Assembly (NCBI GenBank): GCA_022822265.1 | Contig: JAJECA010000047.1 | Coordinates: forward strand, 1,866-65,865 | DNA from: Acidimicrobiia bacterium | GTDB lineage: Bacteria; Actinomycetota; Acidimicrobiia; Acidimicrobiales; Bin134 | DNA length: 64,000 nt | Direction of reading: 5' to 3' | Shown: piece by piece, positions 1 to 64,000 of the stretch | Layout: the number at the start of each line of letters is the position of its first letter | Position numbering within the stretch: position 1 is the stretch's first letter | Notes under the pieces: model-generated | What the model was told of the DNA's origin: nothing | Databases searched by the model: none | The model's input: only the letters and a program-made list of their open reading frames with translations | Translations under genes and position numbers: made by a program

Positions 1-1
1 C

Positions 2-1141
2 GACGGATATGTGCGGGGAGAGGGATGCGGCGTATTGGTGCTGAAGCGGCTCAGCGATGCCGAGGCGGACGGAGACCGGATTTGGGGTGTCGTCCGGGGG
101 TCGGCAGTGAATCAGACCGGGGCCGGCCTGGCCGTCACCGTTCCCAGTGGGCGGGCCCAGGAGCGGGTAATGGTCGAAGCGCTGGCCCGGGCTGGCGTCG
201 CCCCTGATGAGGTTGACTACGTCGAGGCCCACGGCGTGGGCACGGAAGTAGGCGATTCAGTGGAGGCGAGCGCGATCGCCTCTGTTTACGGCCCAGGGCG
301 CGAGGAAGACCGCCCGGTATGGATCGGATCGGTGAAAACCAACATCGGGCACCTTGAAGGCGCCGCGGGGATGGCCGGCCTGATCAAGGTGGTGCTGGGA
401 ATGAGACATGGGACGGTTCCGAGGCACCTGAACTTCAGCGAGCCGAGCCCCGAGATCGCATGGGAGAGGATGCCGCTGAGAGTCGCCACCGAGGCGATCG
501 AATGGCCAGGAGACCCTGGTCGCCAGGCTTTGGCCGCGGTCAACTCGTTCGGAATCTCGGGGGCCAACTCCCACATCGTGGTGGAGGGGTACGAAGCCAC
601 TGCTGACGACCTCGATGGATTCGGCCCGCCGTGGCAGCCGATGGGGTCACCGCAAGCCGTGGCCGCCGGGGAATCGCCGCTCGGTGAGGGAGCGGAGCGG
701 CCCGAGAGACGGCTGCTGCCGTTGTCGGCCAAGACGCCGGAGGCGTTGAGAGAGCTGGCCCAGCGGTATCTCTCCTGGCTCGACGAGCACGCCGAGGAGC
801 TTGCGGCCAACGGCGCGGCAACCGATCCGCTGCTCTCCGACATGGCCTGGACGGCCAGCATCGGGCGGAGCCACTTCTCGCACCGGGCTGGGGTGGTGTT
901 CAGCGATGCGGAGTCCCTCCGCCGGCAACTCAGCGCCCTCCTCGAAATCGACGAGCAGCAAGCTCGAAGCGGTGCGTCGGTGCCTGCGAACGGCGATGAT
1001 CCGCTTGAGGCCGTTGCCGCGGAATATGCCGATGGGCAGGCGATTCAATTCGAGGGCCTGTTCCAGGGCGAGGAACGCCGTCGGATCTCACTGCCCGACT
1101 ACCCGTTCCAGCGACAGCGCTACTGGGTAGAGGCGAGGTAA
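2..1141 (+). CDS. Polyketide synthase, C-terminal part: ketosynthase domain plus KS-AT-type linker and post-AT-type motif, with no acyltransferase domain. The 5' end lies outside the window.
   Basis: The reading frame runs in from the window edge. KS motifs are present: EAHGVGTEVGD, SVKTNIGHLEGAAG, NSFGISGANSHIVVE. A linker follows (LLPLSAKTPEALREL...AWTASIGRSHFSHRAGVVF), and the protein ends ISLPDYPFQRQRYWVEAR-stop. No GHSxG acyltransferase segment is present. Confidence 0.85.
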   Translation, partial: DGYVRGEGCGVLVLKRLSDAEADGDRIWGVVRGSAVNQTGAGLAVTVPSGRAQERVMVEALARAGVAPDEVDYVEAHGVGTEVGDSVEASAIASVYGPGREEDRPVWIGSVKTNIGHLEGAAGMAGLIKVVLGMRHGTVPRHLNFSEPSPEIAWERMPLRVATEAIEWPGDPGRQALAAVNSFGISGANSHIVVEGYEATADDLDGFGPPWQPMGSPQAVAAGESPLGEGAERPERRLLPLSAKTPEALRELAQRYLSWLDEHAEELAANGAATDPLLSDMAWTASIGRSHFSHRAGVVFSDAESLRRQLSALLEIDEQQARSGASVPANGDDPLEAVAAEYADGQAIQFEGLFQGEERRRISLPDYPFQRQRYWVEAR

Positions 1142-1164
1142 GGGTTCAGGGGCAGTCAGGCCGA

Positions 1165-1192
1165 TTGACAATCGCCTGCTCCTTGATACACT
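1165..1192 (+). promoter_or_regulatory. Candidate sigma-A-type promoter inside the KS/carrier-protein spacer
   Basis: TTGACA (1165-1170), 16 nt, TACACT (1187-1192), with the -10 ending 37 nt upstream of ATG 1229. This is a sequence match only. Confidence 0.4.
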
Positions 1193-1228
1193 TTCCCCGC
1201 TTTCAATCGGTTGCAAAGGAGCAGGTGA

Positions 1229-1471
1229 ATGTCTTCCACTGAAGAGCGGATTAGGGCCATCGTCGATCAGACTTTGGAGATTGATGGACGAGAAGCAGGT
1301 CAGCCCTTGGACCTGTCTCGCAACGTTGCCGACGCGGGTGTCGCTTCTTCCGACATCGTGGCGTTTTGGCAATCGGTCAACCAGGAATTCGGCACGGACA
1401 TCTCCGCTGAGGAGTTCGCCGAGCTCTTGACGCCTCAAGACCTCATCAACCACCTCGATTCCTCTGGTTGA
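1229..1471 (+). CDS. Discrete acyl/peptidyl carrier protein (phosphopantetheine-binding)
   Basis: 80 aa and acidic. DAGVASSDIVAF sits where DxGxDSL is expected: the Ser is retained and the preceding Asp is replaced by Ala. AAGGAG RBS at 1216-1221. The gene lies between a KS gene and a PPTase gene. Confidence 0.7.
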   Translation: MSSTEERIRAIVDQTLEIDGREAGQPLDLSRNVADAGVASSDIVAFWQSVNQEFGTDISAEEFAELLTPQDLINHLDSSG

Positions 1472-2172
1472 TCGCCGACTCAGATAGCTGGTGGCACCGG
1501 TACAAGAGCATCGGTGCTATTGCTGTCTTCCACGTCGACCTGATTCCCGATCAGGGTCGCGAGGCCGAGGCCCTCTCGTGGCTCGACGGGGAAGAGCGCT
1601 CGCGCTGGGAGCGCTTTCAATCCCCGACCGCTCAACGGCGCTATGTGCTGTGCCGCGCCGCGCTCCGTGCCATTCTTTGCCGCCAGATCGGTTGTCCAAA
1701 CGAGTCATTGGCGTTTGAGGCCGCCAAACACGGCAAGCCGTTTGCCCTGGTCAACGGCCTGCCCGCCTCCATCAGCTTTAACGTGAGCCACAGCGGCACC
1801 CACGGGCTGATTGCCGTGGCGGCCAAGGGCCGCCTAGGCGTTGATGTAGAGGAGCGGGCTCCTCGCCGGAATCTCGAGAACCTCATCGAGGGCGTGTTCA
1901 GCCCGCGGGAGAAGGCTGAGCTGGAATCGCTTGAGGGGTGCCAGCAGCTTCACAAGTTCTTTCGCTTCTGGACGATCAAAGAGGCGCTCGTGAAAGCCCA
2001 CGGCAAGGGCCTTTCCATGAAGGTCGCCGAATTGGAGATCCCCGAAGAGATGCGCCATGGGGCTACGAAGAGCATCGGCCAGTTTGCTCAAATCCCCGAG
2101 ACTTCCTGGTGCTTGGAAGATATGGGAACGAGGGAATTCGCCGCAGCCATCGCCTATGAAGTAAGCCCATAA
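1468..2172 (+). CDS. 4'-phosphopantetheinyl transferase, Sfp type
   Basis: Motifs FNVSHSG, GVDVE and FWTIKEALVKAHGKG. The TTG start overlaps the carrier-protein stop (TTGA). Confidence 0.85.
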   Translation: MIADSDSWWHRYKSIGAIAVFHVDLIPDQGREAEALSWLDGEERSRWERFQSPTAQRRYVLCRAALRAILCRQIGCPNESLAFEAAKHGKPFALVNGLPASISFNVSHSGTHGLIAVAAKGRLGVDVEERAPRRNLENLIEGVFSPREKAELESLEGCQQLHKFFRFWTIKEALVKAHGKGLSMKVAELEIPEEMRHGATKSIGQFAQIPETSWCLEDMGTREFAAAIAYEVSP

Positions 2173-2174
2173 CC

Positions 2175-3080
2175 GTGACGGAGCAAGAAACGGCTTGGAG
2201 CGTTCCCGAGCCGCGGTCTGTGCACGAAGTGAAAATGGACGAAGAGTCGTCGATCTTGCTTCGTCGCCACGGAAACCCCGATGGCAATCGGCTGATCCTC
2301 AGCCATGGAAATGGCCTGGCCATCGACTTCTACTATCCGTTCTGGTCGCTTTTGACCGACGACTTCGACCTCATCGTCTACGACATGAGGAACCATGGTT
2401 GGAACGCGGTGGGCGGCCTGGAAAACCACAGTGTTCCGACGCTGGTTGGCGATCATGACCGCGTACTCGAGGAGATTGGCCGGCAATTCGGCCAGAAACC
2501 GCAGGTTGGCGTATTCCACTCCTTGTCGTGTCTCACGCCCCTCATTTCTGAATCCAAGGGCAGCGATTACTCGGCGCTCGTCTTGTTCGACCCGCCCCTG
2601 TGCAAGCCGGGCAGAAACTTTCGGGACTTCGAGGAAGCCGCAATCCGCATGGCGAAATCAGCCCGACGCCGCACCCATCGGTTCAAGACCAAGAGCGCGT
2701 TCACCGAGTTGTTCGGGATATTCCCCACCTACAAGGCGGCGGTTCCCGGGACGGTGGACCTGCTGGCCGATTCCACCCTGCGGGAAACCCCCGAAGGGGA
2801 GGGCTTCGAGCTGCGATGCCCTCGGGAGTACGAAGCGCAGATCATCGACTACGCCAGCGTCTTTGGAGCGTTCATCGACTTCTCCAAAATCCGCTGTCCG
2901 GTCAAGGTGCTCGGGGCCGATCCCACGCTGCCCTATTCGTACCTGCCGTCGCTGAACCTCAGCGATATCTCCAGCGTGGACTACGACTTTTTGCCCGAGG
3001 CAACCCACATGCTCCAGCTGGAGCAGCCCGAAGAATGCGCCGCCATCCTGCGGCAGTTCATCGAAGAGGTTCTCGACTAG
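2175..3080 (+). CDS. Alpha/beta-fold hydrolase (possible thioesterase or releasing enzyme)
   Basis: 301 aa. Contains an HGNG oxyanion-type segment (ILSHGNGLAIDF) and a nucleophile-elbow-like GVFHSLSC. The GTG start lies 2 nt after the PPTase stop. Confidence 0.65.
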   Translation: MTEQETAWSVPEPRSVHEVKMDEESSILLRRHGNPDGNRLILSHGNGLAIDFYYPFWSLLTDDFDLIVYDMRNHGWNAVGGLENHSVPTLVGDHDRVLEEIGRQFGQKPQVGVFHSLSCLTPLISESKGSDYSALVLFDPPLCKPGRNFRDFEEAAIRMAKSARRRTHRFKTKSAFTELFGIFPTYKAAVPGTVDLLADSTLRETPEGEGFELRCPREYEAQIIDYASVFGAFIDFSKIRCPVKVLGADPTLPYSYLPSLNLSDISSVDYDFLPEATHMLQLEQPEECAAILRQFIEEVLD

Positions 3081-3131
3081 GGGCGCCGGTCAGGTCGTCC
3101 GACCATTGCGATGCCGGGCTGGGGGTCTCGG

Positions 3132-3160
3132 TTGCCACCGTTAGTTGGGTTTCCTAGAGT
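3132..3160 (+). promoter_or_regulatory. Candidate promoter of Dpp-like module 1
   Basis: TTGCCA (3132-3137), 17 nt, TAGAGT (3155-3160). The same architecture recurs before module 2. Confidence 0.45.
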
Positions 3161-3281
3161 GTCGGCACCACAATCCATGAGGGGGAAGTGACATGCGTTC
3201 CTGGCTTTTCAGGCTATTGGCGCTGCTTATGGTTTTCGGCCTGGTGGCCGCGGCCTGCGGCAACGATGACGACGATGGGGT
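3151..3281 (+). repeat. Copy 1 of a conserved block of about 130 nt (-10 box, leader, RBS, signal peptide); partner at 7336-7466
   Basis: ttcctagagtgtcggcaccacaaTccatgagggggaagtgacatgcgttcctggcttttc... aligns with 7336-7466 with roughly 8 mismatches by eye. Confidence 0.9.
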
Positions 3282-4968
3282 CCAGACAGCTCCAGATGAG
3301 CCTGCGCCTACACAGGCTGCCGATGACGGCGATGAGCCGGCTCCCGCACCGTCTGGCGATGGCGAGGAAGATGCGGCCCCGGCTGAGCCATCGGATGACG
3401 GCGAAGATGCTACGCCCGCCGACGAGGAAGCAGCTCCTGCGGAAGAAGAGATGACGGATGCCTGCGAGGCCACCGTGCCTGGCACTGAGATCACCATGGG
3501 CATGTTCTCGGAAACCGCGGGACTTGATCCCACCGTTTCCTCGGGTTCAGGTACAACCGGGATGATCGAGCTGATGTCCCTTTACGACACGCTTATGCGC
3601 TACGACCAGGAGACCAAGGGGTATGTCCCGCACCTGGCTGAGGGTGTTGAGCCTAACGACGACCTCACGGAATGGACCTTGACTCTGCGCCCGGGGATCA
3701 CATTCTCCGACGGGACGCCGCTGGATACATCAGTGGTTCAGTCCAGCATGGAGAGGTTCTTAAGGGACGACCCGAGCGTCCGTAACCAGAGCAGGGCCTT
3801 CGTGGCGTGGATAGAGGAATACGAGATTCACGACGATCTGACTATGACCTTCCATCTCAGCCGCCCGTGGGGCACATTCCAATACGCCTTGGCCGACGAG
3901 CCCGGAATGATGATCAACCCCACCTTTGTGGAGGCCAATGGCCAAGAGCAGGTCAACCTCAATCCAGTTGGCGCCGGCCTCGGGCCCTACAACATTGAGC
4001 GCTATGCGCCTCAAGAGGAGATCGTTGTCAAGGCGAAGGACGACTATTGGGGTGGTCCGGTGTGTATCGAGACCATCCGCTTTGTCCGCATCCCCGGCGC
4101 GCCGGCCACCTATGAGGCGTTCCAGAACGACGAACTCGATGTGGCCTTCCTTCGGGAGCCTCGGGTCATCTTTGAGGCTCGGGAAAACGGAGACGGCGAA
4201 AATGGTTGGACTTTCCTCCAGAATTCGGGTGGGACCGTCTTGATCAACAACGGTGTGCGGGGATCCACTCCTCCCACCACCGATGTACGGCTACGAGAGG
4301 CGATCGCCTATGCCCTTGACACCGACGTTCTCGATGAGCGGGCCAATGAGGGCACTGGTAGCCCGACCTCCTCGATGTTGTCCGAAAAGTCCCTCTTCTG
4401 GGACGATGAACTGTTCGCTCCGGTTGAGCCCGATATTGAGCGGGCCCGGCAGTTGGTGCAGGAAGTCAAGGACGAAACCGGCTGGGACGGCAGCATTCGC
4501 ATGATCTGTCACAACGCCCCCAGCCGGATCGACTGGGCCATCGCGGCTGAAGCTCTGTTGGAGGCGGCCGGATTTGATGTGGACTTGGACAATGACGGCA
4601 CCGTCTTGGACATGGTTGGCGCCGTCCTCGTCCAGGCGGACTTCGATTTGTCATGTTGGGGCTTCAACGTGGCTGACGAGACCCCGTTCATCCCGCTTCT
4701 CCAATTCCACTCAGAAGCATCCAACAACCGCATCGGCTACAACGATCCTGAGATGGATGCCGCCTTGGAGACCCTTGCGGGGGCTACCAACAACGACCAG
4801 ATTCAGGCCAGCCTGGCCGAGATGTGGAGGGTGTGGCGGCAAAGCTGGCCCAGCGTTATCTATGAGACCACCGAAGAGCTTCTGATCTGGAAGCCCAATG
4901 TGAAAGGCATCGTTCCGACCCAGGCCAGCGGCCTGATGTTCTACGACGCTTACATTGACGAAGGCTGA
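3193..4968 (+). CDS. ABC transporter substrate-binding lipoprotein, family 5 (peptide/nickel/opine type)
   Basis: Signal and lipobox MRSWLFRLLALLMVFGLVAAAC, then a D/E/P/A-rich linker, then a family-5 SBP body (DDYWGGPVCIETIRFVRIPG, YEAFQNDELDVAFL). Strong RBS GAGGGGGAAG. Confidence 0.9.
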   Translation: MRSWLFRLLALLMVFGLVAAACGNDDDDGVQTAPDEPAPTQAADDGDEPAPAPSGDGEEDAAPAEPSDDGEDATPADEEAAPAEEEMTDACEATVPGTEITMGMFSETAGLDPTVSSGSGTTGMIELMSLYDTLMRYDQETKGYVPHLAEGVEPNDDLTEWTLTLRPGITFSDGTPLDTSVVQSSMERFLRDDPSVRNQSRAFVAWIEEYEIHDDLTMTFHLSRPWGTFQYALADEPGMMINPTFVEANGQEQVNLNPVGAGLGPYNIERYAPQEEIVVKAKDDYWGGPVCIETIRFVRIPGAPATYEAFQNDELDVAFLREPRVIFEARENGDGENGWTFLQNSGGTVLINNGVRGSTPPTTDVRLREAIAYALDTDVLDERANEGTGSPTSSMLSEKSLFWDDELFAPVEPDIERARQLVQEVKDETGWDGSIRMICHNAPSRIDWAIAAEALLEAAGFDVDLDNDGTVLDMVGAVLVQADFDLSCWGFNVADETPFIPLLQFHSEASNNRIGYNDPEMDAALETLAGATNNDQIQASLAEMWRVWRQSWPSVIYETTEELLIWKPNVKGIVPTQASGLMFYDAYIDEG

Positions 4969-4974
4969 TCCGTT

Positions 4975-5017
4975 GGTTGTCCCGCCCGCCCGCCGGTGCG
5001 TAGCGGGCGGGACAACC
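4975..5017 (+). terminator. GC-rich hairpin between the SBP and permease genes (attenuator or mRNA stabiliser; no U-tract)
   Basis: GGTTGTCCCGCCCGC (4975-4989) is the exact reverse complement of GCGGGCGGGACAACC (5003-5017), with a 13-nt loop. Confidence 0.4.
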
Positions 5018-5050
5018 AGGCCGCTCGTGGATATCGGAAGCTGATCTGGT

Positions 5051-6172
5051 GTGCTGAGAGTTATCGGGCTGAAGCTTGTCCGGTTGGTGCCGGTGCTCTT
5101 CATTGTGAGCGCGGCTACGTCACTGCTCATCGAGTTGGTTCCCGGCGACCCGATACTTGCCATCATCGGCACGGAAGGTCACCCAGAGGACTACGAGCGC
5201 ATCGAAAGGGAACTGGGCCTAGACCAAAACGTGGCGGCCCGATATCTCGATTGGCTGGGCAACATAGTCCAGGGGGATTTCGGCGAACAGATCACCCGAC
5301 CTGGGGTGACAGTGGCCGACCGTCTCAAGCAGACCTTTCCGGTGACCATCGAAATCGCCATGATCGGGATGGGACTGGCACTGCTTATTTCCGTTCCTGT
5401 CGGGACATGGGCCGCGTATCGGGCCGGCACCCGATTTGACAGGTTCAGCAGTGGAAGCGCCTTTGGGATCATTTCGATTCCCAGCTTTCTTGCCGGGCTG
5501 CTGCTGGTGTTCCTGTTCGTTTTCAATGCCACCATCCCCCGGTACGGGGTGTTGGTGCTGGGATTGGCTTGGTCAATCTGGCTGTTGTGGAGCGCAGGGC
5601 GCGAGCAGCGTGGCGGGGGTGGGGGCGTGATCGTCAGAATTGCGGCCGCAGTGGTGGTCGCCGGGCTGACGGTCTGGCTGACCAACAAGTGGCCCTCGTT
5701 TCCTCGACAAGGGTTCGTTCGTTGGACTTCCGATGAAGGCAGGTTGGAGAACCTTCGAAGCGCGTTCTTGCCTGCGGTCACAGTCGCTCTCACGGAGATC
5801 GCGGTGTTTATGCGGCTGTTGCGGGGGGATGTACAGGCCACCCTCCAGGAGGACTACATATTGTCGGCTCGGGCCAAGGGCATGCCGCCGGTCCGCATCT
5901 TGGCCCGCGACGCCCTGCGACCCTCCTCATTCTCGCTTATCACCCTGGCCGGCGTGGCCTTCGGTCGCCTTATCGGGGGAACGGTAATCGTGGAGGCAAT
6001 ATTCCGCTTGCCGGGGATGGGCACCCTCATTGTCAATGACGGGGTAAATACCGGAGATTTCCCCATAGTCCAAGGCGGCGTGCTGATTCTGGCCACGTTC
6101 TATGTGGTGTTGAACGGTGCCATAGATGTCTCCTATAGCTACCTGGATCCGAGGTTACGACGTGGCCGTTGA
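5051..6172 (+). CDS. ABC transporter permease, DppB/OppB type
   Basis: GTG start. N-terminus MLRVIGLKLVRLVPVLFIVS. Motifs SARAKG, ALRPSSFSLITL and FRLPGMG. Confidence 0.9.
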   Translation: MLRVIGLKLVRLVPVLFIVSAATSLLIELVPGDPILAIIGTEGHPEDYERIERELGLDQNVAARYLDWLGNIVQGDFGEQITRPGVTVADRLKQTFPVTIEIAMIGMGLALLISVPVGTWAAYRAGTRFDRFSSGSAFGIISIPSFLAGLLLVFLFVFNATIPRYGVLVLGLAWSIWLLWSAGREQRGGGGGVIVRIAAAVVVAGLTVWLTNKWPSFPRQGFVRWTSDEGRLENLRSAFLPAVTVALTEIAVFMRLLRGDVQATLQEDYILSARAKGMPPVRILARDALRPSSFSLITLAGVAFGRLIGGTVIVEAIFRLPGMGTLIVNDGVNTGDFPIVQGGVLILATFYVVLNGAIDVSYSYLDPRLRRGR

Positions 6173-7238
6173 CACCGCACTAGTGCCCGATACCGGCTAT
6201 GTGGCCGGGACGGCCATTGACCCGTTGAGCCACGCCCAGCGACTGATTCGATTGGCGGTCGGACTGGTAGGCGGGACGGCCGCCGTCATTGTTGGCTTGA
6301 TGGTGCTCACCGATGTGCATGCCGGATACCGGGTGTTGCTCACCGTCGGTGGACTGGCCTTGTTGTTCATGGCTCTCGACAACGCGGGCAAGCTGTTTCG
6401 GGGTCCACTATTCGAGACCGGCTTGTGGCTGTCAGTTATCTGGGTGGCCCTCATCGGACTGTCGGCCGCTTTTGCCGACTTTCTGCCATTTACTGAGTCC
6501 CGAGACGCCTCGGTCACGATATTCGAGGGCACTCCGATTCTGAAGCGTCCCGACTTGTTCTCGGCCAACCCGCTGGGGACCGACCGTCAGGCCTTGGACA
6601 TTCTTGGGGGCATCGTCTATGGGGCTCGGGTGTCGTTGCAGGTCAGTGTGCTGGCTGTGGCGATCGGCATATTGGTGGGCGGCACCATCGGAGTTGTGGC
6701 TGGCTTCTTCCGAGGCCGGCTCGACACGGGAATCGGCATTCTCACCGATTCGCTGCTTGCCTTCCCCCCGCTGATTTTGCTGTTGGCGCTGGCCAGCGTG
6801 ATGGACCGCACGCCGCGGAATATGGCCATTGCCCTAGCCGTGCTAGGCATTCCCACCTATATCCGCCTGGCCCGGGTCAACACCATGGTGTTCGCCGAGC
6901 GAGAGTTCGTGCTGGCCTCCCAGGCCATGGGGGCCAGCCGACGAAGGATCATATTCAAGGAACTGGTGCCCAACGTGGCCCTGCCCATCTTCAGCTACGC
7001 CTTCATCATCATTGCGGTATTGATCGTGGCCGAGGCCTCGCTGAGCTTCCTGGGCTTGGGCATCCAGCGACCCGATCCCACCTGGGGCAACATGATCGCG
7101 GCCGGACAAGACGACTTCGACCGCCACCCCCACCTTGTTTTCGCGCCCGGCATCGCCATGTTCCTCACCGTGTTCGCGCTCAACCGAGTGGGCGAGAAGG
7201 CCCGCGAGCTCTGGGACCCCCGCCAGGCGAATCTCTAG
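6126..7238 (+). CDS. ABC transporter permease, DppC/OppC type, with an N-terminal extension
   Basis: The C-terminal half has the SQAMGASRRRIIFKELVPNV loop region. ATG 6126 overlaps the upstream gene by 47 nt; the in-frame GTG 6162 is an alternative start. Confidence 0.85.
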   Translation: MSPIATWIRGYDVAVDTALVPDTGYVAGTAIDPLSHAQRLIRLAVGLVGGTAAVIVGLMVLTDVHAGYRVLLTVGGLALLFMALDNAGKLFRGPLFETGLWLSVIWVALIGLSAAFADFLPFTESRDASVTIFEGTPILKRPDLFSANPLGTDRQALDILGGIVYGARVSLQVSVLAVAIGILVGGTIGVVAGFFRGRLDTGIGILTDSLLAFPPLILLLALASVMDRTPRNMAIALAVLGIPTYIRLARVNTMVFAEREFVLASQAMGASRRRIIFKELVPNVALPIFSYAFIIIAVLIVAEASLSFLGLGIQRPDPTWGNMIAAGQDDFDRHPHLVFAPGIAMFLTVFALNRVGEKARELWDPRQANL

Positions 7239-7316
7239 CGCTCAGCATCGCCCGCCGGTGATCTTGGACGTGGGTTCGGTTGCTCCGACAGCCGGCGATT
7301 TTGGAAGTGGGTACGG

Positions 7317-7345
7317 TTGCCCCTTCAGCCGAGTTTTCCTAGAGT
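7317..7345 (+). promoter_or_regulatory. Candidate promoter of Dpp-like module 2
   Basis: TTGCCC (7317-7322), 17 nt, TAGAGT (7340-7345). Confidence 0.45.
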
Positions 7346-7466
7346 GTCGGCACCACAAACCATGAGGGGGAAGTGACATGCGTTCCTGGCTTTTCAAGCT
7401 ATTGGCGCTGCTAATGGTTTTCGGCTTGGTGGCCGCGGCCTGCGGCAACGACGACGATGACGGGGT
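7336..7466 (+). repeat. Copy 2 of the conserved leader/signal-peptide block (partner 3151-3281)
   Basis: Direct comparison with 3151-3281. Confidence 0.9.
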
Positions 7467-9195
7467 GACCACCGGGCCGGATGAGCCTGCGCCGGCTGAG
7501 CCCTCTGACGACGGTGACGACGCGCCCGCGCCAGCCGACGACGGGGACGATGAGCCGGCAGCGGAGCCCGCTGACGACGGCGAGGAGGCTCCCGCCGACG
7601 AGGTGATGATGGATGGCTGCGAGGCCACAGTGCCGGGCACCAAGGTCAACTACGCGGTGTTCTCGCCCAACGCCAACATGGACCCGACCGGCAGCAGCGG
7701 CGCCTTGGTAGGCGGCACCCAGATAGTGAACGTGTGGGACGTGTTGATGGCGTTCGACCCCGCAGCTGGCGTATCCAACGGCCAGGCCGCAGAGTCGCTG
7801 ACCCCCAATGACGACTTCACCGAGTGGACGCTGAAGATCCGCTCGGGCATCACCTACGGCAACGGCGATGCGTTCATTGCCCAAGACGTGGTCGACTCGA
7901 TGCTCCGCTTCTTCGACTCCCGCGGTGACGGAATGAACAACCGGGCGGCCGGATCCGTGGGCCTCATCGACTTCGACAACACCGAAGTCCCCGATGACAG
8001 CACCGTGATATTCCGACTCCATCGGGGTTGGAGCACCTTCCATACGCTGTTGGGCGACGAGCCCGGCATGATCGTGAACCCGCGCATCATCGCCCAGCTT
8101 CTGGATGAAGAGGCGGCCAACGCCACCGAGGAAACCAGCGCAGCCCGACTGGTCCGCAACCGGATGGCGGTAACCCCCGACCTGGTCAACGCAGCCAGCT
8201 TCGGTCCCTATGAGGTGGCCGAGGTGGAGCCCAACGTGCGAACCGTGCTGCGGGCCCGAGACAACTACTGGGGCGGCCCGGTGTGCATCGAGGAGATCGA
8301 GTTCACCTTCCCGGGCAGCTCGGTGGCCAACTGGGAGGCATTCCAGGCCGGCGACTTCAACGCCGCCTTCCTGCGTGATCCCCGGGTGTTTGCCGACGCT
8401 CGGGAGGCCGGTGCCGTACTGAGTTCTGAGGATCAGAACATCGGCGGGCTGTTCCTGTTCAACCAGGGCGTCCGTGGTGCCGAGGTCATCGGCAAGGACA
8501 TCAGGATCCGCCGGGCCATCCACCACGCCATCAACCGGGACATCATCAACGAGCGAGCCTTCGAGGGCAAGCTCAAGACCACCAACGCCATTGCTGCTGA
8601 GGGCACCTTGCTGTGGTCGCCCGAGTTGCAGGAATGCGCCGATCAGGCACCGAGCTACGATCCCGATGCCGCCGCGGCGCTGGTTGAAGAGGTGAAGGCT
8701 GACACTGGCTGGGACGGCTCCATGTTGCTGGTCCACGCCGACACCGATCCCGGACCTGAGATCGCCCAGGCAGTGGAGGGAATGCTGGAGGCCGCCGGCT
8801 TCGATATTGAGGTGGACCTCGGTCCCGTCACAACCGTGCTGATTCCCAGGGTCATCATCCAAGCCGACTACGAGATGGCCGGTTGGGGCTTCAACGCCGA
8901 CGGTGCCACTTGGGTGGCGTCGCTCAACGACAACCTCCTGTCCACCAGCGGCTCCAACCGGATGGCTTTCGCCCACCCGGACATGGACGCCGCGCTGGGC
9001 GAGCTCTACGGAGCGGCGAACGTGGATGACCAGCGGGCCGCAATTGCAGCCGTGCAGTGCGTGTGGTCGGAGCAGCTGCCCGCCATGGTCTACTCGGTGA
9101 CCGAGGAGGGCTTGGCCCTCGCCCCGAACATCAAGGGTGTCCAGCGGGCTGGCGCCACGATCTTCCTGTTCGGGAACGCCTATATCGAGAACTGA
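7378..9195 (+). CDS. ABC transporter substrate-binding lipoprotein, family 5 (paralog of 3193-4968)
   Basis: Signal peptide MRSWLFKLLALLMVFGLVAAAC, an acidic linker, and DNYWGGPVCIEEIEFTFPG / WEAFQAGDFNAAFL. Confidence 0.9.
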   Translation: MRSWLFKLLALLMVFGLVAAACGNDDDDGVTTGPDEPAPAEPSDDGDDAPAPADDGDDEPAAEPADDGEEAPADEVMMDGCEATVPGTKVNYAVFSPNANMDPTGSSGALVGGTQIVNVWDVLMAFDPAAGVSNGQAAESLTPNDDFTEWTLKIRSGITYGNGDAFIAQDVVDSMLRFFDSRGDGMNNRAAGSVGLIDFDNTEVPDDSTVIFRLHRGWSTFHTLLGDEPGMIVNPRIIAQLLDEEAANATEETSAARLVRNRMAVTPDLVNAASFGPYEVAEVEPNVRTVLRARDNYWGGPVCIEEIEFTFPGSSVANWEAFQAGDFNAAFLRDPRVFADAREAGAVLSSEDQNIGGLFLFNQGVRGAEVIGKDIRIRRAIHHAINRDIINERAFEGKLKTTNAIAAEGTLLWSPELQECADQAPSYDPDAAAALVEEVKADTGWDGSMLLVHADTDPGPEIAQAVEGMLEAAGFDIEVDLGPVTTVLIPRVIIQADYEMAGWGFNADGATWVASLNDNLLSTSGSNRMAFAHPDMDAALGELYGAANVDDQRAAIAAVQCVWSEQLPAMVYSVTEEGLALAPNIKGVQRAGATIFLFGNAYIEN

Positions 9196-9248
9196 GCTCA
9201 AAAGGAGCAATTCTGAGCAACTAAAGCTCTAAAGCGAGGAAGAGCACC

Positions 9249-10376
9249 GTGCTACGGGTGATCGGCTTGAAGCTGGTCCGGCTCGTGCCGGTGCTCTTCC
9301 TCGTTTCATTGGCCACCTTCTTCCTGGTCGATCTGATTCCCGGCGACCCGGCCGCCAACATGCTGGGCACTGACGCCACAATTGAGGATTTGGAGGCGGT
9401 CAGAAAGTCGCTGGGCCTGGACAAGCCGATCACCGACCGCTACGTGGACTGGCTGAGCGGTGCGCTGAGCGGCGATTTGGGTCTGTCGTTGCGGTCTCCC
9501 AATGAGCCGGTAACCGACCTGATCCAGCGCAGCGTTGGGCCCACGCTGCGCTTGTCCGCCATGGCGTTGGGAATGTCGTTCACCATCGCGATCTTCTTGG
9601 GGGTCTGGTCGGCTCAGGCGGCTGGAACTCGGGTCGACCGGTTGGTGAGCGGCACCATGTTCGGCTTCATCTCGGTCCCCACGTTCTTGGCTGGCCTTCT
9701 GTTCATCTTCTTCTTCGTGTTCCGCGAATCCATCCCCCGCTGGCTGTGGGTCATCGGCATGGGGCTGATCGTTCTGCGGCTGCTTTATCTGGCCATCAGC
9801 CGACTAGTCGAAGACCGCGCCCACTTCTCTGGGTGGTTCGGATATGCCATTGCCACGCTGGTGGTGGCCGGTCTCATGATGTGGGTGTTCGTCCAGTGGC
9901 CCGACTTCCCCCGCACCGCCTCTCACCGCTACGACGACAACTGGCGCGAGCAGATTCGCTCGCTGTTTTTGCCCGCGCTGGCCCTGGCCTTGAGCGAGAT
10001 CGCCGTTTTCACCCGGCTGTTGAGGGCTGACATGCTGTCGACCCTTCAGGAGCAATTCGTGCTGTCGGCCCGGGCCAAGGGCATGCCCACGTGGCGGATC
10101 TTGTTCCGCGACGCGCTGCGCCCGTCGTCGTTCTCTCTCATCACCGTGGCCGGAATCACGCTGGGCCGGCTCATCGGCGGGACGGTCATCATCGAGACCA
10201 TCTTCGGCTTAGATGGGCTGGGCAAGCTGATCGTGGGCACCGGGGTGATCCCCAAGAACTACACCATCGTGCAGGGCGGTGTGCTGGTGCTGGCCGTGGG
10301 CTACGTGATGCTGAACGCCATAATCGACATCTCCTACCAGTACCTCGATCCGAGAATCAGGCGGGGGCGTGTCTGA
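9249..10376 (+). CDS. ABC transporter permease, DppB/OppB type (paralog)
   Basis: MLRVIGLKLVRLVPVLFLVS, SARAKG, ALRPSSFSLITV. Confidence 0.9.
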   Translation: MLRVIGLKLVRLVPVLFLVSLATFFLVDLIPGDPAANMLGTDATIEDLEAVRKSLGLDKPITDRYVDWLSGALSGDLGLSLRSPNEPVTDLIQRSVGPTLRLSAMALGMSFTIAIFLGVWSAQAAGTRVDRLVSGTMFGFISVPTFLAGLLFIFFFVFRESIPRWLWVIGMGLIVLRLLYLAISRLVEDRAHFSGWFGYAIATLVVAGLMMWVFVQWPDFPRTASHRYDDNWREQIRSLFLPALALALSEIAVFTRLLRADMLSTLQEQFVLSARAKGMPTWRILFRDALRPSSFSLITVAGITLGRLIGGTVIIETIFGLDGLGKLIVGTGVIPKNYTIVQGGVLVLAVGYVMLNAIIDISYQYLDPRIRRGRV

Positions 10377-11430
10377 GACGACGAATGACACGATCGCCCT
10401 AGGCGAGGCTGAGGTTCGAGCTCGCAGTGCCGAGCCTCGGCCATTCTGGCTCTGGCCGCTGCTGCCCATCGGCATTGCGGTGATTTTCGTGGGCACCATG
10501 GTGCTCAACGATGTGACCGCCGAGATCAGGGTCGCCCTGGTGCTGGCGGGGATCGTGGGCGGATACTTCGGCCTAGACGCGCTTTGTCAGAGGCGCTGGG
10601 GATCGAGCTTTGACACCTCGGCGTGGCTGTCGGGGTTCTGGCTGGTGCTCATTGGGCTTTCGGCCATAACTGTGGCTTGGCTGCCGCTGCAAGAGTCCAA
10701 GTTGGTGAAGAACACGATTGGCGACACCCCGCGCCTTCGGCCCGATCTCTTCTCTGAACATCCCCTCGGAACCAATTCCCAAGCGCTCGACATATTGGGC
10801 GGGGTGATGTGGGGGGCGCGCACGTCGCTGATCATCAGCCTGGGGGCGGTGGCCATAGGCTTGTTGATCGGGGGGATTATCGGAATCGCGGCGGGCTATT
10901 ACCGGGGCCCCTTTGACAGCGGGGTGGGGATTCTGGCCGACTCCCTGCTGGCCTTTCCGCCGCTGATCCTGCTGGTGGCGATGGCCACGATTTTCACCCA
11001 GAACCAATGGACCATGGCGCTGGAACTGTCGCTCTTGGGAATCCCGACCTACATCCGATTGGCTCGGGCCAACACATTGACCTTCGCCCAGAGGGAGTTT
11101 GTTTTGGCCGCCAAGTCCATGGGGTCGGGGGACCGGCGCGTCATTTTTCGGGAGCTGATGCCCAACGTGGCGCTGCCCATGGTTTCGTATGCCTTCTTGG
11201 TGACCGCGGTGCTGATAGTGGCTGAGGCCTCCCTCAGCTTCCTGGGCGTGGGCATCCAGCCCCCCGAACCAACGTGGGGCAACATGATCGAGGCGGGCCA
11301 GGAGAACTACAAGGACCATCCCCACTTGGTGTTCGTGCCCGGCATTGTGATGTTCATGACCGTGTTCGCCCTCAACCGAGTAGGCGACAAGGCCCGCGAG
11401 CGCTGGGACCCCCGCGAAGCCCAGATCTAG
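10369..11430 (+). CDS. ABC transporter permease, DppC/OppC type (paralog)
   Basis: The GTG start overlaps the upstream stop by 8 nt. AKSMGSGDRRVIFRELMPNV; the C-terminus FALNRVGDKARERWDPREAQI parallels that of 6126-7238. Confidence 0.85.
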   Translation: MSETTNDTIALGEAEVRARSAEPRPFWLWPLLPIGIAVIFVGTMVLNDVTAEIRVALVLAGIVGGYFGLDALCQRRWGSSFDTSAWLSGFWLVLIGLSAITVAWLPLQESKLVKNTIGDTPRLRPDLFSEHPLGTNSQALDILGGVMWGARTSLIISLGAVAIGLLIGGIIGIAAGYYRGPFDSGVGILADSLLAFPPLILLVAMATIFTQNQWTMALELSLLGIPTYIRLARANTLTFAQREFVLAAKSMGSGDRRVIFRELMPNVALPMVSYAFLVTAVLIVAEASLSFLGVGIQPPEPTWGNMIEAGQENYKDHPHLVFVPGIVMFMTVFALNRVGDKARERWDPREAQI

Positions 11431-11436
11431 GTAGGT

Positions 11437-14400
11437 CTATCGGCTGATCGCGGCGCGGAAGCGCTCGATGTTGGCCAGCTTGATGTGCTCGTAGCCGCGA
11501 ACGAGGTCGGCGGCCTCGGCTATGGCTTGGGCGGTTTGCATGTCTTCGGGGGCGGCGGCCCCTTCGACTGCTTTGCGGAGGGCGGATAGGTACTCGGCGG
11601 GCAGGCGGCGCTCCTCTCGGCGGACTTCGGCCCGGCCGAAGGGGTCGAAGGGGGTGCCCCGGAGGCGCTTGCCCTTGGCCAATAGGGCCATGAGCGGACG
11701 CCAGCGTGCGGTCGACAGGGCGATCTTCTTCTTGCGGCCCATAGCCCGCAGGGTGGGCGGGTGCAGCCGCCAGGCCATCCGGTCGCCGGGCTCAGCAACG
11801 GCCATTGCCGGGGCATGGCCGTCGGGGTCGAGCATCAGGCGGGCCACTTCGTACTCGTCCTTGTAGGCCATGAGCTTGAACAGGCCCGCTGCTACTGCCG
11901 CAGTCAGCGCCGCCGAGCCGGGGTTCACCCGGCGCTCAACGGCGGCGAATTCGGCTACCCCGTCGAGATAGCGGGCGGCCAAAGCCCGGTTCTGGAAGCG
12001 CACCAACTCGGCGGCGAACAGCTCCAGGGCGGCGGCCAAAACGGCGTCGCCTTCCGACAGCTCCTCGATTCGGCCGCTCAGCTTGGGGCCCAGCACGGTG
12101 GCGTGGTCGTACTCCAGCGCCCGAGCGTCGTCGGGCACCGGCGTCGGTCGCCCCGCCGCGGTGGTCTCCACCATCGCCTGATCGGCCACCCACCAGCGGC
12201 CCCAGCGGAACGCGGCGGTGTTCAGCTCTACGGCTACCCCGTTGAGCTCGATGGCGGTTTCCAGCGCCTCGGCCGACACCGGCAGCAGTCCGGTTTGGGT
12301 GGCCATGCCCACCACGAACACGTTGGCCCCCACCGCGTCGCCCACCAGCACTTGGGCCAAGTCGGATGCGCTGGCCCAGAAGTGGGCGTCGGGCCGGGTT
12401 TCGGCCCGCACCCGCTCCAGCAGCTCTTCGGCAGTGGGCATGTCGATCTCGGGGTGGGCGGTCTTGGCTCCGGGGGGCACCACGTCGAGCGATCCCACCA
12501 CCGAGGTGCGGGCCGGGTCGGCTGCGTCGAGGCCGGTGGCTGAAGCGGCCACCAGCAGGTCGAAGGCCAGCAGCAGGTCGGCCTGGCGGTCGCCCAGCCG
12601 GTTGCTGCCCGAGCGGCCGTTTCGGGTAATCCGCAGATCGCTGACCACCGGCCCAGCCTTCTGGGACAGGCCGATTTGGTCGAGCCCCTGCACATTGGAA
12701 CCGTCGAGCATGGCCGCAGTGCAGATGAGCTGGCCGGTGGTCACCACCCCGGTTCCGCCGATGCCGGTGATGTGGATGCTCACGTCGGAGTTGGGCGGCT
12801 CCGGCGGCGCAGGGATGGGGGTGGGTGGCTCCGGCAATTGGTATGGGCTCGAGGCACGGCTGCCGCGGGAGCGCTTGGGTTTGGTGATGGTGATGAACGC
12901 GGGGCAGTCGCCCTCCAGGCACGACAAGTCAATGTTGCAGCTGTCCTGGTCGATGGTGGTCTTGCGGCCGAACGGGGTGTCGAAGGGCTGCACCGACAGG
13001 CAGTTGGAGACTTCGGCGCAGTGGCCGCAGCCCTCGCACACCCGGTGGTTGATAGCCACCCGAGTGCGGGGCGGGCTGATCTTGCCCCGCTTGCGGTCTC
13101 GGCGCAGTTCAGCCGCGCACCGCTGATCGTGGATGAGCACGGTTACCCCGGCCACCGCGGCCAGTTCCTGCTGGACTTCGGCCAGCTCGGCGCGGTCTCT
13201 CACATCCACCTCTGAGGGAAGCCCGAGGCGGCGGGTGCGGGCCGGATCGTCGGAGGTGATGATGATGCGAGCCACGCCCTGGGCCAGCAGCGACCGGCAT
13301 ACCCGGTTTAGGGGGATGCCTCCAGTGGGGTTCTGCCCTCCGGTCATGGCCACCGCCCCGTTCCACAGCAGCTTGTAGGTGATGTTCACTCCCGCGGCGA
13401 TGGCCGCGGTCATGGCCAGCTGCCCGGAGTGGAAGAAGGTGCCGTCGCCCATGTTCTGGATCAGATGGGGGGTTTCCACGAACGGGGCCATGCCAATCCA
13501 CTGGGTGCCCTCGCTGCCCATGCAGGTGAGCCCTGCGATGTCGCCATAGCGCTCCTCGCCCCCCAAAAGGATCATGGTGTGACAGCCGATGCCCGCGCCC
13601 ACTGCGGTGTCGGGGTCGGTCACCGTGCTGCGGTTGTGGGGGCAGCCCGAGCAGAAATACGGGGTGCGGTTCACCGCCAGGGGGATGCGCTCTCGCGCCG
13701 GGGGCTCAGGGGTCAGCCGATCGGCCAGCCGGCCCAGCCTGCTGCGCAGCGGACCCACCAAGTCGTCGGCGTGCAGGGCGCCGTGGCTCTTGATGAGGCG
13801 TTGGTCGAATTCGTCGAATTCGCCCACGATGCGGGGCCGGTGCGAGGTGTTGTACAGGGCGTCTTTCACCCGTGACTCCACGTTGGGGGTCTTCTCCTCG
13901 ATGACGAAGATCTCCTCCAAGCCAACGGCGAAGTCTCTGATCGTGGAGGAGTTGAACGGGATGGGCAGGCCCATGCGCAGCATGCGGATTCCGGCGCTGG
14001 AGATCGCTTCGTCGCTCTCCAAGCCGATCACCGCCAGCGCCTCCCGCACCTCCCAGTAGGTGATGCCCGAGGCGATTATTCCGATCCAGGCATTGGGCGA
14101 TTCCACCACCACACGATTTAGGTGGTTCAGCTCGGCGTATTGAAGGGCCAGATTGGTGCGGACCTCCACGATCTCGCGCTCAAAGTCCAGCGTGTAGGGG
14201 GTGAGCAGACGGGTGTCGGGGCGGTGCTGGTAGGGCTTGCCCTCGTGCAGGGGTATGACCGGATTGACCCGGTTGGGGTCGAGGCTGACATCGGCCGATC
14301 CGTCGGCCACGTTGGCGACGATCTTCATCCCCACCCACAGCCCGGTGGCCCGGCTCATGGCGATGGCGTGGCGGCCCAGCTCCAACACGTCGGCGGGATC

Positions 14401-14934
14401 GCCGGGATAGAGCACCGGGATGTGCAGGTCGGCCAGCACCCCGGCTGAGGTGGACGGCAACGTGGACGACTTGGCGTTGGGGTCGTCGCCGGCCAGCATC
14501 ACAACCCCGCCCTTGGGGTCGGCGCCGGCGAACATGGCATGGCGGATGGCGTCGGAGGCCCGGTCGACGCCGGGGGCCTTGCCGTACCAGATGCCGATAA
14601 CGCCGTCGTAGCGGGCGTCGGGCCGGGAGGCGGCCAGCTGGCTGCCCATCACCGCAGTGGCCGCATACTCCTCGTTAACCGAGGGCCGCAGCACCATGTG
14701 GCTTTCTCCCGATTCCCTTACGGCTCGCTCCAATGCCGAGTCGAGTCCGCCCACCGGCGAACCGGGATAGCCGGCGGCGAACGCCGCGGTGTTCAGCCCC
14801 GCCGCCCGGTCGGCTCGCAGTTGCTCCAGCGGGAGCCGAGCCATGGCCTGAATCCCGGTGAGGAAGACCGTTCCGTGATCGTTGGTGAAGCGATCGGAGA
14901 GCCGGTAGCCGCGGTTCGACTCGGTGGCGGTCAT
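11437..14934 (-). CDS. Indolepyruvate/2-oxoacid:ferredoxin oxidoreductase family protein (fused alpha-beta)
   Basis: 1165 aa. N-terminus YRLSDRF...GTVFLTGIQA. TPP-type GDGTFFHSG. Two Cys clusters: CEGCGHCAEVSNC and CNIDLSCLEGDCP. Confidence 0.9.
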   Translation of the reverse strand: MTATESNRGYRLSDRFTNDHGTVFLTGIQAMARLPLEQLRADRAAGLNTAAFAAGYPGSPVGGLDSALERAVRESGESHMVLRPSVNEEYAATAVMGSQLAASRPDARYDGVIGIWYGKAPGVDRASDAIRHAMFAGADPKGGVVMLAGDDPNAKSSTLPSTSAGVLADLHIPVLYPGDPADVLELGRHAIAMSRATGLWVGMKIVANVADGSADVSLDPNRVNPVIPLHEGKPYQHRPDTRLLTPYTLDFEREIVEVRTNLALQYAELNHLNRVVVESPNAWIGIIASGITYWEVREALAVIGLESDEAISSAGIRMLRMGLPIPFNSSTIRDFAVGLEEIFVIEEKTPNVESRVKDALYNTSHRPRIVGEFDEFDQRLIKSHGALHADDLVGPLRSRLGRLADRLTPEPPARERIPLAVNRTPYFCSGCPHNRSTVTDPDTAVGAGIGCHTMILLGGEERYGDIAGLTCMGSEGTQWIGMAPFVETPHLIQNMGDGTFFHSGQLAMTAAIAAGVNITYKLLWNGAVAMTGGQNPTGGIPLNRVCRSLLAQGVARIIITSDDPARTRRLGLPSEVDVRDRAELAEVQQELAAVAGVTVLIHDQRCAAELRRDRKRGKISPPRTRVAINHRVCEGCGHCAEVSNCLSVQPFDTPFGRKTTIDQDSCNIDLSCLEGDCPAFITITKPKRSRGSRASSPYQLPEPPTPIPAPPEPPNSDVSIHITGIGGTGVVTTGQLICTAAMLDGSNVQGLDQIGLSQKAGPVVSDLRITRNGRSGSNRLGDRQADLLLAFDLLVAASATGLDAADPARTSVVGSLDVVPPGAKTAHPEIDMPTAEELLERVRAETRPDAHFWASASDLAQVLVGDAVGANVFVVGMATQTGLLPVSAEALETAIELNGVAVELNTAAFRWGRWWVADQAMVETTAAGRPTPVPDDARALEYDHATVLGPKLSGRIEELSEGDAVLAAALELFAAELVRFQNRALAARYLDGVAEFAAVERRVNPGSAALTAAVAAGLFKLMAYKDEYEVARLMLDPDGHAPAMAVAEPGDRMAWRLHPPTLRAMGRKKKIALSTARWRPLMALLAKGKRLRGTPFDPFGRAEVRREERRLPAEYLSALRKAVEGAAAPEDMQTAQAIAEAADLVRGYEHIKLANIERFRAAISR

Positions 14935-14999
14935 GTGGAGGTCAGTCTAGGGGCAAGTCTTGGCTGTCGGGTTGTGCAATTTGAACATGTAGTTGAACA

Positions 15000-17453
15000 T
15001 CACACAGCAGGGGCTTGGGGCGCGAAGGCGGGACGGGTGCCAATGATCTGGGCCTCTTCTAGGCGGGCCAGCTCATCGTCGTCCACTCCCAGCAGGTTGC
15101 CTAGCACCTCTGCATTGTGCTCGCCGAGCAACGGTGCGGGGCGGGTGAACCAGTGGTCGGGCTGGCGGCCGAAGCGCACCGGCATGGCAGGGAAGCGGTG
15201 GGAGCCGGCCAGCGGGTGCTCGACGGCCTCGTAGAAGCCGCGGGCGTTCACCTGGGGGTTGCGGTCGCCTTCTCGGCTCATCACCATCTCCGCGGCGGGC
15301 ACGCCGGAGGAGATGAGCCGTTCAACCACATCGGCGGCCGGGAGGCCAGCGCACCATGGCTCGATCAGCTCGTCGAAGCGGTGGCGGGCGGCGTAGCGGT
15401 CGGCCAATGCGCCCGAGGCCGCCACCTGGTCCAACCCCAGTTCGGGTACGGCGGCCAGCAGCCCATGCCAGTGCTGGTCGGTCTCCACCGACAAGGCGAT
15501 GTGCTGGCCGTCGGCGCACGGGTACACGCCCTGGGGGCAGGCGTTGGGGTGATGGTTGGCTTCTCGCTGCATCAGATGGCCGGTGGCGGTGTACTCCACC
15601 ACCTGCTCGGCGGCGGCGTTGAGCGCGGTTTCCACCATGGTGGCCTCCACGAAGCTGCCCTTGCCGGTGCGCTCCCGGGCGTGCAGGCCGCAGATCACCG
15701 CGTAGGCGGCGTGGAGGCCGGCCAGCGGGTCGGAGGGGCCTCGGGCCAGCTGCGGAGCGGTGTCGGGGTAGCCGCTGAGCCAGCACATGCCGCTGATTTG
15801 CTCCATGGTTTGGGCGAAGCCCACCCGGTCTCGCCACGGCCCGTCGAGCCCGAAGGCCGGCATCCGCACCATCACCATCCGGGGGTTCAGGGCGCTGACC
15901 GTGTCCCAGTCGAGCCCGAACTGGTCGATGACCCGGGGGGAGAAGTTCTCCACCAGCGCGTCGGACACGCCGATCAGCCGGTGCAGCAGCCCCATGCCCT
16001 CGGGACGGGTCAAATCCAGGGTGACCGATCGCTTGCCCACGTTGGCGTGCTGGAAGGTGGGGCCGAACTCCCACCACTGGTCGTCGGCCGGGGTGCGGGC
16101 CGAGCCGAACCTCATCCCGTCGGGCCGCTGCACCGACTCGATGTGGATGACCTCGGCCCCCAGGGTGGCCAGCACCAAGGTGGCGTAGGGACCGGCCCAA
16201 AAGGCGGTCATGTCCACTACCCTCACGCCGTCGAGGGGCAGGGCATCAGGCGACGCCGTCGGGTCGGTGCCGACCGGTCGGGTAGCGCCGACGGGACGGG
16301 TAGCGCCGACAGAATGATCTTTTGATGTCAACCCTTCCAGCACCTCGTCGGTGTGCTGGCCCAGGCGGGGGGCGGGCCGAAAGGCGACCGACGGATGGTC
16401 TCGGTTGCGATACGGCACCCGGGGTTGGATGAACTCTCCGTCGGGGTGGGGCACGTACACCCCCCGCTGGGCGAATTGGTCGAACTCGGCCAGGTTGGCC
16501 CCGTTGCCGATGGGGGCGACGGGAATGCGCAACAAGATGGCCTCGCGAACCACTTCCTCGGTGGTGCGGGCCGAGGTCCACTCCCGGATGGCCCCGGCGA
16601 TGGACTCACCGGCGGCGATGCGCCCGCCCATGGTGGCCAATTGGGGATCGTCGGCCCATTCGGGGTGGCCCACCAGCACGGTGAAGTCTTGCCACTGCTG
16701 GCCGGTGAACACGCAGAACCCCACGTAGCCGTCCCGGGTGGGTTCCACCGAGGGCACCTCCAGCAATGCCTTGGTGTCGTACTCGCCGGTGAACGATCCC
16801 CACAGGGTCTGCACGTTGGTGCAGGTGGGGGTGATGGTCTCCAGCAATGAGAGGTCCACATGGTCGCCCACTGCGGTGCGGCGAGCCCGGCGCAGCGCGG
16901 CGGTGGCCGCCACCGCCGCGGTCACCCCGCCCATCCATTCGCCAATTCGCCCTCCGGCGTTGAACGGGATGCGTCCCGGCTGGCCCCGGGTGGAGGTCGA
17001 CCCGGCGATGGCCATGAGCGTGAACTCGTTGGCCGGGCGCTGGCTCCACGGGCCGCCCCGTCCGAAGTTGGACACCGACACCATGGTGGCGTCGGACCGC
17101 CGCTCGGCCAGCGCCTCCCAGCCCACTCCCAGCGCCTCCAGCTCGCCGGGCTCCGACCGCTCCATCACCAAGTCGGCAGTGGCATACAGATCCAGCAGCC
17201 GGTCGCGGCCCGCCGCGGTTCGGTAGTCCAGCATCACGCCCTGCTTGGTGGTGTTGAGGAACCGGAACAGCGGACCGTAACCGTTTACGGCGGCGTAGGA
17301 GGCCGAATAGTCCCGCAGCGGGTCGCCGTCGGGCAGCTCCACCTTCACCACCTCGGCCCCGGCGTCGGCCAGCAGCTTGGTGGCGTAGCCGCCGGCGATA
17401 CCCCAGCCCAGGTCGACTATCCGAACTCCGTCCAGCGCGGGCCGCCCAACCAT
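15000..17453 (-). CDS. Tandem-fused family III (CaiB/BaiF) CoA-transferase with two complete units
   Basis: RIVDLGWGIAGGYATKLLADAGAEVVKVE in the N-terminal half and VRVVDMTAFWAGPYATLVLATLGAEVIHIE in the C-terminal half. At 817 aa it is about twice the usual length. Confidence 0.85.
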   Translation of the reverse strand: MVGRPALDGVRIVDLGWGIAGGYATKLLADAGAEVVKVELPDGDPLRDYSASYAAVNGYGPLFRFLNTTKQGVMLDYRTAAGRDRLLDLYATADLVMERSEPGELEALGVGWEALAERRSDATMVSVSNFGRGGPWSQRPANEFTLMAIAGSTSTRGQPGRIPFNAGGRIGEWMGGVTAAVAATAALRRARRTAVGDHVDLSLLETITPTCTNVQTLWGSFTGEYDTKALLEVPSVEPTRDGYVGFCVFTGQQWQDFTVLVGHPEWADDPQLATMGGRIAAGESIAGAIREWTSARTTEEVVREAILLRIPVAPIGNGANLAEFDQFAQRGVYVPHPDGEFIQPRVPYRNRDHPSVAFRPAPRLGQHTDEVLEGLTSKDHSVGATRPVGATRPVGTDPTASPDALPLDGVRVVDMTAFWAGPYATLVLATLGAEVIHIESVQRPDGMRFGSARTPADDQWWEFGPTFQHANVGKRSVTLDLTRPEGMGLLHRLIGVSDALVENFSPRVIDQFGLDWDTVSALNPRMVMVRMPAFGLDGPWRDRVGFAQTMEQISGMCWLSGYPDTAPQLARGPSDPLAGLHAAYAVICGLHARERTGKGSFVEATMVETALNAAAEQVVEYTATGHLMQREANHHPNACPQGVYPCADGQHIALSVETDQHWHGLLAAVPELGLDQVAASGALADRYAARHRFDELIEPWCAGLPAADVVERLISSGVPAAEMVMSREGDRNPQVNARGFYEAVEHPLAGSHRFPAMPVRFGRQPDHWFTRPAPLLGEHNAEVLGNLLGVDDDELARLEEAQIIGTRPAFAPQAPAV
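16275..16310. repeat. 18-nt tandem duplication inside the CoA-transferase inter-unit linker (encodes GATRPV GATRPV)
   Basis: gggtagcgccgac occurs at 16280-16292 and again at 16298-16310. Confidence 0.85.
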
Positions 17454-17514
17454 GAGTCTGCGAGGTTACTGGACTACTGCCCAACCATGAGTTTGTGACA
17501 CTACCGGACTACCG
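17445..17514. repeat. Imperfect 35-bp tandem direct repeat in the divergent CoA-transferase/folE intergenic region
   Basis: cccaaccatgagtctgcgaggttactggactactg (17445-17479) against cccaaccatgagtttgtgacactaccggactaccg (17480-17514). Copy 1 contains the CoA-transferase start codon. Confidence 0.6.
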
Positions 17515-17523
17515 TCGCGACCG

Positions 17524-18108
17524 ATGGGAGACGACAAGAAGGGTGCGGTGGACCAGCCTCGGATCGAGGCCGCAGTGCGGGAGATTCTGGCCGCCATCGG
17601 CGAAGACCCGAACCGAGATGGACTGTTGGACACCCCGGAGCGGGTGGCCCGCATGTACGCCAAGATCTGCGGGGGGCTTCACGAAGACCCGGCCACCCAC
17701 CTGACCCGCCAGTTTGAGGCTGACCACGATGAGATGATCTTGGTTCGGGACATCCCGCTGTACTCGCTGTGCGAGCACCATCTGATTCCGTTTCTGGGCA
17801 AGGCCCACGTGGGTTATATACCCAACAAGGACGGGTGCATCACCGGGCTGTCGAAGCTGGCCCGGGTGGTGGAGGGCTACTCCCGGATGCCTCAGGTGCA
17901 GGAGAGGCTGACCACCCAGATCGCCGACGCAATCGAGAATGCTCTCGACCCCCGGGGCGTACTGGTGGTGGTGGAGGCGGAGCACCTGTGCATGTCGATG
18001 CGGGGCATCCGAAAGCCGGGGGCCAACACGGTGACTTCCGCGGTGAGAGGGCTCTTTAGGACCGATATCGCCACCCGAGCCGAGGCCATGAGGTTCATAG
18101 ACCGATAA
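17524..18108 (+). CDS. folE: GTP cyclohydrolase I
   Basis: [28 protein letters not shown] and TTQIADAI. Confidence 0.95.
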
Positions 18109-18167
18109 TCCTCATCAACGGGGTTTAGGTATAGGAGGGCTTCGAGGCTCAGGGGTACTCTGAGGCC

Positions 18168-18965
18168 GTGGAGACGTTGGATACGGGGCCGATGGTCATG
18201 GGCATCGTCAACGTGACGCCTGACTCGTTTTCCGACGGGGCCCGGTTCTCCTCGCCCGAAGCGGCGGTGGCCCAGGGGCGCAAGCTGTTCCACGAGGGCG
18301 CCGCCGTGGTGGATGTGGGCGGCGAGTCCACCCGACCGGGGGCCGATCCGGTGTCGGTGGAGGAGGAGTTGGCCCGGGTAGTTGACGTGGTGGCCGGACT
18401 GGCCCCTCATGGGCGGGTTTCCATCGACACAACCAAGCCAGAGGTGGCCCGGGCCGCGGTGGCCGCGGGGGCCGACATCCTCAACGACGTTTCGGCGAGC
18501 ATGCACGAGGTGGCCGCCGAGCTGAACGTGACCTGGATCGCGGTACACCGCCAGGGCACCCCCGCCACCATGCAGGTCGCCCCCCGCTACGACGACGTTG
18601 TCGCCGAGGTGGCCGGCTACCTGGCCGAGGCTGCCGAGAGAGGAAAGGCCGCCGGAGTACCCGAAGTGTGGATCGACCCGGGAATCGGCTTCGGAAAGAC
18701 CACCGAGCACAACTTGGAGCTGTTGGCCAACCTGCGGCACCTCACCGAGGGGGGAGCACCGGTGGTGGTGGGGGCCAGCCGCAAGCGCTTCATCGGGGAG
18801 CTTCATTCCCGAAGTGACGGTCGCGTTCAGGAAGAGGTCCCGACCGACGACCGGCTTGAGGGGTCGCTGGCTGCGGCGGCCTGGGCGTTTGCCCAGGGAG
18901 CGGCGATCGTTCGAGCCCACGATGTGGCGGCCACCGTGGGGGCCATGAGAGTGGTGGCGGTATGA
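18168..18965 (+). CDS. folP: Dihydropteroate synthase
   Basis: MGIVNVTPDSFSDG, VDVGGESTRPGA, DPGIGFGKT. Confidence 0.95.
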   Translation: METLDTGPMVMGIVNVTPDSFSDGARFSSPEAAVAQGRKLFHEGAAVVDVGGESTRPGADPVSVEEELARVVDVVAGLAPHGRVSIDTTKPEVARAAVAAGADILNDVSASMHEVAAELNVTWIAVHRQGTPATMQVAPRYDDVVAEVAGYLAEAAERGKAAGVPEVWIDPGIGFGKTTEHNLELLANLRHLTEGGAPVVVGASRKRFIGELHSRSDGRVQEEVPTDDRLEGSLAAAAWAFAQGAAIVRAHDVAATVGAMRVVAV

Positions 18966-19537
18966 AGGGCAAGTGGGCGGCGGGTATCTGCCCGCGCAAC
19001 TTCTACTGGATCATGAAGGATCGGCTGGCGATCTGCGAGCGTCCGGGGGGGCGAGGGGAGAGCCACCGTCGAGTCCGGCGCACTGAGGAGATCAACTGGA
19101 TTCGGCAGCAGGGATTTAGCCGAGTTGTGTCATTGATCCCGTCCACCCACAACCTGCACAACTACAGCGAGCAGAACATTGCCTGGAGTCACTGGCCAAT
19201 CGCCGACAACGAGGATTACACCACCCGACTCGGCCCGCTGTACACGGAATTGCAGTTGCTGTTGACCAAGGGGGAGAAGCTGCTCGTCCACCGCCGGGGA
19301 CTGGGCGATGAAGTGTGCGGGTTCATGGCCGGTTATCTGGTGTGGACCGGGATGGTTCCCGGCGAGTCGCAGGCGGTGGTGGTGATGGAGAAGATGACTG
19401 AGCGGCCCATCGGTTCGGTGGGCCGCCGCATCGTGAATGCGGCCGCCGCGCTTCCCCAACCAGAGGTGGAGCTCTCCCTCGTTGAAGATCTCGAAGAACA
19501 AGAGGAACAGCCAGAAGAGACTCCCGAAGATGACTGA
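18962..19537 (+). CDS. Dual-specificity/Tyr-phosphatase-like protein lacking the CX5R catalytic residues, with an acidic tail
   Basis: LLVHRRGLGDEVCGFMAGYLVW aligns to the (V/I)HCxxGxxR(S/T)...AYLM phosphatase loop, but Cys is replaced by Arg and Arg by Glu. ATGA overlap with folP; 8-nt overlap with folB. Confidence 0.6.
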   Translation: MKGKWAAGICPRNFYWIMKDRLAICERPGGRGESHRRVRRTEEINWIRQQGFSRVVSLIPSTHNLHNYSEQNIAWSHWPIADNEDYTTRLGPLYTELQLLLTKGEKLLVHRRGLGDEVCGFMAGYLVWTGMVPGESQAVVVMEKMTERPIGSVGRRIVNAAAALPQPEVELSLVEDLEEQEEQPEETPEDD

Positions 19538-19898
19538 GGACCGCATACTGATTCAGGGTCTTCGGGTCATGGCTGTGTGCGGGGCGCTCCCCGAGGAGAG
19601 GGACCGGGCCCAACCGTTCGAGCTGGACGTGGACCTCGGCACCGATCTGGCCCCGGCGGGACTCTCCGACGACTTGGACGACACCGTCGACTACGGGGCG
19701 GTGTGCGCCGCGGTTGTCGCCGCGGCCGAAGGGGAGCAGTTCACCCTCATGGAGGCCATGGCCCAGCGGGTTGCCGAGGCCTGCCTGGATGCCGACCCCC
19801 GGGTGGAGCAGGTGGCCGTGGAGGTCCGCAAGCTGCGCCCGCCGGTGCCCCAGCATTTGTCCACCAGCGGTGTCCGCATCACTCGCCATCGTCAATGA
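19530..19898 (+). CDS. folB: Dihydroneopterin aldolase
   Basis: MTEDRILIQGLRVMAVCGALPEERDRAQPFELDVDL...DDTVDYG. The longer ORF-track form (19437) is a run-on into the upstream gene. Confidence 0.9.
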   Translation: MTEDRILIQGLRVMAVCGALPEERDRAQPFELDVDLGTDLAPAGLSDDLDDTVDYGAVCAAVVAAAEGEQFTLMEAMAQRVAEACLDADPRVEQVAVEVRKLRPPVPQHLSTSGVRITRHRQ

Positions 19899-20377
19899 CC
19901 AGGGCGTTTTTGGGGTTGGGGTCGAACATGGGCGACCGCATGGGATATCTCCGGGCGGCGGTGGCCTCGATGAGCGACTGCGTGGCCGTCTCCGGGGTGT
20001 ATGAGACCGATCCGGTGGGCGGCCCCGACCAGGGCCGATTCCTCAATGTGGTGGCCGAGCTGGACACAGACCAGTCGGCCCGAGACCTCCTTAAGCTGTG
20101 CCAGCGCTTAGAGGGGGCGGCCGATCGAGTGCGGGAGGTGCGCTGGGGCCCCCGTACGCTGGATGTCGATGTTCTGTGGGTGGACGGTGAGGCGGTGGAC
20201 GAGGACGATCTGGTGGTGCCCCATCCCCGCATGTTCGAGCGGGCGTTCGTGATGGTGCCGTTGGGAGAGCTGGCCCCCGAGCTGGCCGAGGGCTGGTCCG
20301 ATCCCGACACCGGTGGCTGTCGTCGCCTGGGAGACTGGGACCAACTTGCCGCCCGGGCGGGCGAAGGGGTCTCGTGA
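19895..20377 (+). CDS. folK: 2-amino-4-hydroxy-6-hydroxymethyldihydropteridine diphosphokinase
   Basis: MTRAFLGLGSNMGDR...WGPRTLDVDVL...VPHPRMFERAFV. ATGA overlap with folB. Confidence 0.9.
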   Translation: MTRAFLGLGSNMGDRMGYLRAAVASMSDCVAVSGVYETDPVGGPDQGRFLNVVAELDTDQSARDLLKLCQRLEGAADRVREVRWGPRTLDVDVLWVDGEAVDEDDLVVPHPRMFERAFVMVPLGELAPELAEGWSDPDTGGCRRLGDWDQLAARAGEGVS

Positions 20378-21246
20378 GCGGGGGGGACGCAATCCCGGTG
20401 ATCCAGCGGGTATCGGAGCTGCGGGCGGCCACCGACGCGGTGCGGGCCCAGGGCGGATCGGTTGGCCTGGTGCCCACTATGGGCTATCTCCACGAGGGCC
20501 ACCAATCGCTGGTGGCCCGCTCGGCGGCGGAGAACGACCTGACCGTGGTGAGCGTTTTCGTGAATCCCCTCCAGTTCGCCGAGGGCGAGGACTTCGGCAC
20601 CTATCCCCGGGATCTGGACCGCGATCGCCAGATGTGTGCCGAATCAGGGGCCGGGCTGGTGTTCGCCCCCCCTACCGAGGAGGTGTACCCGCAGACCCCC
20701 CTTACCACCGTGGCGGTGCAAGGGCTAAACGCCGTGCTGGAAGGCCGGGTCCGGCCCACCCATTTCGACGGGGTCACCACTGTGGTGGCCAAGCTGTTCG
20801 CCATGCTGGGACCGGGCCGGGCCTATTTCGGGGAGAAGGACTACCAGCAGCTGGCCATCATCCGCCGAATGACCGCCGACCTGTCCCTGCCGGTGGAGGT
20901 GGTGGGCTGTCCCACATTCCGGGAGCCCGATGGCCTGGCCATGTCCAGCCGAAACGTGTACCTCACCGCCGAAGAGCGGCCGGCGGCCACCGTGTTGTGG
21001 CGGTCGCTGCAAGCCGGGAGGGATGCGGTGGCGGGCGGCAGCCGCGATCCCGGCGAGGTGGAGGCGGTGATGGCCGCGGTGCTGGCCACCGAGCCCCATG
21101 CGTCGCCCGACTACGCCGCGGTGGTACACGCCGACACCCTGGAGCGCCCCGATGTGCTGGCTGGCGAGCTGCGCCTGCTGGTGGCCGCCCGCGTCGGCCG
21201 AGCCCGCCTCATCGACAACATCGGAGTGGACTGTGACCGGCTTTGA
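20374..21246 (+). CDS. panC: Pantoate--beta-alanine ligase
   Basis: GLVPTMGYLHEGHQSL, FVNPLQF, FGEKDYQQ. Confidence 0.95.
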   Translation: MSGGDAIPVIQRVSELRAATDAVRAQGGSVGLVPTMGYLHEGHQSLVARSAAENDLTVVSVFVNPLQFAEGEDFGTYPRDLDRDRQMCAESGAGLVFAPPTEEVYPQTPLTTVAVQGLNAVLEGRVRPTHFDGVTTVVAKLFAMLGPGRAYFGEKDYQQLAIIRRMTADLSLPVEVVGCPTFREPDGLAMSSRNVYLTAEERPAATVLWRSLQAGRDAVAGGSRDPGEVEAVMAAVLATEPHASPDYAAVVHADTLERPDVLAGELRLLVAARVGRARLIDNIGVDCDRL

Positions 21247-22108
21247 CCCTCCGGCTGAGGCGGTGCGAGCCGCGGTTGAGTTGGCCATGGCCGAGGACGT
21301 GGGACCGGAGGGCGACCTCACCTCGTCGCTGGTCCCCCCTGGAGACATCACCGCGGAGATCACCGCGCGAGACGCCGGCCGTTTGGCGGGGCGGGCCTGT
21401 GCCGCCGAAGTGTTCCGCCAGGTGGATCCCTCGGTGACGGTGGAGTGGCATGTGGCCGACGGCGACCCGGTGGCGCCTGGTCAGAGCTTGGCCGTGGTTG
21501 CTGGGCCCCGGGCCTCGGTGCTGACCGCGGAGCGCACTGCATTGAATTTTCTGAGCCACTTGTCGGGGATCGCCACCGAGGCATCCCGGTACGTTGAGGC
21601 CGCGGCGACGGCCGGTGGGGGCCGTGCCCGCATCCGGGACACCCGCAAGACCACGCCTGGTTTGCGGGTGTTGGAGAAGGCCGCGGTTCGCGCTGGCGGG
21701 GGCGACAACCATCGGATGGGGCTGTCGGAATGGGTCATGTTCAAGGACAACCACCTGGCGGGGATGTCCATCGCCGACGGGGTAGCGGCCGCCCGCAGAA
21801 GCTGGCCGGACCGCATCGTCTATGTGGAGTGCGACCGCATCGATCAGGTGGATGAGGCCCTGGCTGCCGGCGCAGACGCCCTGCTGTTGGACAACATGTC
21901 TCCTGATGAAGTGCGGGCCTGTGTGGCCCGGGCTGCCGGACATGGGTGCCTCTTGGAGGTGAGCGGCGGCATCACCCTTGACACCGTGGCCGAATACGCG
22001 GCCACCGGCGTGGACTTCATTTCGGTGGGCCGCATAACCAACTCGGCTCCGGTGCTTGACATCGGGCTCGACGTTGGCAATGTTCCGATCAGCGCAACAG
22101 AAGAGTAA
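21233..22108 (+). CDS. nadC: Nicotinate-nucleotide diphosphorylase (carboxylating)
   Basis: TAERTALNFL, RDTRKTTPGLRVLEKAAVRAGGGDNHR, MFKDNH. GTG 21233 overlaps the panC end; the exact start is uncertain. Confidence 0.88.
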   Translation: MTGFDPPAEAVRAAVELAMAEDVGPEGDLTSSLVPPGDITAEITARDAGRLAGRACAAEVFRQVDPSVTVEWHVADGDPVAPGQSLAVVAGPRASVLTAERTALNFLSHLSGIATEASRYVEAAATAGGGRARIRDTRKTTPGLRVLEKAAVRAGGGDNHRMGLSEWVMFKDNHLAGMSIADGVAAARRSWPDRIVYVECDRIDQVDEALAAGADALLLDNMSPDEVRACVARAAGHGCLLEVSGGITLDTVAEYAATGVDFISVGRITNSAPVLDIGLDVGNVPISATEE

Positions 22109-22120
22109 AAAAGGGTACCT

Positions 22121-22915
22121 ATGCTGTTGGCCCTCGACATCGGCAACACCCAGACCGTGGTCGGCCTGTATGAGGCTGAGCGGGCCGACGACTGCCGGGC
22201 CGACGACGGCCTGATCGAGCACTGGCGGCTGTCCACCGTGCACGAGCGCACCCCCGACGAGGTGGCGGTGCTGTTGCGCAGCCTGCTCGACAGCATCGAC
22301 GTCGCCATGGAGGAAGACCTCACCGGGGTGGCGGTGTGCTCCGGGGTGCCCCAGATCCGCGAGAGCGTGCGGATGATGGTGCAGCGCTACTTTGAATTCG
22401 ACCCGGTGGTGATCGAGCCCGGCACCCGCAGCGGCATCCCCATCCTGTACGACAACCCCCGCGAGGTGGGCGCCGACCGGATTGCCAACGCGGTGGCCGC
22501 CCACCACCTCTACGGCGGCCCCGCGGTGATCGTCGATTTCGGGACCACCAACAACTTCGACGTGGTGTCCGAGGCCGGCGAGTTCATGGGTGGGGCAATC
22601 GCACCGGGAATCGAGGTCAGCCTGGAAGCCATGGTGGGCCGAGCCGCCGCGCTGGGGCCGGTGGCGCTCACCGAGCCTCGCAGTGTGATCGGCAAGACCA
22701 CCATGGAGTCGATCCAATCGGGTGTCATCTACGGGTTCGTCGCCCAGATTGACGGCATGGTGACCCGCTTCGCCAAGGAACTGGACGGCGAGGCGTTCGT
22801 GATCGCCACCGGCGGGCTGGCCCACCTCATCGCCCCGCTGTCGGACACCATCCAGTATGTGGAGCCCTACCTGACCCTCCACGGCCTGTGGCTGGTCCAC
22901 GGCCGCAACCAGTAG
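22121..22915 (+). CDS. coaX: Type III pantothenate kinase
   Basis: MLLALDIGNTQTVVGLY, GADRIANAVAA, VDFGTTNNFDV. Confidence 0.9.
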   Translation: MLLALDIGNTQTVVGLYEAERADDCRADDGLIEHWRLSTVHERTPDEVAVLLRSLLDSIDVAMEEDLTGVAVCSGVPQIRESVRMMVQRYFEFDPVVIEPGTRSGIPILYDNPREVGADRIANAVAAHHLYGGPAVIVDFGTTNNFDVVSEAGEFMGGAIAPGIEVSLEAMVGRAAALGPVALTEPRSVIGKTTMESIQSGVIYGFVAQIDGMVTRFAKELDGEAFVIATGGLAHLIAPLSDTIQYVEPYLTLHGLWLVHGRNQ

Positions 22916-22923
22916 GCCGACCG

Positions 22924-24333
22924 GTGAGCACCCCCTACCGGTTCGAGACCACCGCAACCGCCGCCGAGTGCCAGCAGAGCCACGGCGACATCGAGGCCGG
23001 CACCGAGACCGGCCAGACGGTGACAGTGGCGGGACGGATCATGCTGCGGCGAGTGCAGGGCAAACTGGCCTTCGCCACCCTCCAAGACGCCACCGGGCGC
23101 ATCCAGCTTTTTGCCCCCGCCAAGGTAACCCCCGACTACGAGGGGTTCTGCGCCCTGTCGTTGGGCGACTGGGTCGGGGTGAGCGGCGAGGTGATGAAGA
23201 CCCGGAAAGGGGAGCTGTCGGTCAAGGTGGAGAACTGGGAGCTTCTGGCCGAGGCCCGGCGGAGCTTCCCCGACAAGTGGCACGGGCTGTCTGACCCCGA
23301 CATCCGGTTCCGCCAGCGCTATGTGGACCTGTGGGTGACCGAGGAGGCCCGTGAGACCTTTCGGCTGCGCTCGGAGATGATGTCGCTCACCCGGCGCTGG
23401 CTGGAGGATCGGGCGTTCGTGGAGGTGGAGACGCCGGTGTTCCACCCGGTGCCCGGCGGCGCGCTGGCCCGGCCGTTCAGCACCCACCACAACGCTTTAG
23501 ACATGGAGCTGTTCTTGAGGATCGCGCCGGAGCTGTACCTGAAGCGGCTGGTGGTGGGCGGCTTGGAGCGGGTGTATGAGATTGCCCGGGTTTTCCGCAA
23601 CGAGGGGATCTCCACCCGCCACAATCCCGAGTTCACCATGTTGGAGCTGTACTGGGCCTATGCCGACTACGGCGACATCATGGAGCTGGTCGAGCAGCTA
23701 GTGGCGCATCTGGCTTCGGAGCTCAAGGGCACCACCGTGATCAGCTACGGAGGGCGGGAGCTGGACCTGACCCCGCCGTGGCCCAGAGCCCGGTTTGTGG
23801 ACCTGCTGGCCACCCACAGCGGCCTGGAGGTGGACCTCGACACCCCGGTGGCCGAGCTGCGGGCGCACTGCGCCGACCGGGAGATACCGGTAGAAGACCG
23901 CTGGGGGCCGGGCAAGCTGCTGTTGGAGCTGTACGAGAAGACCACCGAGGCCGAGCTGTGGGGACCGGTGTTTGTGTGCGACTACCCCAAGGAGGTGTCG
24001 CCTCTGGCCCGGGAGCACCGCGACCACCCCGGCTGGGTGGAGCGCTTCGAGGCCATCGTGGCCGGCCGGGAGCTGGCCAACGCCTTCAGCGAGCTGACCG
24101 ACCCCGATGAGCAGCGGGCCCGCTTCGAGCACCAGGCCGCCGACCGGGATGCGGGCGACGACGAGGCCATGGCGGTGGACTGGGACTACCTGCGGGCCCT
24201 GGAGTTTGGCCTCCCCCCCACCGGCGGCCTTGGAGTGGGCATGGACCGCCTGGCCATGCTGTTGGCCGACGTCCCCAGCATCCGCGACGTAATCCTGTTC
24301 CCCACCCTCCGCCCCGAACCCCCAGAGCACTAG
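22924..24333 (+). CDS. lysS: Lysine--tRNA ligase (class II)
   Basis: OB-fold region VAGRIMLRRVQGKLAFATLQD, plus FRNEGISTRHNPEFTMLE and GGLGVGMDRLAMLL. GTG 22888 is an alternative start. Confidence 0.9.
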   Translation: MSTPYRFETTATAAECQQSHGDIEAGTETGQTVTVAGRIMLRRVQGKLAFATLQDATGRIQLFAPAKVTPDYEGFCALSLGDWVGVSGEVMKTRKGELSVKVENWELLAEARRSFPDKWHGLSDPDIRFRQRYVDLWVTEEARETFRLRSEMMSLTRRWLEDRAFVEVETPVFHPVPGGALARPFSTHHNALDMELFLRIAPELYLKRLVVGGLERVYEIARVFRNEGISTRHNPEFTMLELYWAYADYGDIMELVEQLVAHLASELKGTTVISYGGRELDLTPPWPRARFVDLLATHSGLEVDLDTPVAELRAHCADREIPVEDRWGPGKLLLELYEKTTEAELWGPVFVCDYPKEVSPLAREHRDHPGWVERFEAIVAGRELANAFSELTDPDEQRARFEHQAADRDAGDDEAMAVDWDYLRALEFGLPPTGGLGVGMDRLAMLLADVPSIRDVILFPTLRPEPPEH

Positions 24334-24369
24334 AGGCCGCGAGTTTTGGGCGTTTCGACAGTCTTACAG

Positions 24370-25116
24370 TCACGCGGCAGGCCGATTGTTTAGCTCTTGA
24401 GTGAGTGCTGTCAGTCCTCGATGGAGGTTGGCGAGGTCAGGATTCATCCAGCTGAGAAGTTCGATGCTTGAGTCGATTACCTCGACAAGTGGTACCCGAG
24501 GATGATCCGATGGCTTTCCTGGCTGGCGAATCCCGTCGCTGATCTTCCGGTGATGCACTGCGGCGTTTCGGAGGGCCTGAAGGTTTGCCGCTGCCTGGTA
24601 GACATGCCGTCGAATAGGCCGCTTTGGTGACCCTCTGGCGTTCATTTCGTTTCCGACTCTGAATCCGTGCATGAGCTTCTTGCGCCAGAGATTTTCGTCG
24701 TATCTCACCGGCTGCTGCCTTGCAGTGGGTTTTCCCCTGCTCAAGAGATTTACCCAGACGCCAAACGTGAGGTCTGCTACAACACGACCAGGGCCCTCTG
24801 AACCTTTTCCCAGCTTCTTGCTGTGCTTTCGCACGACATCGCTGATCATCTCACGGGTATCGTCGTCCAAAAGCAACTTTGGTGAGGTCCACCATGCTGG
24901 TGTGCCGAATTGGTCTGTGAGTTGCCGGTGGATGGTGTTGCGGAGTGTCACCTCAACGTCGCTGATGAGTGGCATCAAGGCCCCGACTAGGCGAAGGTTC
25001 CATCGATAGAATTTCCACGCAAGCTCAAGATCTCCGTCAGCATCGGCCAAGTAAGGCTTTAGCCGTTCGGGTGACAAGGCCCGTTCCAAGGAATCTCTAG
25101 AAACACTCGCACTCAT
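24370..25116 (-). CDS. Abi_2-family (AbiD/AbiF-like) abortive-infection protein
   Basis: N-terminal pattern LERALSPERLKPYL...AWKFYRWNLRLVGALMPLISDVEVTLRNTIHRQL...TPAWW is characteristic of Abi_2 proteins. The gene is visibly AT-richer than its neighbours. Confidence 0.75.
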   Translation of the reverse strand: MSASVSRDSLERALSPERLKPYLADADGDLELAWKFYRWNLRLVGALMPLISDVEVTLRNTIHRQLTDQFGTPAWWTSPKLLLDDDTREMISDVVRKHSKKLGKGSEGPGRVVADLTFGVWVNLLSRGKPTARQQPVRYDENLWRKKLMHGFRVGNEMNARGSPKRPIRRHVYQAAANLQALRNAAVHHRKISDGIRQPGKPSDHPRVPLVEVIDSSIELLSWMNPDLANLHRGLTALTQELNNRPAA

Positions 25117-25453
25117 GTCAATGAGGCCGATAGCATGGGTGTATCCCCGGGTAGCTCATGTCTTCGGACAGGCCCCGGGGTATCGCCTTTTGGGACCTTT
25201 CGCCGAAGCTGCCGGTTCGTGCCAGCCGGACCGCCTGGCGGCTCGCACTAACTACCTGGCACGCAACTGTGGTCAGGCACCTCTTGTTCTTCCAAGCGGT
25301 GACCCGTCCATAGCGGCCCACTGTTCCGACTCTCGCAACCTGGAAGCCGTCGTGCGCAAGGCAGCTAGCGGCCCCGCTTGGATCTACGAGTTCTCCCGGC
25401 ACACTCGCACCAATCCGGCGTGCTCGTTGGCAGTGGAATGACATGTCGCACCC

Positions 25454-25467
25454 AGCCTATATAGGCT
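25454..25467. repeat. Perfect 14-bp palindrome AGCCTATATAGGCT in the ORF-poor gap (possible operator)
   Basis: Read directly from the sequence. It is the AT-richest spot in the islet. Confidence 0.5.
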
Positions 25468-25682
25468 CATCGACCAATGATTGACCGGGAGAACAGAATT
25501 CCTGAGGTGTGTGAGCCTGTTCATCTGCCAGATCGGCCCGGTGTCGATTCGCATTACCAGGCGCGCGGTATGTCCCCTGTACCTTGTCCCCACACATCCA
25601 TCTGCCATCGCAGCATGCCTGGGGTGAAGTGCCGGTATTGCTTGCAGAATCCCTGTCATCCCGGCTGTCCTGGATTTCGCTG

Positions 25683-26015
25683 ATGACGAGTTCCGAGTCA
25701 GAGGAATGGCGGGAGCGCTGGGAACAAGAGGGTTCGCCAGACCCCTGGAGGCCGCGAAAACCGGCAGGGTTCTCGCCGCCGGGAATGGACGGGCTGCTCG
25801 GCTACGAGATCACCTGCGCCGAGCGGCGACTGCTCAACTGGCGGTGCGAGCATGAGCCGCCCAACGATGAGTGGTTCAACGATTGGGAGAGGCGTTATCA
25901 ATCCTCTGCCCTGGACATGGAGGAACTGCCGAAGCTGCTGGATGACTACCAATCTGCCCTCGACGCCCTTGACGAAGTGAAGGCGACATTTGCAGATCAG
26001 TGTTTGTTTGGGTAG
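25683..26015 (+). CDS. Hypothetical small acidic Trp-rich protein (110 aa from the first ATG)
   Basis: Open frame MTSSESEEWRERWEQEG...NDEWFNDWERRYQ...LDEVKATFADQCLFG. I recognise no family. The ORF-track version starts at TTG 25584. Confidence 0.4.
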   Translation: MTSSESEEWRERWEQEGSPDPWRPRKPAGFSPPGMDGLLGYEITCAERRLLNWRCEHEPPNDEWFNDWERRYQSSALDMEELPKLLDDYQSALDALDEVKATFADQCLFG

Positions 26016-26128
26016 CCGTCGAATTCGATGCCCTCAGCCATGTAGTGACGTTTTAGAAGCTCGCATTTGAGGGGTTGGGTCCCGCCCCGTGCGGGGTGAT
26101 GAATCTCCGAGCCGCCAGAGCGATAGGC

Positions 26129-27163
26129 CTAGCGGTCGCCGAGGGGGATGCGGGCTCGGTCGATGAGGTGGTCGGTGGCTACTTGCAAGGCGGCGGTGGC
26201 CGTGGTGGGGGGCAGCGACTCCAGGCTGGCCGAGGCCTGCTTCACGTAGTCGTTGGCCACGTCTAGCGCTTCTTCCACGCCGCCGCTGGTGCGCACCAGT
26301 TGCAGGGCCGAGCGGACGGTGGAGTCTGACACCGTGGCGCCCAGCAGCTCGAGAAGCTGAGGGCCGCAGTCGCTCTTGAGGGCTCGGATCACCGGCAGGG
26401 TGTAGATGCCCTCGTGAAGGTCGTTGCCCGACGGCTTCCCCAGGTGCTCGTCGGTGGCCACGATGTCCAAAATGTCGTCCACCACCTGGAAGGCCAGGCC
26501 GTAGAACCGGCCGAATTCGGTGAGGGTGTCGATCGTCGGGCGGTCCAAACCGGCCACCAGGCCGCCTATGCGACACGAGGTGGCCAGCAATGAGGCGGTT
26601 TTGCCCTCGATGGAGTCGGTGTAGGAGGTTTCGGTGCGGTCGGGGTTGCCGGTGTCCTGCAACTCTCTCACTTGGCCCTCGCACAGCCGCCCGATGGTGG
26701 CGGCCAACAGCCCGGCCACCTCGGTGCCCAGCGACGCGGCCAGCTCCGATGCCCGGGCCAGCAAGAAGTCCCCGGCCAAAATGGCCCGCAGGTTGCCCCA
26801 TTTGGCGTTCACGCTGGCCACGTTGCGCCGCACCTGAGCCTCGTCCATCACGTCGTCGTGGTACAGCGACCCCAGATGAACCAGCTCCACCGCCACGCCG
26901 CCGGTGATCACGTCGTCTTCGGCCGGCGCCGGGTCGGCCTGGGAGATGGCCGCCGAGGCGATCACGAAGCCCGGCCGCACCCGCTTGCCCCCCGCCCGGA
27001 TCAAGTGGCTGGCCACCTCGGTGAGGAACGGGTCTTGGGTTTTCACCGAGTCCTCGAGCCGCAATTCCAGCCGGTCGAGGTCGCGCGCCATGGAGGGAAT
27101 CAGATCGAGGGGGCTGCGAGGCACGAGGGTCAGCGTAGTGGCACCTTCCCCGAATTCCCCCAC
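26129..27163 (-). CDS. Polyprenyl diphosphate synthase (trans-isoprenyl, GGPP/long-chain type)
   Basis: First DDxxD motif in [10 protein letters not shown] and second in FQVVDDILD. Confidence 0.9.
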
Positions 27164-27281
27164 TCAACGCCGGCTGAGGCCTCATCGACGGCCCCAATCC
27201 CAGATTCGGTTGGGGCTTCGGGAACGAATTGGGGGGGTGGGGTGGTTACACTCAGAGTTGAACCCCTATCGGGAGATTGCC

Positions 27282-29795
<2,514 letters not shown>

Positions 29796-29800
29796 CAGCC

Positions 29801-31273
29801 ATGCCGGCGGGGGTTCGTAGGGGGGCCGCGAGGCCACGGGCTGGCCTGTCGGCAAAAGCCAGGAGGGGGGCGCTCCTCCTGGTGCTGATATTGGGGCTGA
29901 CCGCCTGCCAGGTGGATGTGGAGGTGGGAATCGGCTTCAACGAGGACGGCTCTGGGGTGGTGACCGTGGATGTGGCCCTCGATGAGCAGGCCATGGACCT
30001 TGCCCCTGACATCACGTCATCGCTGTTGACCGAGGACATCGAGGACCCGGCGTCGGGCTGGTCGTACAACGAGCCCCGTATCGACGACGAGGGCCGAACC
30101 AGCTTCTCGGCCTCCAAGCCCTTCAGCTCGCCTGAGCAGCTTGAGTCGGTGCTGGCCGAGATCTTCAACTCCGACGACGTGTTCCGCGACTTCACCTTCG
30201 AGCGCGAAACCTCCTTCGCCCAAACCGACTATCGGGTGACCGGGGTGGTCGACCTGTCCGGCGGCCTGGACCTGGTGACCGACCCCGAGCTCACCGCCCG
30301 CCTCGGCGGAGAGCCCTTCGGCGAGCGGACCGCCAATCTGGCCGGTGCGCTCGAAGCAGTGACCGTGCGCCTCGTATTGGACCTCCCGGTGGGCCCCGAG
30401 AAGGAGGAGGTGCTGCAACTGGGCCAGGAGGCGCAGCGCATCACCTTGACGGGACAGGACGAGAGCAGCGCGGCGGTGACCCTGCGATGGGTGGCCTGGG
30501 CCGCGTTCGCCCTGGTTGGCCTGTCAATCCTGATCGCGGTGGCCGGCTATCTGCTGGAGCGCCGGGCCCGCGTCCGCAGCATCGATCCCACCATTACCCA
30601 GGAGTCATTGGCGCGCACCACGGGCCCCGCCGCGGCGCAGCCCCCCCAGCGGCGGCTCCGGCTGGTGGTGCTGAACCCGCTGGGGGTGCTTTTCGAACCG
30701 GCCGATGATCCCGCCGAGCTTCTGGTTGCCTTTGCCGCCGAGCGCGGGTTGGAGCCCGACGGCGAGGAGGTTCAGCAGCTCCACAGCCAGGCGGTGCTGG
30801 GCCGCATCACCCCCGCCGAGCTGTGGTCGGGGATCGGCTTGGACGACGATCCCGCCGAGCTCACCGAGGAGTTTCTGGCCCAGTACACCGTGCGTTCGGG
30901 CGCCAGGGATTTCGTGGCCGAGATGGTCCGCCGGGAGCTGCCGGTGGCCTGTCTCACCAACGACGTGTCCTCGTGGTCGTCGGCCCTGCGGGAGCGCCTG
31001 GACATCGAAGGCGTGGACACTTGGATCGTGAGCAGCGACGTGGGGGTGTGCATGCCCGCGCCCGGAATCTACGAGGCGCTGCGCCGCACCACGTCGGTTC
31101 CCTACGAGCACGCGCTGCTGGTGGACGTGGCGGTGGAGCACCTCGACGCCGCCCAGGCACTGGGGATGTCTACCGCGCTGTTGGCCGACACCCGCCCCGG
31201 AGACGGCGACGCCCCGGGCCATGCGGTGGTGACCAGTTTCTCCGACTTCTTCCGCCGCCGGCCCCGTACCTGA
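29801..31273 (+). CDS. LppM-like lipoprotein domain, TM helix and HAD-like C-terminal domain (fusion)
   Basis: Lipobox LILGLTAC. Extracytoplasmic domain (VDVEVGIGFNEDGSGVVTVDV...), TM segment WVAWAAFALVGLSILIAVAGYLL, then a HAD-like region (LTNDVSSW, SSDVGVCMPAPGIYEAL). Confidence 0.65.
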   Translation: MPAGVRRGAARPRAGLSAKARRGALLLVLILGLTACQVDVEVGIGFNEDGSGVVTVDVALDEQAMDLAPDITSSLLTEDIEDPASGWSYNEPRIDDEGRTSFSASKPFSSPEQLESVLAEIFNSDDVFRDFTFERETSFAQTDYRVTGVVDLSGGLDLVTDPELTARLGGEPFGERTANLAGALEAVTVRLVLDLPVGPEKEEVLQLGQEAQRITLTGQDESSAAVTLRWVAWAAFALVGLSILIAVAGYLLERRARVRSIDPTITQESLARTTGPAAAQPPQRRLRLVVLNPLGVLFEPADDPAELLVAFAAERGLEPDGEEVQQLHSQAVLGRITPAELWSGIGLDDDPAELTEEFLAQYTVRSGARDFVAEMVRRELPVACLTNDVSSWSSALRERLDIEGVDTWIVSSDVGVCMPAPGIYEALRRTTSVPYEHALLVDVAVEHLDAAQALGMSTALLADTRPGDGDAPGHAVVTSFSDFFRRRPRT

Positions 31274-31301
31274 CGCGGCGCTCATTCAATTGGGGCAGAA
31301 G

Positions 31302-31322
31302 TTCGCCGGCCTGCGCGGCGAA
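31302..31322. terminator. Short hairpin between convergent genes
   Basis: TTCGCCG (31302-31308) pairs with CGGCGAA (31316-31322), with a 7-nt loop. Confidence 0.3.
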
Positions 31323-31327
31323 GTACG

Positions 31328-32368
31328 TCAGCTCAGCAGTTTTGCAGCCTGGGTGGCGAAATAGGTGAGGATCACATCGGCGCCTGCTCGGCGGATGCCG
31401 CACAGGGTCTCGGCCACGATGGCCTGCTCGTCGAGCCAACCCGAGGCCGCGGCCGCCTTGATCATCAGGTATTCCCCGCTCACCTGGTAGGCGGCCACCG
31501 GCACCACCGAGGCATCGGCGAAGCGCCGCACCACATCCAGGTACGGACCGGCGGGTTTGACCATCACCATGTCGGCCCCCTCGGCGATGTCCAACTCCAT
31601 CTCCCGCAGGGCCTCGCGGCTGTTGGCCGGGTCCATCTGGTAGGTCTTCTTGTCGCCGGAGCGGGGCGCCGAGTCGAGCGCCCCGCGGAACGGCCCGAAG
31701 AACGCCGAGGCGTACTTGGCGGTGTAGGCGCAGATGCCCACTTCGGTGTGGCCGTGGTGGTCGAGCGTCTCCCGGATGGCACCCACCCGGCCGTCCATCA
31801 TGTCGCTGGGGGCCACTATGTCGGCCCCGGCGTCGGCGTGGGTCAGGGACTGGCGGCACAGCACGTCCACGGTCTCGTCGTTGATTATGGTGCCGTCGGG
31901 GGCCACGATCCCGTCGTGGCCGTCGCTGTTGTAGGGGTCGAGGGCCACGTCGGTCATCACCACCGTGTCGGGGTGGGCGGCCTTGATGGCCCCGATGGTC
32001 TGGGGGATGAGCCCGTCGGGGTTCCAGGCCTCGTCGCCGGTGGGGGTCTTCAGCTCGTCGGGAGCGGCTTCGAACAGCACCACCGCCCGAACCCCCAGGT
32101 CGGCGGCCCGCCCCACCTCGCCCACCAGCCCGTCGACGCTCCAGCGGTTCACGCCGGGCATCGAGTCGATGGGCTCGTCGGGTCCCCGGTGGACGAACAG
32201 GGGCAGCACGAAATGCGCCGGGCTGAGTTCGGTCTCTCGCACCATGTCTCGAATGGCCGGGGTGCGACGGTTGCGCCGGGGCCGGGCAGTCAACTCCAAG
32301 TGAGGATGCGCCATGGCCTCAATGCTCCCATCTCTGTGTACGTTGCGCACTGTTGATCCGCTAGACAA
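31328..32368 (-). CDS. hemB: Porphobilinogen synthase (delta-aminolevulinate dehydratase)
   Basis: RPRRNRRTPAIRDMVRE, ALDPYNSDGHDG, MVKPAGPYLD. Confidence 0.95.
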   Translation of the reverse strand: MSSGSTVRNVHRDGSIEAMAHPHLELTARPRRNRRTPAIRDMVRETELSPAHFVLPLFVHRGPDEPIDSMPGVNRWSVDGLVGEVGRAADLGVRAVVLFEAAPDELKTPTGDEAWNPDGLIPQTIGAIKAAHPDTVVMTDVALDPYNSDGHDGIVAPDGTIINDETVDVLCRQSLTHADAGADIVAPSDMMDGRVGAIRETLDHHGHTEVGICAYTAKYASAFFGPFRGALDSAPRSGDKKTYQMDPANSREALREMELDIAEGADMVMVKPAGPYLDVVRRFADASVVPVAAYQVSGEYLMIKAAAASGWLDEQAIVAETLCGIRRAGADVILTYFATQAAKLLS

Positions 32369-32373
32369 GGGTC

Positions 32374-33024
32374 ATGCGCATTGAGTTGTCGACCGGGACG
32401 GCGGCTGAGTTGGCACGGGTTGAGGGGGCTGAGCGGGGGCTGGTGCTGATCCCCGATCTCATGGGTCTGCGTCCCCTGTTCGACGATCATGTTGCCCGGC
32501 TTGCCGCCGAGCAGAGTTGGACAGTGTGCGCTCCCCAAGTGTTCGTTGGTCGAGAGGAGCTGACCGCCGAGGAGCGGCTGGCCGCGGTCTGCGAATTGAA
32601 CGACGAGGAGGTGCTGGCCGACGTGTTGGCTGCGGCCGACGCCACTGAGTGCGAAACAGTGGTGCTCACCGGCTTTTGCATGGGTGGCATGTACACCATG
32701 AAGGCGGCGGCCACGGGGAGCTTCCGCCGAGCGGCGGCCTTCTACGGGATGATCCGCCTCCCCGAGCATTGGAGGGGTCCGGGCCAAGGCGAGCCGCTGG
32801 AGCTGTTGGCCGCAGGCGATCCGTGCCCTCTGTTGGCGATCATCGGCACCGAAGACCCGTTCACCCCGCCCGACGACGTGGCCGCATTGGAAGCCGCCGG
32901 TGCGGTGACCGTGGTGTATGAGAGCGCCGATCACGGCTTCGTCCACGATCCCGATCGACCAGCTCACCGCGCCGAAGACGCCGCCGATGCCTGGGCTCGG
33001 GTCATCGAGTTCCTGAGCCAATAG
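32374..33024 (+). CDS. Dienelactone hydrolase family protein
   Basis: GFCMGGMY nucleophile motif and C-terminal ADHGFVHD. Confidence 0.8.
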   Translation: MRIELSTGTAAELARVEGAERGLVLIPDLMGLRPLFDDHVARLAAEQSWTVCAPQVFVGREELTAEERLAAVCELNDEEVLADVLAAADATECETVVLTGFCMGGMYTMKAAATGSFRRAAAFYGMIRLPEHWRGPGQGEPLELLAAGDPCPLLAIIGTEDPFTPPDDVAALEAAGAVTVVYESADHGFVHDPDRPAHRAEDAADAWARVIEFLSQ

Positions 33025-33037
33025 GGACTCCGCGGCT

Positions 33038-33676
33038 ATGGCGACCGGAGCCTCGGTTTGGACGGTGATCGTGGCCGCCGGTTCGGGCACCCGTTTCGGC
33101 GGCGCCAAGCAGTACCTGGAATTGGCCGGCACCCGAGTGGTGGACCGCAGTGTGGCAGTAGCCGCACAGGCCAGTGACGGGGTGGTGGTGGTGGTTCCTG
33201 CTGGGGATGTAGAAGCCGAATCGGCCCGGTTGGCCGTCAGCGCAGTTGTGGCCGGTGGGGCGAGTCGGGCCGCCTCGGTGCGCAACGGGTTGGCCGCGGT
33301 GCCCAATGACGCGGCCATCATCTGCGTCCATGACGCCGCCCGACCGCTGGCCGGCGCCGACGTGTACGAGAGGGTGGCTCACGAGGTGAGATCGGGGGCC
33401 GCTGGTGCGGTGCCGGTGGTGCCGGTGACCGATACCATCCGCAGGGTGGACGGGGGAGCGGTGGACCGCAGCACGCTGCAAGCAGTGCAGACCCCGCAGG
33501 CGTTTCAAGCCGAACTTCTGCGGGCGGCCCATGCCGATGCCGCCGACGCCACCGACGATGCCAGCTTGGTGGAGGCGGCCGGTTATTCCGTGGTTACCGT
33601 TGAGGGCCATCCCCGCAACATCAAGATCACCCATCCCGACGACCTGGCCGCCGCTGAGGCATGGTTGGCGACATGA
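33038..33676 (+). CDS. ispD: 2-C-methyl-D-erythritol 4-phosphate cytidylyltransferase
   Basis: VIVAAGSGTRFGG..KQYL, VHDAARP, LQAVQTPQAF. Confidence 0.9.
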   Translation: MATGASVWTVIVAAGSGTRFGGAKQYLELAGTRVVDRSVAVAAQASDGVVVVVPAGDVEAESARLAVSAVVAGGASRAASVRNGLAAVPNDAAIICVHDAARPLAGADVYERVAHEVRSGAAGAVPVVPVTDTIRRVDGGAVDRSTLQAVQTPQAFQAELLRAAHADAADATDDASLVEAAGYSVVTVEGHPRNIKITHPDDLAAAEAWLAT

Positions 33677-34155
33677 GCGGGGAAATGCGAGTGGGCCACG
33701 GGTTCGACACCCACCGGTTCAGCGATGACGCCGACCGCCCCTTGATCTTGGGCGGAGTCGAGTTTGAGGGAGTGCCGGGCCTGGTGGGCCACAGCGACGG
33801 CGATGCCGTGGCCCATGCGGTGACCGACGCCCTGTTGAGTGCGGCCGGTTTGGGCGACATCGGCGTTCTGTTCCCCGACACCGACGACAAGTGGACCGGT
33901 GCCGACAGCCTTGGGCTGCTAGCCGACGCGGTGGCCCGGCTGGCCGATGCAGGCTGGCGAGTGGTGAACGCCGATTGCACGGTGGTGGCTGAGGCCCCCC
34001 GCATCGCCCCCCGGCGGGACGAGATGCAAGCCCGGCTGGGCGACGTGGTCGGCGCCCCGGTCATGGTGAAGGGCAAGCGGGCCGAGGCGATGGGGGCGCT
34101 GGGCCGGGGCGAGGGCTTGGCCTGCTGGGCGGTGGCCCTCATCGAGCGCCAGTGA
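33673..34155 (+). CDS. ispF: 2-C-methyl-D-erythritol 2,4-cyclodiphosphate synthase
   Basis: RVGHGFDTHRF, GHSDGDAVAHA. ATGA overlap with ispD; ATG 33661 is an alternative start. Confidence 0.93.
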   Translation: MSGEMRVGHGFDTHRFSDDADRPLILGGVEFEGVPGLVGHSDGDAVAHAVTDALLSAAGLGDIGVLFPDTDDKWTGADSLGLLADAVARLADAGWRVVNADCTVVAEAPRIAPRRDEMQARLGDVVGAPVMVKGKRAEAMGALGRGEGLACWAVALIERQ

Positions 34156-35042
34156 GCGCGCCAGGTCCGAGGGGCGGCAACCGAAGGGGGAGAGGCGGCG
34201 GCCCCAACAAGGGCGCTAACCGGAGCCCCAACAAGGGTCATAGCAAGGGCCGACCTCCTGGCGACCACCAGCGCAGCCGCCGCCAGCAGGCCGGTTTGGG
34301 CGGCGACCGAGTGGAGGGCCGCCAGTCGGTACGAGAGCTGCTCCTGGCTGGCACCCGCACGGTGCGCGAGGTGGTGGTGGCCGCGGGGCAGAACCAAACC
34401 GGAGCGCTGGCCCAAATCTTGGAGCTGGCTGCGGAGCTGCGGGTGCCCGTCAAGGAGGTGGCTCGCTCCAAATTCGATTCGATGGCCGTCACCGAAGCCC
34501 CTCAAGGGGTGATAGCCCGAGCCGCCCCCCTAGCCGAGCACGACCTGGAAGAGCTGGCCCGGCCCGCCGATGGCCGGCCCCCGTTCTTGCTGGTGCTCGA
34601 CGGGGTGACCGATCCGGGCAACGTGGGGGCCGCTCTCCGCACCGCCGAGTGCGCCGGGGTCACCGGCGCCGTCTTGGGGCGGCACCGGTCGGCCCACATC
34701 ACCCCAACCGCGGCCAAGGCCGCCGCCGGGGCAATCGAGCACGTGCCGATGGCCGTGGTCCCCGGCATCCCCAACGCCTTGGCCCGTCTGGCCGAGTTAG
34801 GGGTATGGACGGTGGGCCTCGATGTCGCCTCCTCTACCTCGGTCTACGAGCTGAGCGTGGCCTCCGAAGCCGTGGCCCTGGTAGTGGGCAGCGAAGGCCG
34901 CGGCCTGTCTCGCCTAGCCCGCCAACGCTGCGACGTGGTGGCCGCCATCCCCCTGTCCGGCCACCTCAGCTCCCTGAACGCCGCCGCCGCAGTAGCCATA
35001 GGCACCTTCGAGGTAGCCCGCCACCGCCAGGGCGGCGGCTAG
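34152..35042 (+). CDS. rlmB: 23S rRNA 2'-O-methyltransferase, TrmH/SpoU family (RlmB-like) with a basic N-terminal tail
   Basis: The Arg/Gly-rich N-terminus is followed by LVLDGVTDPGNVGAALRTAE, VVGSEGRGLSRL and SLNAAAAVAI. Confidence 0.85.
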   Translation: MSAPGPRGGNRRGRGGGPNKGANRSPNKGHSKGRPPGDHQRSRRQQAGLGGDRVEGRQSVRELLLAGTRTVREVVVAAGQNQTGALAQILELAAELRVPVKEVARSKFDSMAVTEAPQGVIARAAPLAEHDLEELARPADGRPPFLLVLDGVTDPGNVGAALRTAECAGVTGAVLGRHRSAHITPTAAKAAAGAIEHVPMAVVPGIPNALARLAELGVWTVGLDVASSTSVYELSVASEAVALVVGSEGRGLSRLARQRCDVVAAIPLSGHLSSLNAAAAVAIGTFEVARHRQGGG

Positions 35043-36178
35043 GTCTGGGGTGGGGCGAGGGTGTCGGCTATTAGGGATTGGGCTACGGCGTTGAGGGCTT
35101 CTTTGTCGGAGGCCCCATCGGTTAGCGCCTCGTTATAAACGGCTAGTTGGCGGTCGGCGGAGGTGCCTCGTTGGCAAATGGTGCGGGTGTGGTTGATCTC
35201 TTTTATGCAGTCGAGGGCTTCGGCGTCGGGGCGGACTAGTTCGATCATCTCCTCCACCAGGTTGGGCATCGGCACCATTTCGCCCTTGCCGAAGTCGATC
35301 AGGCGGTCGCCGATGCCGTACCGCTCGGCCCGCCACAGGTTCTCCGAGACCAGGAAGTTGGCGTAGCTGCGCCACCGGCGGTTCTCCACCTTGAGCCTCC
35401 ACAGCATCCGCAGCAAGCAGACGTACATGGCGGCTACGGCAACCGTGTCCTCCATCCTCGTGGGCAGGTCGGTAACCCGCATCTCCAGGGTGGGGTAGCG
35501 CTCCGACGGGCGGATGTCCCACCACACCTTGGTGGAGTCTTCGATGACCCCGGCCTGCACCAGCACGTCGACGTGGCGCCGGTACTCGGCCCACGAGTCG
35601 AATTTCTCCGGCAGCCCAGTGCGGGGCAGCGACCGAAACACCGCCATCCGGTAGCTCTTGAGGCCGGTGTTTCGTCCCTCCCAGAACGGCGACGAGGTGG
35701 ACAGGGCCAGCAGGTGGGGCAGGAAGTAGGTGACCTGGTTCATCAGGTCCACCCGCAGGTCGGGGTCCTCGATGCCGACGTGAACGTGCAGGCCGGAGAT
35801 GACTAGGCCGCGGGACACGCCCTGGAGATCGTCGGCCAGAGCCTGGTAGCGCTCTCCTTCGGTCACTTTCTGCTGGTGTGGGCTGGCGAACGGGTGGGAA
35901 GAGGCCGCTATCGGCGCCAGCCCGTAATCGGCGGCGGCCTCGGTGACCGCGAGGCGCAGAAGCCCGATGTCGGCCCGCAGATGCTTGAAATCGGTGCAGA
36001 TGCCGGTGCCGATCTCGAGCTGCGAGCTGAACAGCTCCCGGGCGACGAGACCGTGGTGCAGGTCGGCCACCTTCTCCAGGATCCCGGGCGGCTGCTCGGT
36101 AATCAGCGCTCCGCTCTCGCGCTCCACAAGGAGGTATTCCTCCTCAATCCCGATCGACCAGGCAGGTTCGTCCGCCAC
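35039..36178 (-). CDS. Carboxylate-amine ligase, GCS2/YbdK family
   Basis: WSIGIEEEYLLV, GLHVHVGI, WWDIRPSERYPTLEMRV. Confidence 0.85.
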   Translation of the reverse strand: MADEPAWSIGIEEEYLLVERESGALITEQPPGILEKVADLHHGLVARELFSSQLEIGTGICTDFKHLRADIGLLRLAVTEAAADYGLAPIAASSHPFASPHQQKVTEGERYQALADDLQGVSRGLVISGLHVHVGIEDPDLRVDLMNQVTYFLPHLLALSTSSPFWEGRNTGLKSYRMAVFRSLPRTGLPEKFDSWAEYRRHVDVLVQAGVIEDSTKVWWDIRPSERYPTLEMRVTDLPTRMEDTVAVAAMYVCLLRMLWRLKVENRRWRSYANFLVSENLWRAERYGIGDRLIDFGKGEMVPMPNLVEEMIELVRPDAEALDCIKEINHTRTICQRGTSADRQLAVYNEALTDGASDKEALNAVAQSLIADTLAPPQT

Positions 36179-36261
36179 GGGGGCTCCTCTCCGATTGCTA
36201 CTGCGAGGCTATGTCGCATTGAGGCGCCAAGGCGGCTTCAAGCCGGCAGGCAAGCAATTTG

Positions 36262-36334
<73 letters not shown>

Positions 36335-36446
36335 GTTGAGTTGTCGAGAGCTTGGGAAAGCTACTCGGGCCTGTAATGCAGAGCATAAGGGGCGCGGTTT
36401 GGGGAGGGTGCTTGAATAGCGCCTAGTGGTGGGTAACGCTTGTGGA

Positions 36447-36707
36447 ATGGCTCTCACGAAACGAGATCGAGCGATCTTGGATTTTGAGCGCACTTGGTGG
36501 CAGGAGACCGGGTCGAAGGAGGCGGCGATCCGCGAGCGTTTCGAGCTCTCCACAACCCGGTACTACCAGCTGCTGAACGAACTATTGGAACAGACGGACG
36601 CCATGGAGTACGACCCGATGGTCGTGCGGCGTCTGCGGCGACTGCGCGATCGCCGCAGACGGTCGAAGTTCGGCCATACCTCGGTTGGCCGGCAGCCGTC
36701 GCGCTGA
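36447..36707 (+). CDS. DUF3263 domain protein
   Basis: LTKRDRAILDFERTWWQETGSKEAAIRERFELSTTRYYQLLNELL. Confidence 0.8.
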   Translation: MALTKRDRAILDFERTWWQETGSKEAAIRERFELSTTRYYQLLNELLEQTDAMEYDPMVVRRLRRLRDRRRRSKFGHTSVGRQPSR

Positions 36708-36728
36708 CAGCCCGGAGCCAAAGGCAAT

Positions 36729-37376
36729 ATGGAGTCAAATCGAGCCCCCAACAACCAAATGGCGATCAAAGGAGTGGTGCTGGTTCTCGCCCTCATCGCC
36801 GCCGGGGCCTTCGTTCTGGCCCGCGGCCTCGATGACGACGAAGACTCGACAGCGGTAACCACCACCCAGCCGACGGCCGAGGCCACCATGGCGCCCGAGG
36901 AGATCCCCGACCCGGTGGACCCCCCGGCCGACGACGGCTCGGCGGCGGCCACGCCCGCACCGGCGCCGGAGGCCACCGAGGCGCCCGCCACCGCACCGGC
37001 CCCTGAGGTGACCCAGCCGCCCGCTCCCGCTCCCGATGAGGAGCTCGAGTGCCGCGATCCGTCCACCATCGGCGTATTGGTGGCCAACGGAACCGATGTG
37101 AGCGGCGCTGCCGGTCGGCTCTCGGGCGAGTTGAATGCGGCCAACTACGTGACCCTGCCCCCGCACAATGCCAGTCCCCAAACAGGCTCGGCCTTCTACT
37201 ACCGGGCCGGGTACGAAGTGGACGCCCAATGCATCGCCCGGCTGCTGGGCGAGTCGGAGAAGCCCCTGTGGCCGATGCCCGATCCTCCCCCCGGAGGCCT
37301 CACCCTCGAATCCCTGGGCAACGCATTCATCCTCATCCTGATCGGACCCGACAGCCTGGCCCAGCGCCCCGGCTGA
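36729..37376 (+). CDS. Membrane-anchored LytR_C (LytR C-terminal) domain protein
   Basis: N-terminal TM helix, a Pro/Ala-rich linker, then IGVLVANGTDVSGAAGRLSGELNAANY...YYRAGYEVDAQ. Confidence 0.75.
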   Translation: MESNRAPNNQMAIKGVVLVLALIAAGAFVLARGLDDDEDSTAVTTTQPTAEATMAPEEIPDPVDPPADDGSAAATPAPAPEATEAPATAPAPEVTQPPAPAPDEELECRDPSTIGVLVANGTDVSGAAGRLSGELNAANYVTLPPHNASPQTGSAFYYRAGYEVDAQCIARLLGESEKPLWPMPDPPPGGLTLESLGNAFILILIGPDSLAQRPG

Positions 37377-37405
37377 CAGTCGGACAGCCTGAAGGCTGCG
37401 GCTGC

Positions 37406-38392
37406 ATGCATATCGTTGCCGCCCCCGACAAGTTCCGGGGAACGGCCACGGCCGCTCAAGTTGCCGACGCCATAGCCCGGGCGTGCGGGCAGACCGGGGC
37501 CACCGTAGATGCAGTGCCCATGGCCGACGGGGGCGAGGGCACGCTGGAAGTGGTGGGGGGCGCCAACCGGTCGAGCATCGTGACCGGGCCATTGGGCGAC
37601 CCGGTGGAGGCCCCGTGGCGCCTGCACCGCCACACCGCGGTTATCGAGATGGCCCGGGCGTCGGGATTGGCGCTGGTGGGCGGGGCCGAGGGCAACGACC
37701 CGCTGGGAGCCACCACCTACGGCACGGGGGAGTTGATCGACGCCGCGGTGGAGCGGGGCGCTCGGCGGGTGCTGGTGGGGGTGGGGGGCTCGGCCACCAC
37801 CGACGGCGGTTTGGGCGCGCTGAGGGCGCTGTATCCCACTCAGCGACTGCGGGGGGTGGAGCTGGCCGTGGCCTGCGACGTGCGGACCCGCTTTGTGGAC
37901 GCCGCCGAGGTGTTCGGACCCCAGAAAGGGGCCACCCCGAGGCAGGTGGAGCTGCTGCGCCGGCGCTTGGAGCGGCTCTGCGGGGTGTATGCCGAGACCT
38001 ACGGGGTGGCGGTGGGCGACCTGGAGGGCTCGGGGGCGGCGGGCGGGCTGGCCGGCGGGCTGGCGTGCGTGGGGGCCGAGCTGTGCAACGGCTTCGAGCT
38101 GCTGGCCGAGGAGGTGGACCTGTACGGGCGCATCGAGCAGGCCGATTTGGTGGTGACCGGGGAGGGCGCGCTCGATGCCACCTCGCTGGAGGGCAAGGTG
38201 GTGGGCGGCGTGGCGGAGCTGGCTGCCTCTGCCGGAGTGCCGGTGCTGGCGGTGGTGGGCCGGGCCGACGGCACTGCGGCGCTGGCGTGTGGGGAGCTGG
38301 TCAGCCTCAGCGATCGGTTCGGCCCCGAGGCGGCCATGGCTGACACGGCCGATCTGGTGACCAAGGTGGTGCTGGACTACTTGGGGGGCTGA
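37406..38392 (+). CDS. glxK: Glycerate kinase
   Basis: MHIVAAPDKFRGTATAAQVA...PMADGGEGT. The ORF-track start 37049 is a run-on. Confidence 0.85.
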   Translation: MHIVAAPDKFRGTATAAQVADAIARACGQTGATVDAVPMADGGEGTLEVVGGANRSSIVTGPLGDPVEAPWRLHRHTAVIEMARASGLALVGGAEGNDPLGATTYGTGELIDAAVERGARRVLVGVGGSATTDGGLGALRALYPTQRLRGVELAVACDVRTRFVDAAEVFGPQKGATPRQVELLRRRLERLCGVYAETYGVAVGDLEGSGAAGGLAGGLACVGAELCNGFELLAEEVDLYGRIEQADLVVTGEGALDATSLEGKVVGGVAELAASAGVPVLAVVGRADGTAALACGELVSLSDRFGPEAAMADTADLVTKVVLDYLGG

Positions 38393-38440
38393 CCAGGTGC
38401 TGTCTCGACCACCCGCCCTGCGGGCGGCTCTGCGGGCGGC

Positions 38441-39337
38441 TCAGCGGGCCTGGCGGAAGTAGCCGGTTACCTCGACTAGGGGAGGGCGCTCCTGCATGGT
38501 GATCTCGGTGTCGCCGAAACCGGGACGCCGCACCGTGATCGCCGTGTTCACCAGGGTGCGGTCGGCCCGGTGCAGGGCCACCTGCATAACCTCGGTGGCC
38601 TGGGACGACAGCTCGTGCAGCGGGCGATTGCGGTGGACGCGGGTGCCCAAATCGACCTGGGCGATGGCGTTGTAGCCGGCCAGGCGCCACACGTCGATTA
38701 GCAGGCCCATTTCCACCCCGTACCCCTGCACGAAGGGCACCCGCTCCAGCACGTCGCGGCGCCCGGCGTACTCCCCGGCCAGCGGCTGGACGATGTCGCC
38801 CAGCTCGGGAAACAACAAGGCGATGAGCGGACGGGCCACCAGCTCGGTGGTGCGCCCTCCGCCTCGCTGGTCGGCCCCCACCGGGCGGTGGTAGAAGCCC
38901 TTGCAGTAGGAGATGGCGTCGTCCACCAGCAGCGGGCCCACAAGCCCGGAGACGAAGTGGGGGCCGAAGTTGGCCACGTCGGCGTCGCACCACACCACGA
39001 TGTCGCCGGTGGAGGCGAACAGCGATTTCCACAGCGTCTCGCCCTTGCCGGGCTGGTTGCCCAGGGGGGTGAGCACGTCGGCGCAGGCCACCACGGTGGC
39101 TCCGGCGTCTTTGGCCACCGCGGCGGTGTGGTCGGTGGAATGGTCGTCCATCACGATCAGCTCGTCGACCAAACCCACTTTGTCCATGAGCTCGTCTCGC
39201 ACCACCTCCACGATGGCGCCCACGGTGGCCTCCTCGTTGCGGGCCGGCAGGCAGACCGACACCGTGGTGCTCCCCTTTTGCACCGCCAGGTCGGCCGCGG
39301 AGAACTCCCCGGCGGAGAATTTCCGCCGCCCGATCAC
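38441..39337 (-). CDS. gpgS: Glucosyl-3-phosphoglycerate synthase
   Basis: VSVCLPARNEEATVG, ELIVMDDHSTD, GGGRTTELVARPL, GYGVEMGLLID, RVHRNRPL. Confidence 0.8.
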   Translation of the reverse strand: MIGRRKFSAGEFSAADLAVQKGSTTVSVCLPARNEEATVGAIVEVVRDELMDKVGLVDELIVMDDHSTDHTAAVAKDAGATVVACADVLTPLGNQPGKGETLWKSLFASTGDIVVWCDADVANFGPHFVSGLVGPLLVDDAISYCKGFYHRPVGADQRGGGRTTELVARPLIALLFPELGDIVQPLAGEYAGRRDVLERVPFVQGYGVEMGLLIDVWRLAGYNAIAQVDLGTRVHRNRPLHELSSQATEVMQVALHRADRTLVNTAITVRRPGFGDTEITMQERPPLVEVTGYFRQAR

Positions 39338-39394
39338 GCTGGTCCCCGATTCACGAGTCGTTTCCTGGGCTGCATCCGAATAGCATCATGGCCC

Positions 39395-39670
39395 ATGAGC
39401 GTGACTGTTCGGATACCGACCACCCTTCGCCCCCTGTCGGGAGGGGCCAGCGAGGTCACCGTTGAGGGCAGCACCGTCCGCGACGTGATCGCCTCGCTGG
39501 ACGCCACCCACCCCGGCTTCAAAGATCGCCTGATCGACGAGGCCGGCGGTCTGCACCGGTACGTGAATGTGTTCGTGGACGACGACGACGTGCGGTTTGC
39601 CGACGGCTTGGCCACGTCGGTTCCCGACGGCCAGACGGTGGCCATCGTGCCGGCGGTGGCCGGCGGCTGA
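39395..39670 (+). CDS. MoaD/ThiS/CysO-family small sulfur-carrier protein
   Basis: 91 aa. MSVTVRIPTTLRPL...VNVFVDDDDVR...GQTVAIVPAVAGG, ending in Gly-Gly. Confidence 0.75.
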   Translation: MSVTVRIPTTLRPLSGGASEVTVEGSTVRDVIASLDATHPGFKDRLIDEAGGLHRYVNVFVDDDDVRFADGLATSVPDGQTVAIVPAVAGG

Positions 39671-39737
39671 GCCTCGGGCGGCTCATCGGCTCTGCGCACC
39701 CCTTGAGTTTGGCGTTTTCCGCCCTCCTCGGTAACCT

Positions 39738-39764
39738 TTAGCAGTCTCATATCGAGAGTGCTAA
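39738..39764. promoter_or_regulatory. CIRCE operator (HrcA binding site) upstream of groEL
   Basis: TTAGCAGTC-N9-GAGTGCTAA against the consensus TTAGCACTC-N9-GAGTGCTAA, 73 nt before the groEL ATG. Confidence 0.85.
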
Positions 39765-41530
<1,766 letters not shown>

Positions 41531-41551
41531 CGGCGGCGGTAACGTCGCGGT

Positions 41552-42022
41552 ATGGCTGAGCTTCATCCGGCGTGTGCACCGCTGGCGTTCCTGCTGGGAA
41601 CGTGGCAGGGCGCGGGTACGGGGGTGTATCCCACCATCGAGGATTTCTCCTATGCCGAGGAGGTTTCCTTCACCCACGTGGGCAAGCCGTTCGTGGCCTA
41701 TGTGCAGAAGACCAAGGACGCGGGCACCGGTCTGCCCCTGCACTCCGAGGCCGGATTTCTGCGCCCCCAGCCCGACGGGCGCGTTGAATTGGTGCTGGCC
41801 CAGCCCTCGGGAGTAGCCGAGGTGCTGGAGGGCACCGTGGAGGGACGCGACATCCAGCTGTCCTCCACTGCGGTGCTGGGCACCGATTCGACCAAGCCGG
41901 TTGCCGCCACCGAGCGGCGGCTGTGGGTGGAAGGCGAGGTGCTGCACTCCTCGGTGGCCATGGCGGCCATGGGGCTGGATCTCCAGCACCACGTTGTATC
42001 CGAGATGTATCGCCTGTCATGA
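41552..42022 (+). CDS. Nitrobindin/FABP-like (THAP4-type) heme-binding beta-barrel protein
   Basis: LAFLLGTWQGAGTGVYPTIEDFSYAEEVSFTHVGKPFVAY...HSEAGFLR. Confidence 0.8.
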   Translation: MAELHPACAPLAFLLGTWQGAGTGVYPTIEDFSYAEEVSFTHVGKPFVAYVQKTKDAGTGLPLHSEAGFLRPQPDGRVELVLAQPSGVAEVLEGTVEGRDIQLSSTAVLGTDSTKPVAATERRLWVEGEVLHSSVAMAAMGLDLQHHVVSEMYRLS

Positions 42023-42813
42023 CCCGGGGGCGCTCCGAGCGGGTGCTGGTGCGCCATTGGGATGGGTCCGAGGAGCACCGGCGCCCCGACGAGCTGGTGG
42101 TGGAAGAGCCGCTCACCATCGAGCTCGACGCCGTGACGGTGACCACAACCATGCGCACTCCCGGCCACGATTTCGAGCTGGCCGCGGGGTTCTGCTTCAC
42201 CGAGGGGCTATTGGGGGACGCCTCTGTGACCTCCATCCGCTACTGCGCCAACGAGCCGGCCACCGACACCGAGTTCAACCTGGTCACGGTGGAAACCGAC
42301 GGCGCTCCTCCGCCCACCCCCCGTCTGGGCTTGACCACTTCGGCGTGCGGGCTGTGCGGGGCCGAGAGCATCGAGGCGCTGCAGGAGCGGCTGAGCCCCC
42401 TGCCCGCGGGCGGGCCGCCCATCTCGGCCGACTTGCTGGCCGCGGTGCCCGAGCGGGTGCGGGCCTTCCAAGACTTGTTCGGTACCACCGGGGGAGTGCA
42501 CGCGGCGGCCGCCTTCGGGGCCGACGGAGAGCCCACCCTGGTGCGAGAGGACATCGGCCGCCACAACGCGGTGGACAAGGTGGTGGGCCGAATGCTGCTC
42601 GACGACGCCCTGCCCGCCAGCGGCCTAGGGCTGTTTGTGAGCGGCCGGGCGTCGTTCGAGATGGTGCAGAAGGCATGGGCGGCCGGCTTCGGTGTGCTGG
42701 TGGCGGTGAGCGCCCCCTCGGCGCTGGCGGTGGAGACGGCCGCGGCGGCCGGGCTGTGCCTGGCCGGATTCGTGCGCGACGGCCAACTCAACTTCTACTC
42801 CCCGTCTGGATAA
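42019..42813 (+). CDS. fdhD: Formate dehydrogenase accessory sulfurtransferase FdhD
   Basis: TMRTPGHDFELAAGFCFTEG, SACGLCG, DIGRHNAVDK. ATGA overlap with the upstream gene. Confidence 0.9.
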   Translation: MTRGRSERVLVRHWDGSEEHRRPDELVVEEPLTIELDAVTVTTTMRTPGHDFELAAGFCFTEGLLGDASVTSIRYCANEPATDTEFNLVTVETDGAPPPTPRLGLTTSACGLCGAESIEALQERLSPLPAGGPPISADLLAAVPERVRAFQDLFGTTGGVHAAAAFGADGEPTLVREDIGRHNAVDKVVGRMLLDDALPASGLGLFVSGRASFEMVQKAWAAGFGVLVAVSAPSALAVETAAAAGLCLAGFVRDGQLNFYSPSG

Positions 42814-42824
42814 GAATCCTGGGC

Positions 42825-44462
42825 ATGCGCCCTCTGCCCAAGCTCACGCCCGAAAACGAGTTCTTCTGGACGGCGGGAGCCGACGGCGTGCTGCGCTTCC
42901 AGTACTGCGCAGCCAGCGACCGCTACCTCCATCCCCCCGGTGCGGTGTGCCCGGGTTGTGGAGAGCCGCCCGAGATCAGGGAGGTGTCGGGGCGGGCCAC
43001 GGTGGTGGGGGTGACCGTGAACTACCAGCCCTGGCTGCCCGACATGGAGGTGCCCTATGTGATCGGGCTGGTGGCCATCGAGGAGGACCCCTTGGTGCGG
43101 CTCACCACCCTCATCGTGGACGCCGAGCCCGAAGACGTGGTGATCGGCCTGCCGGTGTCGGTGCGCTTCGAGCAGCACAAGGACGTGTGGCTGCCAGTGT
43201 TCGCCCCCACCGGCGAGCCGCCGGTTGAGGCGGACGAGTACCCCGAGCCCGCCCCGGCGCCGGTGCGGGCCATGCCAGTTTCCGACAAGTTCGAGTCGAA
43301 GGTGGCCATCACCGGGATCGGGTTGTCGGAGGTGGGCCGGCGGCTGGGGCGCGATCCCATGGGCCTGGCGGTGGAGGCCTGCCAAGCGGCGGTGGCCGAC
43401 GCCGGGCTCACTATGGACGACATAGACGGCCTGTCCACCTATCCGGGGGGCACCGCCAAAGACGGCGGTCACTCCGAGGGCGGCATCTACCCGGTGGCCG
43501 ACGCCCTGGGCATCGCCCCCACCTGGTTCTGCGGCACGGGGGAGACCCCCGGCCAGAGCGGCGCGGTGGTCAACGCCATGCTGGCGGTGGCCTCTGGGCT
43601 GTGCCGCCACGTGCTGTGCTTTCGCACCGTTTGGGAGACCACGTCGATCGCCTGGGGCAACCGCCAGAACACCGGGGTGGGCGGGGGCGCCCGCATATCC
43701 GGAGAGATGGAGTGGCGGCTTCCCTATGGGGCCATGTCGGCGGGCAACTGGATCGCGCTTATGGCCAGCCACTACTTCCACCGCTACGGCGCCACCCGGG
43801 AGCAGCTGGGGTGGATTCCGGTGACCGAGCGGGCCGGCGCGGCCCACAACCCGGTGGCCATCTACCAGGAGCCGATGACCATCGACGACTACCTGGATGC
43901 CCGCATGATCACCACTCCGTTCGGCCTGTTCGACTGCGACGTGCCCTGCGACGGCTCCACCGCCCTGGTGGTGTCGGCGGTGGACGCCGCGTCCGACGGC
44001 CCCCACCGACCGGTGCTGGTGGAGGCGGTGGGCACCCAGATGCGCGAGCGGATGTCGTGGGACCAGGGAACGCTGCTGCACGAGCCGATGGTGGACGGAC
44101 CCTCGGCCCACCTGTGGAGCCGCACCGACTTGAAGCCCGCCGATGTGGACGTGGCTCTGTTGTACGACGGGTTCAGCTTCAATGCGCTGTCGTGGCTGGA
44201 GGGACTGGGGTTTTGCGGCAAAGGCGAGGGGGCGGCGTTCGTTGAGGGCGGCACCCGCATCGCCCGCGACGGGGAGATCCCACTCAACCCCCACGGAGGA
44301 CAGCTCTCGGCCGGACGGCTGCACGGCTACGGGTTCCTTCACGAGGCGGTTACCCAGCTCCGGGGCCACGGGGGCGGGCGGCAGGTGGACGGCGCCGAGG
44401 TGGCGGTGGTCAGCACCGGCGGAGGCCATCCCGGCGGGACGTTTATTTTTGTTAGGGGATGA
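42825..44462 (+). CDS. Fusion of a DUF35 (Zn-ribbon/OB-fold) domain with a thiolase-like (SCP-x/lipid-transfer type) domain
   Basis: N-terminal part: FFWTAGADGVLRFQYC...CPGCG...VIGLVAIEE...VRF. A Pro-rich linker follows. C-terminal part: VAITGIGLSEVGRR...DCDVPCDGSTALVV...NPHGGQLSAGRLHG. Confidence 0.8.
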   Translation: MRPLPKLTPENEFFWTAGADGVLRFQYCAASDRYLHPPGAVCPGCGEPPEIREVSGRATVVGVTVNYQPWLPDMEVPYVIGLVAIEEDPLVRLTTLIVDAEPEDVVIGLPVSVRFEQHKDVWLPVFAPTGEPPVEADEYPEPAPAPVRAMPVSDKFESKVAITGIGLSEVGRRLGRDPMGLAVEACQAAVADAGLTMDDIDGLSTYPGGTAKDGGHSEGGIYPVADALGIAPTWFCGTGETPGQSGAVVNAMLAVASGLCRHVLCFRTVWETTSIAWGNRQNTGVGGGARISGEMEWRLPYGAMSAGNWIALMASHYFHRYGATREQLGWIPVTERAGAAHNPVAIYQEPMTIDDYLDARMITTPFGLFDCDVPCDGSTALVVSAVDAASDGPHRPVLVEAVGTQMRERMSWDQGTLLHEPMVDGPSAHLWSRTDLKPADVDVALLYDGFSFNALSWLEGLGFCGKGEGAAFVEGGTRIARDGEIPLNPHGGQLSAGRLHGYGFLHEAVTQLRGHGGGRQVDGAEVAVVSTGGGHPGGTFIFVRG

Positions 44463-44508
44463 ACTGGCCTCTTCGTCGGGGGCTGATCCGGTCTGCTAGA
44501 AGTGGGCC

Positions 44509-44808
44509 ATGGCTGCTTACATCATCGTCAACTATCAGGTGGACAACCCCGAGCTGTACGGGGAGTACATGCAGGGCGCGGCGGGTGCTCTGGGCATCGG
44601 CGACGGCGCCGAGCTGGTTGCCTTCGACACAGAGTCGGAGGTGGTCGAGGGCGATACCGCTGGCCACCAGACGGTAGTGATCAAGTTCGACTCCAAGGAG
44701 AAGGCCCGCGAGGTGTGGGAGTCGGACGCCTACAAGGCGGTGGTGGGCAAGCGCCACGACGCCACCAGCCGCCATTTCGCCGTGCTGGTGAACGGCTTCG
44801 GCGACTGA
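44509..44808 (+). CDS. DUF1330 domain protein
   Basis: MAAYIIVNYQVDNPELYGEYMQGA...VVIKFDSKEKAREVWESDAYK. Confidence 0.75.
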   Translation: MAAYIIVNYQVDNPELYGEYMQGAAGALGIGDGAELVAFDTESEVVEGDTAGHQTVVIKFDSKEKAREVWESDAYKAVVGKRHDATSRHFAVLVNGFGD

Positions 44809-44815
44809 TTTCGCC

Positions 44816-46054
44816 ATGACCGGGCCATGGCGCCAAGCCGCGGCCGTCGCTATGGCCGCGGCCCTGCTGGCGGCCTCCTGCGGCGGCTCGGGCGGGGATG
44901 AATCCGGTGGCGCCGGCTCGGGCAGCGGTGGAGCATCCGGCCCCGACTCGGAGCTGGTCATCGGGCGGGTGTTGCCGGAAACGGGAACGCTGGCCGCCAT
45001 CGGCGGGCCGATCATCGCCGGAGTGGATCTGGGGGTGGCAGATGTGGTGGCCGCCGGCGGCCGGGTTCGCCTGCTCAAAGGGGACTCGGGCACCGATCCC
45101 GATGTGGCGTCGGAGACGGTCAACCGCCTGCTGGGAGAGGGCGCCCAAGCCATCATTGGCGCGGCGGCCTCGGGAGTGTCACAGGCGATCATCCAAACTC
45201 TGTACGACGCCCAGATTCCCCAGTGCGCGGCGTCCAATACGTCGCCCTCTTTCTCCACTCAGGACAACGCCGAGTACTACTTCCGCACGGTGACCACCAG
45301 CCATGCCGAAGCCCCGGTCATGGCCAACAGCCTGGCGGCCGGCGGGGCCACATTTGCTGCTGTTGTGGCCCGATCTGACGACTACGGAAACGCGCTGGCC
45401 CGCCTTCTCGTCGAAGAACTGAACAAGCTGGGGATTGCCGCCGAGATCGTGTCGTATTCCCCCGATGCCCCCAACTTCGATGCCACGGTTCAGGAAGTGC
45501 TGGCCAAGGGAGTCGATTCGGTGGGCCTGATCGCCTTCGAAGAGGGGATCGCCATTCTCCGGGGATTCCTGGAATCTGGCATCCCCCCTCGGGCGGTGCA
45601 TGTTGCGGCCGGGCTCTACGACGTGACGTTGGCCGAGAGGGTCAACCCCTCAGATCCGACGGTGTTGGACGGACTGCGGATCCACGTGCCCTCTGGGGAT
45701 GATGCGTTCAACCAGCGAGTGCAGGAGCTGACCCACGGAAACGTGAGCTTTGGTGGACAGGCATACGACTGCGTGGTGGTGTTGTCGCTGGCCTATCTGG
45801 CCGCGGGATCGGCCTCGGGACCCGACTTTGTTGCGGCGGTTTCCGGGTTGACCCGAGACGGTCAGAAGTGCTTTTCGTACGCCGAGTGCGCCGAGCTGCT
45901 GGCCTCCGGCGTGGACATCGACTACGACGGGGTCTCTGGGCCGCTGGAACTTGACGAGGTGGGCGATCCCACCGTGGGCCGGTATCTGGTGAGCGAGGTG
46001 CGCGGTGGCGAGCTTGTCGTGGTGCAGACCACCGATTGGTCTGTGGACCGATAA
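44816..46054 (+). CDS. LivJ-type (Peripla_BP_6) ABC substrate-binding lipoprotein, module A
   Basis: Lipobox LLAASC. ELVIGRVLPETGTLAAIGG, GDSGTDPDVASETVNRLLGEGAQAIIGAAASG, YYFRT. Confidence 0.85.
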   Translation: MTGPWRQAAAVAMAAALLAASCGGSGGDESGGAGSGSGGASGPDSELVIGRVLPETGTLAAIGGPIIAGVDLGVADVVAAGGRVRLLKGDSGTDPDVASETVNRLLGEGAQAIIGAAASGVSQAIIQTLYDAQIPQCAASNTSPSFSTQDNAEYYFRTVTTSHAEAPVMANSLAAGGATFAAVVARSDDYGNALARLLVEELNKLGIAAEIVSYSPDAPNFDATVQEVLAKGVDSVGLIAFEEGIAILRGFLESGIPPRAVHVAAGLYDVTLAERVNPSDPTVLDGLRIHVPSGDDAFNQRVQELTHGNVSFGGQAYDCVVVLSLAYLAAGSASGPDFVAAVSGLTRDGQKCFSYAECAELLASGVDIDYDGVSGPLELDEVGDPTVGRYLVSEVRGGELVVVQTTDWSVDR

Positions 46055-46075
46055 CGCGGCGGTAAGGTCGGGACA

Positions 46076-46768
46076 ATGAGCGATCCGGTAGAGCCCTCGG
46101 TCGGGATCGGGGTCGTCCATCTGTTCGGCAAGCTCGGCCCGACTGACGACCGCTCCCAGCAGAAGCGAGACATCAAACAGGCCGTCGAGAACGCCGAGCT
46201 CGTGGGAGTCCAGGTGGTGACGGTGGCCGTGCTCGGCCACAAGGCCGACATCGGGTTCATGGCCCTGCACGCCGACCTCTGGGAACTGCGGGACTTTCAG
46301 ACCGCCCTGAGCCAAGCAGGGCTCGACATCGTGGACTCCTACGTGTCGCTCACCGAGCTGTCGGAGTACGCCGTCGGGCTGCCCGAGGAGACCAAGCAGG
46401 CCCGGCTGTATCCCCAGCTGCCTCCCGAGGGCAAGCCGGCATGGTGCTTTTATCCCATGTCCAAGCGCCGCAACCCCGACCAGAACTGGTACGAGCTGCC
46501 CTTCGAGCGCCGCCGAGAGCTCATGTACGAGCATGGGGCCACCGGCCGCACTTTCGCCGGGCGGGTGCTCCAGCTCATCACCGGCTCTACCGGCATCGAC
46601 GACTACGAGTGGGGGGTGACCCTGTTCTGCGAGCACCCCGACGACCTGAAAGAGGTGGTGTACACCATGCGCTACGACGTGGCGTCGGCCCGCTACGCCG
46701 AGTTCGGCCCCTTCTATACCGGAATGGTGGCCCCGGTGAAGACCGTCCTCGACCGACTGGCAAAGTAA
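46076..46768 (+). CDS. hemQ: Coproheme decarboxylase / chlorite-dismutase-family heme synthase (HemQ/ChdC)
   Basis: WCFYPMSKRRNPDQNWYELPFERRRELMYEHG...YEWGVTLF. Confidence 0.88.
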   Translation: MSDPVEPSVGIGVVHLFGKLGPTDDRSQQKRDIKQAVENAELVGVQVVTVAVLGHKADIGFMALHADLWELRDFQTALSQAGLDIVDSYVSLTELSEYAVGLPEETKQARLYPQLPPEGKPAWCFYPMSKRRNPDQNWYELPFERRRELMYEHGATGRTFAGRVLQLITGSTGIDDYEWGVTLFCEHPDDLKEVVYTMRYDVASARYAEFGPFYTGMVAPVKTVLDRLAK

Positions 46769-46807
46769 TAGCTTAAATTTTCGAACTCTCGTGAAAGGCT
46801 TCTGGGC

Positions 46808-48037
46808 ATGAGGAGAGCTCGCCGGTTCTGGGCAGTTGTCATAGTGGCGCTGATTGCCGCCGGGTGCGGAAATGACGACGACGGAGGTGATGCCAGATCG
46901 CCGGCTGCGCCAGCGCCAGGCGATGCCGAGCTGGTGATCGGCTCGGTGATGCCCGAGACGGGGTCGCTGGCGTTGTTTGGCCCGGCGATGATCGTGAGCA
47001 TCGACCTAGCGGTCCAAGACATCCAGGCTGCGGGCGGGAACGTACGTCTTTTGACCGGTGATTCGGCCACCGATCCCGACGTAGCTCCTGAAACCGTCAA
47101 TCGGCTCTTAGGCGAGGGTGCTCGGGTGATCGTGGGGGCATCGGCATCGGGGGTGTCGCAATCTTTCATCCAGACCCTCTATGACGCCCAGATTCCCCAA
47201 TGCTCGCCGTCGAACACTTCAACATCGTTCTCAACCCAGGAGAACGCCGCCTACTACTTCCGAACGGTGCCACCCACCCAAGCGGCCGCGTTGATCTTGG
47301 CCGACATGGTGGCGGGAGAGGGTGCCACCAACGTGGCGTTGCCCACCCGAGCTGACGACTGGGGCAATTCCCTGGCCGCCCTGCTGGTGCAGAGCTTCGA
47401 TGCGTTGGGAGTGGAGAGTCGGATCATCGCCTATGACGAGGACGCCGCCAGCTTCGATGCCACCGTGGCAGCAATTGAGGATATGAGAGCGGATGCAGTG
47501 GTGCTCATCTCCTTCGCAGAGGGGGCGCAGATCATCAGGGGTCTGCTGGAGGCAGGAGTGCCCCCAACCGCCATTTACGGCAGCGACGGAATCTACGCAC
47601 CGAATCTGAACGAGTTGGTGGACCCAACCAACCCCAGCGTTATTGACGGGTTCAAAGCGATCACCGTGGGAGGCGGAGAAGAGTTCAACCTGCGCCTCGC
47701 GCCCCTTACTGGCGGCAATGTGCTCTACGGCGCCCAGGCCTACGACTGCGTGGCGGTGCTGGCTCTCGCGTCGCTGGCCGCCGGCTCCACCGATGGTGCC
47801 GACATCATCGGGCAGGTGCAGGCGGTGACAACCGGCGGTGAGAAGTGCTCCGACTACCGCGGTTGCGCCGACCTTATGGCCGACGGGGTGGACGTCGACT
47901 ACGACGGAGTCTCCGGTCCGCTGGAGCTCGACGAGGTGGGCGATCCCCGCTACGGTAAGTATGTCGTCGCCGAGTTCATCGACGGAGAATTCGTTGTGAT
48001 CGGTACCCGAGACGCCGACCTCGCTGCGGTGGGCTGA
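46808..48037 (+). CDS. LivJ-type ABC substrate-binding lipoprotein, module B
   Basis: Lipobox LIAAGC. ELVIGSVMPETGSLALFG, GDSATDPDVAPETVNRLLGEGARVIVGASASG. Confidence 0.85.
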   Translation: MRRARRFWAVVIVALIAAGCGNDDDGGDARSPAAPAPGDAELVIGSVMPETGSLALFGPAMIVSIDLAVQDIQAAGGNVRLLTGDSATDPDVAPETVNRLLGEGARVIVGASASGVSQSFIQTLYDAQIPQCSPSNTSTSFSTQENAAYYFRTVPPTQAAALILADMVAGEGATNVALPTRADDWGNSLAALLVQSFDALGVESRIIAYDEDAASFDATVAAIEDMRADAVVLISFAEGAQIIRGLLEAGVPPTAIYGSDGIYAPNLNELVDPTNPSVIDGFKAITVGGGEEFNLRLAPLTGGNVLYGAQAYDCVAVLALASLAAGSTDGADIIGQVQAVTTGGEKCSDYRGCADLMADGVDVDYDGVSGPLELDEVGDPRYGKYVVAEFIDGEFVVIGTRDADLAAVG

Positions 48038-48144
48038 ACCCGGCCCCTAAACGCGGGATAGAGGCACCGAATAAGGCGGTTCTTGATCTGCTTTTGTAGC
48101 GTGAAGGGTCGAAACCGGTACTCATCTCAGTGCAGGAGGGGAAA

Positions 48145-50586
48145 ATGGCGGAGAAATTCTGGACTCGGTTGATTGCTGTTCTGGCAGTCGTGGCGCTGGT
48201 GGCAATCGCCTGCGGCAACGATGACAGTGATGACGAGACGCCAGGGGCCGAGCCCACTGAGGATTCCGAGACTGCTCCGGCGCCAGCCCCGGGAGAAGAT
48301 GGCGATGAGGAGCTTGTCATCGGCTCGATGATGCCGGAAACCGGCGCGCTGGCCTTTTTGTCAACGCCGATGATCCGCAGCATCGCCCTAGCGGTCGAGG
48401 ACATCCAGGCGGCCGGCGGAAACGTCCGGCTGCTTACCGGCGACACCGGCACCGATCCGGATGTCGCCCCCGAGGCGGTGAATCGGCTGCTGGGCGAGGG
48501 TGCCCATGTGATTGTGGGGGCGGCCTCCTCGGGCATCTCCCAGTCGTTCATCCAGACGCTGTACGACGCCCAGATTCCCCAGTGCTCGCCGTCGAACACA
48601 TCGCCGTCGTTCAGCACCCAGGCCAACGCGGCGTTCTACTTCCGCACCGCGCCGCCCGATCAGGCCGCCGCGCCGGTGCTGGCCAATCTGATTGCGGCCG
48701 ATGGGGCCACCAACGTGGCCATCGTGGCCCGCGCCGATGACTGGGGCATTGCCCTGTCTGGCCTGCTGGCGAACAGCCTGGCCGATCTGGGGGTGGCTTC
48801 CGAGACCATCTCCTATGACGAGGAGGCATCGACCTTCGATTCCACCGTCGACTCGGCCACTGGTATGGGAGCCGACGCGGTGGCGCTGATCTCGTTCGCC
48901 GAGGGCGCGCAGATCATTCGGGACCTATTGGAGGCAGGTGTGCCGCCCAGCGCCATGTACGGACCCGACGGCATGTACGACCCGGGATTGCCCGATCTGG
49001 TTGATCCATCCAATCCGAATGTGGTCGACGGGTTCACCGCCATCACTGTGGCCAATACGGCGGGTCAGGCCGGCGATGACTTCGAGGCCCGTTTGGTGGA
49101 GTTGATCGGCGATGAGGAGGGGGTGGCCTTTGCCGGCAACTCCTACGACTGTGTGGTCGTGCTGGCCCTCGCGTCGCTGGCCGCCAGCTCCACCCGGGGC
49201 CCCGACATCATCGCCCAGGTTGCCGCGGTCACCTCCGGTGGTGAGAAGTGCTTCTCCTACGGAGAGTGCGCTGGTCTTCTGTCCGATGGCGCCGACATCG
49301 ACTACGACGGTGTGTCCGGGCCGCTGGAGCTCGACGAGGTGGGCGATCCGAGCTTTGCCCGCTACAAAATCGGCCAGTTCCAAGACGGAGCGCTGGCCGA
49401 GATGGGCACCCAGGACGTGAACCTGGATGGTACCTCCGGCGCTGCGCCGGACTCACCGAGCGCAGCGGGCCAGCCTGAGTTGGTGATTGGGCGGGTTATG
49501 CCCGAAACCGGCGCGCTGGCCTTTTTGGCCCCGCCGATGGTGGAGGCGGCCCGGCTAGCCGTTGAGGATGTCCAGGCCGCAGGGGGAAACGTCCGGATGC
49601 TGACCGGTGATACCGGCACCGATCCCGATGTGGCCTCCGAGGCGGTGAACCGGCTATTGGGCGAGGGTGCCGATGTGATCGTGGGAGCGGCCGCGTCGGG
49701 CATCTCACAGTCGTTCATCCAGACGCTGTACGACGCCCAGATTCCGCAGTGTTCGCCGTCGAACACATCTCCGTCGTTCTCCACCCAGGACAACGCCACC
49801 TTCTACTTCCGAACCGTGCCGCCCGATCAGGCCGTATCGCCGATCATCGCCAACGTGGTGGCCGCCGATGGGGCCACCAATGTGGCCATCGTGGCTCGGG
49901 CCGACGACTACGGCAACGCGCTGGCTGACCTGGTCAAAGCCGGTTTGGAAGATCTGGGTGTGTCCTCCGAAGTGGTCTCCTACTCCCCGGACGCGCCCAG
50001 TTTTGACGACACGGTGACCGAAGTGCAGGGCATCGGGGCCGACGCGGTGGTGCTGATCGCCTTTGGCGAGGGCGCGGGGATCATCCGGGGGCTGCTGGAG
50101 TCCGGGGTGCCGGCCCGGGCCATGTACGGATCTGACGGGCTGTTCGACCCGGGCCTGCCCGGCCAAGTCGACCCGTCGGATGCCGGGGTCATCAACGGCA
50201 TGCAGGTGATCGCCGCCGCGGGCGGGACCGACTTCAGCGTTCGGCTCAGCGAGTACACCGGGGCCAACCTGAGCTACGGCGGCCAGTCTTACGACTGCGT
50301 GATCGTGATGGCGCTGGCTGCGCTGGCCGCCGGCTCCACCGCTGGCCCGGACATCATCGCCCAGGTGCAGAACGTTACCGGCGGCGGGACCAAGTGCTAC
50401 GACTACGGCGAGTGCGCCGGCCTGCTGGCCGAAGGTGCCGACATCGATTACGAGGGCGTGTCCGGCCCGCTTGATCTCGACGAAGTGGGCGACCCAACCT
50501 GGGGCCGCTACATCATCGCCCAGTACCAGGGCGGCGACCTCGTCCCCATCGACAGCCAAGATGTGGACGTAACCACCCTGGGCTAA
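48145..50586 (+). CDS. Fused double LivJ-type substrate-binding lipoprotein (modules C1 and C2 in one polypeptide)
   Basis: There is a single lipobox (LVAIAC). Two full SBP bodies begin near 48310 and near 49476, joined by the linker LDGTSGAAPDSPSAAGQP. ATG 48145 follows RBS GGAGGGG; the ORF-track GTG 48130 is an alternative start. Confidence 0.85.
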   Translation: MAEKFWTRLIAVLAVVALVAIACGNDDSDDETPGAEPTEDSETAPAPAPGEDGDEELVIGSMMPETGALAFLSTPMIRSIALAVEDIQAAGGNVRLLTGDTGTDPDVAPEAVNRLLGEGAHVIVGAASSGISQSFIQTLYDAQIPQCSPSNTSPSFSTQANAAFYFRTAPPDQAAAPVLANLIAADGATNVAIVARADDWGIALSGLLANSLADLGVASETISYDEEASTFDSTVDSATGMGADAVALISFAEGAQIIRDLLEAGVPPSAMYGPDGMYDPGLPDLVDPSNPNVVDGFTAITVANTAGQAGDDFEARLVELIGDEEGVAFAGNSYDCVVVLALASLAASSTRGPDIIAQVAAVTSGGEKCFSYGECAGLLSDGADIDYDGVSGPLELDEVGDPSFARYKIGQFQDGALAEMGTQDVNLDGTSGAAPDSPSAAGQPELVIGRVMPETGALAFLAPPMVEAARLAVEDVQAAGGNVRMLTGDTGTDPDVASEAVNRLLGEGADVIVGAAASGISQSFIQTLYDAQIPQCSPSNTSPSFSTQDNATFYFRTVPPDQAVSPIIANVVAADGATNVAIVARADDYGNALADLVKAGLEDLGVSSEVVSYSPDAPSFDDTVTEVQGIGADAVVLIAFGEGAGIIRGLLESGVPARAMYGSDGLFDPGLPGQVDPSDAGVINGMQVIAAAGGTDFSVRLSEYTGANLSYGGQSYDCVIVMALAALAAGSTAGPDIIAQVQNVTGGGTKCYDYGECAGLLAEGADIDYEGVSGPLDLDEVGDPTWGRYIIAQYQGGDLVPIDSQDVDVTTLG

Positions 50587-50620
50587 CGGATCACCGGAAA
50601 TGAAAGCGGGCGGATCGGCC

Positions 50621-51352
50621 TCACGCCTGGGCTAGAGTGCCCAGGTAGAGGCTGACCACCTTGGGGTCTTCCAGGAGTTGCTGGCCGGTGCCGGTGTAGG
50701 CGTTGGCGCCCTGGTCGAGCACGTAGCCCCGATCGCTTATCTGGAGGCAGCGGCGGGCGTTCTGCTCCACCATGATGATTGACACTCCGTGGTCGGTGAT
50801 GGAGGTAATCCGCTCGAACACCTCGTCTTGGTAGGCGGGGGATAGCCCGGCGGAGGGCTCGTCTAAGAGCACCACTTTGGGGTCCATCATGAGCGCTCGG
50901 CCGATGGCCACCATTTGGCGCTCGCCTCCCGACAGGCCGTCGGCCCGCTGGCCGCTGCGCTCGCCCAGCAGCGGGAACAACTCGGCCACCACCTCAAAGC
51001 GGGCAGAGAACTGCTTGGGGTCTTGGAACACCCCCATTTCAAGGTTCTCCCGGATCGACAGCCGGGGGAACACATTGTCGGTCTGGGGGACGAAGCCGAT
51101 GCCTCGGGCTACCAACTCGTGGGGACTCAGCCCGGTGATTTCCTCGGTGCCCAGGCGGATGGCACCGCCTCGCACGTCCACGATGCCGAAAATGGCTTTC
51201 AGCAAGGTGGACTTGCCTGCTCCGTTGGGGCCGATCACCCCGACGATCTCGCCCGGGTGCAACTCCAGCGAGCACCCGGTGAGAATGTCGATGCCCGGCA
51301 AGTATCCGGCCACCACATCATCGGCGGTCAAAAGCGGCGGGGAGGAGGTCAT
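50621..51352 (-). CDS. livF: Branched-chain amino acid-type ABC transporter ATP-binding protein (LivF-like)
   Basis: GPNGAGKSTLLK, LSGGERQMVAIGRAL. ATGA overlap with the livG-like gene. Confidence 0.9.
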   Translation of the reverse strand: MTSSPPLLTADDVVAGYLPGIDILTGCSLELHPGEIVGVIGPNGAGKSTLLKAIFGIVDVRGGAIRLGTEEITGLSPHELVARGIGFVPQTDNVFPRLSIRENLEMGVFQDPKQFSARFEVVAELFPLLGERSGQRADGLSGGERQMVAIGRALMMDPKVVLLDEPSAGLSPAYQDEVFERITSITDHGVSIIMVEQNARRCLQISDRGYVLDQGANAYTGTGQQLLEDPKVVSLYLGTLAQA

Positions 51353-52257
51353 GCTTCGGTTCCTGCCCGTCGGCGGCCCAGATACGCGTCGATGACCGAC
51401 TCGTCGTGGATGACCTTCCATGGGCCTCCCTCGGCGATGACCCGCCCCTGGGCCAACACCACCACCCAGTCGCTGATACCCGACACCACGTCCATGTCAT
51501 GCTCGATGTACACCACGCTTACCCCGCTGAGTGCGAGTTGGGTGATGTGGCCCAGCAGAGACTGGGCCAACGCGGGGTTCACCCCGGCCATGGGCTCGTC
51601 CAGCATCACGAGGGCTGGGTCAGACATCAGCGCCCGGGCCACCTCCAGCAGCTTGCGCTGGCCACCGGACAGGGTGCCGGCCAGCTCGTCGCGCATGCGG
51701 GCCAGGTTGAACTGCTCCAACAGCTCGTCGGCCCGCTCGGTATTGGTCCGCTCCTGGTTTCGCCACAAGTGCCGGAAGGGAGCGGCCCACAGTCGCTCGC
51801 CCATTTGGTTAGGGGCCCCCAGCAGCATGTTCTGGAGCACCGAGAGCTTGGCTAGCGATTTGGTGAGCTGGAAAGTGCGGACCATGCCCCGTCGGGCCAG
51901 TCGGTCGGGCGACGGTGAAGTCACCATTTGGCCGTTGAACTCCCAGCGCCCGTGGTCGGCCCGGTCGAAGCCGGTGAGCAGGTTGAACAGCGTTGTCTTC
52001 CCCGCGCCATTGGGGCCGATCAGAGCGGTGACGATCCCCCGTTCGATCTCCAGGTGGTCGACATCCACCGCGGTGAGCCCGCCAAAGCTCCGCCGGAGTC
52101 CGTCCATTGTCAAGATGGGGTTGGGCTTGGCCACACCGGGCTCGGGGTGAACGGTGAGGATGGGCTCAACCTCGGTTGTGCGGCGAGCGGAATCCAGCAG
52201 CATCGAGCGGTCTTCGGGCGCGGACGGACCTTCGGGCGGTGGGCGGTCAGCGGGCAT
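51349..52257 (-). CDS. livG: Branched-chain amino acid-type ABC transporter ATP-binding protein (LivG-like)
   Basis: GPNGAGKTTLFNLLTG, LSGGQRKLLEVARAL. Has an N-terminal extension; the start is uncertain. Confidence 0.88.
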   Translation of the reverse strand: MPADRPPPEGPSAPEDRSMLLDSARRTTEVEPILTVHPEPGVAKPNPILTMDGLRRSFGGLTAVDVDHLEIERGIVTALIGPNGAGKTTLFNLLTGFDRADHGRWEFNGQMVTSPSPDRLARRGMVRTFQLTKSLAKLSVLQNMLLGAPNQMGERLWAAPFRHLWRNQERTNTERADELLEQFNLARMRDELAGTLSGGQRKLLEVARALMSDPALVMLDEPMAGVNPALAQSLLGHITQLALSGVSVVYIEHDMDVVSGISDWVVVLAQGRVIAEGGPWKVIHDESVIDAYLGRRRAGTEA

Positions 52258-53254
52258 CGAGTTGCATTTCTATTCGGTTGCCGGTGATCCCCTGGGGGCG
52301 GAACAACATGAGCAGCACGAGGGCTAGGCCTACCATCGCCACGCTGATGATGCCCTCGGAACCCTCGAGGAAGTCGGCTATGGCACCGGGCAGCCAGGCC
52401 TCGGCGGAAAGCTGCCGCAGGAACGACTCGATCCATTCTCGCAGGAACCAGAACAGAATCGCTCCCAGTACCGGCCCCATATAGGTAGCCGCCCCGCCCA
52501 GCAGCAGCGCGGTGTAGGTGTAGAAGGTCACTTGAGGGCGAAAGCCGTTGGGGTCGGCCCCCGAGGTCTTGATGGCGTCGATCACCCCGGCCATCCCGCC
52601 GATGACCCCGCCGATCATGAGCGCCTGCATCTTGTACCAGAACACGTTCTTGCCCAGGCTGCGAGCGGCGTCCTCGTCCTCCCGGATGGACTTCAGCACC
52701 CGGCCCCACGGGCTGCGGATGATGAGGAACACGATCAAGCTGACCAGCGCCACCAGTACCCAGCCCACGGTGATTACCCACATCTGCTGGCCGGTGAACG
52801 CGAAGGTGCCCACGCCATAGCGGTCTTGCGGCCCGTCGGCATACGGGTTGAGGTCGAAGAACGCTCCGGCGTCGAAGCTCACGCTCAGCGGTCCGCCGGT
52901 GAGGCCGATGGCGTCGGTGGAGCCGATGAGGATGCGGATGATCTCGGCGGCGGCGATGGTGACGATGGCGAACATCACCGCGTGGAGCCGCAGGGTGGGG
53001 ATGCCCAGCGCCACCGCAAGCGCCAGGGCGAGGAAGAGGCCGATAGGGATGCCGACCCACAGCGACCAACCGAAGGTGGCCACCGCAACGCTGGTGCCGT
53101 AGGCCCCCAGCATGATGAACCCCACTTGACCGAAGTTCAAAAGCCCGGTGAAACCGAAGTGGATGTTCAGCCCAATAGCGGCCAAGGCCAAGATGATGGC
53201 TTCAGGGCCGAAGGCGGCTCGGGCCGCGTTGCCAAAGATGATGTCGAAGTCCAC
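52247..53254 (-). CDS. livM: Branched-chain amino acid-type ABC transporter permease (LivM-like)
   Basis: Polytopic membrane protein. GLNIHFGFTGLLNFGQVGFIMLGAY. Confidence 0.85.
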   Translation of the reverse strand: MDFDIIFGNAARAAFGPEAIILALAAIGLNIHFGFTGLLNFGQVGFIMLGAYGTSVAVATFGWSLWVGIPIGLFLALALAVALGIPTLRLHAVMFAIVTIAAAEIIRILIGSTDAIGLTGGPLSVSFDAGAFFDLNPYADGPQDRYGVGTFAFTGQQMWVITVGWVLVALVSLIVFLIIRSPWGRVLKSIREDEDAARSLGKNVFWYKMQALMIGGVIGGMAGVIDAIKTSGADPNGFRPQVTFYTYTALLLGGAATYMGPVLGAILFWFLREWIESFLRQLSAEAWLPGAIADFLEGSEGIISVAMVGLALVLLMLFRPQGITGNRIEMQLDAR

Positions 53255-54529
53255 CTATCCCACCCGCGCCCTGATTCCGAACAGGCCTTGCGGACGCAGC
53301 AGCAACACCAGGATGAGGGCGGCCAGCGGCACCACGAACTTCAGCTCTGGAGAGATCCAAAGAGTGCTTACCTCGGTTGACATGCCGATGATGAGCGATC
53401 CGGCCAGAGCGCCGTAGGCCGTGCCCAGCCCACCCAGTTCCACGCCGGCGAAAATCAGCAGCAGAAGCTGGAAGCCCAGAAACGGGTCGATGTCGGCGTC
53501 GAGACCCTGGAAAACGCCTCCGAGGCCGGCTAGCGCCGCCCCCATTATCCACACGATGAGCACTACCCGGTTCACGTTGATGCCCGAAACCGCGGCCAGG
53601 TCGGCATTGTCGGCCACTGCCCGAGTGGCTTTGCCGAACCGGGTCTTCTGAAGCATCAGCCCCACGGCCACTAGGGCGACAAGGATGACTGCGATGGTGG
53701 CCACCTCCCGAGGGGTGACTGCCCACGGGCCAAACTCCCAGCGCTCCTGTACTTGGAAGTCTCGGTAAGGGAGGGGCTCGGCCCCGAAGAAAAGCTGGAC
53801 TAGCTGTCGTCCCAGCAGTGACAGCCCGATGGTGATAACCACGAGTTGGAAGATGCCCAGCCGTCGGTCTCGCAGTGGGCGGAACAAGCCCGATTCCAAA
53901 CCGGCGCCCAGCATTCCGCACACAATCACGGTGAGCACGGCGGCCACAATCAGATTCAGCTCACCCCATGAGCTGTTGAAGTACCAGGCGATCACCGCGC
54001 CGAACGTGACCAGTTCGCCGTGGGCGAAGTTGACCAGACCGGTGGTTCCGTAGATGAGCGACAGCCCAATTGCACTCATGGCGATGATGAGACCGAACTT
54101 GAAGCCGTTGAACACCGTCTGGGCAGCCCGCTCGCCGAAAGGCGTCCCCTTGGGGGCTTCTCCCACGGCGAACACAACCGCCCGGGATTGGCCTGCGTCC
54201 ACCACGGCATCCACGAGGGATTCTTGGCCCTCCCGCAACCTGATGCCTTCGGGAAGGGTGCCGGTGTCGATACTCACCCGGTAGGCGCCGGGGCCCGGCA
54301 CTGGCACGCTCCACCGGCCATCGGTATCAGTGACCGCCTGTCCGATCTCTGCGCCCGACGAGTCGGCCACCGTGATTGCCACGCCCTCGAAGAACTGGTC
54401 GAAGCCGAAGCGGATGGTTCCGTTCAGCTGGGTCTGGCCGGGTTCGGCACCGTCTTGGGCCAGCGCAGGCACCGCCAGCATCATCGACAGGCCCAATGCC
54501 AATCCAAGGAGAATTGTCCCCCTCCGCAC
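53255..54529 (-). CDS. livH: Branched-chain amino acid-type ABC transporter permease (LivH-like) with an N-terminal signal peptide and extra secreted domain
   Basis: Permease core GLSLIYGTTGLVNFAHGE. The first ~130 aa are MRRGTILLGLALGLSMMLAVPALA plus VAITVADSSGAEIGQAVTDTDGRWSVPVPGPGAYRVSI. Confidence 0.85.
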   Translation of the reverse strand: MRRGTILLGLALGLSMMLAVPALAQDGAEPGQTQLNGTIRFGFDQFFEGVAITVADSSGAEIGQAVTDTDGRWSVPVPGPGAYRVSIDTGTLPEGIRLREGQESLVDAVVDAGQSRAVVFAVGEAPKGTPFGERAAQTVFNGFKFGLIIAMSAIGLSLIYGTTGLVNFAHGELVTFGAVIAWYFNSSWGELNLIVAAVLTVIVCGMLGAGLESGLFRPLRDRRLGIFQLVVITIGLSLLGRQLVQLFFGAEPLPYRDFQVQERWEFGPWAVTPREVATIAVILVALVAVGLMLQKTRFGKATRAVADNADLAAVSGINVNRVVLIVWIMGAALAGLGGVFQGLDADIDPFLGFQLLLLIFAGVELGGLGTAYGALAGSLIIGMSTEVSTLWISPELKFVVPLAALILVLLLRPQGLFGIRARVG

Positions 54530-54606
54530 TCCTGTTGAGCGTAGTGCTCCATCTGTCGGCGTTGGGGGTGTAGCGGTGCAAGGGCCACAATAGGGAGGTG
54601 GGCGAC

Positions 54607-55425
54607 ATGGAGCGGCTTCGGTCCGACCTGGCCGAGTTGGGCAGGGTGGTGGTGGCCTTCAGCGGCGGCGCCGATTCATCGCTCCTCGCCTGGGTGGCCC
54701 ATGATGTGCTGGGTGGCCGGGCTCACGCTGTGACCGCGGTGTCGCCCTCGCTGGCCAGCGCCGAACGGGAGGATTGCGCAGCGCTGGCTGCCGAGTGGGG
54801 GCTGCGGTGGAGCGAGGTGCGAACCGCCGAGATGGAACAGGCTGCCTATGTGGCCAACGACGGCGACCGCTGCTACTGGTGCAAGGATGCGCTAATGGAC
54901 GCGGTGGCGCCATTGGCCGAAACCACTTCGGCAACGGTGGCTCTCGGGGTTAATACCGATGACCTGAGCGACCACCGCCCCGGCCAGCAGGCCGCCGAAG
55001 AGCGGGGCGCAGTGTTCCCCTTCGTGGATGCCGGTTTCTCGAAGGCCGATGTGCGGGAGTGGTCTAAGCGGCTGGGGCTGCGGACTTGGGACAAGCCGGC
55101 TGCGCCATGCCTGGCCTCCCGGATTCCCTACGGCACGCCGGTGACCCTGGGGGCCCTGGCTTCTGTGGGCGACGCTGAGGCCGCCCTGCGCCGCTTGGGT
55201 TTCGCCGAGCTGCGGGTGCGCCACTATGGGGATGTGGCCCGCATCGAGGTGCCAGATGAGTGCTTGGCCGACGTGGTGGCCCAGCGGGCCGCGGTCGTCG
55301 AGGCGGTGCGCCAGGCCGGCTACCGGTACGCCACGCTGGATTTGGAGGGCCTCCGCTCCGGCAATCTGAACGCCGTCCTGGGCCTCGACCGGTCGGCATC
55401 GGGCCCATCGGCCCTGCGCCCTTGA
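54607..55425 (+). CDS. larE: LarE-family ATP-dependent (sacrificial) sulfur transferase, PP-loop ATPase
   Basis: PP-loop VAFSGGADSSLL, DRCYWCK, and PCLASRIPYG containing the conserved Cys. RBS AGGGAGG lies 8 nt before ATG 54607. Confidence 0.8.
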   Translation: MERLRSDLAELGRVVVAFSGGADSSLLAWVAHDVLGGRAHAVTAVSPSLASAEREDCAALAAEWGLRWSEVRTAEMEQAAYVANDGDRCYWCKDALMDAVAPLAETTSATVALGVNTDDLSDHRPGQQAAEERGAVFPFVDAGFSKADVREWSKRLGLRTWDKPAAPCLASRIPYGTPVTLGALASVGDAEAALRRLGFAELRVRHYGDVARIEVPDECLADVVAQRAAVVEAVRQAGYRYATLDLEGLRSGNLNAVLGLDRSASGPSALRP

Positions 55426-55892
55426 CCGACGCCGAGCTGCGGGCTGCCGAACAGCAGCTTGGCGAGTGCGCTCAGGAGTTGGCAGAGGAAATCAGGCAAG
55501 CTCTGCCCCTATGGGTGGTGTCGGCGGTGGAAGCCCGTCTGCCGGAGATCGACCCTGAAACCCGCAAAGCGGCCGAGGCGGCCGGATTGGCTGCGGCGGC
55601 TGAGATCGGAGGCGAGGTGACCCGGTTGCTGGCCGCCGACATCGACCACCAGCGGGAGAATCCCCTCACCGTCCTGCGCCGGGCAGTTCGCTACCCCACC
55701 GAGGTGCTGAGCGCCGCCGGCGCAATCCCGGTGGAGCGGGACGACTTCGCCATCGACCGCTTCCCCGACGACGCCTATGACCTGACTCCGGCGTCATTCG
55801 CCGACATTCATCCCGACCTTCAGACCCCCGGATTGGAGTGGGGGGCGGCCAAGGCCTTTGTGCACCGCCGACGCCACCGCCGTTCCCGTTAG
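55422..55892 (+). CDS. Hypothetical protein; start uncertain (TTG 55422 overlapping the larE stop)
   Basis: Open frame with a coding-like, Ala/Glu-rich helical N-terminal part and a basic tail HRRRHRRSR. I recognise no family. Confidence 0.4.
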   Translation: MTDAELRAAEQQLGECAQELAEEIRQALPLWVVSAVEARLPEIDPETRKAAEAAGLAAAAEIGGEVTRLLAADIDHQRENPLTVLRRAVRYPTEVLSAAGAIPVERDDFAIDRFPDDAYDLTPASFADIHPDLQTPGLEWGAAKAFVHRRRHRRSR

Positions 55893-55972
55893 AGACAGTT
55901 CAGGGCCATCCCCGCCAAACCTGACATACTGACTTTGCCAACAGGCGGAATAGTCGTCAACCAAGGGGAGTT

Positions 55973-57172
55973 GTGATGGACGCTGATACCGCATGGGTAC
56001 TCGTATCTGCTGCGCTGGTCTTGTTCATGGTGCCGGGTCTGGCCTTGTTCTACGGGGGCATGGTCGGCCAGAAAAACGTGCTGAACATGATGAACATGAA
56101 CCTGTATTGCCTGGGCATCGTCCCCATTGTGTGGGCGGTGGCCGGTTTCGGGTTTGCCTCCGGCGACTGGAGCTTCCCGTTGTTCGGGGATTTCGACGCC
56201 GCCTGGCTCAACGGGGTTGACGACATGGTGGGCAAGCGGGAATTCGTGTTCGGTATGACCTTTGCCGCCATCACCCCCGCGCTCATCTCCGGTGCGGTGG
56301 CCGGACGGATGAAGTTCTCCGCCTGGGCCATCTTCGTGCCCGTCTGGTCGTTTTTGGTGTACTCGCCCGTGGTGTATTGGATCTACGGTGGCGAAGGCTG
56401 GATTGCCAACCTGCCAGCCCACGACTTCGCCGGCGGCACCGCCATCCACATAAACGCCGGTGCGGCTGCCTTGGCCTTGGTTCTCGTCCTCGGCCCCCGC
56501 AAGGGATGGCCCCGAGATGTGGACTTCCCCCACAACCTGCCGCTGGTGTTGCTAGGGGCCGGCATCCTGTGGTTCGGCTGGTTCGGCTTCAATGCTGGAT
56601 CGGCTTTGGCTGCCGATGCCGGTGCCTCCCATGCCTTCTTGACCACCTTCCTGGCGGCAGCCGCGGGGCTGTGCTCGTGGATGGTGGCCGAGACCATCAA
56701 GGACGGCAAGCCCACTGCACTGGGCATGGCCTCGGGCATTGTCGCCGCTCTGGTGGCCATCACCCCGGCAGCCGGTTTCGTGGGTGCTATGTCCTCCATC
56801 GTGATAGGCGCCGCGGCCGGGGTACTGTGCTTCCTGGCCATTGGGCTCAAGCTGCGATACAAGTACGACGACAGCCTCGATGTGGTGGGCATCCACATGT
56901 TCGGCGGCATCATCGGTGGCGTGCTGATCGGCTTCTTCGCCGACTCCGGCATCTACGAAGGGGCCGACTTCATCGAAGGTCTGTTTTTCGGCGGCGGCGA
57001 GCTGCTGGGCAACCAGATCATCTCCATCGTGGCGGTCATGGCCTACAGCTTCGTGGCCACCTACATCATCGCCTTGGTGCTCCACCGCACCATGGGGATT
57101 CGGGCCTCTGCCGAGGACGAGAGCGTAGGTCTCGACCAGTCGCACCACGCTGAAACGGCATACAACAACTAG
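55973..57172 (+). CDS. amt: Ammonium transporter (Amt family)
   Basis: DTAWVLVSAALVLFMVPGLALFYGG, DFAGGTAIHINAG, LDVVGIHMFGG. GTG 55973 and ATG 55976 are both possible starts. Confidence 0.95.
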   Translation: MMDADTAWVLVSAALVLFMVPGLALFYGGMVGQKNVLNMMNMNLYCLGIVPIVWAVAGFGFASGDWSFPLFGDFDAAWLNGVDDMVGKREFVFGMTFAAITPALISGAVAGRMKFSAWAIFVPVWSFLVYSPVVYWIYGGEGWIANLPAHDFAGGTAIHINAGAAALALVLVLGPRKGWPRDVDFPHNLPLVLLGAGILWFGWFGFNAGSALAADAGASHAFLTTFLAAAAGLCSWMVAETIKDGKPTALGMASGIVAALVAITPAAGFVGAMSSIVIGAAAGVLCFLAIGLKLRYKYDDSLDVVGIHMFGGIIGGVLIGFFADSGIYEGADFIEGLFFGGGELLGNQIISIVAVMAYSFVATYIIALVLHRTMGIRASAEDESVGLDQSHHAETAYNN

Positions 57173-57218
57173 TCCCGGCCTCACAGAAATGGGGCCAGGC
57201 CGCTAGCCTCGACGGTTA

Positions 57219-59561
57219 GTGGCAATTGGCGAGGCGAGAACGAGCGCACTGCGCCGTGACGAGCTGCTGGCCGATCGCGCCATGGTGGGGACAGTGCTGT
57301 GCCGGGCGTTGGCCCGTCGGACCGACGAGTGGCTCCAAAGCATCTTCGCTGCCGAGGTAGCCGACCCAGAGGGCATCGCGTTGGTGGCGGTGGGCGGGTA
57401 CGGCCGGGCCGAGCTGTGCCCTTACAGCGACATCGACCTGCTGCTGTTGCACCGCGACCGCCCCGACATCGGTGAAATCGCCCCTCGCCTGTGGTACCCC
57501 ATCTGGGATGAGGGGCTGAAGCTCGGCCATTCGGTGCGTACGCCCCGGGAGACCCGGGATTTGGCCAAGACCGATCTGGACACGGCCACATCTCTGCTGG
57601 ACGCCCGCCACATTGCCGGCGACTCGGAGCTGACCGCCGACTTGACCGCCGACAACGACAATCAGTGGCGTCGCAGCGCCCGCAAGTGGCTTCCCCTGCT
57701 GGCCCAGGGGGTAGCCGAGCGCCATCGGCGCTGCGGCGAGGTGGCGTTCAAGCTGGAACCCGACCTCAAGCAGGGCCGGGGGGGCCTGCGCGACCTCCAT
57801 GCGCTGCGGTGGGTGGAGGCCGCAGTATTCGAGATGGACGACGCCGACAGTCGCCAGCTGTGGTCCGACTACGAGGTGATCCTGGCCGCTCGGGCCGAGC
57901 TGCACCGCACCGCCGACCGCCCCGGCGACCAGCTCCTGCTCCAAGAACAAGACGGCGTGGCCGCCGCGCTGGACTATGGCGACGCCGATGAGCTGATGGG
58001 CGCCATCGCCAGCTCGGCTAGATCCATCGCCTGGCGCAGCGACGAGATCTGGGCCTGGCTGCGGGATTCCGAGATGCCCCCCGAATGGCGCCGTCGGCTG
58101 CGCCGCCGCCACAGCCGCAACAACGCCGAGCTGGATGCCGGTGTGGTGGTCCAAGAGGGCCGGGCGGTGCTGGCCGAGGGCGCCGACACCGCCGACCCCT
58201 GCACCGCGCTGCGCCTGGCCCGGGCCGCCGCCTCCCACGAGCTGCGCATGGACCGCACCAGCCTGGGGCGGCTGAACAAGCAAATGGCCCCCATGGCTGA
58301 CCGGTGGCCCGACGAGGCCCGCAAGCTGTTTGTGGACCTTTTGATGACCGGCACCGAGGCCCCCCCGGTGATCGAGGCTCTGGACCAGATGGACCTGTTC
58401 GTGCGCATCCTGCCCGAGTGGGCCCCCAACCGCAGCCGCCCCCAGCGCAACGCCTACCACCAGTTCACGGTGGACCGGCACCTGTGCGAGGCCGCCGCAT
58501 TGGCTGCCGACCTGGTCGACCGGGTGGACCGCCCCGACCTGCTGGTGCTGGGCGCCCTGCTCCACGACATCGGCAAGGGCTATCCCGGCGACCACACCGA
58601 GGTGGGCATGGAGCTGGTGGCCGACATCGCCCACCGAATGGGCTATCCCCCCACCGACGTGGACGTGCTGGTGGCCATGGTGGAGCACCACCTGCTGTTG
58701 CCCGATGTGGCCACCCGGCGTGACCTGGAAGATCCCGACACCATTGCCGAGGTGGCTCGACAGGCTGGCACGGTTGAAACTCTCCGCCTGCTGGGAGCCC
58801 TCACCGAGGCCGACTCGGTGGCCACCGGCCCGTCGGCGTGGAGCAAGTGGAAGGCCAGCCTGGTGCGTGAGCTGGTGGCCCGCTGCGCCCATGTGATGGA
58901 GGGCGGCGATATCGACGAGATCACCTCCCGGTTCCCCACCCCCGAGCAGCGGGGGATGATGGAGGCTGGCGAGCGATTGGTACTGGGCGAGGGCGACACC
59001 CTGTTGGTGATCGCCCCCGATCAACACGGCATGTTCTCGCGGGTGGCCGGGGCTCTGGCCCTCAGCGGGCTGCGGGTGCTTTTGGCCGCGGCCCATTCTG
59101 AGTATGGGATGGCGTTGGAGCGGTTCCAGGTGGAGAGCACCCTGGGGCTGGAGATCGACTGGCCCCAGGTCACGGCCTATGTGGAGCAGGCCCTGGCCGG
59201 CCGCCTGGCCATCGAGGCCCGCCTGGCCGAGCGGATCAGCACCTATGAGGTTGAGCCCGACTTCACCCCCCGGCCGGTTATCGCCCCCAAGGTGAGCGTG
59301 GACAACGATTCCTCCTCCACCGCCACCATCATCGAGTTGGCCGCCCAGGCCCGCATCGGCCTGCTGAGCCGGGTGACCAGCGCCCTGTCGCAGCTCGGGC
59401 TGGACATTCTCAGCGCCAAGGTGCAAGACCTCGGTGGGGATGTGGTCCACGCCTATTACGTGCGCGACGGCGAGGGCAACAAGGTGACCGACCAAGAACA
59501 CTTAAGCGAGATCAATCTGGCCCTTCAGCACGCCATCGATACCTGCTCTACTCGGGTATGA
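57219..59561 (+). CDS. glnD: [Protein-PII] uridylyl/adenylyl-transferase GlnD
   Basis: Nucleotidyltransferase motif VGGYGRAELCPYSDIDLLLL, HD domain LLHDIGKG, and two C-terminal ACT-like repeats. Confidence 0.9.
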   Translation: MAIGEARTSALRRDELLADRAMVGTVLCRALARRTDEWLQSIFAAEVADPEGIALVAVGGYGRAELCPYSDIDLLLLHRDRPDIGEIAPRLWYPIWDEGLKLGHSVRTPRETRDLAKTDLDTATSLLDARHIAGDSELTADLTADNDNQWRRSARKWLPLLAQGVAERHRRCGEVAFKLEPDLKQGRGGLRDLHALRWVEAAVFEMDDADSRQLWSDYEVILAARAELHRTADRPGDQLLLQEQDGVAAALDYGDADELMGAIASSARSIAWRSDEIWAWLRDSEMPPEWRRRLRRRHSRNNAELDAGVVVQEGRAVLAEGADTADPCTALRLARAAASHELRMDRTSLGRLNKQMAPMADRWPDEARKLFVDLLMTGTEAPPVIEALDQMDLFVRILPEWAPNRSRPQRNAYHQFTVDRHLCEAAALAADLVDRVDRPDLLVLGALLHDIGKGYPGDHTEVGMELVADIAHRMGYPPTDVDVLVAMVEHHLLLPDVATRRDLEDPDTIAEVARQAGTVETLRLLGALTEADSVATGPSAWSKWKASLVRELVARCAHVMEGGDIDEITSRFPTPEQRGMMEAGERLVLGEGDTLLVIAPDQHGMFSRVAGALALSGLRVLLAAAHSEYGMALERFQVESTLGLEIDWPQVTAYVEQALAGRLAIEARLAERISTYEVEPDFTPRPVIAPKVSVDNDSSSTATIIELAAQARIGLLSRVTSALSQLGLDILSAKVQDLGGDVVHAYYVRDGEGNKVTDQEHLSEINLALQHAIDTCSTRV

Positions 59562-59586
59562 GGGCGATTGGGACCACCTAGCGGCT

Positions 59587-60282
59587 ATGGGTGACGAGGG
59601 CCGGGCCGTAGTAGGGGAAGGCGACCTGAGGCGGTGGTCGGAGGCCCTGGCCGGGATCGCCCGCACCGGGCTGGCCTTCACGAACAACCAGTACGAGCAG
59701 GAGCGTTTCGAAGAGGTGCTGCACGTGGCTGCCGACATGGCCGCCGCGCTGAGCAGCGGATGGACGCCCGAGAATTTTGTGGCCGAGTGGATGAAATCGG
59801 TGGGCGAGGGCGTTCCCGGCTATGTCACCCCCAAAGTGGCGGTGGGGGCCGTGGTGGGCAACGACGACGGCGAGATCCTGCTGGTGCAGCGGGCCGACTC
59901 CGGGGTGTGGCTGTACCCCACCGGCTGGGCCGACGTGGGCTACTCCCCCTCAGAGGTGGTGGTGAAAGAGGTGCTGGAGGAAACCGGCATCGTGTGCGAG
60001 GTGGACCGGCCCATCGCCATCCACGACGGCTTGCGCCGGGGATTCACCACCGTGCCCATGTACTCGATGGTGTTTTTGTGCCAGGCGGTGGGCGGCCAGC
60101 TCGACCCCCATCCCCTGGAGTGCAGCGACGTCGGATTCTTCGGCCCCGACAACCTCCCCGACGGCGTCCACGGCAGCGACTGGTGGCTGGCCCACTCCTT
60201 CGCCGCCATCCGCGGCGAACCCATAGAGTTCCTCTTCGACCGCCCCCGCACCCCACCCTGGCGCGGCAACCACGAGGGCTGA
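59587..60282 (+). CDS. NUDIX hydrolase with a Nudix N-terminal helper domain
   Basis: LRRWSEALAGIARTGLAFTNNQYEQERFEEV, then the Nudix box GWADVGYSPSEVVVKEVLEETGI. Confidence 0.8.
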   Translation: MGDEGRAVVGEGDLRRWSEALAGIARTGLAFTNNQYEQERFEEVLHVAADMAAALSSGWTPENFVAEWMKSVGEGVPGYVTPKVAVGAVVGNDDGEILLVQRADSGVWLYPTGWADVGYSPSEVVVKEVLEETGIVCEVDRPIAIHDGLRRGFTTVPMYSMVFLCQAVGGQLDPHPLECSDVGFFGPDNLPDGVHGSDWWLAHSFAAIRGEPIEFLFDRPRTPPWRGNHEG

Positions 60283-60317
60283 TTTCCCGGGCCTTCTACT
60301 AGCGCCGGACGCGACCC

Positions 60318-61208
60318 TCAGCTGCGCTGGTCGCGGAGGAACTGCTCTATTTGGTCTACGAACTCGCCGGGGTCGGTGGAGCGCATTTCCTCTATCTCGC
60401 CGTTCTCCTCGGCTTCCCGGTCGAAGGCGGTCTCCAGCTCGTTGATGTACTCGGACGTCTCGTCGGCCTGATCGGCTAGCTCGGACACATGGCGCTCGTA
60501 GCTTTCGGCCATCTCTTCGAGCTCGGAGGTGTCGGGGGAGATATCCAGCAGGGTTCCCAGTCTCCGCACTAGGGCCAGGGAGGCCTTGGGCGAGGGGATC
60601 TCCGAGGCGTAGCCCGGCACTGCGGCCCACAGCGAGGCGGTTTGCAATCCGGCGGTGGCACAGGCGTTGTGGAGCACTCCCACAATGCCGGTGGGACCCT
60701 CGTAGCTGGAGGGGGTGAGGCCGAGCTGGTTGGCCATCTCGGGATCGTCGCTGCTGCCATAGATGGGGGTGGGGCGAGTATGGGGAACATCGGCCAGAAG
60801 CGCTCCGAGGGTGATCACCAGCGGGCTGTCGAGCCGCTTGGCCATGTCCACGATCTGCTGGGCGAAGGTGCGCCACCTGAGCTGGGGCTCGGCCCCCACC
60901 AATAAGGCCACCTCGGTATCGGCGCCGTCGGACGTGTCGGCGCCGTTCACGGAAGCGGCCAGCAGGTCGTTGCTGGGCCAGATCAGAGATCGGGAGCCGT
61001 CGTCCTCCAAGCGGAGGTGGGGGCGGGTGTCGGCGAAGTCGTAGAACGGCTCGGGGTCGAGACTGGCCACCTCGGTGGTGTCCCAGCGGCTGGCCAGCCA
61101 GGCCAGGGCGCCCGAGGCGGCGTCGCCGGCGTCGTTCCAACCGGTGAATGCGGCCACCAGGGCCGGCCGGTTGCGAGGAGATTCATCCACCCAGCTGATC
61201 AGCGCCAC
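60318..61208 (-). CDS. PAC2 (proteasome assembly chaperone 2-like) family protein
   Basis: PALVAAFTGWNDAGDAASGAL...PTGIVGVL. Confidence 0.7.
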   Translation of the reverse strand: MALISWVDESPRNRPALVAAFTGWNDAGDAASGALAWLASRWDTTEVASLDPEPFYDFADTRPHLRLEDDGSRSLIWPSNDLLAASVNGADTSDGADTEVALLVGAEPQLRWRTFAQQIVDMAKRLDSPLVITLGALLADVPHTRPTPIYGSSDDPEMANQLGLTPSSYEGPTGIVGVLHNACATAGLQTASLWAAVPGYASEIPSPKASLALVRRLGTLLDISPDTSELEEMAESYERHVSELADQADETSEYINELETAFDREAEENGEIEEMRSTDPGEFVDQIEQFLRDQRS

Positions 61209-61266
61209 CCGCCCAACCTATCGCCCCGCGCGGAAGAACCTCATCTCGCGCCGGTAGTCTCGCCCC

Positions 61267-61698
61267 ATGGCGGTTGAAATCACCGAAGCCACCGAGGCCA
61301 CCGCCGAACTGGTGGAGGCGTTCGAGCGGCTCACCCCCCAGCTGTCGTCGTCCAACCCGCCGCCCTCGGCCGAGGCCCTACAGGCCATCGCCGCCTCCGA
61401 CGCCAGCCGGCTGCTGGTGGCCCATGCCGACGGCGCCATCGTCGGCAGCCTCACACTGGTGCTGGTGCGCATCCCCACGGGGCTGCGGGCCATCATCGAA
61501 GACGTGGTGGTGGACGAGCGGTCTCGAGGCCAGGGCGTGGGCCGGAAGCTGAATGAGGCTGCGCTGGAATTGGCTCGGGCCGCTGGCGCGGTGACCGTGG
61601 ACCTAACCTCCCGACCCACCAGGGAAGCAGCCAACCGCCTCTATCTGAACCTCGGCTTCGTGGTGCGCGACACCAACGTGTATCGCTACCAACTTTGA
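61267..61698 (+). CDS. GNAT family N-acetyltransferase
   Basis: Acetyl-CoA loop VVVDERSRGQGVGRKL and C-terminal ANRLYLNLGF. Confidence 0.8.
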   Translation: MAVEITEATEATAELVEAFERLTPQLSSSNPPPSAEALQAIAASDASRLLVAHADGAIVGSLTLVLVRIPTGLRAIIEDVVVDERSRGQGVGRKLNEAALELARAAGAVTVDLTSRPTREAANRLYLNLGFVVRDTNVYRYQL

Positions 61699-61718
61699 GT
61701 TGGGCCAGCGGAGAGAAG

Positions 61719-62741
61719 CTAGCTGCTGTCGCCGTTGCCGTTGACGCTTACGGGGACCTCGTTGGGGAAGTGGCAGGCCACGTAGTGATCGGGGGCGATC
61801 TCCTTCAGCACCGGCTCCTCGGTCGAGCACAGGTCTTGCACCTTCTCGCACCGGGTTCGGAACCGGCAGCCTGACGGGGGGTTGATGGGCGAGGGCAGCT
61901 CGCCGGTGATCTGCCGGTCGGACACCGGGTGGTCGGGGTCGGGCTCGGGGATGGAGGCCAGCAGCACGTCGGTGTAGGGGTGGGCGGGGTGGGCGTAGAG
62001 GGCGTCGGGCCCGGCTACCTCGCACACCTTGCCCAGATACATCACCACCACCCGGTCAGACACGTTCTTGACCACGGCCAGATCGTGGGCGATGAACACC
62101 AGGGTCAGCCCGTAGCGCTCCTTCATCTCCTCCAGGAGGTTCAGGATCTGGGCCTGCACCGACACGTCCAGCGCCGACACCGGCTCATCGCAAATGATCA
62201 CTTTGGGGTCGAGCACCAGGGCTCGGGCGATGCAGATGCGCTGGCACTGGCCCCCGGAGAACTGGTGGGGACGGCGGTCGGACACCACCTCGGGGTCGAG
62301 CCCCACGGCGTCGAGCACCTCGTTCACTTTCTGGACGGCGGTGTCTCCCGCGTCGTTGTGCCAGATGGACAGGCCCTCGGCCACGATGTCCTTCACCTTG
62401 CGCCGGGGGTTCAGCGACGAGATCGGGTCTTGGAAGATCATCTGCATCCGGGTGCGGGTGCGCCGTAGATCTTCTTTGGGAAGCTCGGTCATCTCCACCC
62501 CGTCGAAGCGCACTGATCCCGCCGTGGGCGAGGGCAGCTGCATCATGGCTCGTCCGGTGGTGGACTTGCCGCAGCCCGACTCGCCCACCAAGCCCAGGGT
62601 CTCCCCTTCGAGGATGTCGAAGCTGATGCCCGACACGGCGTGGACCACGGCCCGGCGTCCGGCGGGAAACTCCATCACCAAGTCTTCGACGGAAATCAGG
62701 GCTTCTTCGCCCCTCATGTGGACTTTGCCAGTTCCAGCCAT
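61719..62741 (-). CDS. Oligopeptide/dipeptide ABC transporter ATP-binding protein (DppF/OppF type)
   Basis: GESGCGKSTTGR, FSGGQCQRICIARAL, and a C-terminal oligopeptide-type extension PSPINPPSGCRFRTRC. Confidence 0.9.
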   Translation of the reverse strand: MAGTGKVHMRGEEALISVEDLVMEFPAGRRAVVHAVSGISFDILEGETLGLVGESGCGKSTTGRAMMQLPSPTAGSVRFDGVEMTELPKEDLRRTRTRMQMIFQDPISSLNPRRKVKDIVAEGLSIWHNDAGDTAVQKVNEVLDAVGLDPEVVSDRRPHQFSGGQCQRICIARALVLDPKVIICDEPVSALDVSVQAQILNLLEEMKERYGLTLVFIAHDLAVVKNVSDRVVVMYLGKVCEVAGPDALYAHPAHPYTDVLLASIPEPDPDHPVSDRQITGELPSPINPPSGCRFRTRCEKVQDLCSTEEPVLKEIAPDHYVACHFPNEVPVSVNGNGDSS

Positions 62742-62774
62742 TCGTGAGTCCTCCTCGAGATTGCGATCGCCGGG

Positions 62775-63845
62775 CTAGGAGACCGCGGCGGCGGTCAGGT
62801 CGAGACCAGCAGCGGTGATTCCCGTTGCCTGGTTGGCGGCCAGCGCTTCGGCGTTCTCCGGCGATCCCACCGGATAGAAGCAAGCTTGGCGATGGTCGGG
62901 CTGGCCGGTGTCGAACAGATCCGGCTCATCGGTGACGCACTGCTCTTGGGCGTAGCGGCACCGGGGGGCGAACCGGCATCCCACCAGGTCGAGCACCATG
63001 TCGGGCGGGCGGCCGCTGATGGCGTCCAGCCGGGTGTGGCTCTGGTGCTCCACCCGGGGGATCGACTTGAACAGCGCCTCAGTGTAGGGGTGGTTCATGT
63101 GGTGGAACAGCGTGGTGGTATCCGCGGTTTCCACCATCTTTCCGGCGTACATCACCCCGATGCGCCGGGCCCGGCCGGCCACCACGCCCAAGTCGTGGGT
63201 GATGAGGATCATGGCCATGCCCAGCTCCTCCTGGAGCGATGCCAAGAGGTCGAGGATCTGCTTCTGCACGGTCACGTCCAGCGCGGTGGTGGGCTCATCG
63301 GCGATCAGCAGCTTGGGGTTGCAGGCCAAGGCGATGGCAATGGTCACCCGCTGGCGCATCCCGCCCGATAGCTGGTGGGGGTACTCCTTGAGCCGCTTGC
63401 GGGGCTCGGGGATGCCCACTTGGATCATGAGCTCGAGGGCCCGCTCCATGGCCTCTTGCTTGGAGGCGCCGAGGTGGTAGCGGATGGACTCGGTGATCTG
63501 GATGCCCACCTTCTTGACCGGGTTCAACGAGGTCATCGGATCTTGGAAGATCATCGCCATCTGGGTGCCCCAGAAGTGCTTGGCCTCGCTCCGGCTCAGG
63601 TTGCGGGTGTCCTTGCCGTCGAAGAACACCTCGGAGCCATCGGGAATGATGGCGTTGCTGGTCAAGATGTTCATGATCGAGCGCACCAGCACCGATTTGC
63701 CCGAGCCCGATTCGCCCACGATGCCGATTGTCTCGCCCTTGTCCAGCGAGAAGCTCACCCCGTCGACCGCCTTGAGGATCCCCCGCGGTGTGTCGAAGTA
63801 GGTCCGGAGGTTCTCCACCTCCAAGAGTGGACGCTCAGATTCCAC
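62775..63845 (-). CDS. Oligopeptide/dipeptide ABC transporter ATP-binding protein (DppD/OppD type)
   Basis: GTG 63845 gives [49 protein letters not shown]. The ORF-track ATG 63905 is less likely. Confidence 0.88.
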
Positions 63846-64000
63846 GGTGTTCCCCCCGATTTCTGTGGGCCGGCCCGGATGTGGCTGACATGCTAAGCGA
63901 ATCACGGCCCGACTGGGAATCCCTCGGCGGACTCGGCGGGTTGCGGCGCCGGTCCCCGAGCTGTCGGCCTATTCCGGTGATCCCACCGAAGAGGCCGTAC
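63835..64000 (-). CDS. Possible 3' end of an upstream ABC permease gene that continues beyond the window
   Basis: An open frame enters from the window edge and stops at TGA 63837-63835, overlapping the ATPase start. ...GIGRQLGDRRRNP weakly resembles the ...ALNRVGDKARERWDP ends of the DppC-like proteins here. Confidence 0.3.
   Translation of the reverse strand, partial: YGLFGGITGIGRQLGDRRRNPPSPPRDSQSGRDSLSMSATSGPAHRNRGEHRGI

Follow-up and report, generated by a model that had tools for sequence, protein, structure and literature searches.

A terminal ketosynthase without its acyltransferase, found at the 3' end of a probable Sup-type cassette from an uncultured Acidimicrobiia bacterium

A ketosynthase (KS) which is followed by the linkers that ordinarily flank an acyltransferase (AT), but not by the AT itself, raises the question of what became of that AT and, as well, of how the carrier protein with which such a KS would work comes to be loaded. 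A KS of this sort begins a 64-kb stretch of Acidimicrobiia DNA (here ‘the window’, i.e., the whole of the stretch that was analyzed). A sequence-only reading of its first three kilobases took the arrangement to be of trans-AT type and as suggestive of a self-contained pathway rather than fatty-acid metabolism. The view arrived at here, to which a probability of about 0.72 may be given, is instead that window positions 2-3080 represent the 3' end of a five-gene, Sup-type cassette, that the host is an uncultured, sponge-associated member of the Acidimicrobiia near Candidatus Poriferisocius, and that the KS in question, KS2, belongs to a split module which is loaded in trans.

All four open reading frames of this region, that is, the C-terminus of a polyketide synthase (PKS), a discrete carrier protein (ACP), a phosphopantetheinyl transferase (PPTase), and a hydrolase, are found at the coordinates previously given for them (Table 1). 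As the window begins inside of the PKS gene, the upstream part was taken from a public scaffold, L001, which is identical to the window over 12.1 kb, with 0 mismatches and one 30-nt gap. The full PKS gene (L001:102-9674) encodes 3190 aa with, by Pfam, the domain order KS1-AT1-DH-cMT-ER-KR-ACP1-KS2-linker domain-post-AT linker, and with SAM, NADPH, and DH motifs present. What lies upstream of the window is just the rest of this PKS gene (2811 aa) and, directly upstream of that gene, one for an NCS2 permease. The cluster body of unknown product class which had been supposed to lie there is, in other words, the rest of one gene along with a permease. The whole is a compact unit, conserved across phyla, whose gene order is NCS2 permease, PKS, discrete ACP, Sfp-type PPTase, and alpha/beta-hydrolase. 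The PKS genes stop at the hydrolase, in support of the cluster edge that had been proposed. PKS, ACP, PPTase, and hydrolase genes with an adjoining permease gene are seen also in Gemmatimonadaceae, Chloroflexi, and Acidimicrobiia loci as well as in most of 80 further loci, with a Xan_ur_permease gene of 576-578 aa adjoining the cassette in L001, in L003-L005, and in approximately 45 additional loci.

Table 1. Features at the start of the window, with the evidence for each.
Feature	Position (nt)	Strand	Evidence or remarks
KS2, C-terminal half	2..595	+	Pfam Ketoacyl-synt_C 2.8e-42; second, terminal KS of SupA-like PKS; EAHGVGT and NIGH
Low-complexity spacer and KS-AT linker domain (LLPLSAKTPEALREL ... 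GRSHFSHRAGVVFSDAESLRRQLSALLE)	596..946	+	Pfam KAsynt_C_assoc, CurL-like_PKS_C, RhiE-like_linker
AT-deletion junction, about 18 residues of low-complexity filler (IDEQQARSGASVPANGDD)	947..1000	+	Alignment to module 1, family alignment, junction listing
Post-AT linker (PLEAVAAEYADGQAIQFEGLFQGEERRRISLPDYPFQRQRYW), 4 further residues, stop codon	1001..1141	+	60% identity to module-1 residues 882-931
Ribosome-binding site AAGGAG	1216..1221	+	7 nt before ACP ATG, read from sequence
Discrete ACP, 80 aa, SupB-type	1229..1471	+	Pfam PP-binding 33.3 bits (cut-off 20.8); weak NCBIfam acyl_carrier matches
Sfp/HetI-type 4'-phosphopantetheinyl transferase	1468..2172	+	Pfam ACPS 1.3e-18, AASDHPPT_N 5.3e-10; NCBIfam HetI 3.7e-32
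Alpha/beta-hydrolase, 301 aa, GTG start	2175..3080	+	Pfam Abhydrolase_6 42.8 bits (cut-off 26.3)

The PKS fragment within the window possesses the motifs HGVGT, NIGH, LLPLSAKTPEALREL, AWTASIGRSHFSHRAGVVF, and ISLPDYPFQRQRYW, and ends 4 residues past YPFQRQRYW. A Pfam scan of that fragment finds no Acyl_transf_1, the post-KS stretch included, so at that point its description as AT-less stands. The AT-less KS is identified by alignment as KS2, evidently a paralogue of KS1, with KS1 of the same protein being its closest relative (53%). That is, KS2 and its linkers align with module 1 over residues 7-558, at 53% identity, and then over residues 882-931, at 60%, with the gap falling exactly upon the module-1 AT, i.e., residues 559-881. 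The post-KS stretch had been put at about 170 aa of linker, which is correct as to its being linker without an AT but not as to length, as approximately 180 aa are found, consisting of spacer, linker domain, a junction of about 18 aa, and a post-AT linker of about 45 aa. Those approximately 18 residues compare with an AT remnant of 169-250 aa in relatives and with the 320-aa AT of module 1. The KS-AT linker domain forms a beta-alpha-alpha-beta-alpha unit in a moderate-confidence structure model of a 75%-identical protein, P0002.

Whether the AT was excised or instead had never been present is indicated by those relatives. In about two-thirds of them KS2 is followed by a shortened AT which lacks the catalytic Ser, whereas in about one-third, this Acidimicrobiia lineage included, that remnant has been excised, at differing junctions. 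Since the remnant sits at exactly the same position, the absence of an AT here is a deletion, one which has kept both flanking linkers. Within the family, that is, no AT follows the terminal KS in this lineage versus a dead AT remnant in most members, with the latter reading GxGxGE or GxDxGE, never Ser, in approximately 44 loci. Of the 120 homologues nearest to KS2, 24 lack the AT, about 71 end in a remnant of it, and 5 belong to the KS1-AT1 type. AT-less forms are found at at least five separate places on the KS2 tree, with differing junction lengths, the number of independent deletions being approximate as this is a neighbor-joining tree without support values. All relatives, whether AT-less or with an AT remnant, retain a conserved post-AT linker, always 0-16 residues from the C-terminus. 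The dead AT following KS2 is seen to have been removed several times, always with sparing of the linker domain and of the wrap-back, post-AT linker.

An AT-less ending could in principle also be a product of misassembly, frameshift, or recent truncation, and hence have no function, and in this case the sequence does come from a metagenome assembly, with the window starting inside of a gene. The same ending, in the same reading frame, is however found in 10 Acidimicrobiia loci, including several closed chromosomes of 3.4-3.7 Mb, and Dehalococcoidia and Gammaproteobacteria have AT-less forms of their own. The reading frame, in addition, is kept through a conserved post-AT linker, and the genes that follow are intact, with translational coupling. 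An artefact or pseudogene is effectively refuted.

KS2 had been described as catalytically intact, a description which is supported. EAHGVGT and NIGH are present in the window; the active-site Cys (DLACTSS), encoded upstream of position 1, was read only in L001. That Cys is invariant in the family, and about 60 of 62 members, from various phyla, retain all of Cys-His-His, an argument for selection on decarboxylative condensation. Non-elongating KS0 domains of trans-AT systems typically lose a catalytic His, a loss that is seen neither here nor in those approximately 60 relatives. KS2 nevertheless might be non-elongating, moving the completed chain off ACP1 and onto the discrete ACP (or to the hydrolase) with no condensation step, so that no malonyl would be needed and its AT could die. 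In no member examined is KS2 followed by a live AT, as would fit a step that requires no extender unit, and KS2 does deviate from canonical motifs, i.e., DPLQR for DPQQR and HGVGT for HGTGT. Retention of the Cys and both His across phyla nonetheless makes mere chain passing rather unlikely. With KS2 intact, and with its AT dead in every member examined and repeatedly deleted, the discrete ACP instead must be loaded in trans.

That loading has to be done by something, and one candidate is a dedicated, free-standing acyltransferase which is encoded elsewhere and which serves both KS2 and the discrete ACP, with the linkers as its docking scaffold. The layout of KS, linker domain, and wrap-back linker is indeed the same as in solved AT-less trans-AT KSs, three of which (4qyr, 4tkt, and 4zdn) align over the whole of the 610-aa KS2 query. 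The same polypeptide, however, contains a complete cis-AT module, with its AT1 (Acyl_transf_1 1.9e-58) displaying GHSLGE and with the catalytic Ser kept, as GHSxGE, in 56 of 57 loci. No discrete AT gene is found in the 64-kb window, nor beside the cassette in 80 related loci representing about 10 phyla. KS2, furthermore, is a paralogue of a cis-AT KS, its best solved single-domain match is the cis-AT KS CurL, scoring above trans-AT KSs, and its relatives show decay and then deletion of a cis AT as the origin of the arrangement. Of what characterizes trans-AT systems, a KS plus flanking subdomain without an AT thus is present, but an integrated AT is not lacking and no discrete AT is found in the cluster. 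An intact AT1 in the KS2 polypeptide along with no stand-alone AT gene nearby means that this is not a trans-AT system, and a dedicated AT from elsewhere is highly improbable. An upstream cis-AT module whose AT serves this KS had been named as evidence to the contrary of the trans-AT reading, and such a module, in form, exists; that AT1 serves KS2 and the discrete ACP we infer.

The identities proposed for the downstream proteins are borne out by Pfam scan, including a match of the 80-aa reading frame to the PP-binding model above cut-off. The predicted phosphopantetheine site of this ACP is Ser40 (nt 1346-1348), in GVA-S-SD. The site was thus read properly as GVASSD instead of GxDSL, though it is no oddity of one gene but the normal motif of the ACP family, G[VIL][SAP]-S-x-[DQE], with the Ser invariant in 70+ loci and the preceding Asp replaced by Ser, Ala, or Pro in orthologues. 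The PPTase is a two-domain protein of about 230 aa (AASDHPPT_N plus ACPS) with HetI as its best NCBIfam match; as that match is below the equivalog cut-off (111 vs 370 bits), the PPTase is Sfp/HetI-like but not HetI itself. The genes are as tightly packed as had been noted, with the PPTase TTG start overlapping the ACP stop (TTGA, 1468-1471), an overlap kept in L006 and L007, and with 2 nt between the PPTase gene and the hydrolase GTG at 2175. Conservation of the hydrolase's N-terminal residues from W8 supports that start. Its predicted catalytic triad, Ser116 (GVFHS), Asp249 (GADP), and His278 (ATH), is invariant, mean column identity is 76% across phyla, and there are more than 3000 homologues, the top 120 of them at least 60% identical. 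Ser116 aligns with the GHSAG Ser of a solved hydrolase, a weak match (E = 0.03), the protein being otherwise without a solved relative. Presumably it is the release or transfer enzyme of the cassette.

The Sup cluster, supA-E, was reportedly described by Fieseler et al. 2007 (AEM 73:2144) and Hochmuth et al. 2010. The present cassette fits Sup by way of shared properties rather than by alignment to the original supA-E clones, pAPKS18, pAE27P20, and pSW1H8, with no Sup-named record among database matches or cluster members. Those properties are a single-module, FAS-like type I PKS with a cMT, an adjoining permease, and occurrence in many phyla of sponge microbiomes; KS1, in addition, has both DPQQR and HGTGT, the motifs targeted by the primers which define the Sup amplicon group. 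In high-microbial-abundance sponges Sup itself, a small monomodular PKS, is ubiquitous, and mid-chain-branched fatty acids have been proposed as its products (PMC4245539), with SUP clusters found in several phyla and in all sponges surveyed (PMC9426513), and with SupE a permease (PMC3908369). A FAS-like, fully reducing, C-methylating module fits this proposal of methyl-branched fatty acids (PMC4245539, PMC9426513), and the contrast that had been drawn with fatty-acid metabolism consequently is not sustained. The cassette occurs in at least 551 species-level representative genomes. The best 80 of these are without exception uncultured MAGs. They span about 10 phyla, many bear isolate labels of sponge type, and their lineages include Acidimicrobiia, Dehalococcoidia, Latescibacterota, Gemmatimonadota, Binatia, Thermodesulfobacteriota, Gammaproteobacteria, Acidobacteriota, and Opitutales. 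Among named relatives Candidatus Poriferisocius is the nearest, and it is from the names and labels of relatives that the host appears to be of sponge origin.

How might such a cassette function? Most likely KS2 and the discrete ACP would constitute a split second module, one which is loaded by AT1 or by FabD. Module 1, which is FAS-like, would build or extend an acyl chain on ACP1, one that is reduced and may also be C-methylated. KS2 would then accept that chain and condense it once more, decarboxylatively, with malonate carried by the discrete ACP, an ACP which could be loaded only in trans, whether by AT1 within the dimeric synthase itself or by the cellular FabD. The PPTase would activate both carriers, and the hydrolase would release or transfer the product, or alternatively the discrete ACP might hand the chain to type II FAS enzymes, resulting in a mid-chain methyl branch. 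The linkers would be kept as belonging to the structure of the KS condensing unit, rather than for docking of a trans-AT.

Domain position need not equal order of action in iterative systems, however, and an external (fatty acyl) starter could enter by way of a discrete ACP that has a dedicated PPTase. KS2 and that ACP thus might act prior to module 1, decarboxylating malonyl-ACP or taking up an acyl primer and feeding KS1. In decarboxylating loading KSs (KSQ) a Gln replaces the Cys, a replacement not seen in this family, in which the Cys is conserved, and the position of KS2 directly after ACP1 is the usual donor-acceptor arrangement. A priming role accordingly has little likelihood. For the split module loaded in trans, a further elaboration may be offered, tentatively and as something that is possible but doubtful, which is that Sup is a type I/type II hand-over: the FAS-like module would add one methyl-branched C2 unit, KS2, its own AT having been dispensed with, would elongate onto a FAS-like discrete ACP malonylated by AT1 or FabD, and the chain would re-enter primary fatty-acid synthesis, giving a mid-chain branch. 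Non-canonical chemistry would be involved as well if the module-1 KR is active, as this KR has a His in place of the otherwise universally conserved catalytic Tyr in 66 of 66 members examined, the closest solved KR being MAS or MAS-like (1.4e-44). If the KR is inactive, module 1 is not the ‘fully reducing FAS-like’ unit that it is taken for above.

The locus is an ordinary member of the known Sup-type family and on its own adds little. Sup PKSs nonetheless are among the most abundant biosynthetic genes of sponge microbiomes, and a Sup-type cassette here is placed firmly in a chromosome of the Acidimicrobiia, sponge-associated to judge from relatives. Comparison over the family also yields testable points, that is, an intact KS2 with a dead or deleted AT, surviving linkers, and the His-for-Tyr KR. 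That every deletion has spared both the KS-AT linker and the post-AT linker is natural evidence for their structural role in the KS unit, and is useful toward engineering AT-less modules.

Three known systems invite comparison. Trans-AT KSs (4qyr, 4tkt, and 4zdn, the last an ‘AT-less polyketide synthase’, along with PksJ, 4na1) have in common with KS2 a linker subdomain and wrap-back linker, no AT, and a carrier loaded in trans. They differ in that the cassette displays a secondary deletion inside of a cis-AT synthase with its own AT1, encodes no discrete AT, has a KS2 which is nearer to KS1 and CurL, and has a protein that stops right after the linker where theirs runs on into processing domains. 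Mycocerosic acid synthase (MAS) and MAS-like mycobacterial PKSs (9d2y, 5bp1, 5bp4) likewise are FAS-like and fully reducing, i.e., KS-AT-DH-ER-KR-ACP. MAS is iterative and makes methyl-branched fatty acids, with branches coming from methylmalonyl-CoA and with no cMT. Unlike the cassette, it has neither a second KS nor the discrete ACP, PPTase, and hydrolase set, and the KR catalytic Tyr is kept where here it is His. Lastly, Swf (‘sponge widespread FAS’) is the other mono-modular PKS/FAS family that is widespread in sponge symbionts, likewise FAS-like, with SwfA being KS-AT-DH-ER-KR-ACP (PMC3908369). Swf is without the cMT and second KS of the cassette, and it is accompanied not by ACP, PPTase, and hydrolase but by a reductase-sulfotransferase and a radical SAM enzyme.

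Positions 2-3080 of the window hold four open reading frames which, by ORF listing, translation, Pfam, and NCBIfam, bear out what the sequence-only reading had described there, i.e., a ketosynthase (KS) lacking an acyltransferase (AT), a discrete carrier protein (ACP), a PPTase, and an alpha/beta-hydrolase. The polyketide synthase (PKS) fragment matches the Pfam families Ketoacyl-synt_C and KAsynt_C_assoc, along with CurL-like and RhiE-like KS-AT linker families, with Acyl_transf_1 absent from it. NCBIfam is consistent with Pfam, giving HetI as the top match of the PPTase. A TTGA overlap, a 2-nt spacer, and an AAGGAG site 5' of the ACP gene are seen directly in the sequence.

Features of the window (nucleotides) and domains of the complete PKS (residues)
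Feature	Position	Strand	Basis
PKS C-terminal fragment	open frame from 2, stop 1139-1141	+	ORF listing, translation
Discrete ACP, 80 aa	1229-1471	+	Pfam PP-binding, 33.3 bits (cut-off 20.8)
PPTase, 234 aa	1468-2172	+	Pfam ACPS + AASDHPPT_N
Alpha/beta-hydrolase, 301 aa	2175-3080	+	Pfam Abhydrolase_6
Oligopeptide-type ABC transporter operon 1	3193-7238		
Oligopeptide-type ABC transporter operon 2	7378-11430		
tRNA-Thr (TGT)	36261-36334	-	Rfam, ARAGORN
853-aa protein	41901-44462		
KS1	PKS residues 7-385		
AT1	PKS residues 570-851		
DH	PKS residues 942-1244		
cMT	PKS residues 1458-1629		
ER	PKS residues 1912-2198		
KR	PKS residues 2213-2389		
ACP1	PKS residues 2493-2558		
KS2	PKS residues about 2585-3010		
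Linker domain + post-AT linker	PKS residues to 3190, then stop		

The PPTase sequence is present as well on a 112-kb metagenome scaffold, a 20.7-kb stretch of which (L001) matches 12.1 kb of the window without a difference except for one 30-nt gap, apparently within a downstream transporter gene. By Pfam, the PKS of L001 is a single 3190-aa protein, and the 3' end of a 578-aa NCS2 (Xan_ur) permease gene lies 20 nt upstream of the PKS gene. What L001 supplies upstream, that is, is the remainder of this same PKS gene along with one permease only, and the larger cluster body placed there by the sequence-only reading is therefore not supported.

The terminal ketosynthase, KS2, carries a full triad (DLACTSS, EAHGVGT, NIGH) and from these motifs is predicted to be catalytically intact, as had been proposed. 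KSQ and KS0 identities were rejected given this intact Cys-His-His. The AT of module 1, AT1, has GHSLGE as its nucleophile motif. Aligned with module 1, KS2 and its linkers show 53% identity to residues 7-558, the match resuming at residues 882-931 with 60%, and as the stretch which is skipped is exactly the AT, the terminal unit is a duplicated KS-AT didomain that lacks its AT. The same gap confirms that the linkers flanking that AT have been kept. That this ending instead represents an artefact or pseudogene is improbable in the extreme and was rejected, since an identical ending is found in many independent assemblies. An AlphaFold model of the AT-less ACP-KS2 tail (mean pLDDT 59, shallow alignment) was too uncertain for a fold search, with the retained linker region in this low-confidence model forming a compact beta-alpha-alpha-beta-alpha unit.

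Among solved structures, the best single-domain match to KS2 is the cis-AT KS-AT of CurL (427 bits), behind which come GfsA, DEBS, and the trans-AT PksJ; 7zma tops the listing, but its score adds two matched stretches together. Structures of AT-less trans-AT KSs align to the KS2 query over its full length, so the final layouts converge, and to that extent a true trans-AT system, i.e., one possessing a dedicated free-standing AT, would be favoured. Such a system is nevertheless rather improbable, as no AT-like sequence was found elsewhere in the 64-kb window, nor any stand-alone AT gene adjoining the cassette (permease, PKS, ACP, PPTase, and hydrolase) in 80 loci, where the few 'extra' AT matches are supA, that is, PKS, genes in the other orientation. 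With AT1 in the same protein and CurL as the best match, the likening to trans-AT systems is not upheld: KS2 converges on the trans-AT KS layout, with its origin and context being, on this comparison, cis-AT.

A homologue search with the 610-aa segment running from KS2 to the protein end returned, at ~100% query coverage, many proteins in which KR, ACP, KS, and linker families are present and an AT is not, those with names coming from metagenome-assembled genomes (MAGs) of sponge-type lineages. The 120 nearest KS2 homologues include 24 which are AT-less, about 71 with a shortened terminal AT remnant, 5 of KS1-AT1 type with a full AT, and 23 which are truncated and not classifiable. Gemmatimonadaceae and Chloroflexi members have an AT-like domain after KS2 and end at the same YPFQRxRxW motif. 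Over 62 genomic loci the remnant is 169-250 aa, versus 320 aa in AT1, and at the nucleophile position of GHSxG it is always Gly or Asp, never Ser (generally GxGxGE or GxDxGE, e.g., GHGLGE, GQGVGE, GRDLGE). Ser-less remnants are seen in the related loci L003 and L005 and in about 44 others, at a position matching window 947-1000. Relative to AT1 the remnant lacks about 70-150 aa, and as BLAST matches extend over residues about 2-137 and about 202-322 of AT1, the middle of the domain seems to have been lost. The remnant is a family-wide pseudo-AT; AT1 is GHSxGE in 56/57 loci.

In a neighbour-joining KS2 tree lacking support values, the AT-less state is shared by all of the Acidimicrobiia clade and by one Dehalococcoidia clade, and is found also at four more isolated positions within Dehalococcoidia and in a pair of Gammaproteobacteria; L037, a locus whose seeming AT-less state is a frameshift artefact, was left out of this count. 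The AT-less junctions vary, both in filler sequence and in the distance between HRAG and the C-terminus (83-101 residues), and every one retains the end of the linker domain along with the post-AT linker. Most simply, the second AT would have lost its function by the time of the family ancestor and then have been excised repeatedly, with the lineage of the window presumably representing one of those excisions. This family-wide, dead-then-deleted AT is a modestly interesting by-product.

Module 1 most likely would act as a FAS-like, C-methylating, reducing module, with KS2 then accepting the chain from ACP1 and condensing it with malonate on the discrete ACP. Cys-His-His is kept by KS2 in all but two of 62 loci (His-to-Gln in L038, His-to-Tyr in L036), and KS2 would be under selection for this condensation triad; a non-elongating KS2, i.e., one transferring a finished chain without condensation, is unlikely, and a KS2 which together with the discrete ACP serves as a priming unit has still less probability. 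As the family is without a working second AT, under the condensing role it would fall to AT1 or FabD to load the discrete ACP in trans, and the dedicated PPTase would prime both carriers, ACP1 and the discrete ACP. The hydrolase may then release or transfer the product, or alternatively the discrete ACP may hand its chain to type II FAS enzymes. A PUFA-synthase or heterocyst-glycolipid context, to which the HetI-like PPTase and a partial PfaA match had pointed, was rejected, as architecture, cMT, and synteny do not fit.

The discrete ACP motif (window 1337-1354, residues 37-42) has the family form G[VIL][SAP]-S-x-[DQE] rather than the usual GxDS[LI], with the Asp preceding the phosphopantetheinyl Ser absent in all 70+ orthologues. 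Of the cassette proteins, the hydrolase shows the highest conservation (76% mean column identity), and its Ser116, Asp249, and His278 are invariant. At the nucleophile elbow it has an unusual (F/Y)-H-S-x-(S/A) in place of G-x-S-x-G. No meaningful relative was found among solved structures (best E = 0.03), and its AlphaFold model (mean pLDDT 51, shallow alignment) was too uncertain for a fold search. The KR of module 1, upstream of the window (L001:7150-7180, PKS residue about 2355), has His at the catalytic-Tyr position of PKS/FAS KRs, GQSNHAAAN here as compared with GQGAYAAAN in mycocerosic acid synthase (ungapped alignment). This His is seen in 66/66 family members examined, the Lys, Ser, and NADPH site of the KR, along with ER, DH, and cMT motifs, being conserved in most, and it too is a modestly interesting by-product.

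The hydrolase has more than 3000 homologues, of which the top 120 are >=60% identical and about 301 aa. Around distant homologues the gene order is again PKS (3196-3441 aa), ACP, PPTase, and hydrolase, with a Xan_ur permease gene adjoining, as seen in one MAG each of Gemmatimonadaceae and Chloroflexi and also in close relatives (3.4-Mb contigs). With one genome scanned per species, relatives were found in at least 551 genomes, the top ones being Acidimicrobiia at 95% and 94% identity, with a Candidatus Poriferisocius (Acidimicrobiales, Ca. Hopanoidivoransaceae) at 82%. The best 80 of these genomes are all uncultured MAGs, otherwise spanning Dehalococcoidia, Latescibacterota, Gemmatimonadota, Binatia, Thermodesulfobacteriota, Gammaproteobacteria, Acidobacteriota, and Opitutales, and tblastn mapping places the cassette order in most of them. 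The larger cluster that had been supposed is instead a compact cassette, with its PKS gene and permease upstream and the same order across phyla. The permease (576-578 aa, NCS2/xanthine-uracil type) is linked across phyla (L001:1-82, L003:10974-12704, about 45 other loci), lying upstream in the same orientation in some and downstream and convergent in others. Among Dehalococcoidia, SAR202, and Acidimicrobiales there are genomes whose hydrolase, in many cases together with ACP and PPTase, has no PKS directly preceding it (L017, L020, L022, L024, L026, L027, L035, L039-L042, with L039 a SAR202 MAG which presumably derives from Aplysina aerophoba); as the PKS there sits elsewhere or inverted, or a permease intervenes, the cassette is rearranged in some lineages.

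The remainder of the window is chromosomal housekeeping, with a tRNA-Thr as the sole RNA gene found. The two ABC transporter operons are tandem paralogues, each with an SBP_bac_5 lipoprotein and two permeases, 5' regions (3129-3308 versus 7314-7493) that share 88% identity, and a linker of acidic, low-complexity sequence after the lipobox. The 30-nt difference from L001 is consistent with the second SBP gene encoding 605 aa here versus 615 aa there. The 853-aa protein has both a ChsH2-type OB-fold domain and a thiolase-C-like one, and resembles steroid/hopanoid side-chain degradation enzymes, which is curious as the nearest named family is "Hopanoidivoransaceae".

The cassette can be compared, lastly, with Sup, the sponge symbiont ubiquitous PKS. 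In Sup, supB, supC, and supD presumably are the ACP, PPTase, and hydrolase. KS1 of the cassette carries DPQQR and HGTGT, the motifs targeted by the primers that defined the Sup group. No "SupE"-named record was found among homologues of the L039 permease and their cluster members. The comparison is one of properties, and every testable published Sup property is matched. Sup PKSs are unusually small and mono-modular, dominate KS amplicons of high-microbial-abundance sponges, and have mid-chain-branched fatty acids as proposed product, with the producer left unresolved (PMC4245539); in Ircinia, a link between Sup-PKS and branched fatty acids has been drawn (PMC4210886). SupE is a permease (PMC3908369), and each of the sponges surveyed yielded SUP clusters, in MAGs of Chloroflexota, Spirochaetota, Proteobacteria, and Acidobacteriota (PMC9426513). 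Judged by these shared properties, the locus would be an ordinary member of Sup, a family that is known and very widespread and whose function is uncharacterised.

Follow-up and report, generated by a model that had tools for sequence, protein, structure and literature searches.

A predicted lipoprotein with two LivJ-type substrate-binding modules, encoded beside HAAT-family importer genes in a sponge-associated actinobacterium

In a sponge-associated actinobacterium, two complete LivJ-type substrate-binding protein (SBP) modules are encoded by one gene as a single polypeptide, behind a single N-terminal lipoprotein signal; a full set of livFGMH-like transporter genes lies next to it. The fusion is old and kept by selection, and the likeliest function of the product, to which we assign a probability of roughly 0.7, is that of a tethered receptor with two sites that supplies one HAAT-type importer. 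The gene lies within a 64,000-nucleotide stretch of contig JAJECA010000047.1 (the window), to which all coordinates refer. Its open reading frame (48130..50586, + strand) is uninterrupted over 818 codons; the likely start is the ATG at 48145, giving an 813-residue product (48145-50586, +), and the same start methionine is used in the orthologues L001-L003 and L006. The features on which the following discussion relies are listed here, with the evidence for each in brackets.

44816-46054, + strand: single-module paralogue A, a 412-residue lipoprotein (ORF, Pfam; 54-58% amino-acid identity to the other modules)
46808-48037, + strand: single-module paralogue B, a 409-residue lipoprotein (ORF, Pfam; amino-acid identity 65.7% to C1 and 61.1% to C2)
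48133-48138, + strand: Shine-Dalgarno-like AGGAGG, 6 nt 5' of the ATG at 48145 (read from the sequence)
48145-48213, + strand: predicted signal peptide and lipobox, residues 1-23, LAVVALVAIA-C23 (PROSITE-style pattern; AF2 helix over residues 3-19)
48214-48309, + strand: acidic, Pro-rich disordered tether, residues 24-55, 32 aa (AF2 pLDDT <50 over residues 16-53)
48310-49428, + strand: SBP module 1 (C1), residues 56-428, LivJ-type cluster B fold (Pfam, module HMM, AF2 pLDDT mostly 75-95)
49429-49476, + strand: inter-module linker, residues 429-444, 16 aa, GTSGAAPDSPSAAGQP (AF2 pLDDT <50 over residues 429-442)
49477-50586, + strand: SBP module 2 (C2), residues 445-813, and stop codon (Pfam, module HMM, AF2 pLDDT mostly 80-97)
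50621-51421 (ORF limits), - strand: livF-like ABC ATPase, convergent with the fused gene (Pfam ABC_tran)
51349-52257, - strand: livG-like ABC ATPase (Pfam ABC_tran and BCA_ABC_TP_C)
52247-53254, - strand: livM-like permease (Pfam BPD_transp_2)
53255-54529, - strand: livH-like permease, extended N-terminally by about 135 aa (Pfam BPD_transp_2 over residues 140-409; NCBIfam LivH/UrtB-like)

The original prediction, i.e. two complete LivJ-type SBPs behind one lipoprotein signal, is borne out by agreement between Pfam, a module HMM, the lipobox and hydrophobicity. Pfam Peripla_BP_6 (PF13458) matches the protein with 199.9 bits against a cut-off of 31.7, in two stretches, as likewise does ANF_receptor (PF01094, 141.7 bits), and the module HMM, which was built for this analysis, places the modules at residues 56-429 and 445-811. 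Each module opens with the motif ELVIG, at nucleotides 48310 and 49477, in agreement with the positions first proposed (about 48310 and about 49476); the Pro/Ser/Ala linker described between the modules is likewise present. A PROSITE PS51257-style lipobox pattern matches residues 13-23 (LAVVALVAIAC), within the only strongly hydrophobic, signal-like segment of the protein, and Cys23, the predicted lipidation site, is kept in at least 90% of fused homologues. As judged from sequence, the product is thus probably one membrane-tethered lipoprotein carrying its two complete LivJ-type modules as 'beads on a string'. A scan of the sequence for promoters and terminators gave counts at or below shuffle expectation.

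Structure prediction for the full-length protein, as proposed alongside the original prediction, gave an AF2 model of mean pLDDT 84.8 in which both modules are confident and the tether and linker disordered. No fixed module-module orientation is predicted (pTM 0.51), although the AF2 output comes without an inter-module error map and would be compatible with a weak interface between the modules. The modelled two-lobe alpha/beta Venus-flytrap fold superimposes on solved LivJ/LivK-type proteins, with 3td9 (TMt 0.88, rmsd 2.6 Å) followed by 4gnr, 4n0q and 3ip5 (TMt 0.83). The fold matches are amino-acid-binding LivJ/LivK-type proteins or structures with amino-acid ligands (4n0q with Leu, 8wch with pyroglutamate, Atu2422), and none among them is a PDB chain spanning both modules (best TMq 0.39). 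The score against the NCBIfam LivJ subfamily NF011933 (80.9 bits, cut-off 477) is below the subfamily threshold; by this measure the protein is LivJ-like in fold and lies outside the E. coli-type LivJ/LivK subfamily, such that branched-chain specificity is not to be assumed.

From the structural literature on LivJ and LivK, we take LivJ S79, T102, Y202 and E226 to bind the ligand through its alpha-amino and alpha-carboxylate groups. At approximately 20% identity, S129, T152, W200 and D275 of module 1 and S518, T541, Y589 and D664 of module 2 align with LivJ S79, T102, Y150 and E226; in both modules these are candidate ligand-binding residues, and their absence from module 2 had been named as grounds for abandoning the original prediction. 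The alignment is robust for S129/S518, T152/T541 and D275/D664, with Ser, Thr and Asp kept in 47-49 of the 49 fused homologues, and the third position (equivalent to LivJ Y150) is always Tyr or Trp across these 49. Two alignments disagree by up to 5 residues over the mapping of the C-terminal half (LivJ Y202, F276); the LivJ Y202 equivalent is the invariant F251/F640, its position shifting by 3 residues between them. Paralogue A has Ala at the position aligned with LivJ E226.

The fusion is genuine. It would be an artefact of assembly or sequencing were the locus really to comprise two adjacent SBP genes separated by a junction stop codon and a second signal peptide, and adjacent single-module genes do occur in this split form in related genomes (L013, L014, L017, L031). 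Here, however, the reading frame is open, the junction contains no hydrophobic segment (maximum Kyte-Doolittle value 1.2), and the same junction is in frame in seven of seven independent orthologues with 85-96% identity, with amino-acid substitutions and, in the L005 linker, an in-frame length difference of one residue inside it. Four of these seven are chromosome-scale MAG records of Ca. Poriferisocius/Acidimicrobiales (OZ241977, OZ246892, OY762975, OZ242338). Several data sources together yield more than 55 fused homologues, at 35-95% identity, and, although a survey of related genomes, as originally suggested, found both fused and split forms, the C1 and C2 clades consist of fused members only in the loci sampled. 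An artefact is, accordingly, hardly credible. Both modules are under purifying selection, with dN/dS against orthologues of 0.08-0.16 for module 1 and 0.04-0.15 for module 2; the values for linker residues 429-444 are 0.18-0.61, and tether residues 24-55 evolve fast among orthologues (dN 0.09-0.54). The original prediction also took the near-identity of long C1/C2 stretches to indicate recent duplication or ongoing gene conversion, and this reading we regard as improbable. Its count of 29/30 matches between 48331-48360 and 49498-49527 was reproduced on recounting, but the approximately 60-nt block credited with two mismatches (48544/49711) has three. A recent tandem duplication, or homogenisation of the halves, would account for exact C1/C2 nucleotide runs of 38 and 24 nt, for the raised same-codon identity of C1 and C2 in core codons 30-120 (74% vs 57% elsewhere, p=0.008, in a region chosen post hoc), for the halves of orthologue L012 being 98.9% identical over core nt 180-270, and for DNA-identical halves in more remote fused homologues. 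Against this, C1 and C2 share only 67.8% amino-acid, 72.3% nucleotide and 57.6% third-position identity, with dS of about 0.74 compared with at most 0.5 between orthologues, and the C1 and C2 sequences of eight genomes fall into two distinct clades, both with 100% bootstrap. Four-taxon site patterns are overwhelmingly orthologous (136-239), and concerted patterns (1-12) are not commoner than the cross patterns that serve as homoplasy control (0-11). A run-length permutation over synonymous codons attaches no significance to the longest stretch of identical codons (p=0.26), and on these two tests gene conversion in the window lineage was rejected. The near-identical blocks fall where conservation among the four paralogues in the window is highest, and in the best-conserved segment the C1/C2 identity of the window gene (91.1%) is not above cross-genome C1/C2 values of 92.2% and 94.4%.

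The sequence comparisons thus indicate an old fusion that predates the divergence of species with approximately 85% identical orthologues and that is maintained by selection. The raised same-codon identity in core codons 30-120 is found in no other paralogue pair, and fits, weakly, at most an old partial conversion tract in the N-terminal third that would predate the species split. The repeat has four copies in register in the window (C1, C2 and paralogues A and B), rather than the two originally noted; the copies within the fused gene lie 1167 nt apart, and 1146 nt apart beyond a 7-codon indel, and paralogue B ends 107 nt upstream of the fused gene. Either internal duplication or fusion of adjacent paralogues may have given rise to the pair: NJ bootstrap support for C1 and C2 as sisters is only 43%, and in the loci sampled neither module has a split orthologue. 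The orthologues of paralogue B in L007 and L011 form the first module of a different fused gene, and a second, independent fusion among the relatives is probable.

The context is that of the HAAT family (TC 3.A.1.4), with livF, livG, livM and livH all present at 50621-54529 (-); the true livF start is probably the Met at about 51352. A fused SBP with convergent livFGMH also occurs in L039 (a 70%-identity homologue), L040 (uncultured Ilumatobacter) and L043 (annotated as Chloroflexota), and in none of these three retrieved loci was a LivJ-type SBP called other than the fused protein. The LivH extension comprises a signal peptide and a CarboxypepD_reg-like domain (PF13620, residues 35-107, 25 bits, under cut-off) and is kept in related loci. 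We considered it as a docking adaptor for fused SBPs and rejected the idea, full-length extended LivH being present in 25 related loci whether the SBPs are fused or single. An amt gene lies near the fused gene, followed by a large ORF where L039 has a GlnD-like gene.

In the mechanism that we favour, each module would bind an alpha-amino-acid-like ligand independently, and the modules would dock singly, in turn, onto one LivHM-GF (HAAT-family) translocator encoded convergently alongside, which paralogues A and B probably share. The fusion would provide two binding sites per lipid anchor in a fixed 1:1 ratio, and would keep the second receptor no more than a few nanometres from the translocator, like the tandem SBD1-SBD2 of GlnPQ. 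The two modules probably differ in specificity or affinity, given their 68% identity and 44 clade-specific differences, i.e. sites fixed within each clade yet differing between C1 and C2, amongst them W200/Y589.

The closest mechanistic parallel is GlnPQ of Lactococcus lactis and other Gram-positive bacteria, in which tandem SBD1-SBD2, with a 14-residue linker in GlnP, compete with each other for docking and have different specificities and affinities; these domains are of cluster F (SBP_bac_3) and are joined to the permease GlnP at its N-terminus, giving four sites per transporter (PMC8025302). Like GlnPQ, the protein described here joins two complete SBDs in one polypeptide through a short flexible linker (16 residues) and would hold them at a monoderm membrane next to one type I ABC translocator. 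Unlike GlnPQ, its modules are of cluster B (Peripla_BP_6/LivJ-type) and form a separate lipoprotein with its own lipobox, the ORF ending at 50586 without a membrane domain and the HAAT-family LivHM-GF permeases being separate genes on the opposite strand. By analogy the fused protein may work like GlnPQ, yet it stands outside the GlnPQ family. In E. coli, LivJ and LivK, which share LivHMGF (HAAT family) and differ in specificity, are two distinct soluble proteins of the periplasm. The window resembles that system in having several paralogous LivJ-type receptors for what is predicted to be one LivHMGF, with the same fold and with residues kept at the aligned, putative backbone-contact positions (Ser, Thr, aromatic, and Asp for Glu226). 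It differs in that identity is approximately 20% and that a covalent link joins two of its four receptor modules, which by prediction are lipid-anchored.

Two other roles for the protein have to be weighed. The modules may not be independent, equivalent receptors, and might instead form a cooperative Venus-flytrap dimer, or one might dock whilst the other captures, hands over or regulates; eukaryotic members of their ANF_receptor/Peripla_BP_6 superfamily act as dimers, and the linker between the modules is short (16 aa). In addition, the remote relative L042 has LivJ-type modules fused to other-family SBPs beside a non-LivHM transporter; docking to a LivHM encoded alongside is thus not obligatory for a fused LivJ module. 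We nevertheless judge such arrangements unlikely: the AF2 model gives a disordered linker and no confident interface, both modules have the same ligand-anchoring positions and equally strong purifying selection, and homotypic exact duplications elsewhere are better explained by sites having simply been multiplied than by an obligate heterodimer. A surface sensor, for example one that informs signalling or nitrogen regulation, is very improbable as an alternative to a transport receptor, although modules of this LivJ-type subfamily also occur in fusions with Ser/Thr kinases and with TIR/NB-ARC proteins, and the nearby amt and the large ORF at the position of L039's GlnD-like gene would suit such a role. 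The fused protein has no output domain, and the lipoprotein is encoded directly beside a complete livFGMH, a pairing kept in loci of two phyla (Actinomycetota and Chloroflexota).

Database homologues such as P0006, P0019 and P0056 (from Ca. Poriferisocius, Chloroflexota and uncultured Ilumatobacter) share the two-module layout with, where checked, convergent livFGMH; some homologues have DNA-identical halves, whereas those of the window gene have diverged. The original statement that covalently linked tandem SBPs are uncommon stands, in that just 3 of the 148 other nearest 50%-identity representatives that were re-scanned carry at least two modules of this LivJ type. Literature searches found no description of a double LivJ-type lipoprotein, nothing relevant on lipoprotein or soluble tandem SBPs beyond GlnPQ and OpuA, and nothing on transport in papers mentioning 'Poriferisocius'. 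Fused homologues are annotated simply as 'ABC transporter substrate-binding protein', with no name or annotation recognising the double architecture, which is overlooked in metabolic reconstructions of sponge symbionts. Tandem SBDs have been dissected mechanistically only in GlnPQ, where they are permease-fused and of another SBP class; a conserved and lipid-anchored LivJ-type double receptor serving a HAAT importer, as predicted here, would therefore mean that the design of GlnPQ has been reached by a different route and in a different family. Fusions of LivJ-type modules recur in Acidimicrobiia and Chloroflexota, the wider set (by sequence, in a representative library) including DNA-identical internal duplications and one five-module chain. 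We tentatively suggest, with more doubt than conviction, that chains of LivJ modules on a single anchor are a recurrent adaptation of marine and symbiotic monoderms in these two groups, arising by in-frame internal duplication or fusion of neighbouring genes and packing more capture sites per anchor and transporter, the modules being kept identical by concerted evolution in some lineages and diverging in specificity in others, that of the window gene among them. The subject bears on the density of capture sites in periplasm-less cells living on dilute or host-derived amino acids, and the natural series of fused and split, diverged and DNA-identical, and five-module forms allows the benefit of linkage, be it local concentration, stoichiometry or broader specificity, to be tested.

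The fused gene lies in an uninterrupted reading frame, for which the ATG at 48145 is the probable start (813 aa); AGGAGG precedes this codon by 6 nt, and the orthologues at L001-L003 and L006 have the same initial methionine. The original prediction of two LivJ-type substrate-binding protein (SBP) modules, here C1 and C2, behind one lipoprotein signal is borne out by concordant evidence: Pfam identifies two Peripla_BP_6 / ANF_receptor stretches, an HMM derived from the window's four local module copies places the modules at residues 56-429 and 445-811, and a single lipobox pattern, LAVVALVAIA-C23, is present at the N-terminus. The only signal-like hydrophobic segment is N-terminal, and a scan of the C1-C2 junction found none. 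The repeat period within the gene is 1167/1146 nt, and the module occurs four-fold in the window, as C1, C2 and the paralogues A and B.

Features of the window (coordinates, strand, description)
44816-46054, +, single-module lipoprotein paralogue A, upstream of the fused gene
46076-46768, +, HemQ / chlorite-dismutase-family gene (hydrogen-peroxide-dependent heme synthase-like), between A and B
46808-48037, +, single-module lipoprotein paralogue B, upstream of the fused gene
48130..50586, +, fused ORF
53255-54529, -, LivH-like permease, 424 aa, with an N-terminal extension of about 135 aa
54598-57172 and 57219-59561, +, LarE-like ATP-dependent sulfur transferase gene, amt, then a 780-aa ORF, after the liv genes

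Scanning one genome per species gave 37 loci, each with a MAG title (Acidimicrobiia/Acidimicrobiales, including Ca. Poriferisocius and Ca. Aldehydirespiratoraceae; Sva0996 marine group; or unclassified bacteria), with the closest matches 94-96% identical to the window protein. Two modules occupy a single ORF in 12 of the 37, and in seven of these 12 the gene is orthologous to that of the window (85-96% identity), four of the seven being chromosome-scale MAG records. All seven preserve the reading frame across the C1-C2 junction, with substitutions and a single in-frame change in length there, whilst dN/dS between orthologues is 0.04-0.16 for both modules and 0.18-0.61 for the linker; together these rule out, for practical purposes, an assembly artefact or a decaying module. 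More than 55 fused homologues, about 780-870 aa long and 35-95% identical, emerged from a protein search; those that have names are annotated as Ca. Poriferisocius, Chloroflexota/Chloroflexi or uncultured Ilumatobacter.

An AF2 model of the fused protein, with a 49-sequence alignment as input, describes both modules well (mean pLDDT 84.8), with residues 16-53 and 429-442 disordered; the pTM of 0.51 leaves their relative orientation undefined. The top Foldseek matches in the PDB are LivJ/LivK-type amino-acid binders of about 20% sequence identity, i.e. 3td9 (TMt 0.88), 4gnr, 4n0q with Leu, 8wch with pyroglutamate, and Atu2422, and no PDB chain found by Foldseek spans both modules (TMq at most 0.39); a PDB sequence search was consistent with this result. 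Both modules were aligned by sequence to E. coli LivJ, in which S79, T102, Y150 and E226 are the positions we take to anchor the ligand backbone.

Module residues aligned with LivJ ligand positions (LivJ, module 1, module 2)
S79, S129, S518
T102, T152, T541
Y150, W200, Y589
E226, D275, D664

Of 49 fused homologues, 47-49 conserve the Ser, Thr and Asp positions and all have Tyr or Trp at the Y150 equivalent, although the mapping from LivJ in the C-terminal half varies with the alignment. Since the protein falls below the cut-off of the NCBIfam LivJ subfamily, we infer a ligand that is amino-acid-like but not specifically branched-chain. Forty-four sites, W200/Y589 included, are fixed in each of C1 and C2 but different between the two clades ("fixed" here meaning across only eight close orthologues), a pattern that would fit diverged specificity or affinity.

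The near-identity of stretches of C1 and C2 had been taken to indicate recent duplication or ongoing gene conversion. The 30-nt pair is identical at 29/30 positions, as claimed, and the 60-nt block is indeed near-identical, with three mismatches and not two; these blocks fall in the region most conserved across all four paralogues, where C1 and B share 85-90% amino-acid identity. The conclusion drawn from them is not supported, and the fusion is not recent. C1 and C2 are 67.8% identical in amino acids, 72.3% in nucleotides and 57.6% at third positions, with a dS of about 0.74 compared with 0.5 or less between orthologues. Neighbour-joining trees from eight genomes place the C1 modules in one clade and the C2 modules in another (each 100% bootstrap), whereas a sister relationship of the two clades has a bootstrap of only 43%. 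Between the window and each orthologue there are 136-239 orthologous site patterns, and "concerted" patterns (1-12) are no commoner than in the homoplasy control (0-11); even the longest run of synonymous-codon identity between C1 and C2 falls short of significance. One signal is left: same-codon identity between C1 and C2 in core codons 30-120 is 74%, compared with 57% elsewhere (p=0.008, for a region chosen post hoc), an excess absent from every other paralogue pair; because C1 and C2 are as similar across genomes as within the window in these codons, any conversion must be older than the species split.

Fusion of LivJ-type modules is recurrent. At L007 and L011 a different fused gene has an orthologue of B as its first module (80% bootstrap), and split forms are present in other genomes. 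The two halves share 97-100% amino-acid identity in ten remote fused proteins, and in three remote fused genes (L040 8001-10517, L041 6555-9071 and L039 4352-6820) the modules match at 100% in DNA for more than 1 kb. Identical halves also occur within each of different 90%-identity clusters (P0056-P0061). DNA-identical halves suggest concerted evolution or else the collapse of repeats in short-read assemblies, and such collapse may inflate half-to-half identity; the L040 gene is a clean in-frame tandem duplication that runs from tether codon 47 through the last codon, and its 11-nt novel junction requires at least two module copies. In the representative library, P0137 (1943 aa) carries five LivJ-type modules (79-99% mutual identity) in one chain, after an N-terminal hydrophobic anchor and joined by 10-21-aa linkers. 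Fusions of LivJ-type modules with other SBP families also occur (P0068-P0115, P0054, P0188, L042): with NMT1/SsuA-like SBPs (many clusters, about 765 aa), with SBP_bac_3 and with SBP_bac_1. The heterologous gene at L042 (8001-10304) is followed by ABC_tran and BPD_transp_1, a non-LivHM transporter, and no LivHM gene occurs in its 8-kb flanks, leaving the LivJ-type module without a cognate permease nearby. At least two modules of this type were found in 3 of 148 other nearest 50%-identity representatives re-scanned, so the description of tandem SBPs as uncommon was fair.

Directly downstream of the fused gene, on the opposite strand, lie livF, livG, livM and livH. The same convergent arrangement occurs with a 70%-identity homologue (L039), with an uncultured Ilumatobacter homologue (L040 and L041) and with one annotated as Chloroflexota (L043). 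In the fetched loci L039, L040 and L043 no LivJ-type SBP other than the fused protein is called, indicating that it can be the only locally encoded receptor. The best reading is a two-site receptor for a single HAAT-type translocator, in which the lipid-anchored protein would feed one translocator from both sites; the remaining alternatives are that the modules form a cooperative pair, or that one is a non-docking capture arm. On this reading the tandem substrate-binding domains of GlnPQ (PMC8025302) are a functional analogue of the fused protein; however, the SBP class differs and the GlnPQ domains are fused to the permease, in contrast to the lipobox anchor here, so the fused protein is not a GlnPQ family member. 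We found no published description of lipoprotein-tethered tandem LivJ-type SBPs in a literature of incomplete coverage, and dozens of database entries contain such proteins, unremarked.

The LivH-like permease is longer than that of E. coli (424 compared with 308 aa), its extension comprising a signal peptide and a CarboxypepD_reg-like beta-sandwich (25 bits in the window, below the Pfam cut-off; an unmarked match in precomputed Pfam at L043). The extension is kept in 25 related loci whether the SBPs are fused or single, and is therefore a trait of this transporter subfamily rather than of the fusion.

Paralogue A is the most divergent copy (54-58% identity), and its residue aligned with LivJ Glu226 is Ala, in contrast to the Asp of B, C1 and C2; its ligand class may differ. 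The signal peptide of B (46808-46870, +) begins MRRARRFWAVV and is twin-arginine-like, whereas the fused protein begins MAEKFWTRL (48145-48213, +), without paired arginines, and the single and double forms may thus use different export routes (Tat and Sec, respectively). The modules carry four cysteines apiece, at equivalent positions (C147, C336, C369 and C375; C536, C718, C751 and C757), including an invariant CxxxxxC motif (C369/C375 and C751/C757), suggestive of two disulfides per module, compared with the single disulfide of E. coli LivJ. A HemQ-like gene also lies immediately 5' of the fused SBP at L039, and related loci have a similar-sized gap between the A-type gene and the next SBP gene; a functional link between the HemQ-like and SBP genes is not apparent. 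Beyond the liv genes, the L039 gene at the place after amt that matches the 780-aa ORF has GlnD-type domains, so that, with amt, the locus adjoins nitrogen-acquisition and nitrogen-regulation genes.
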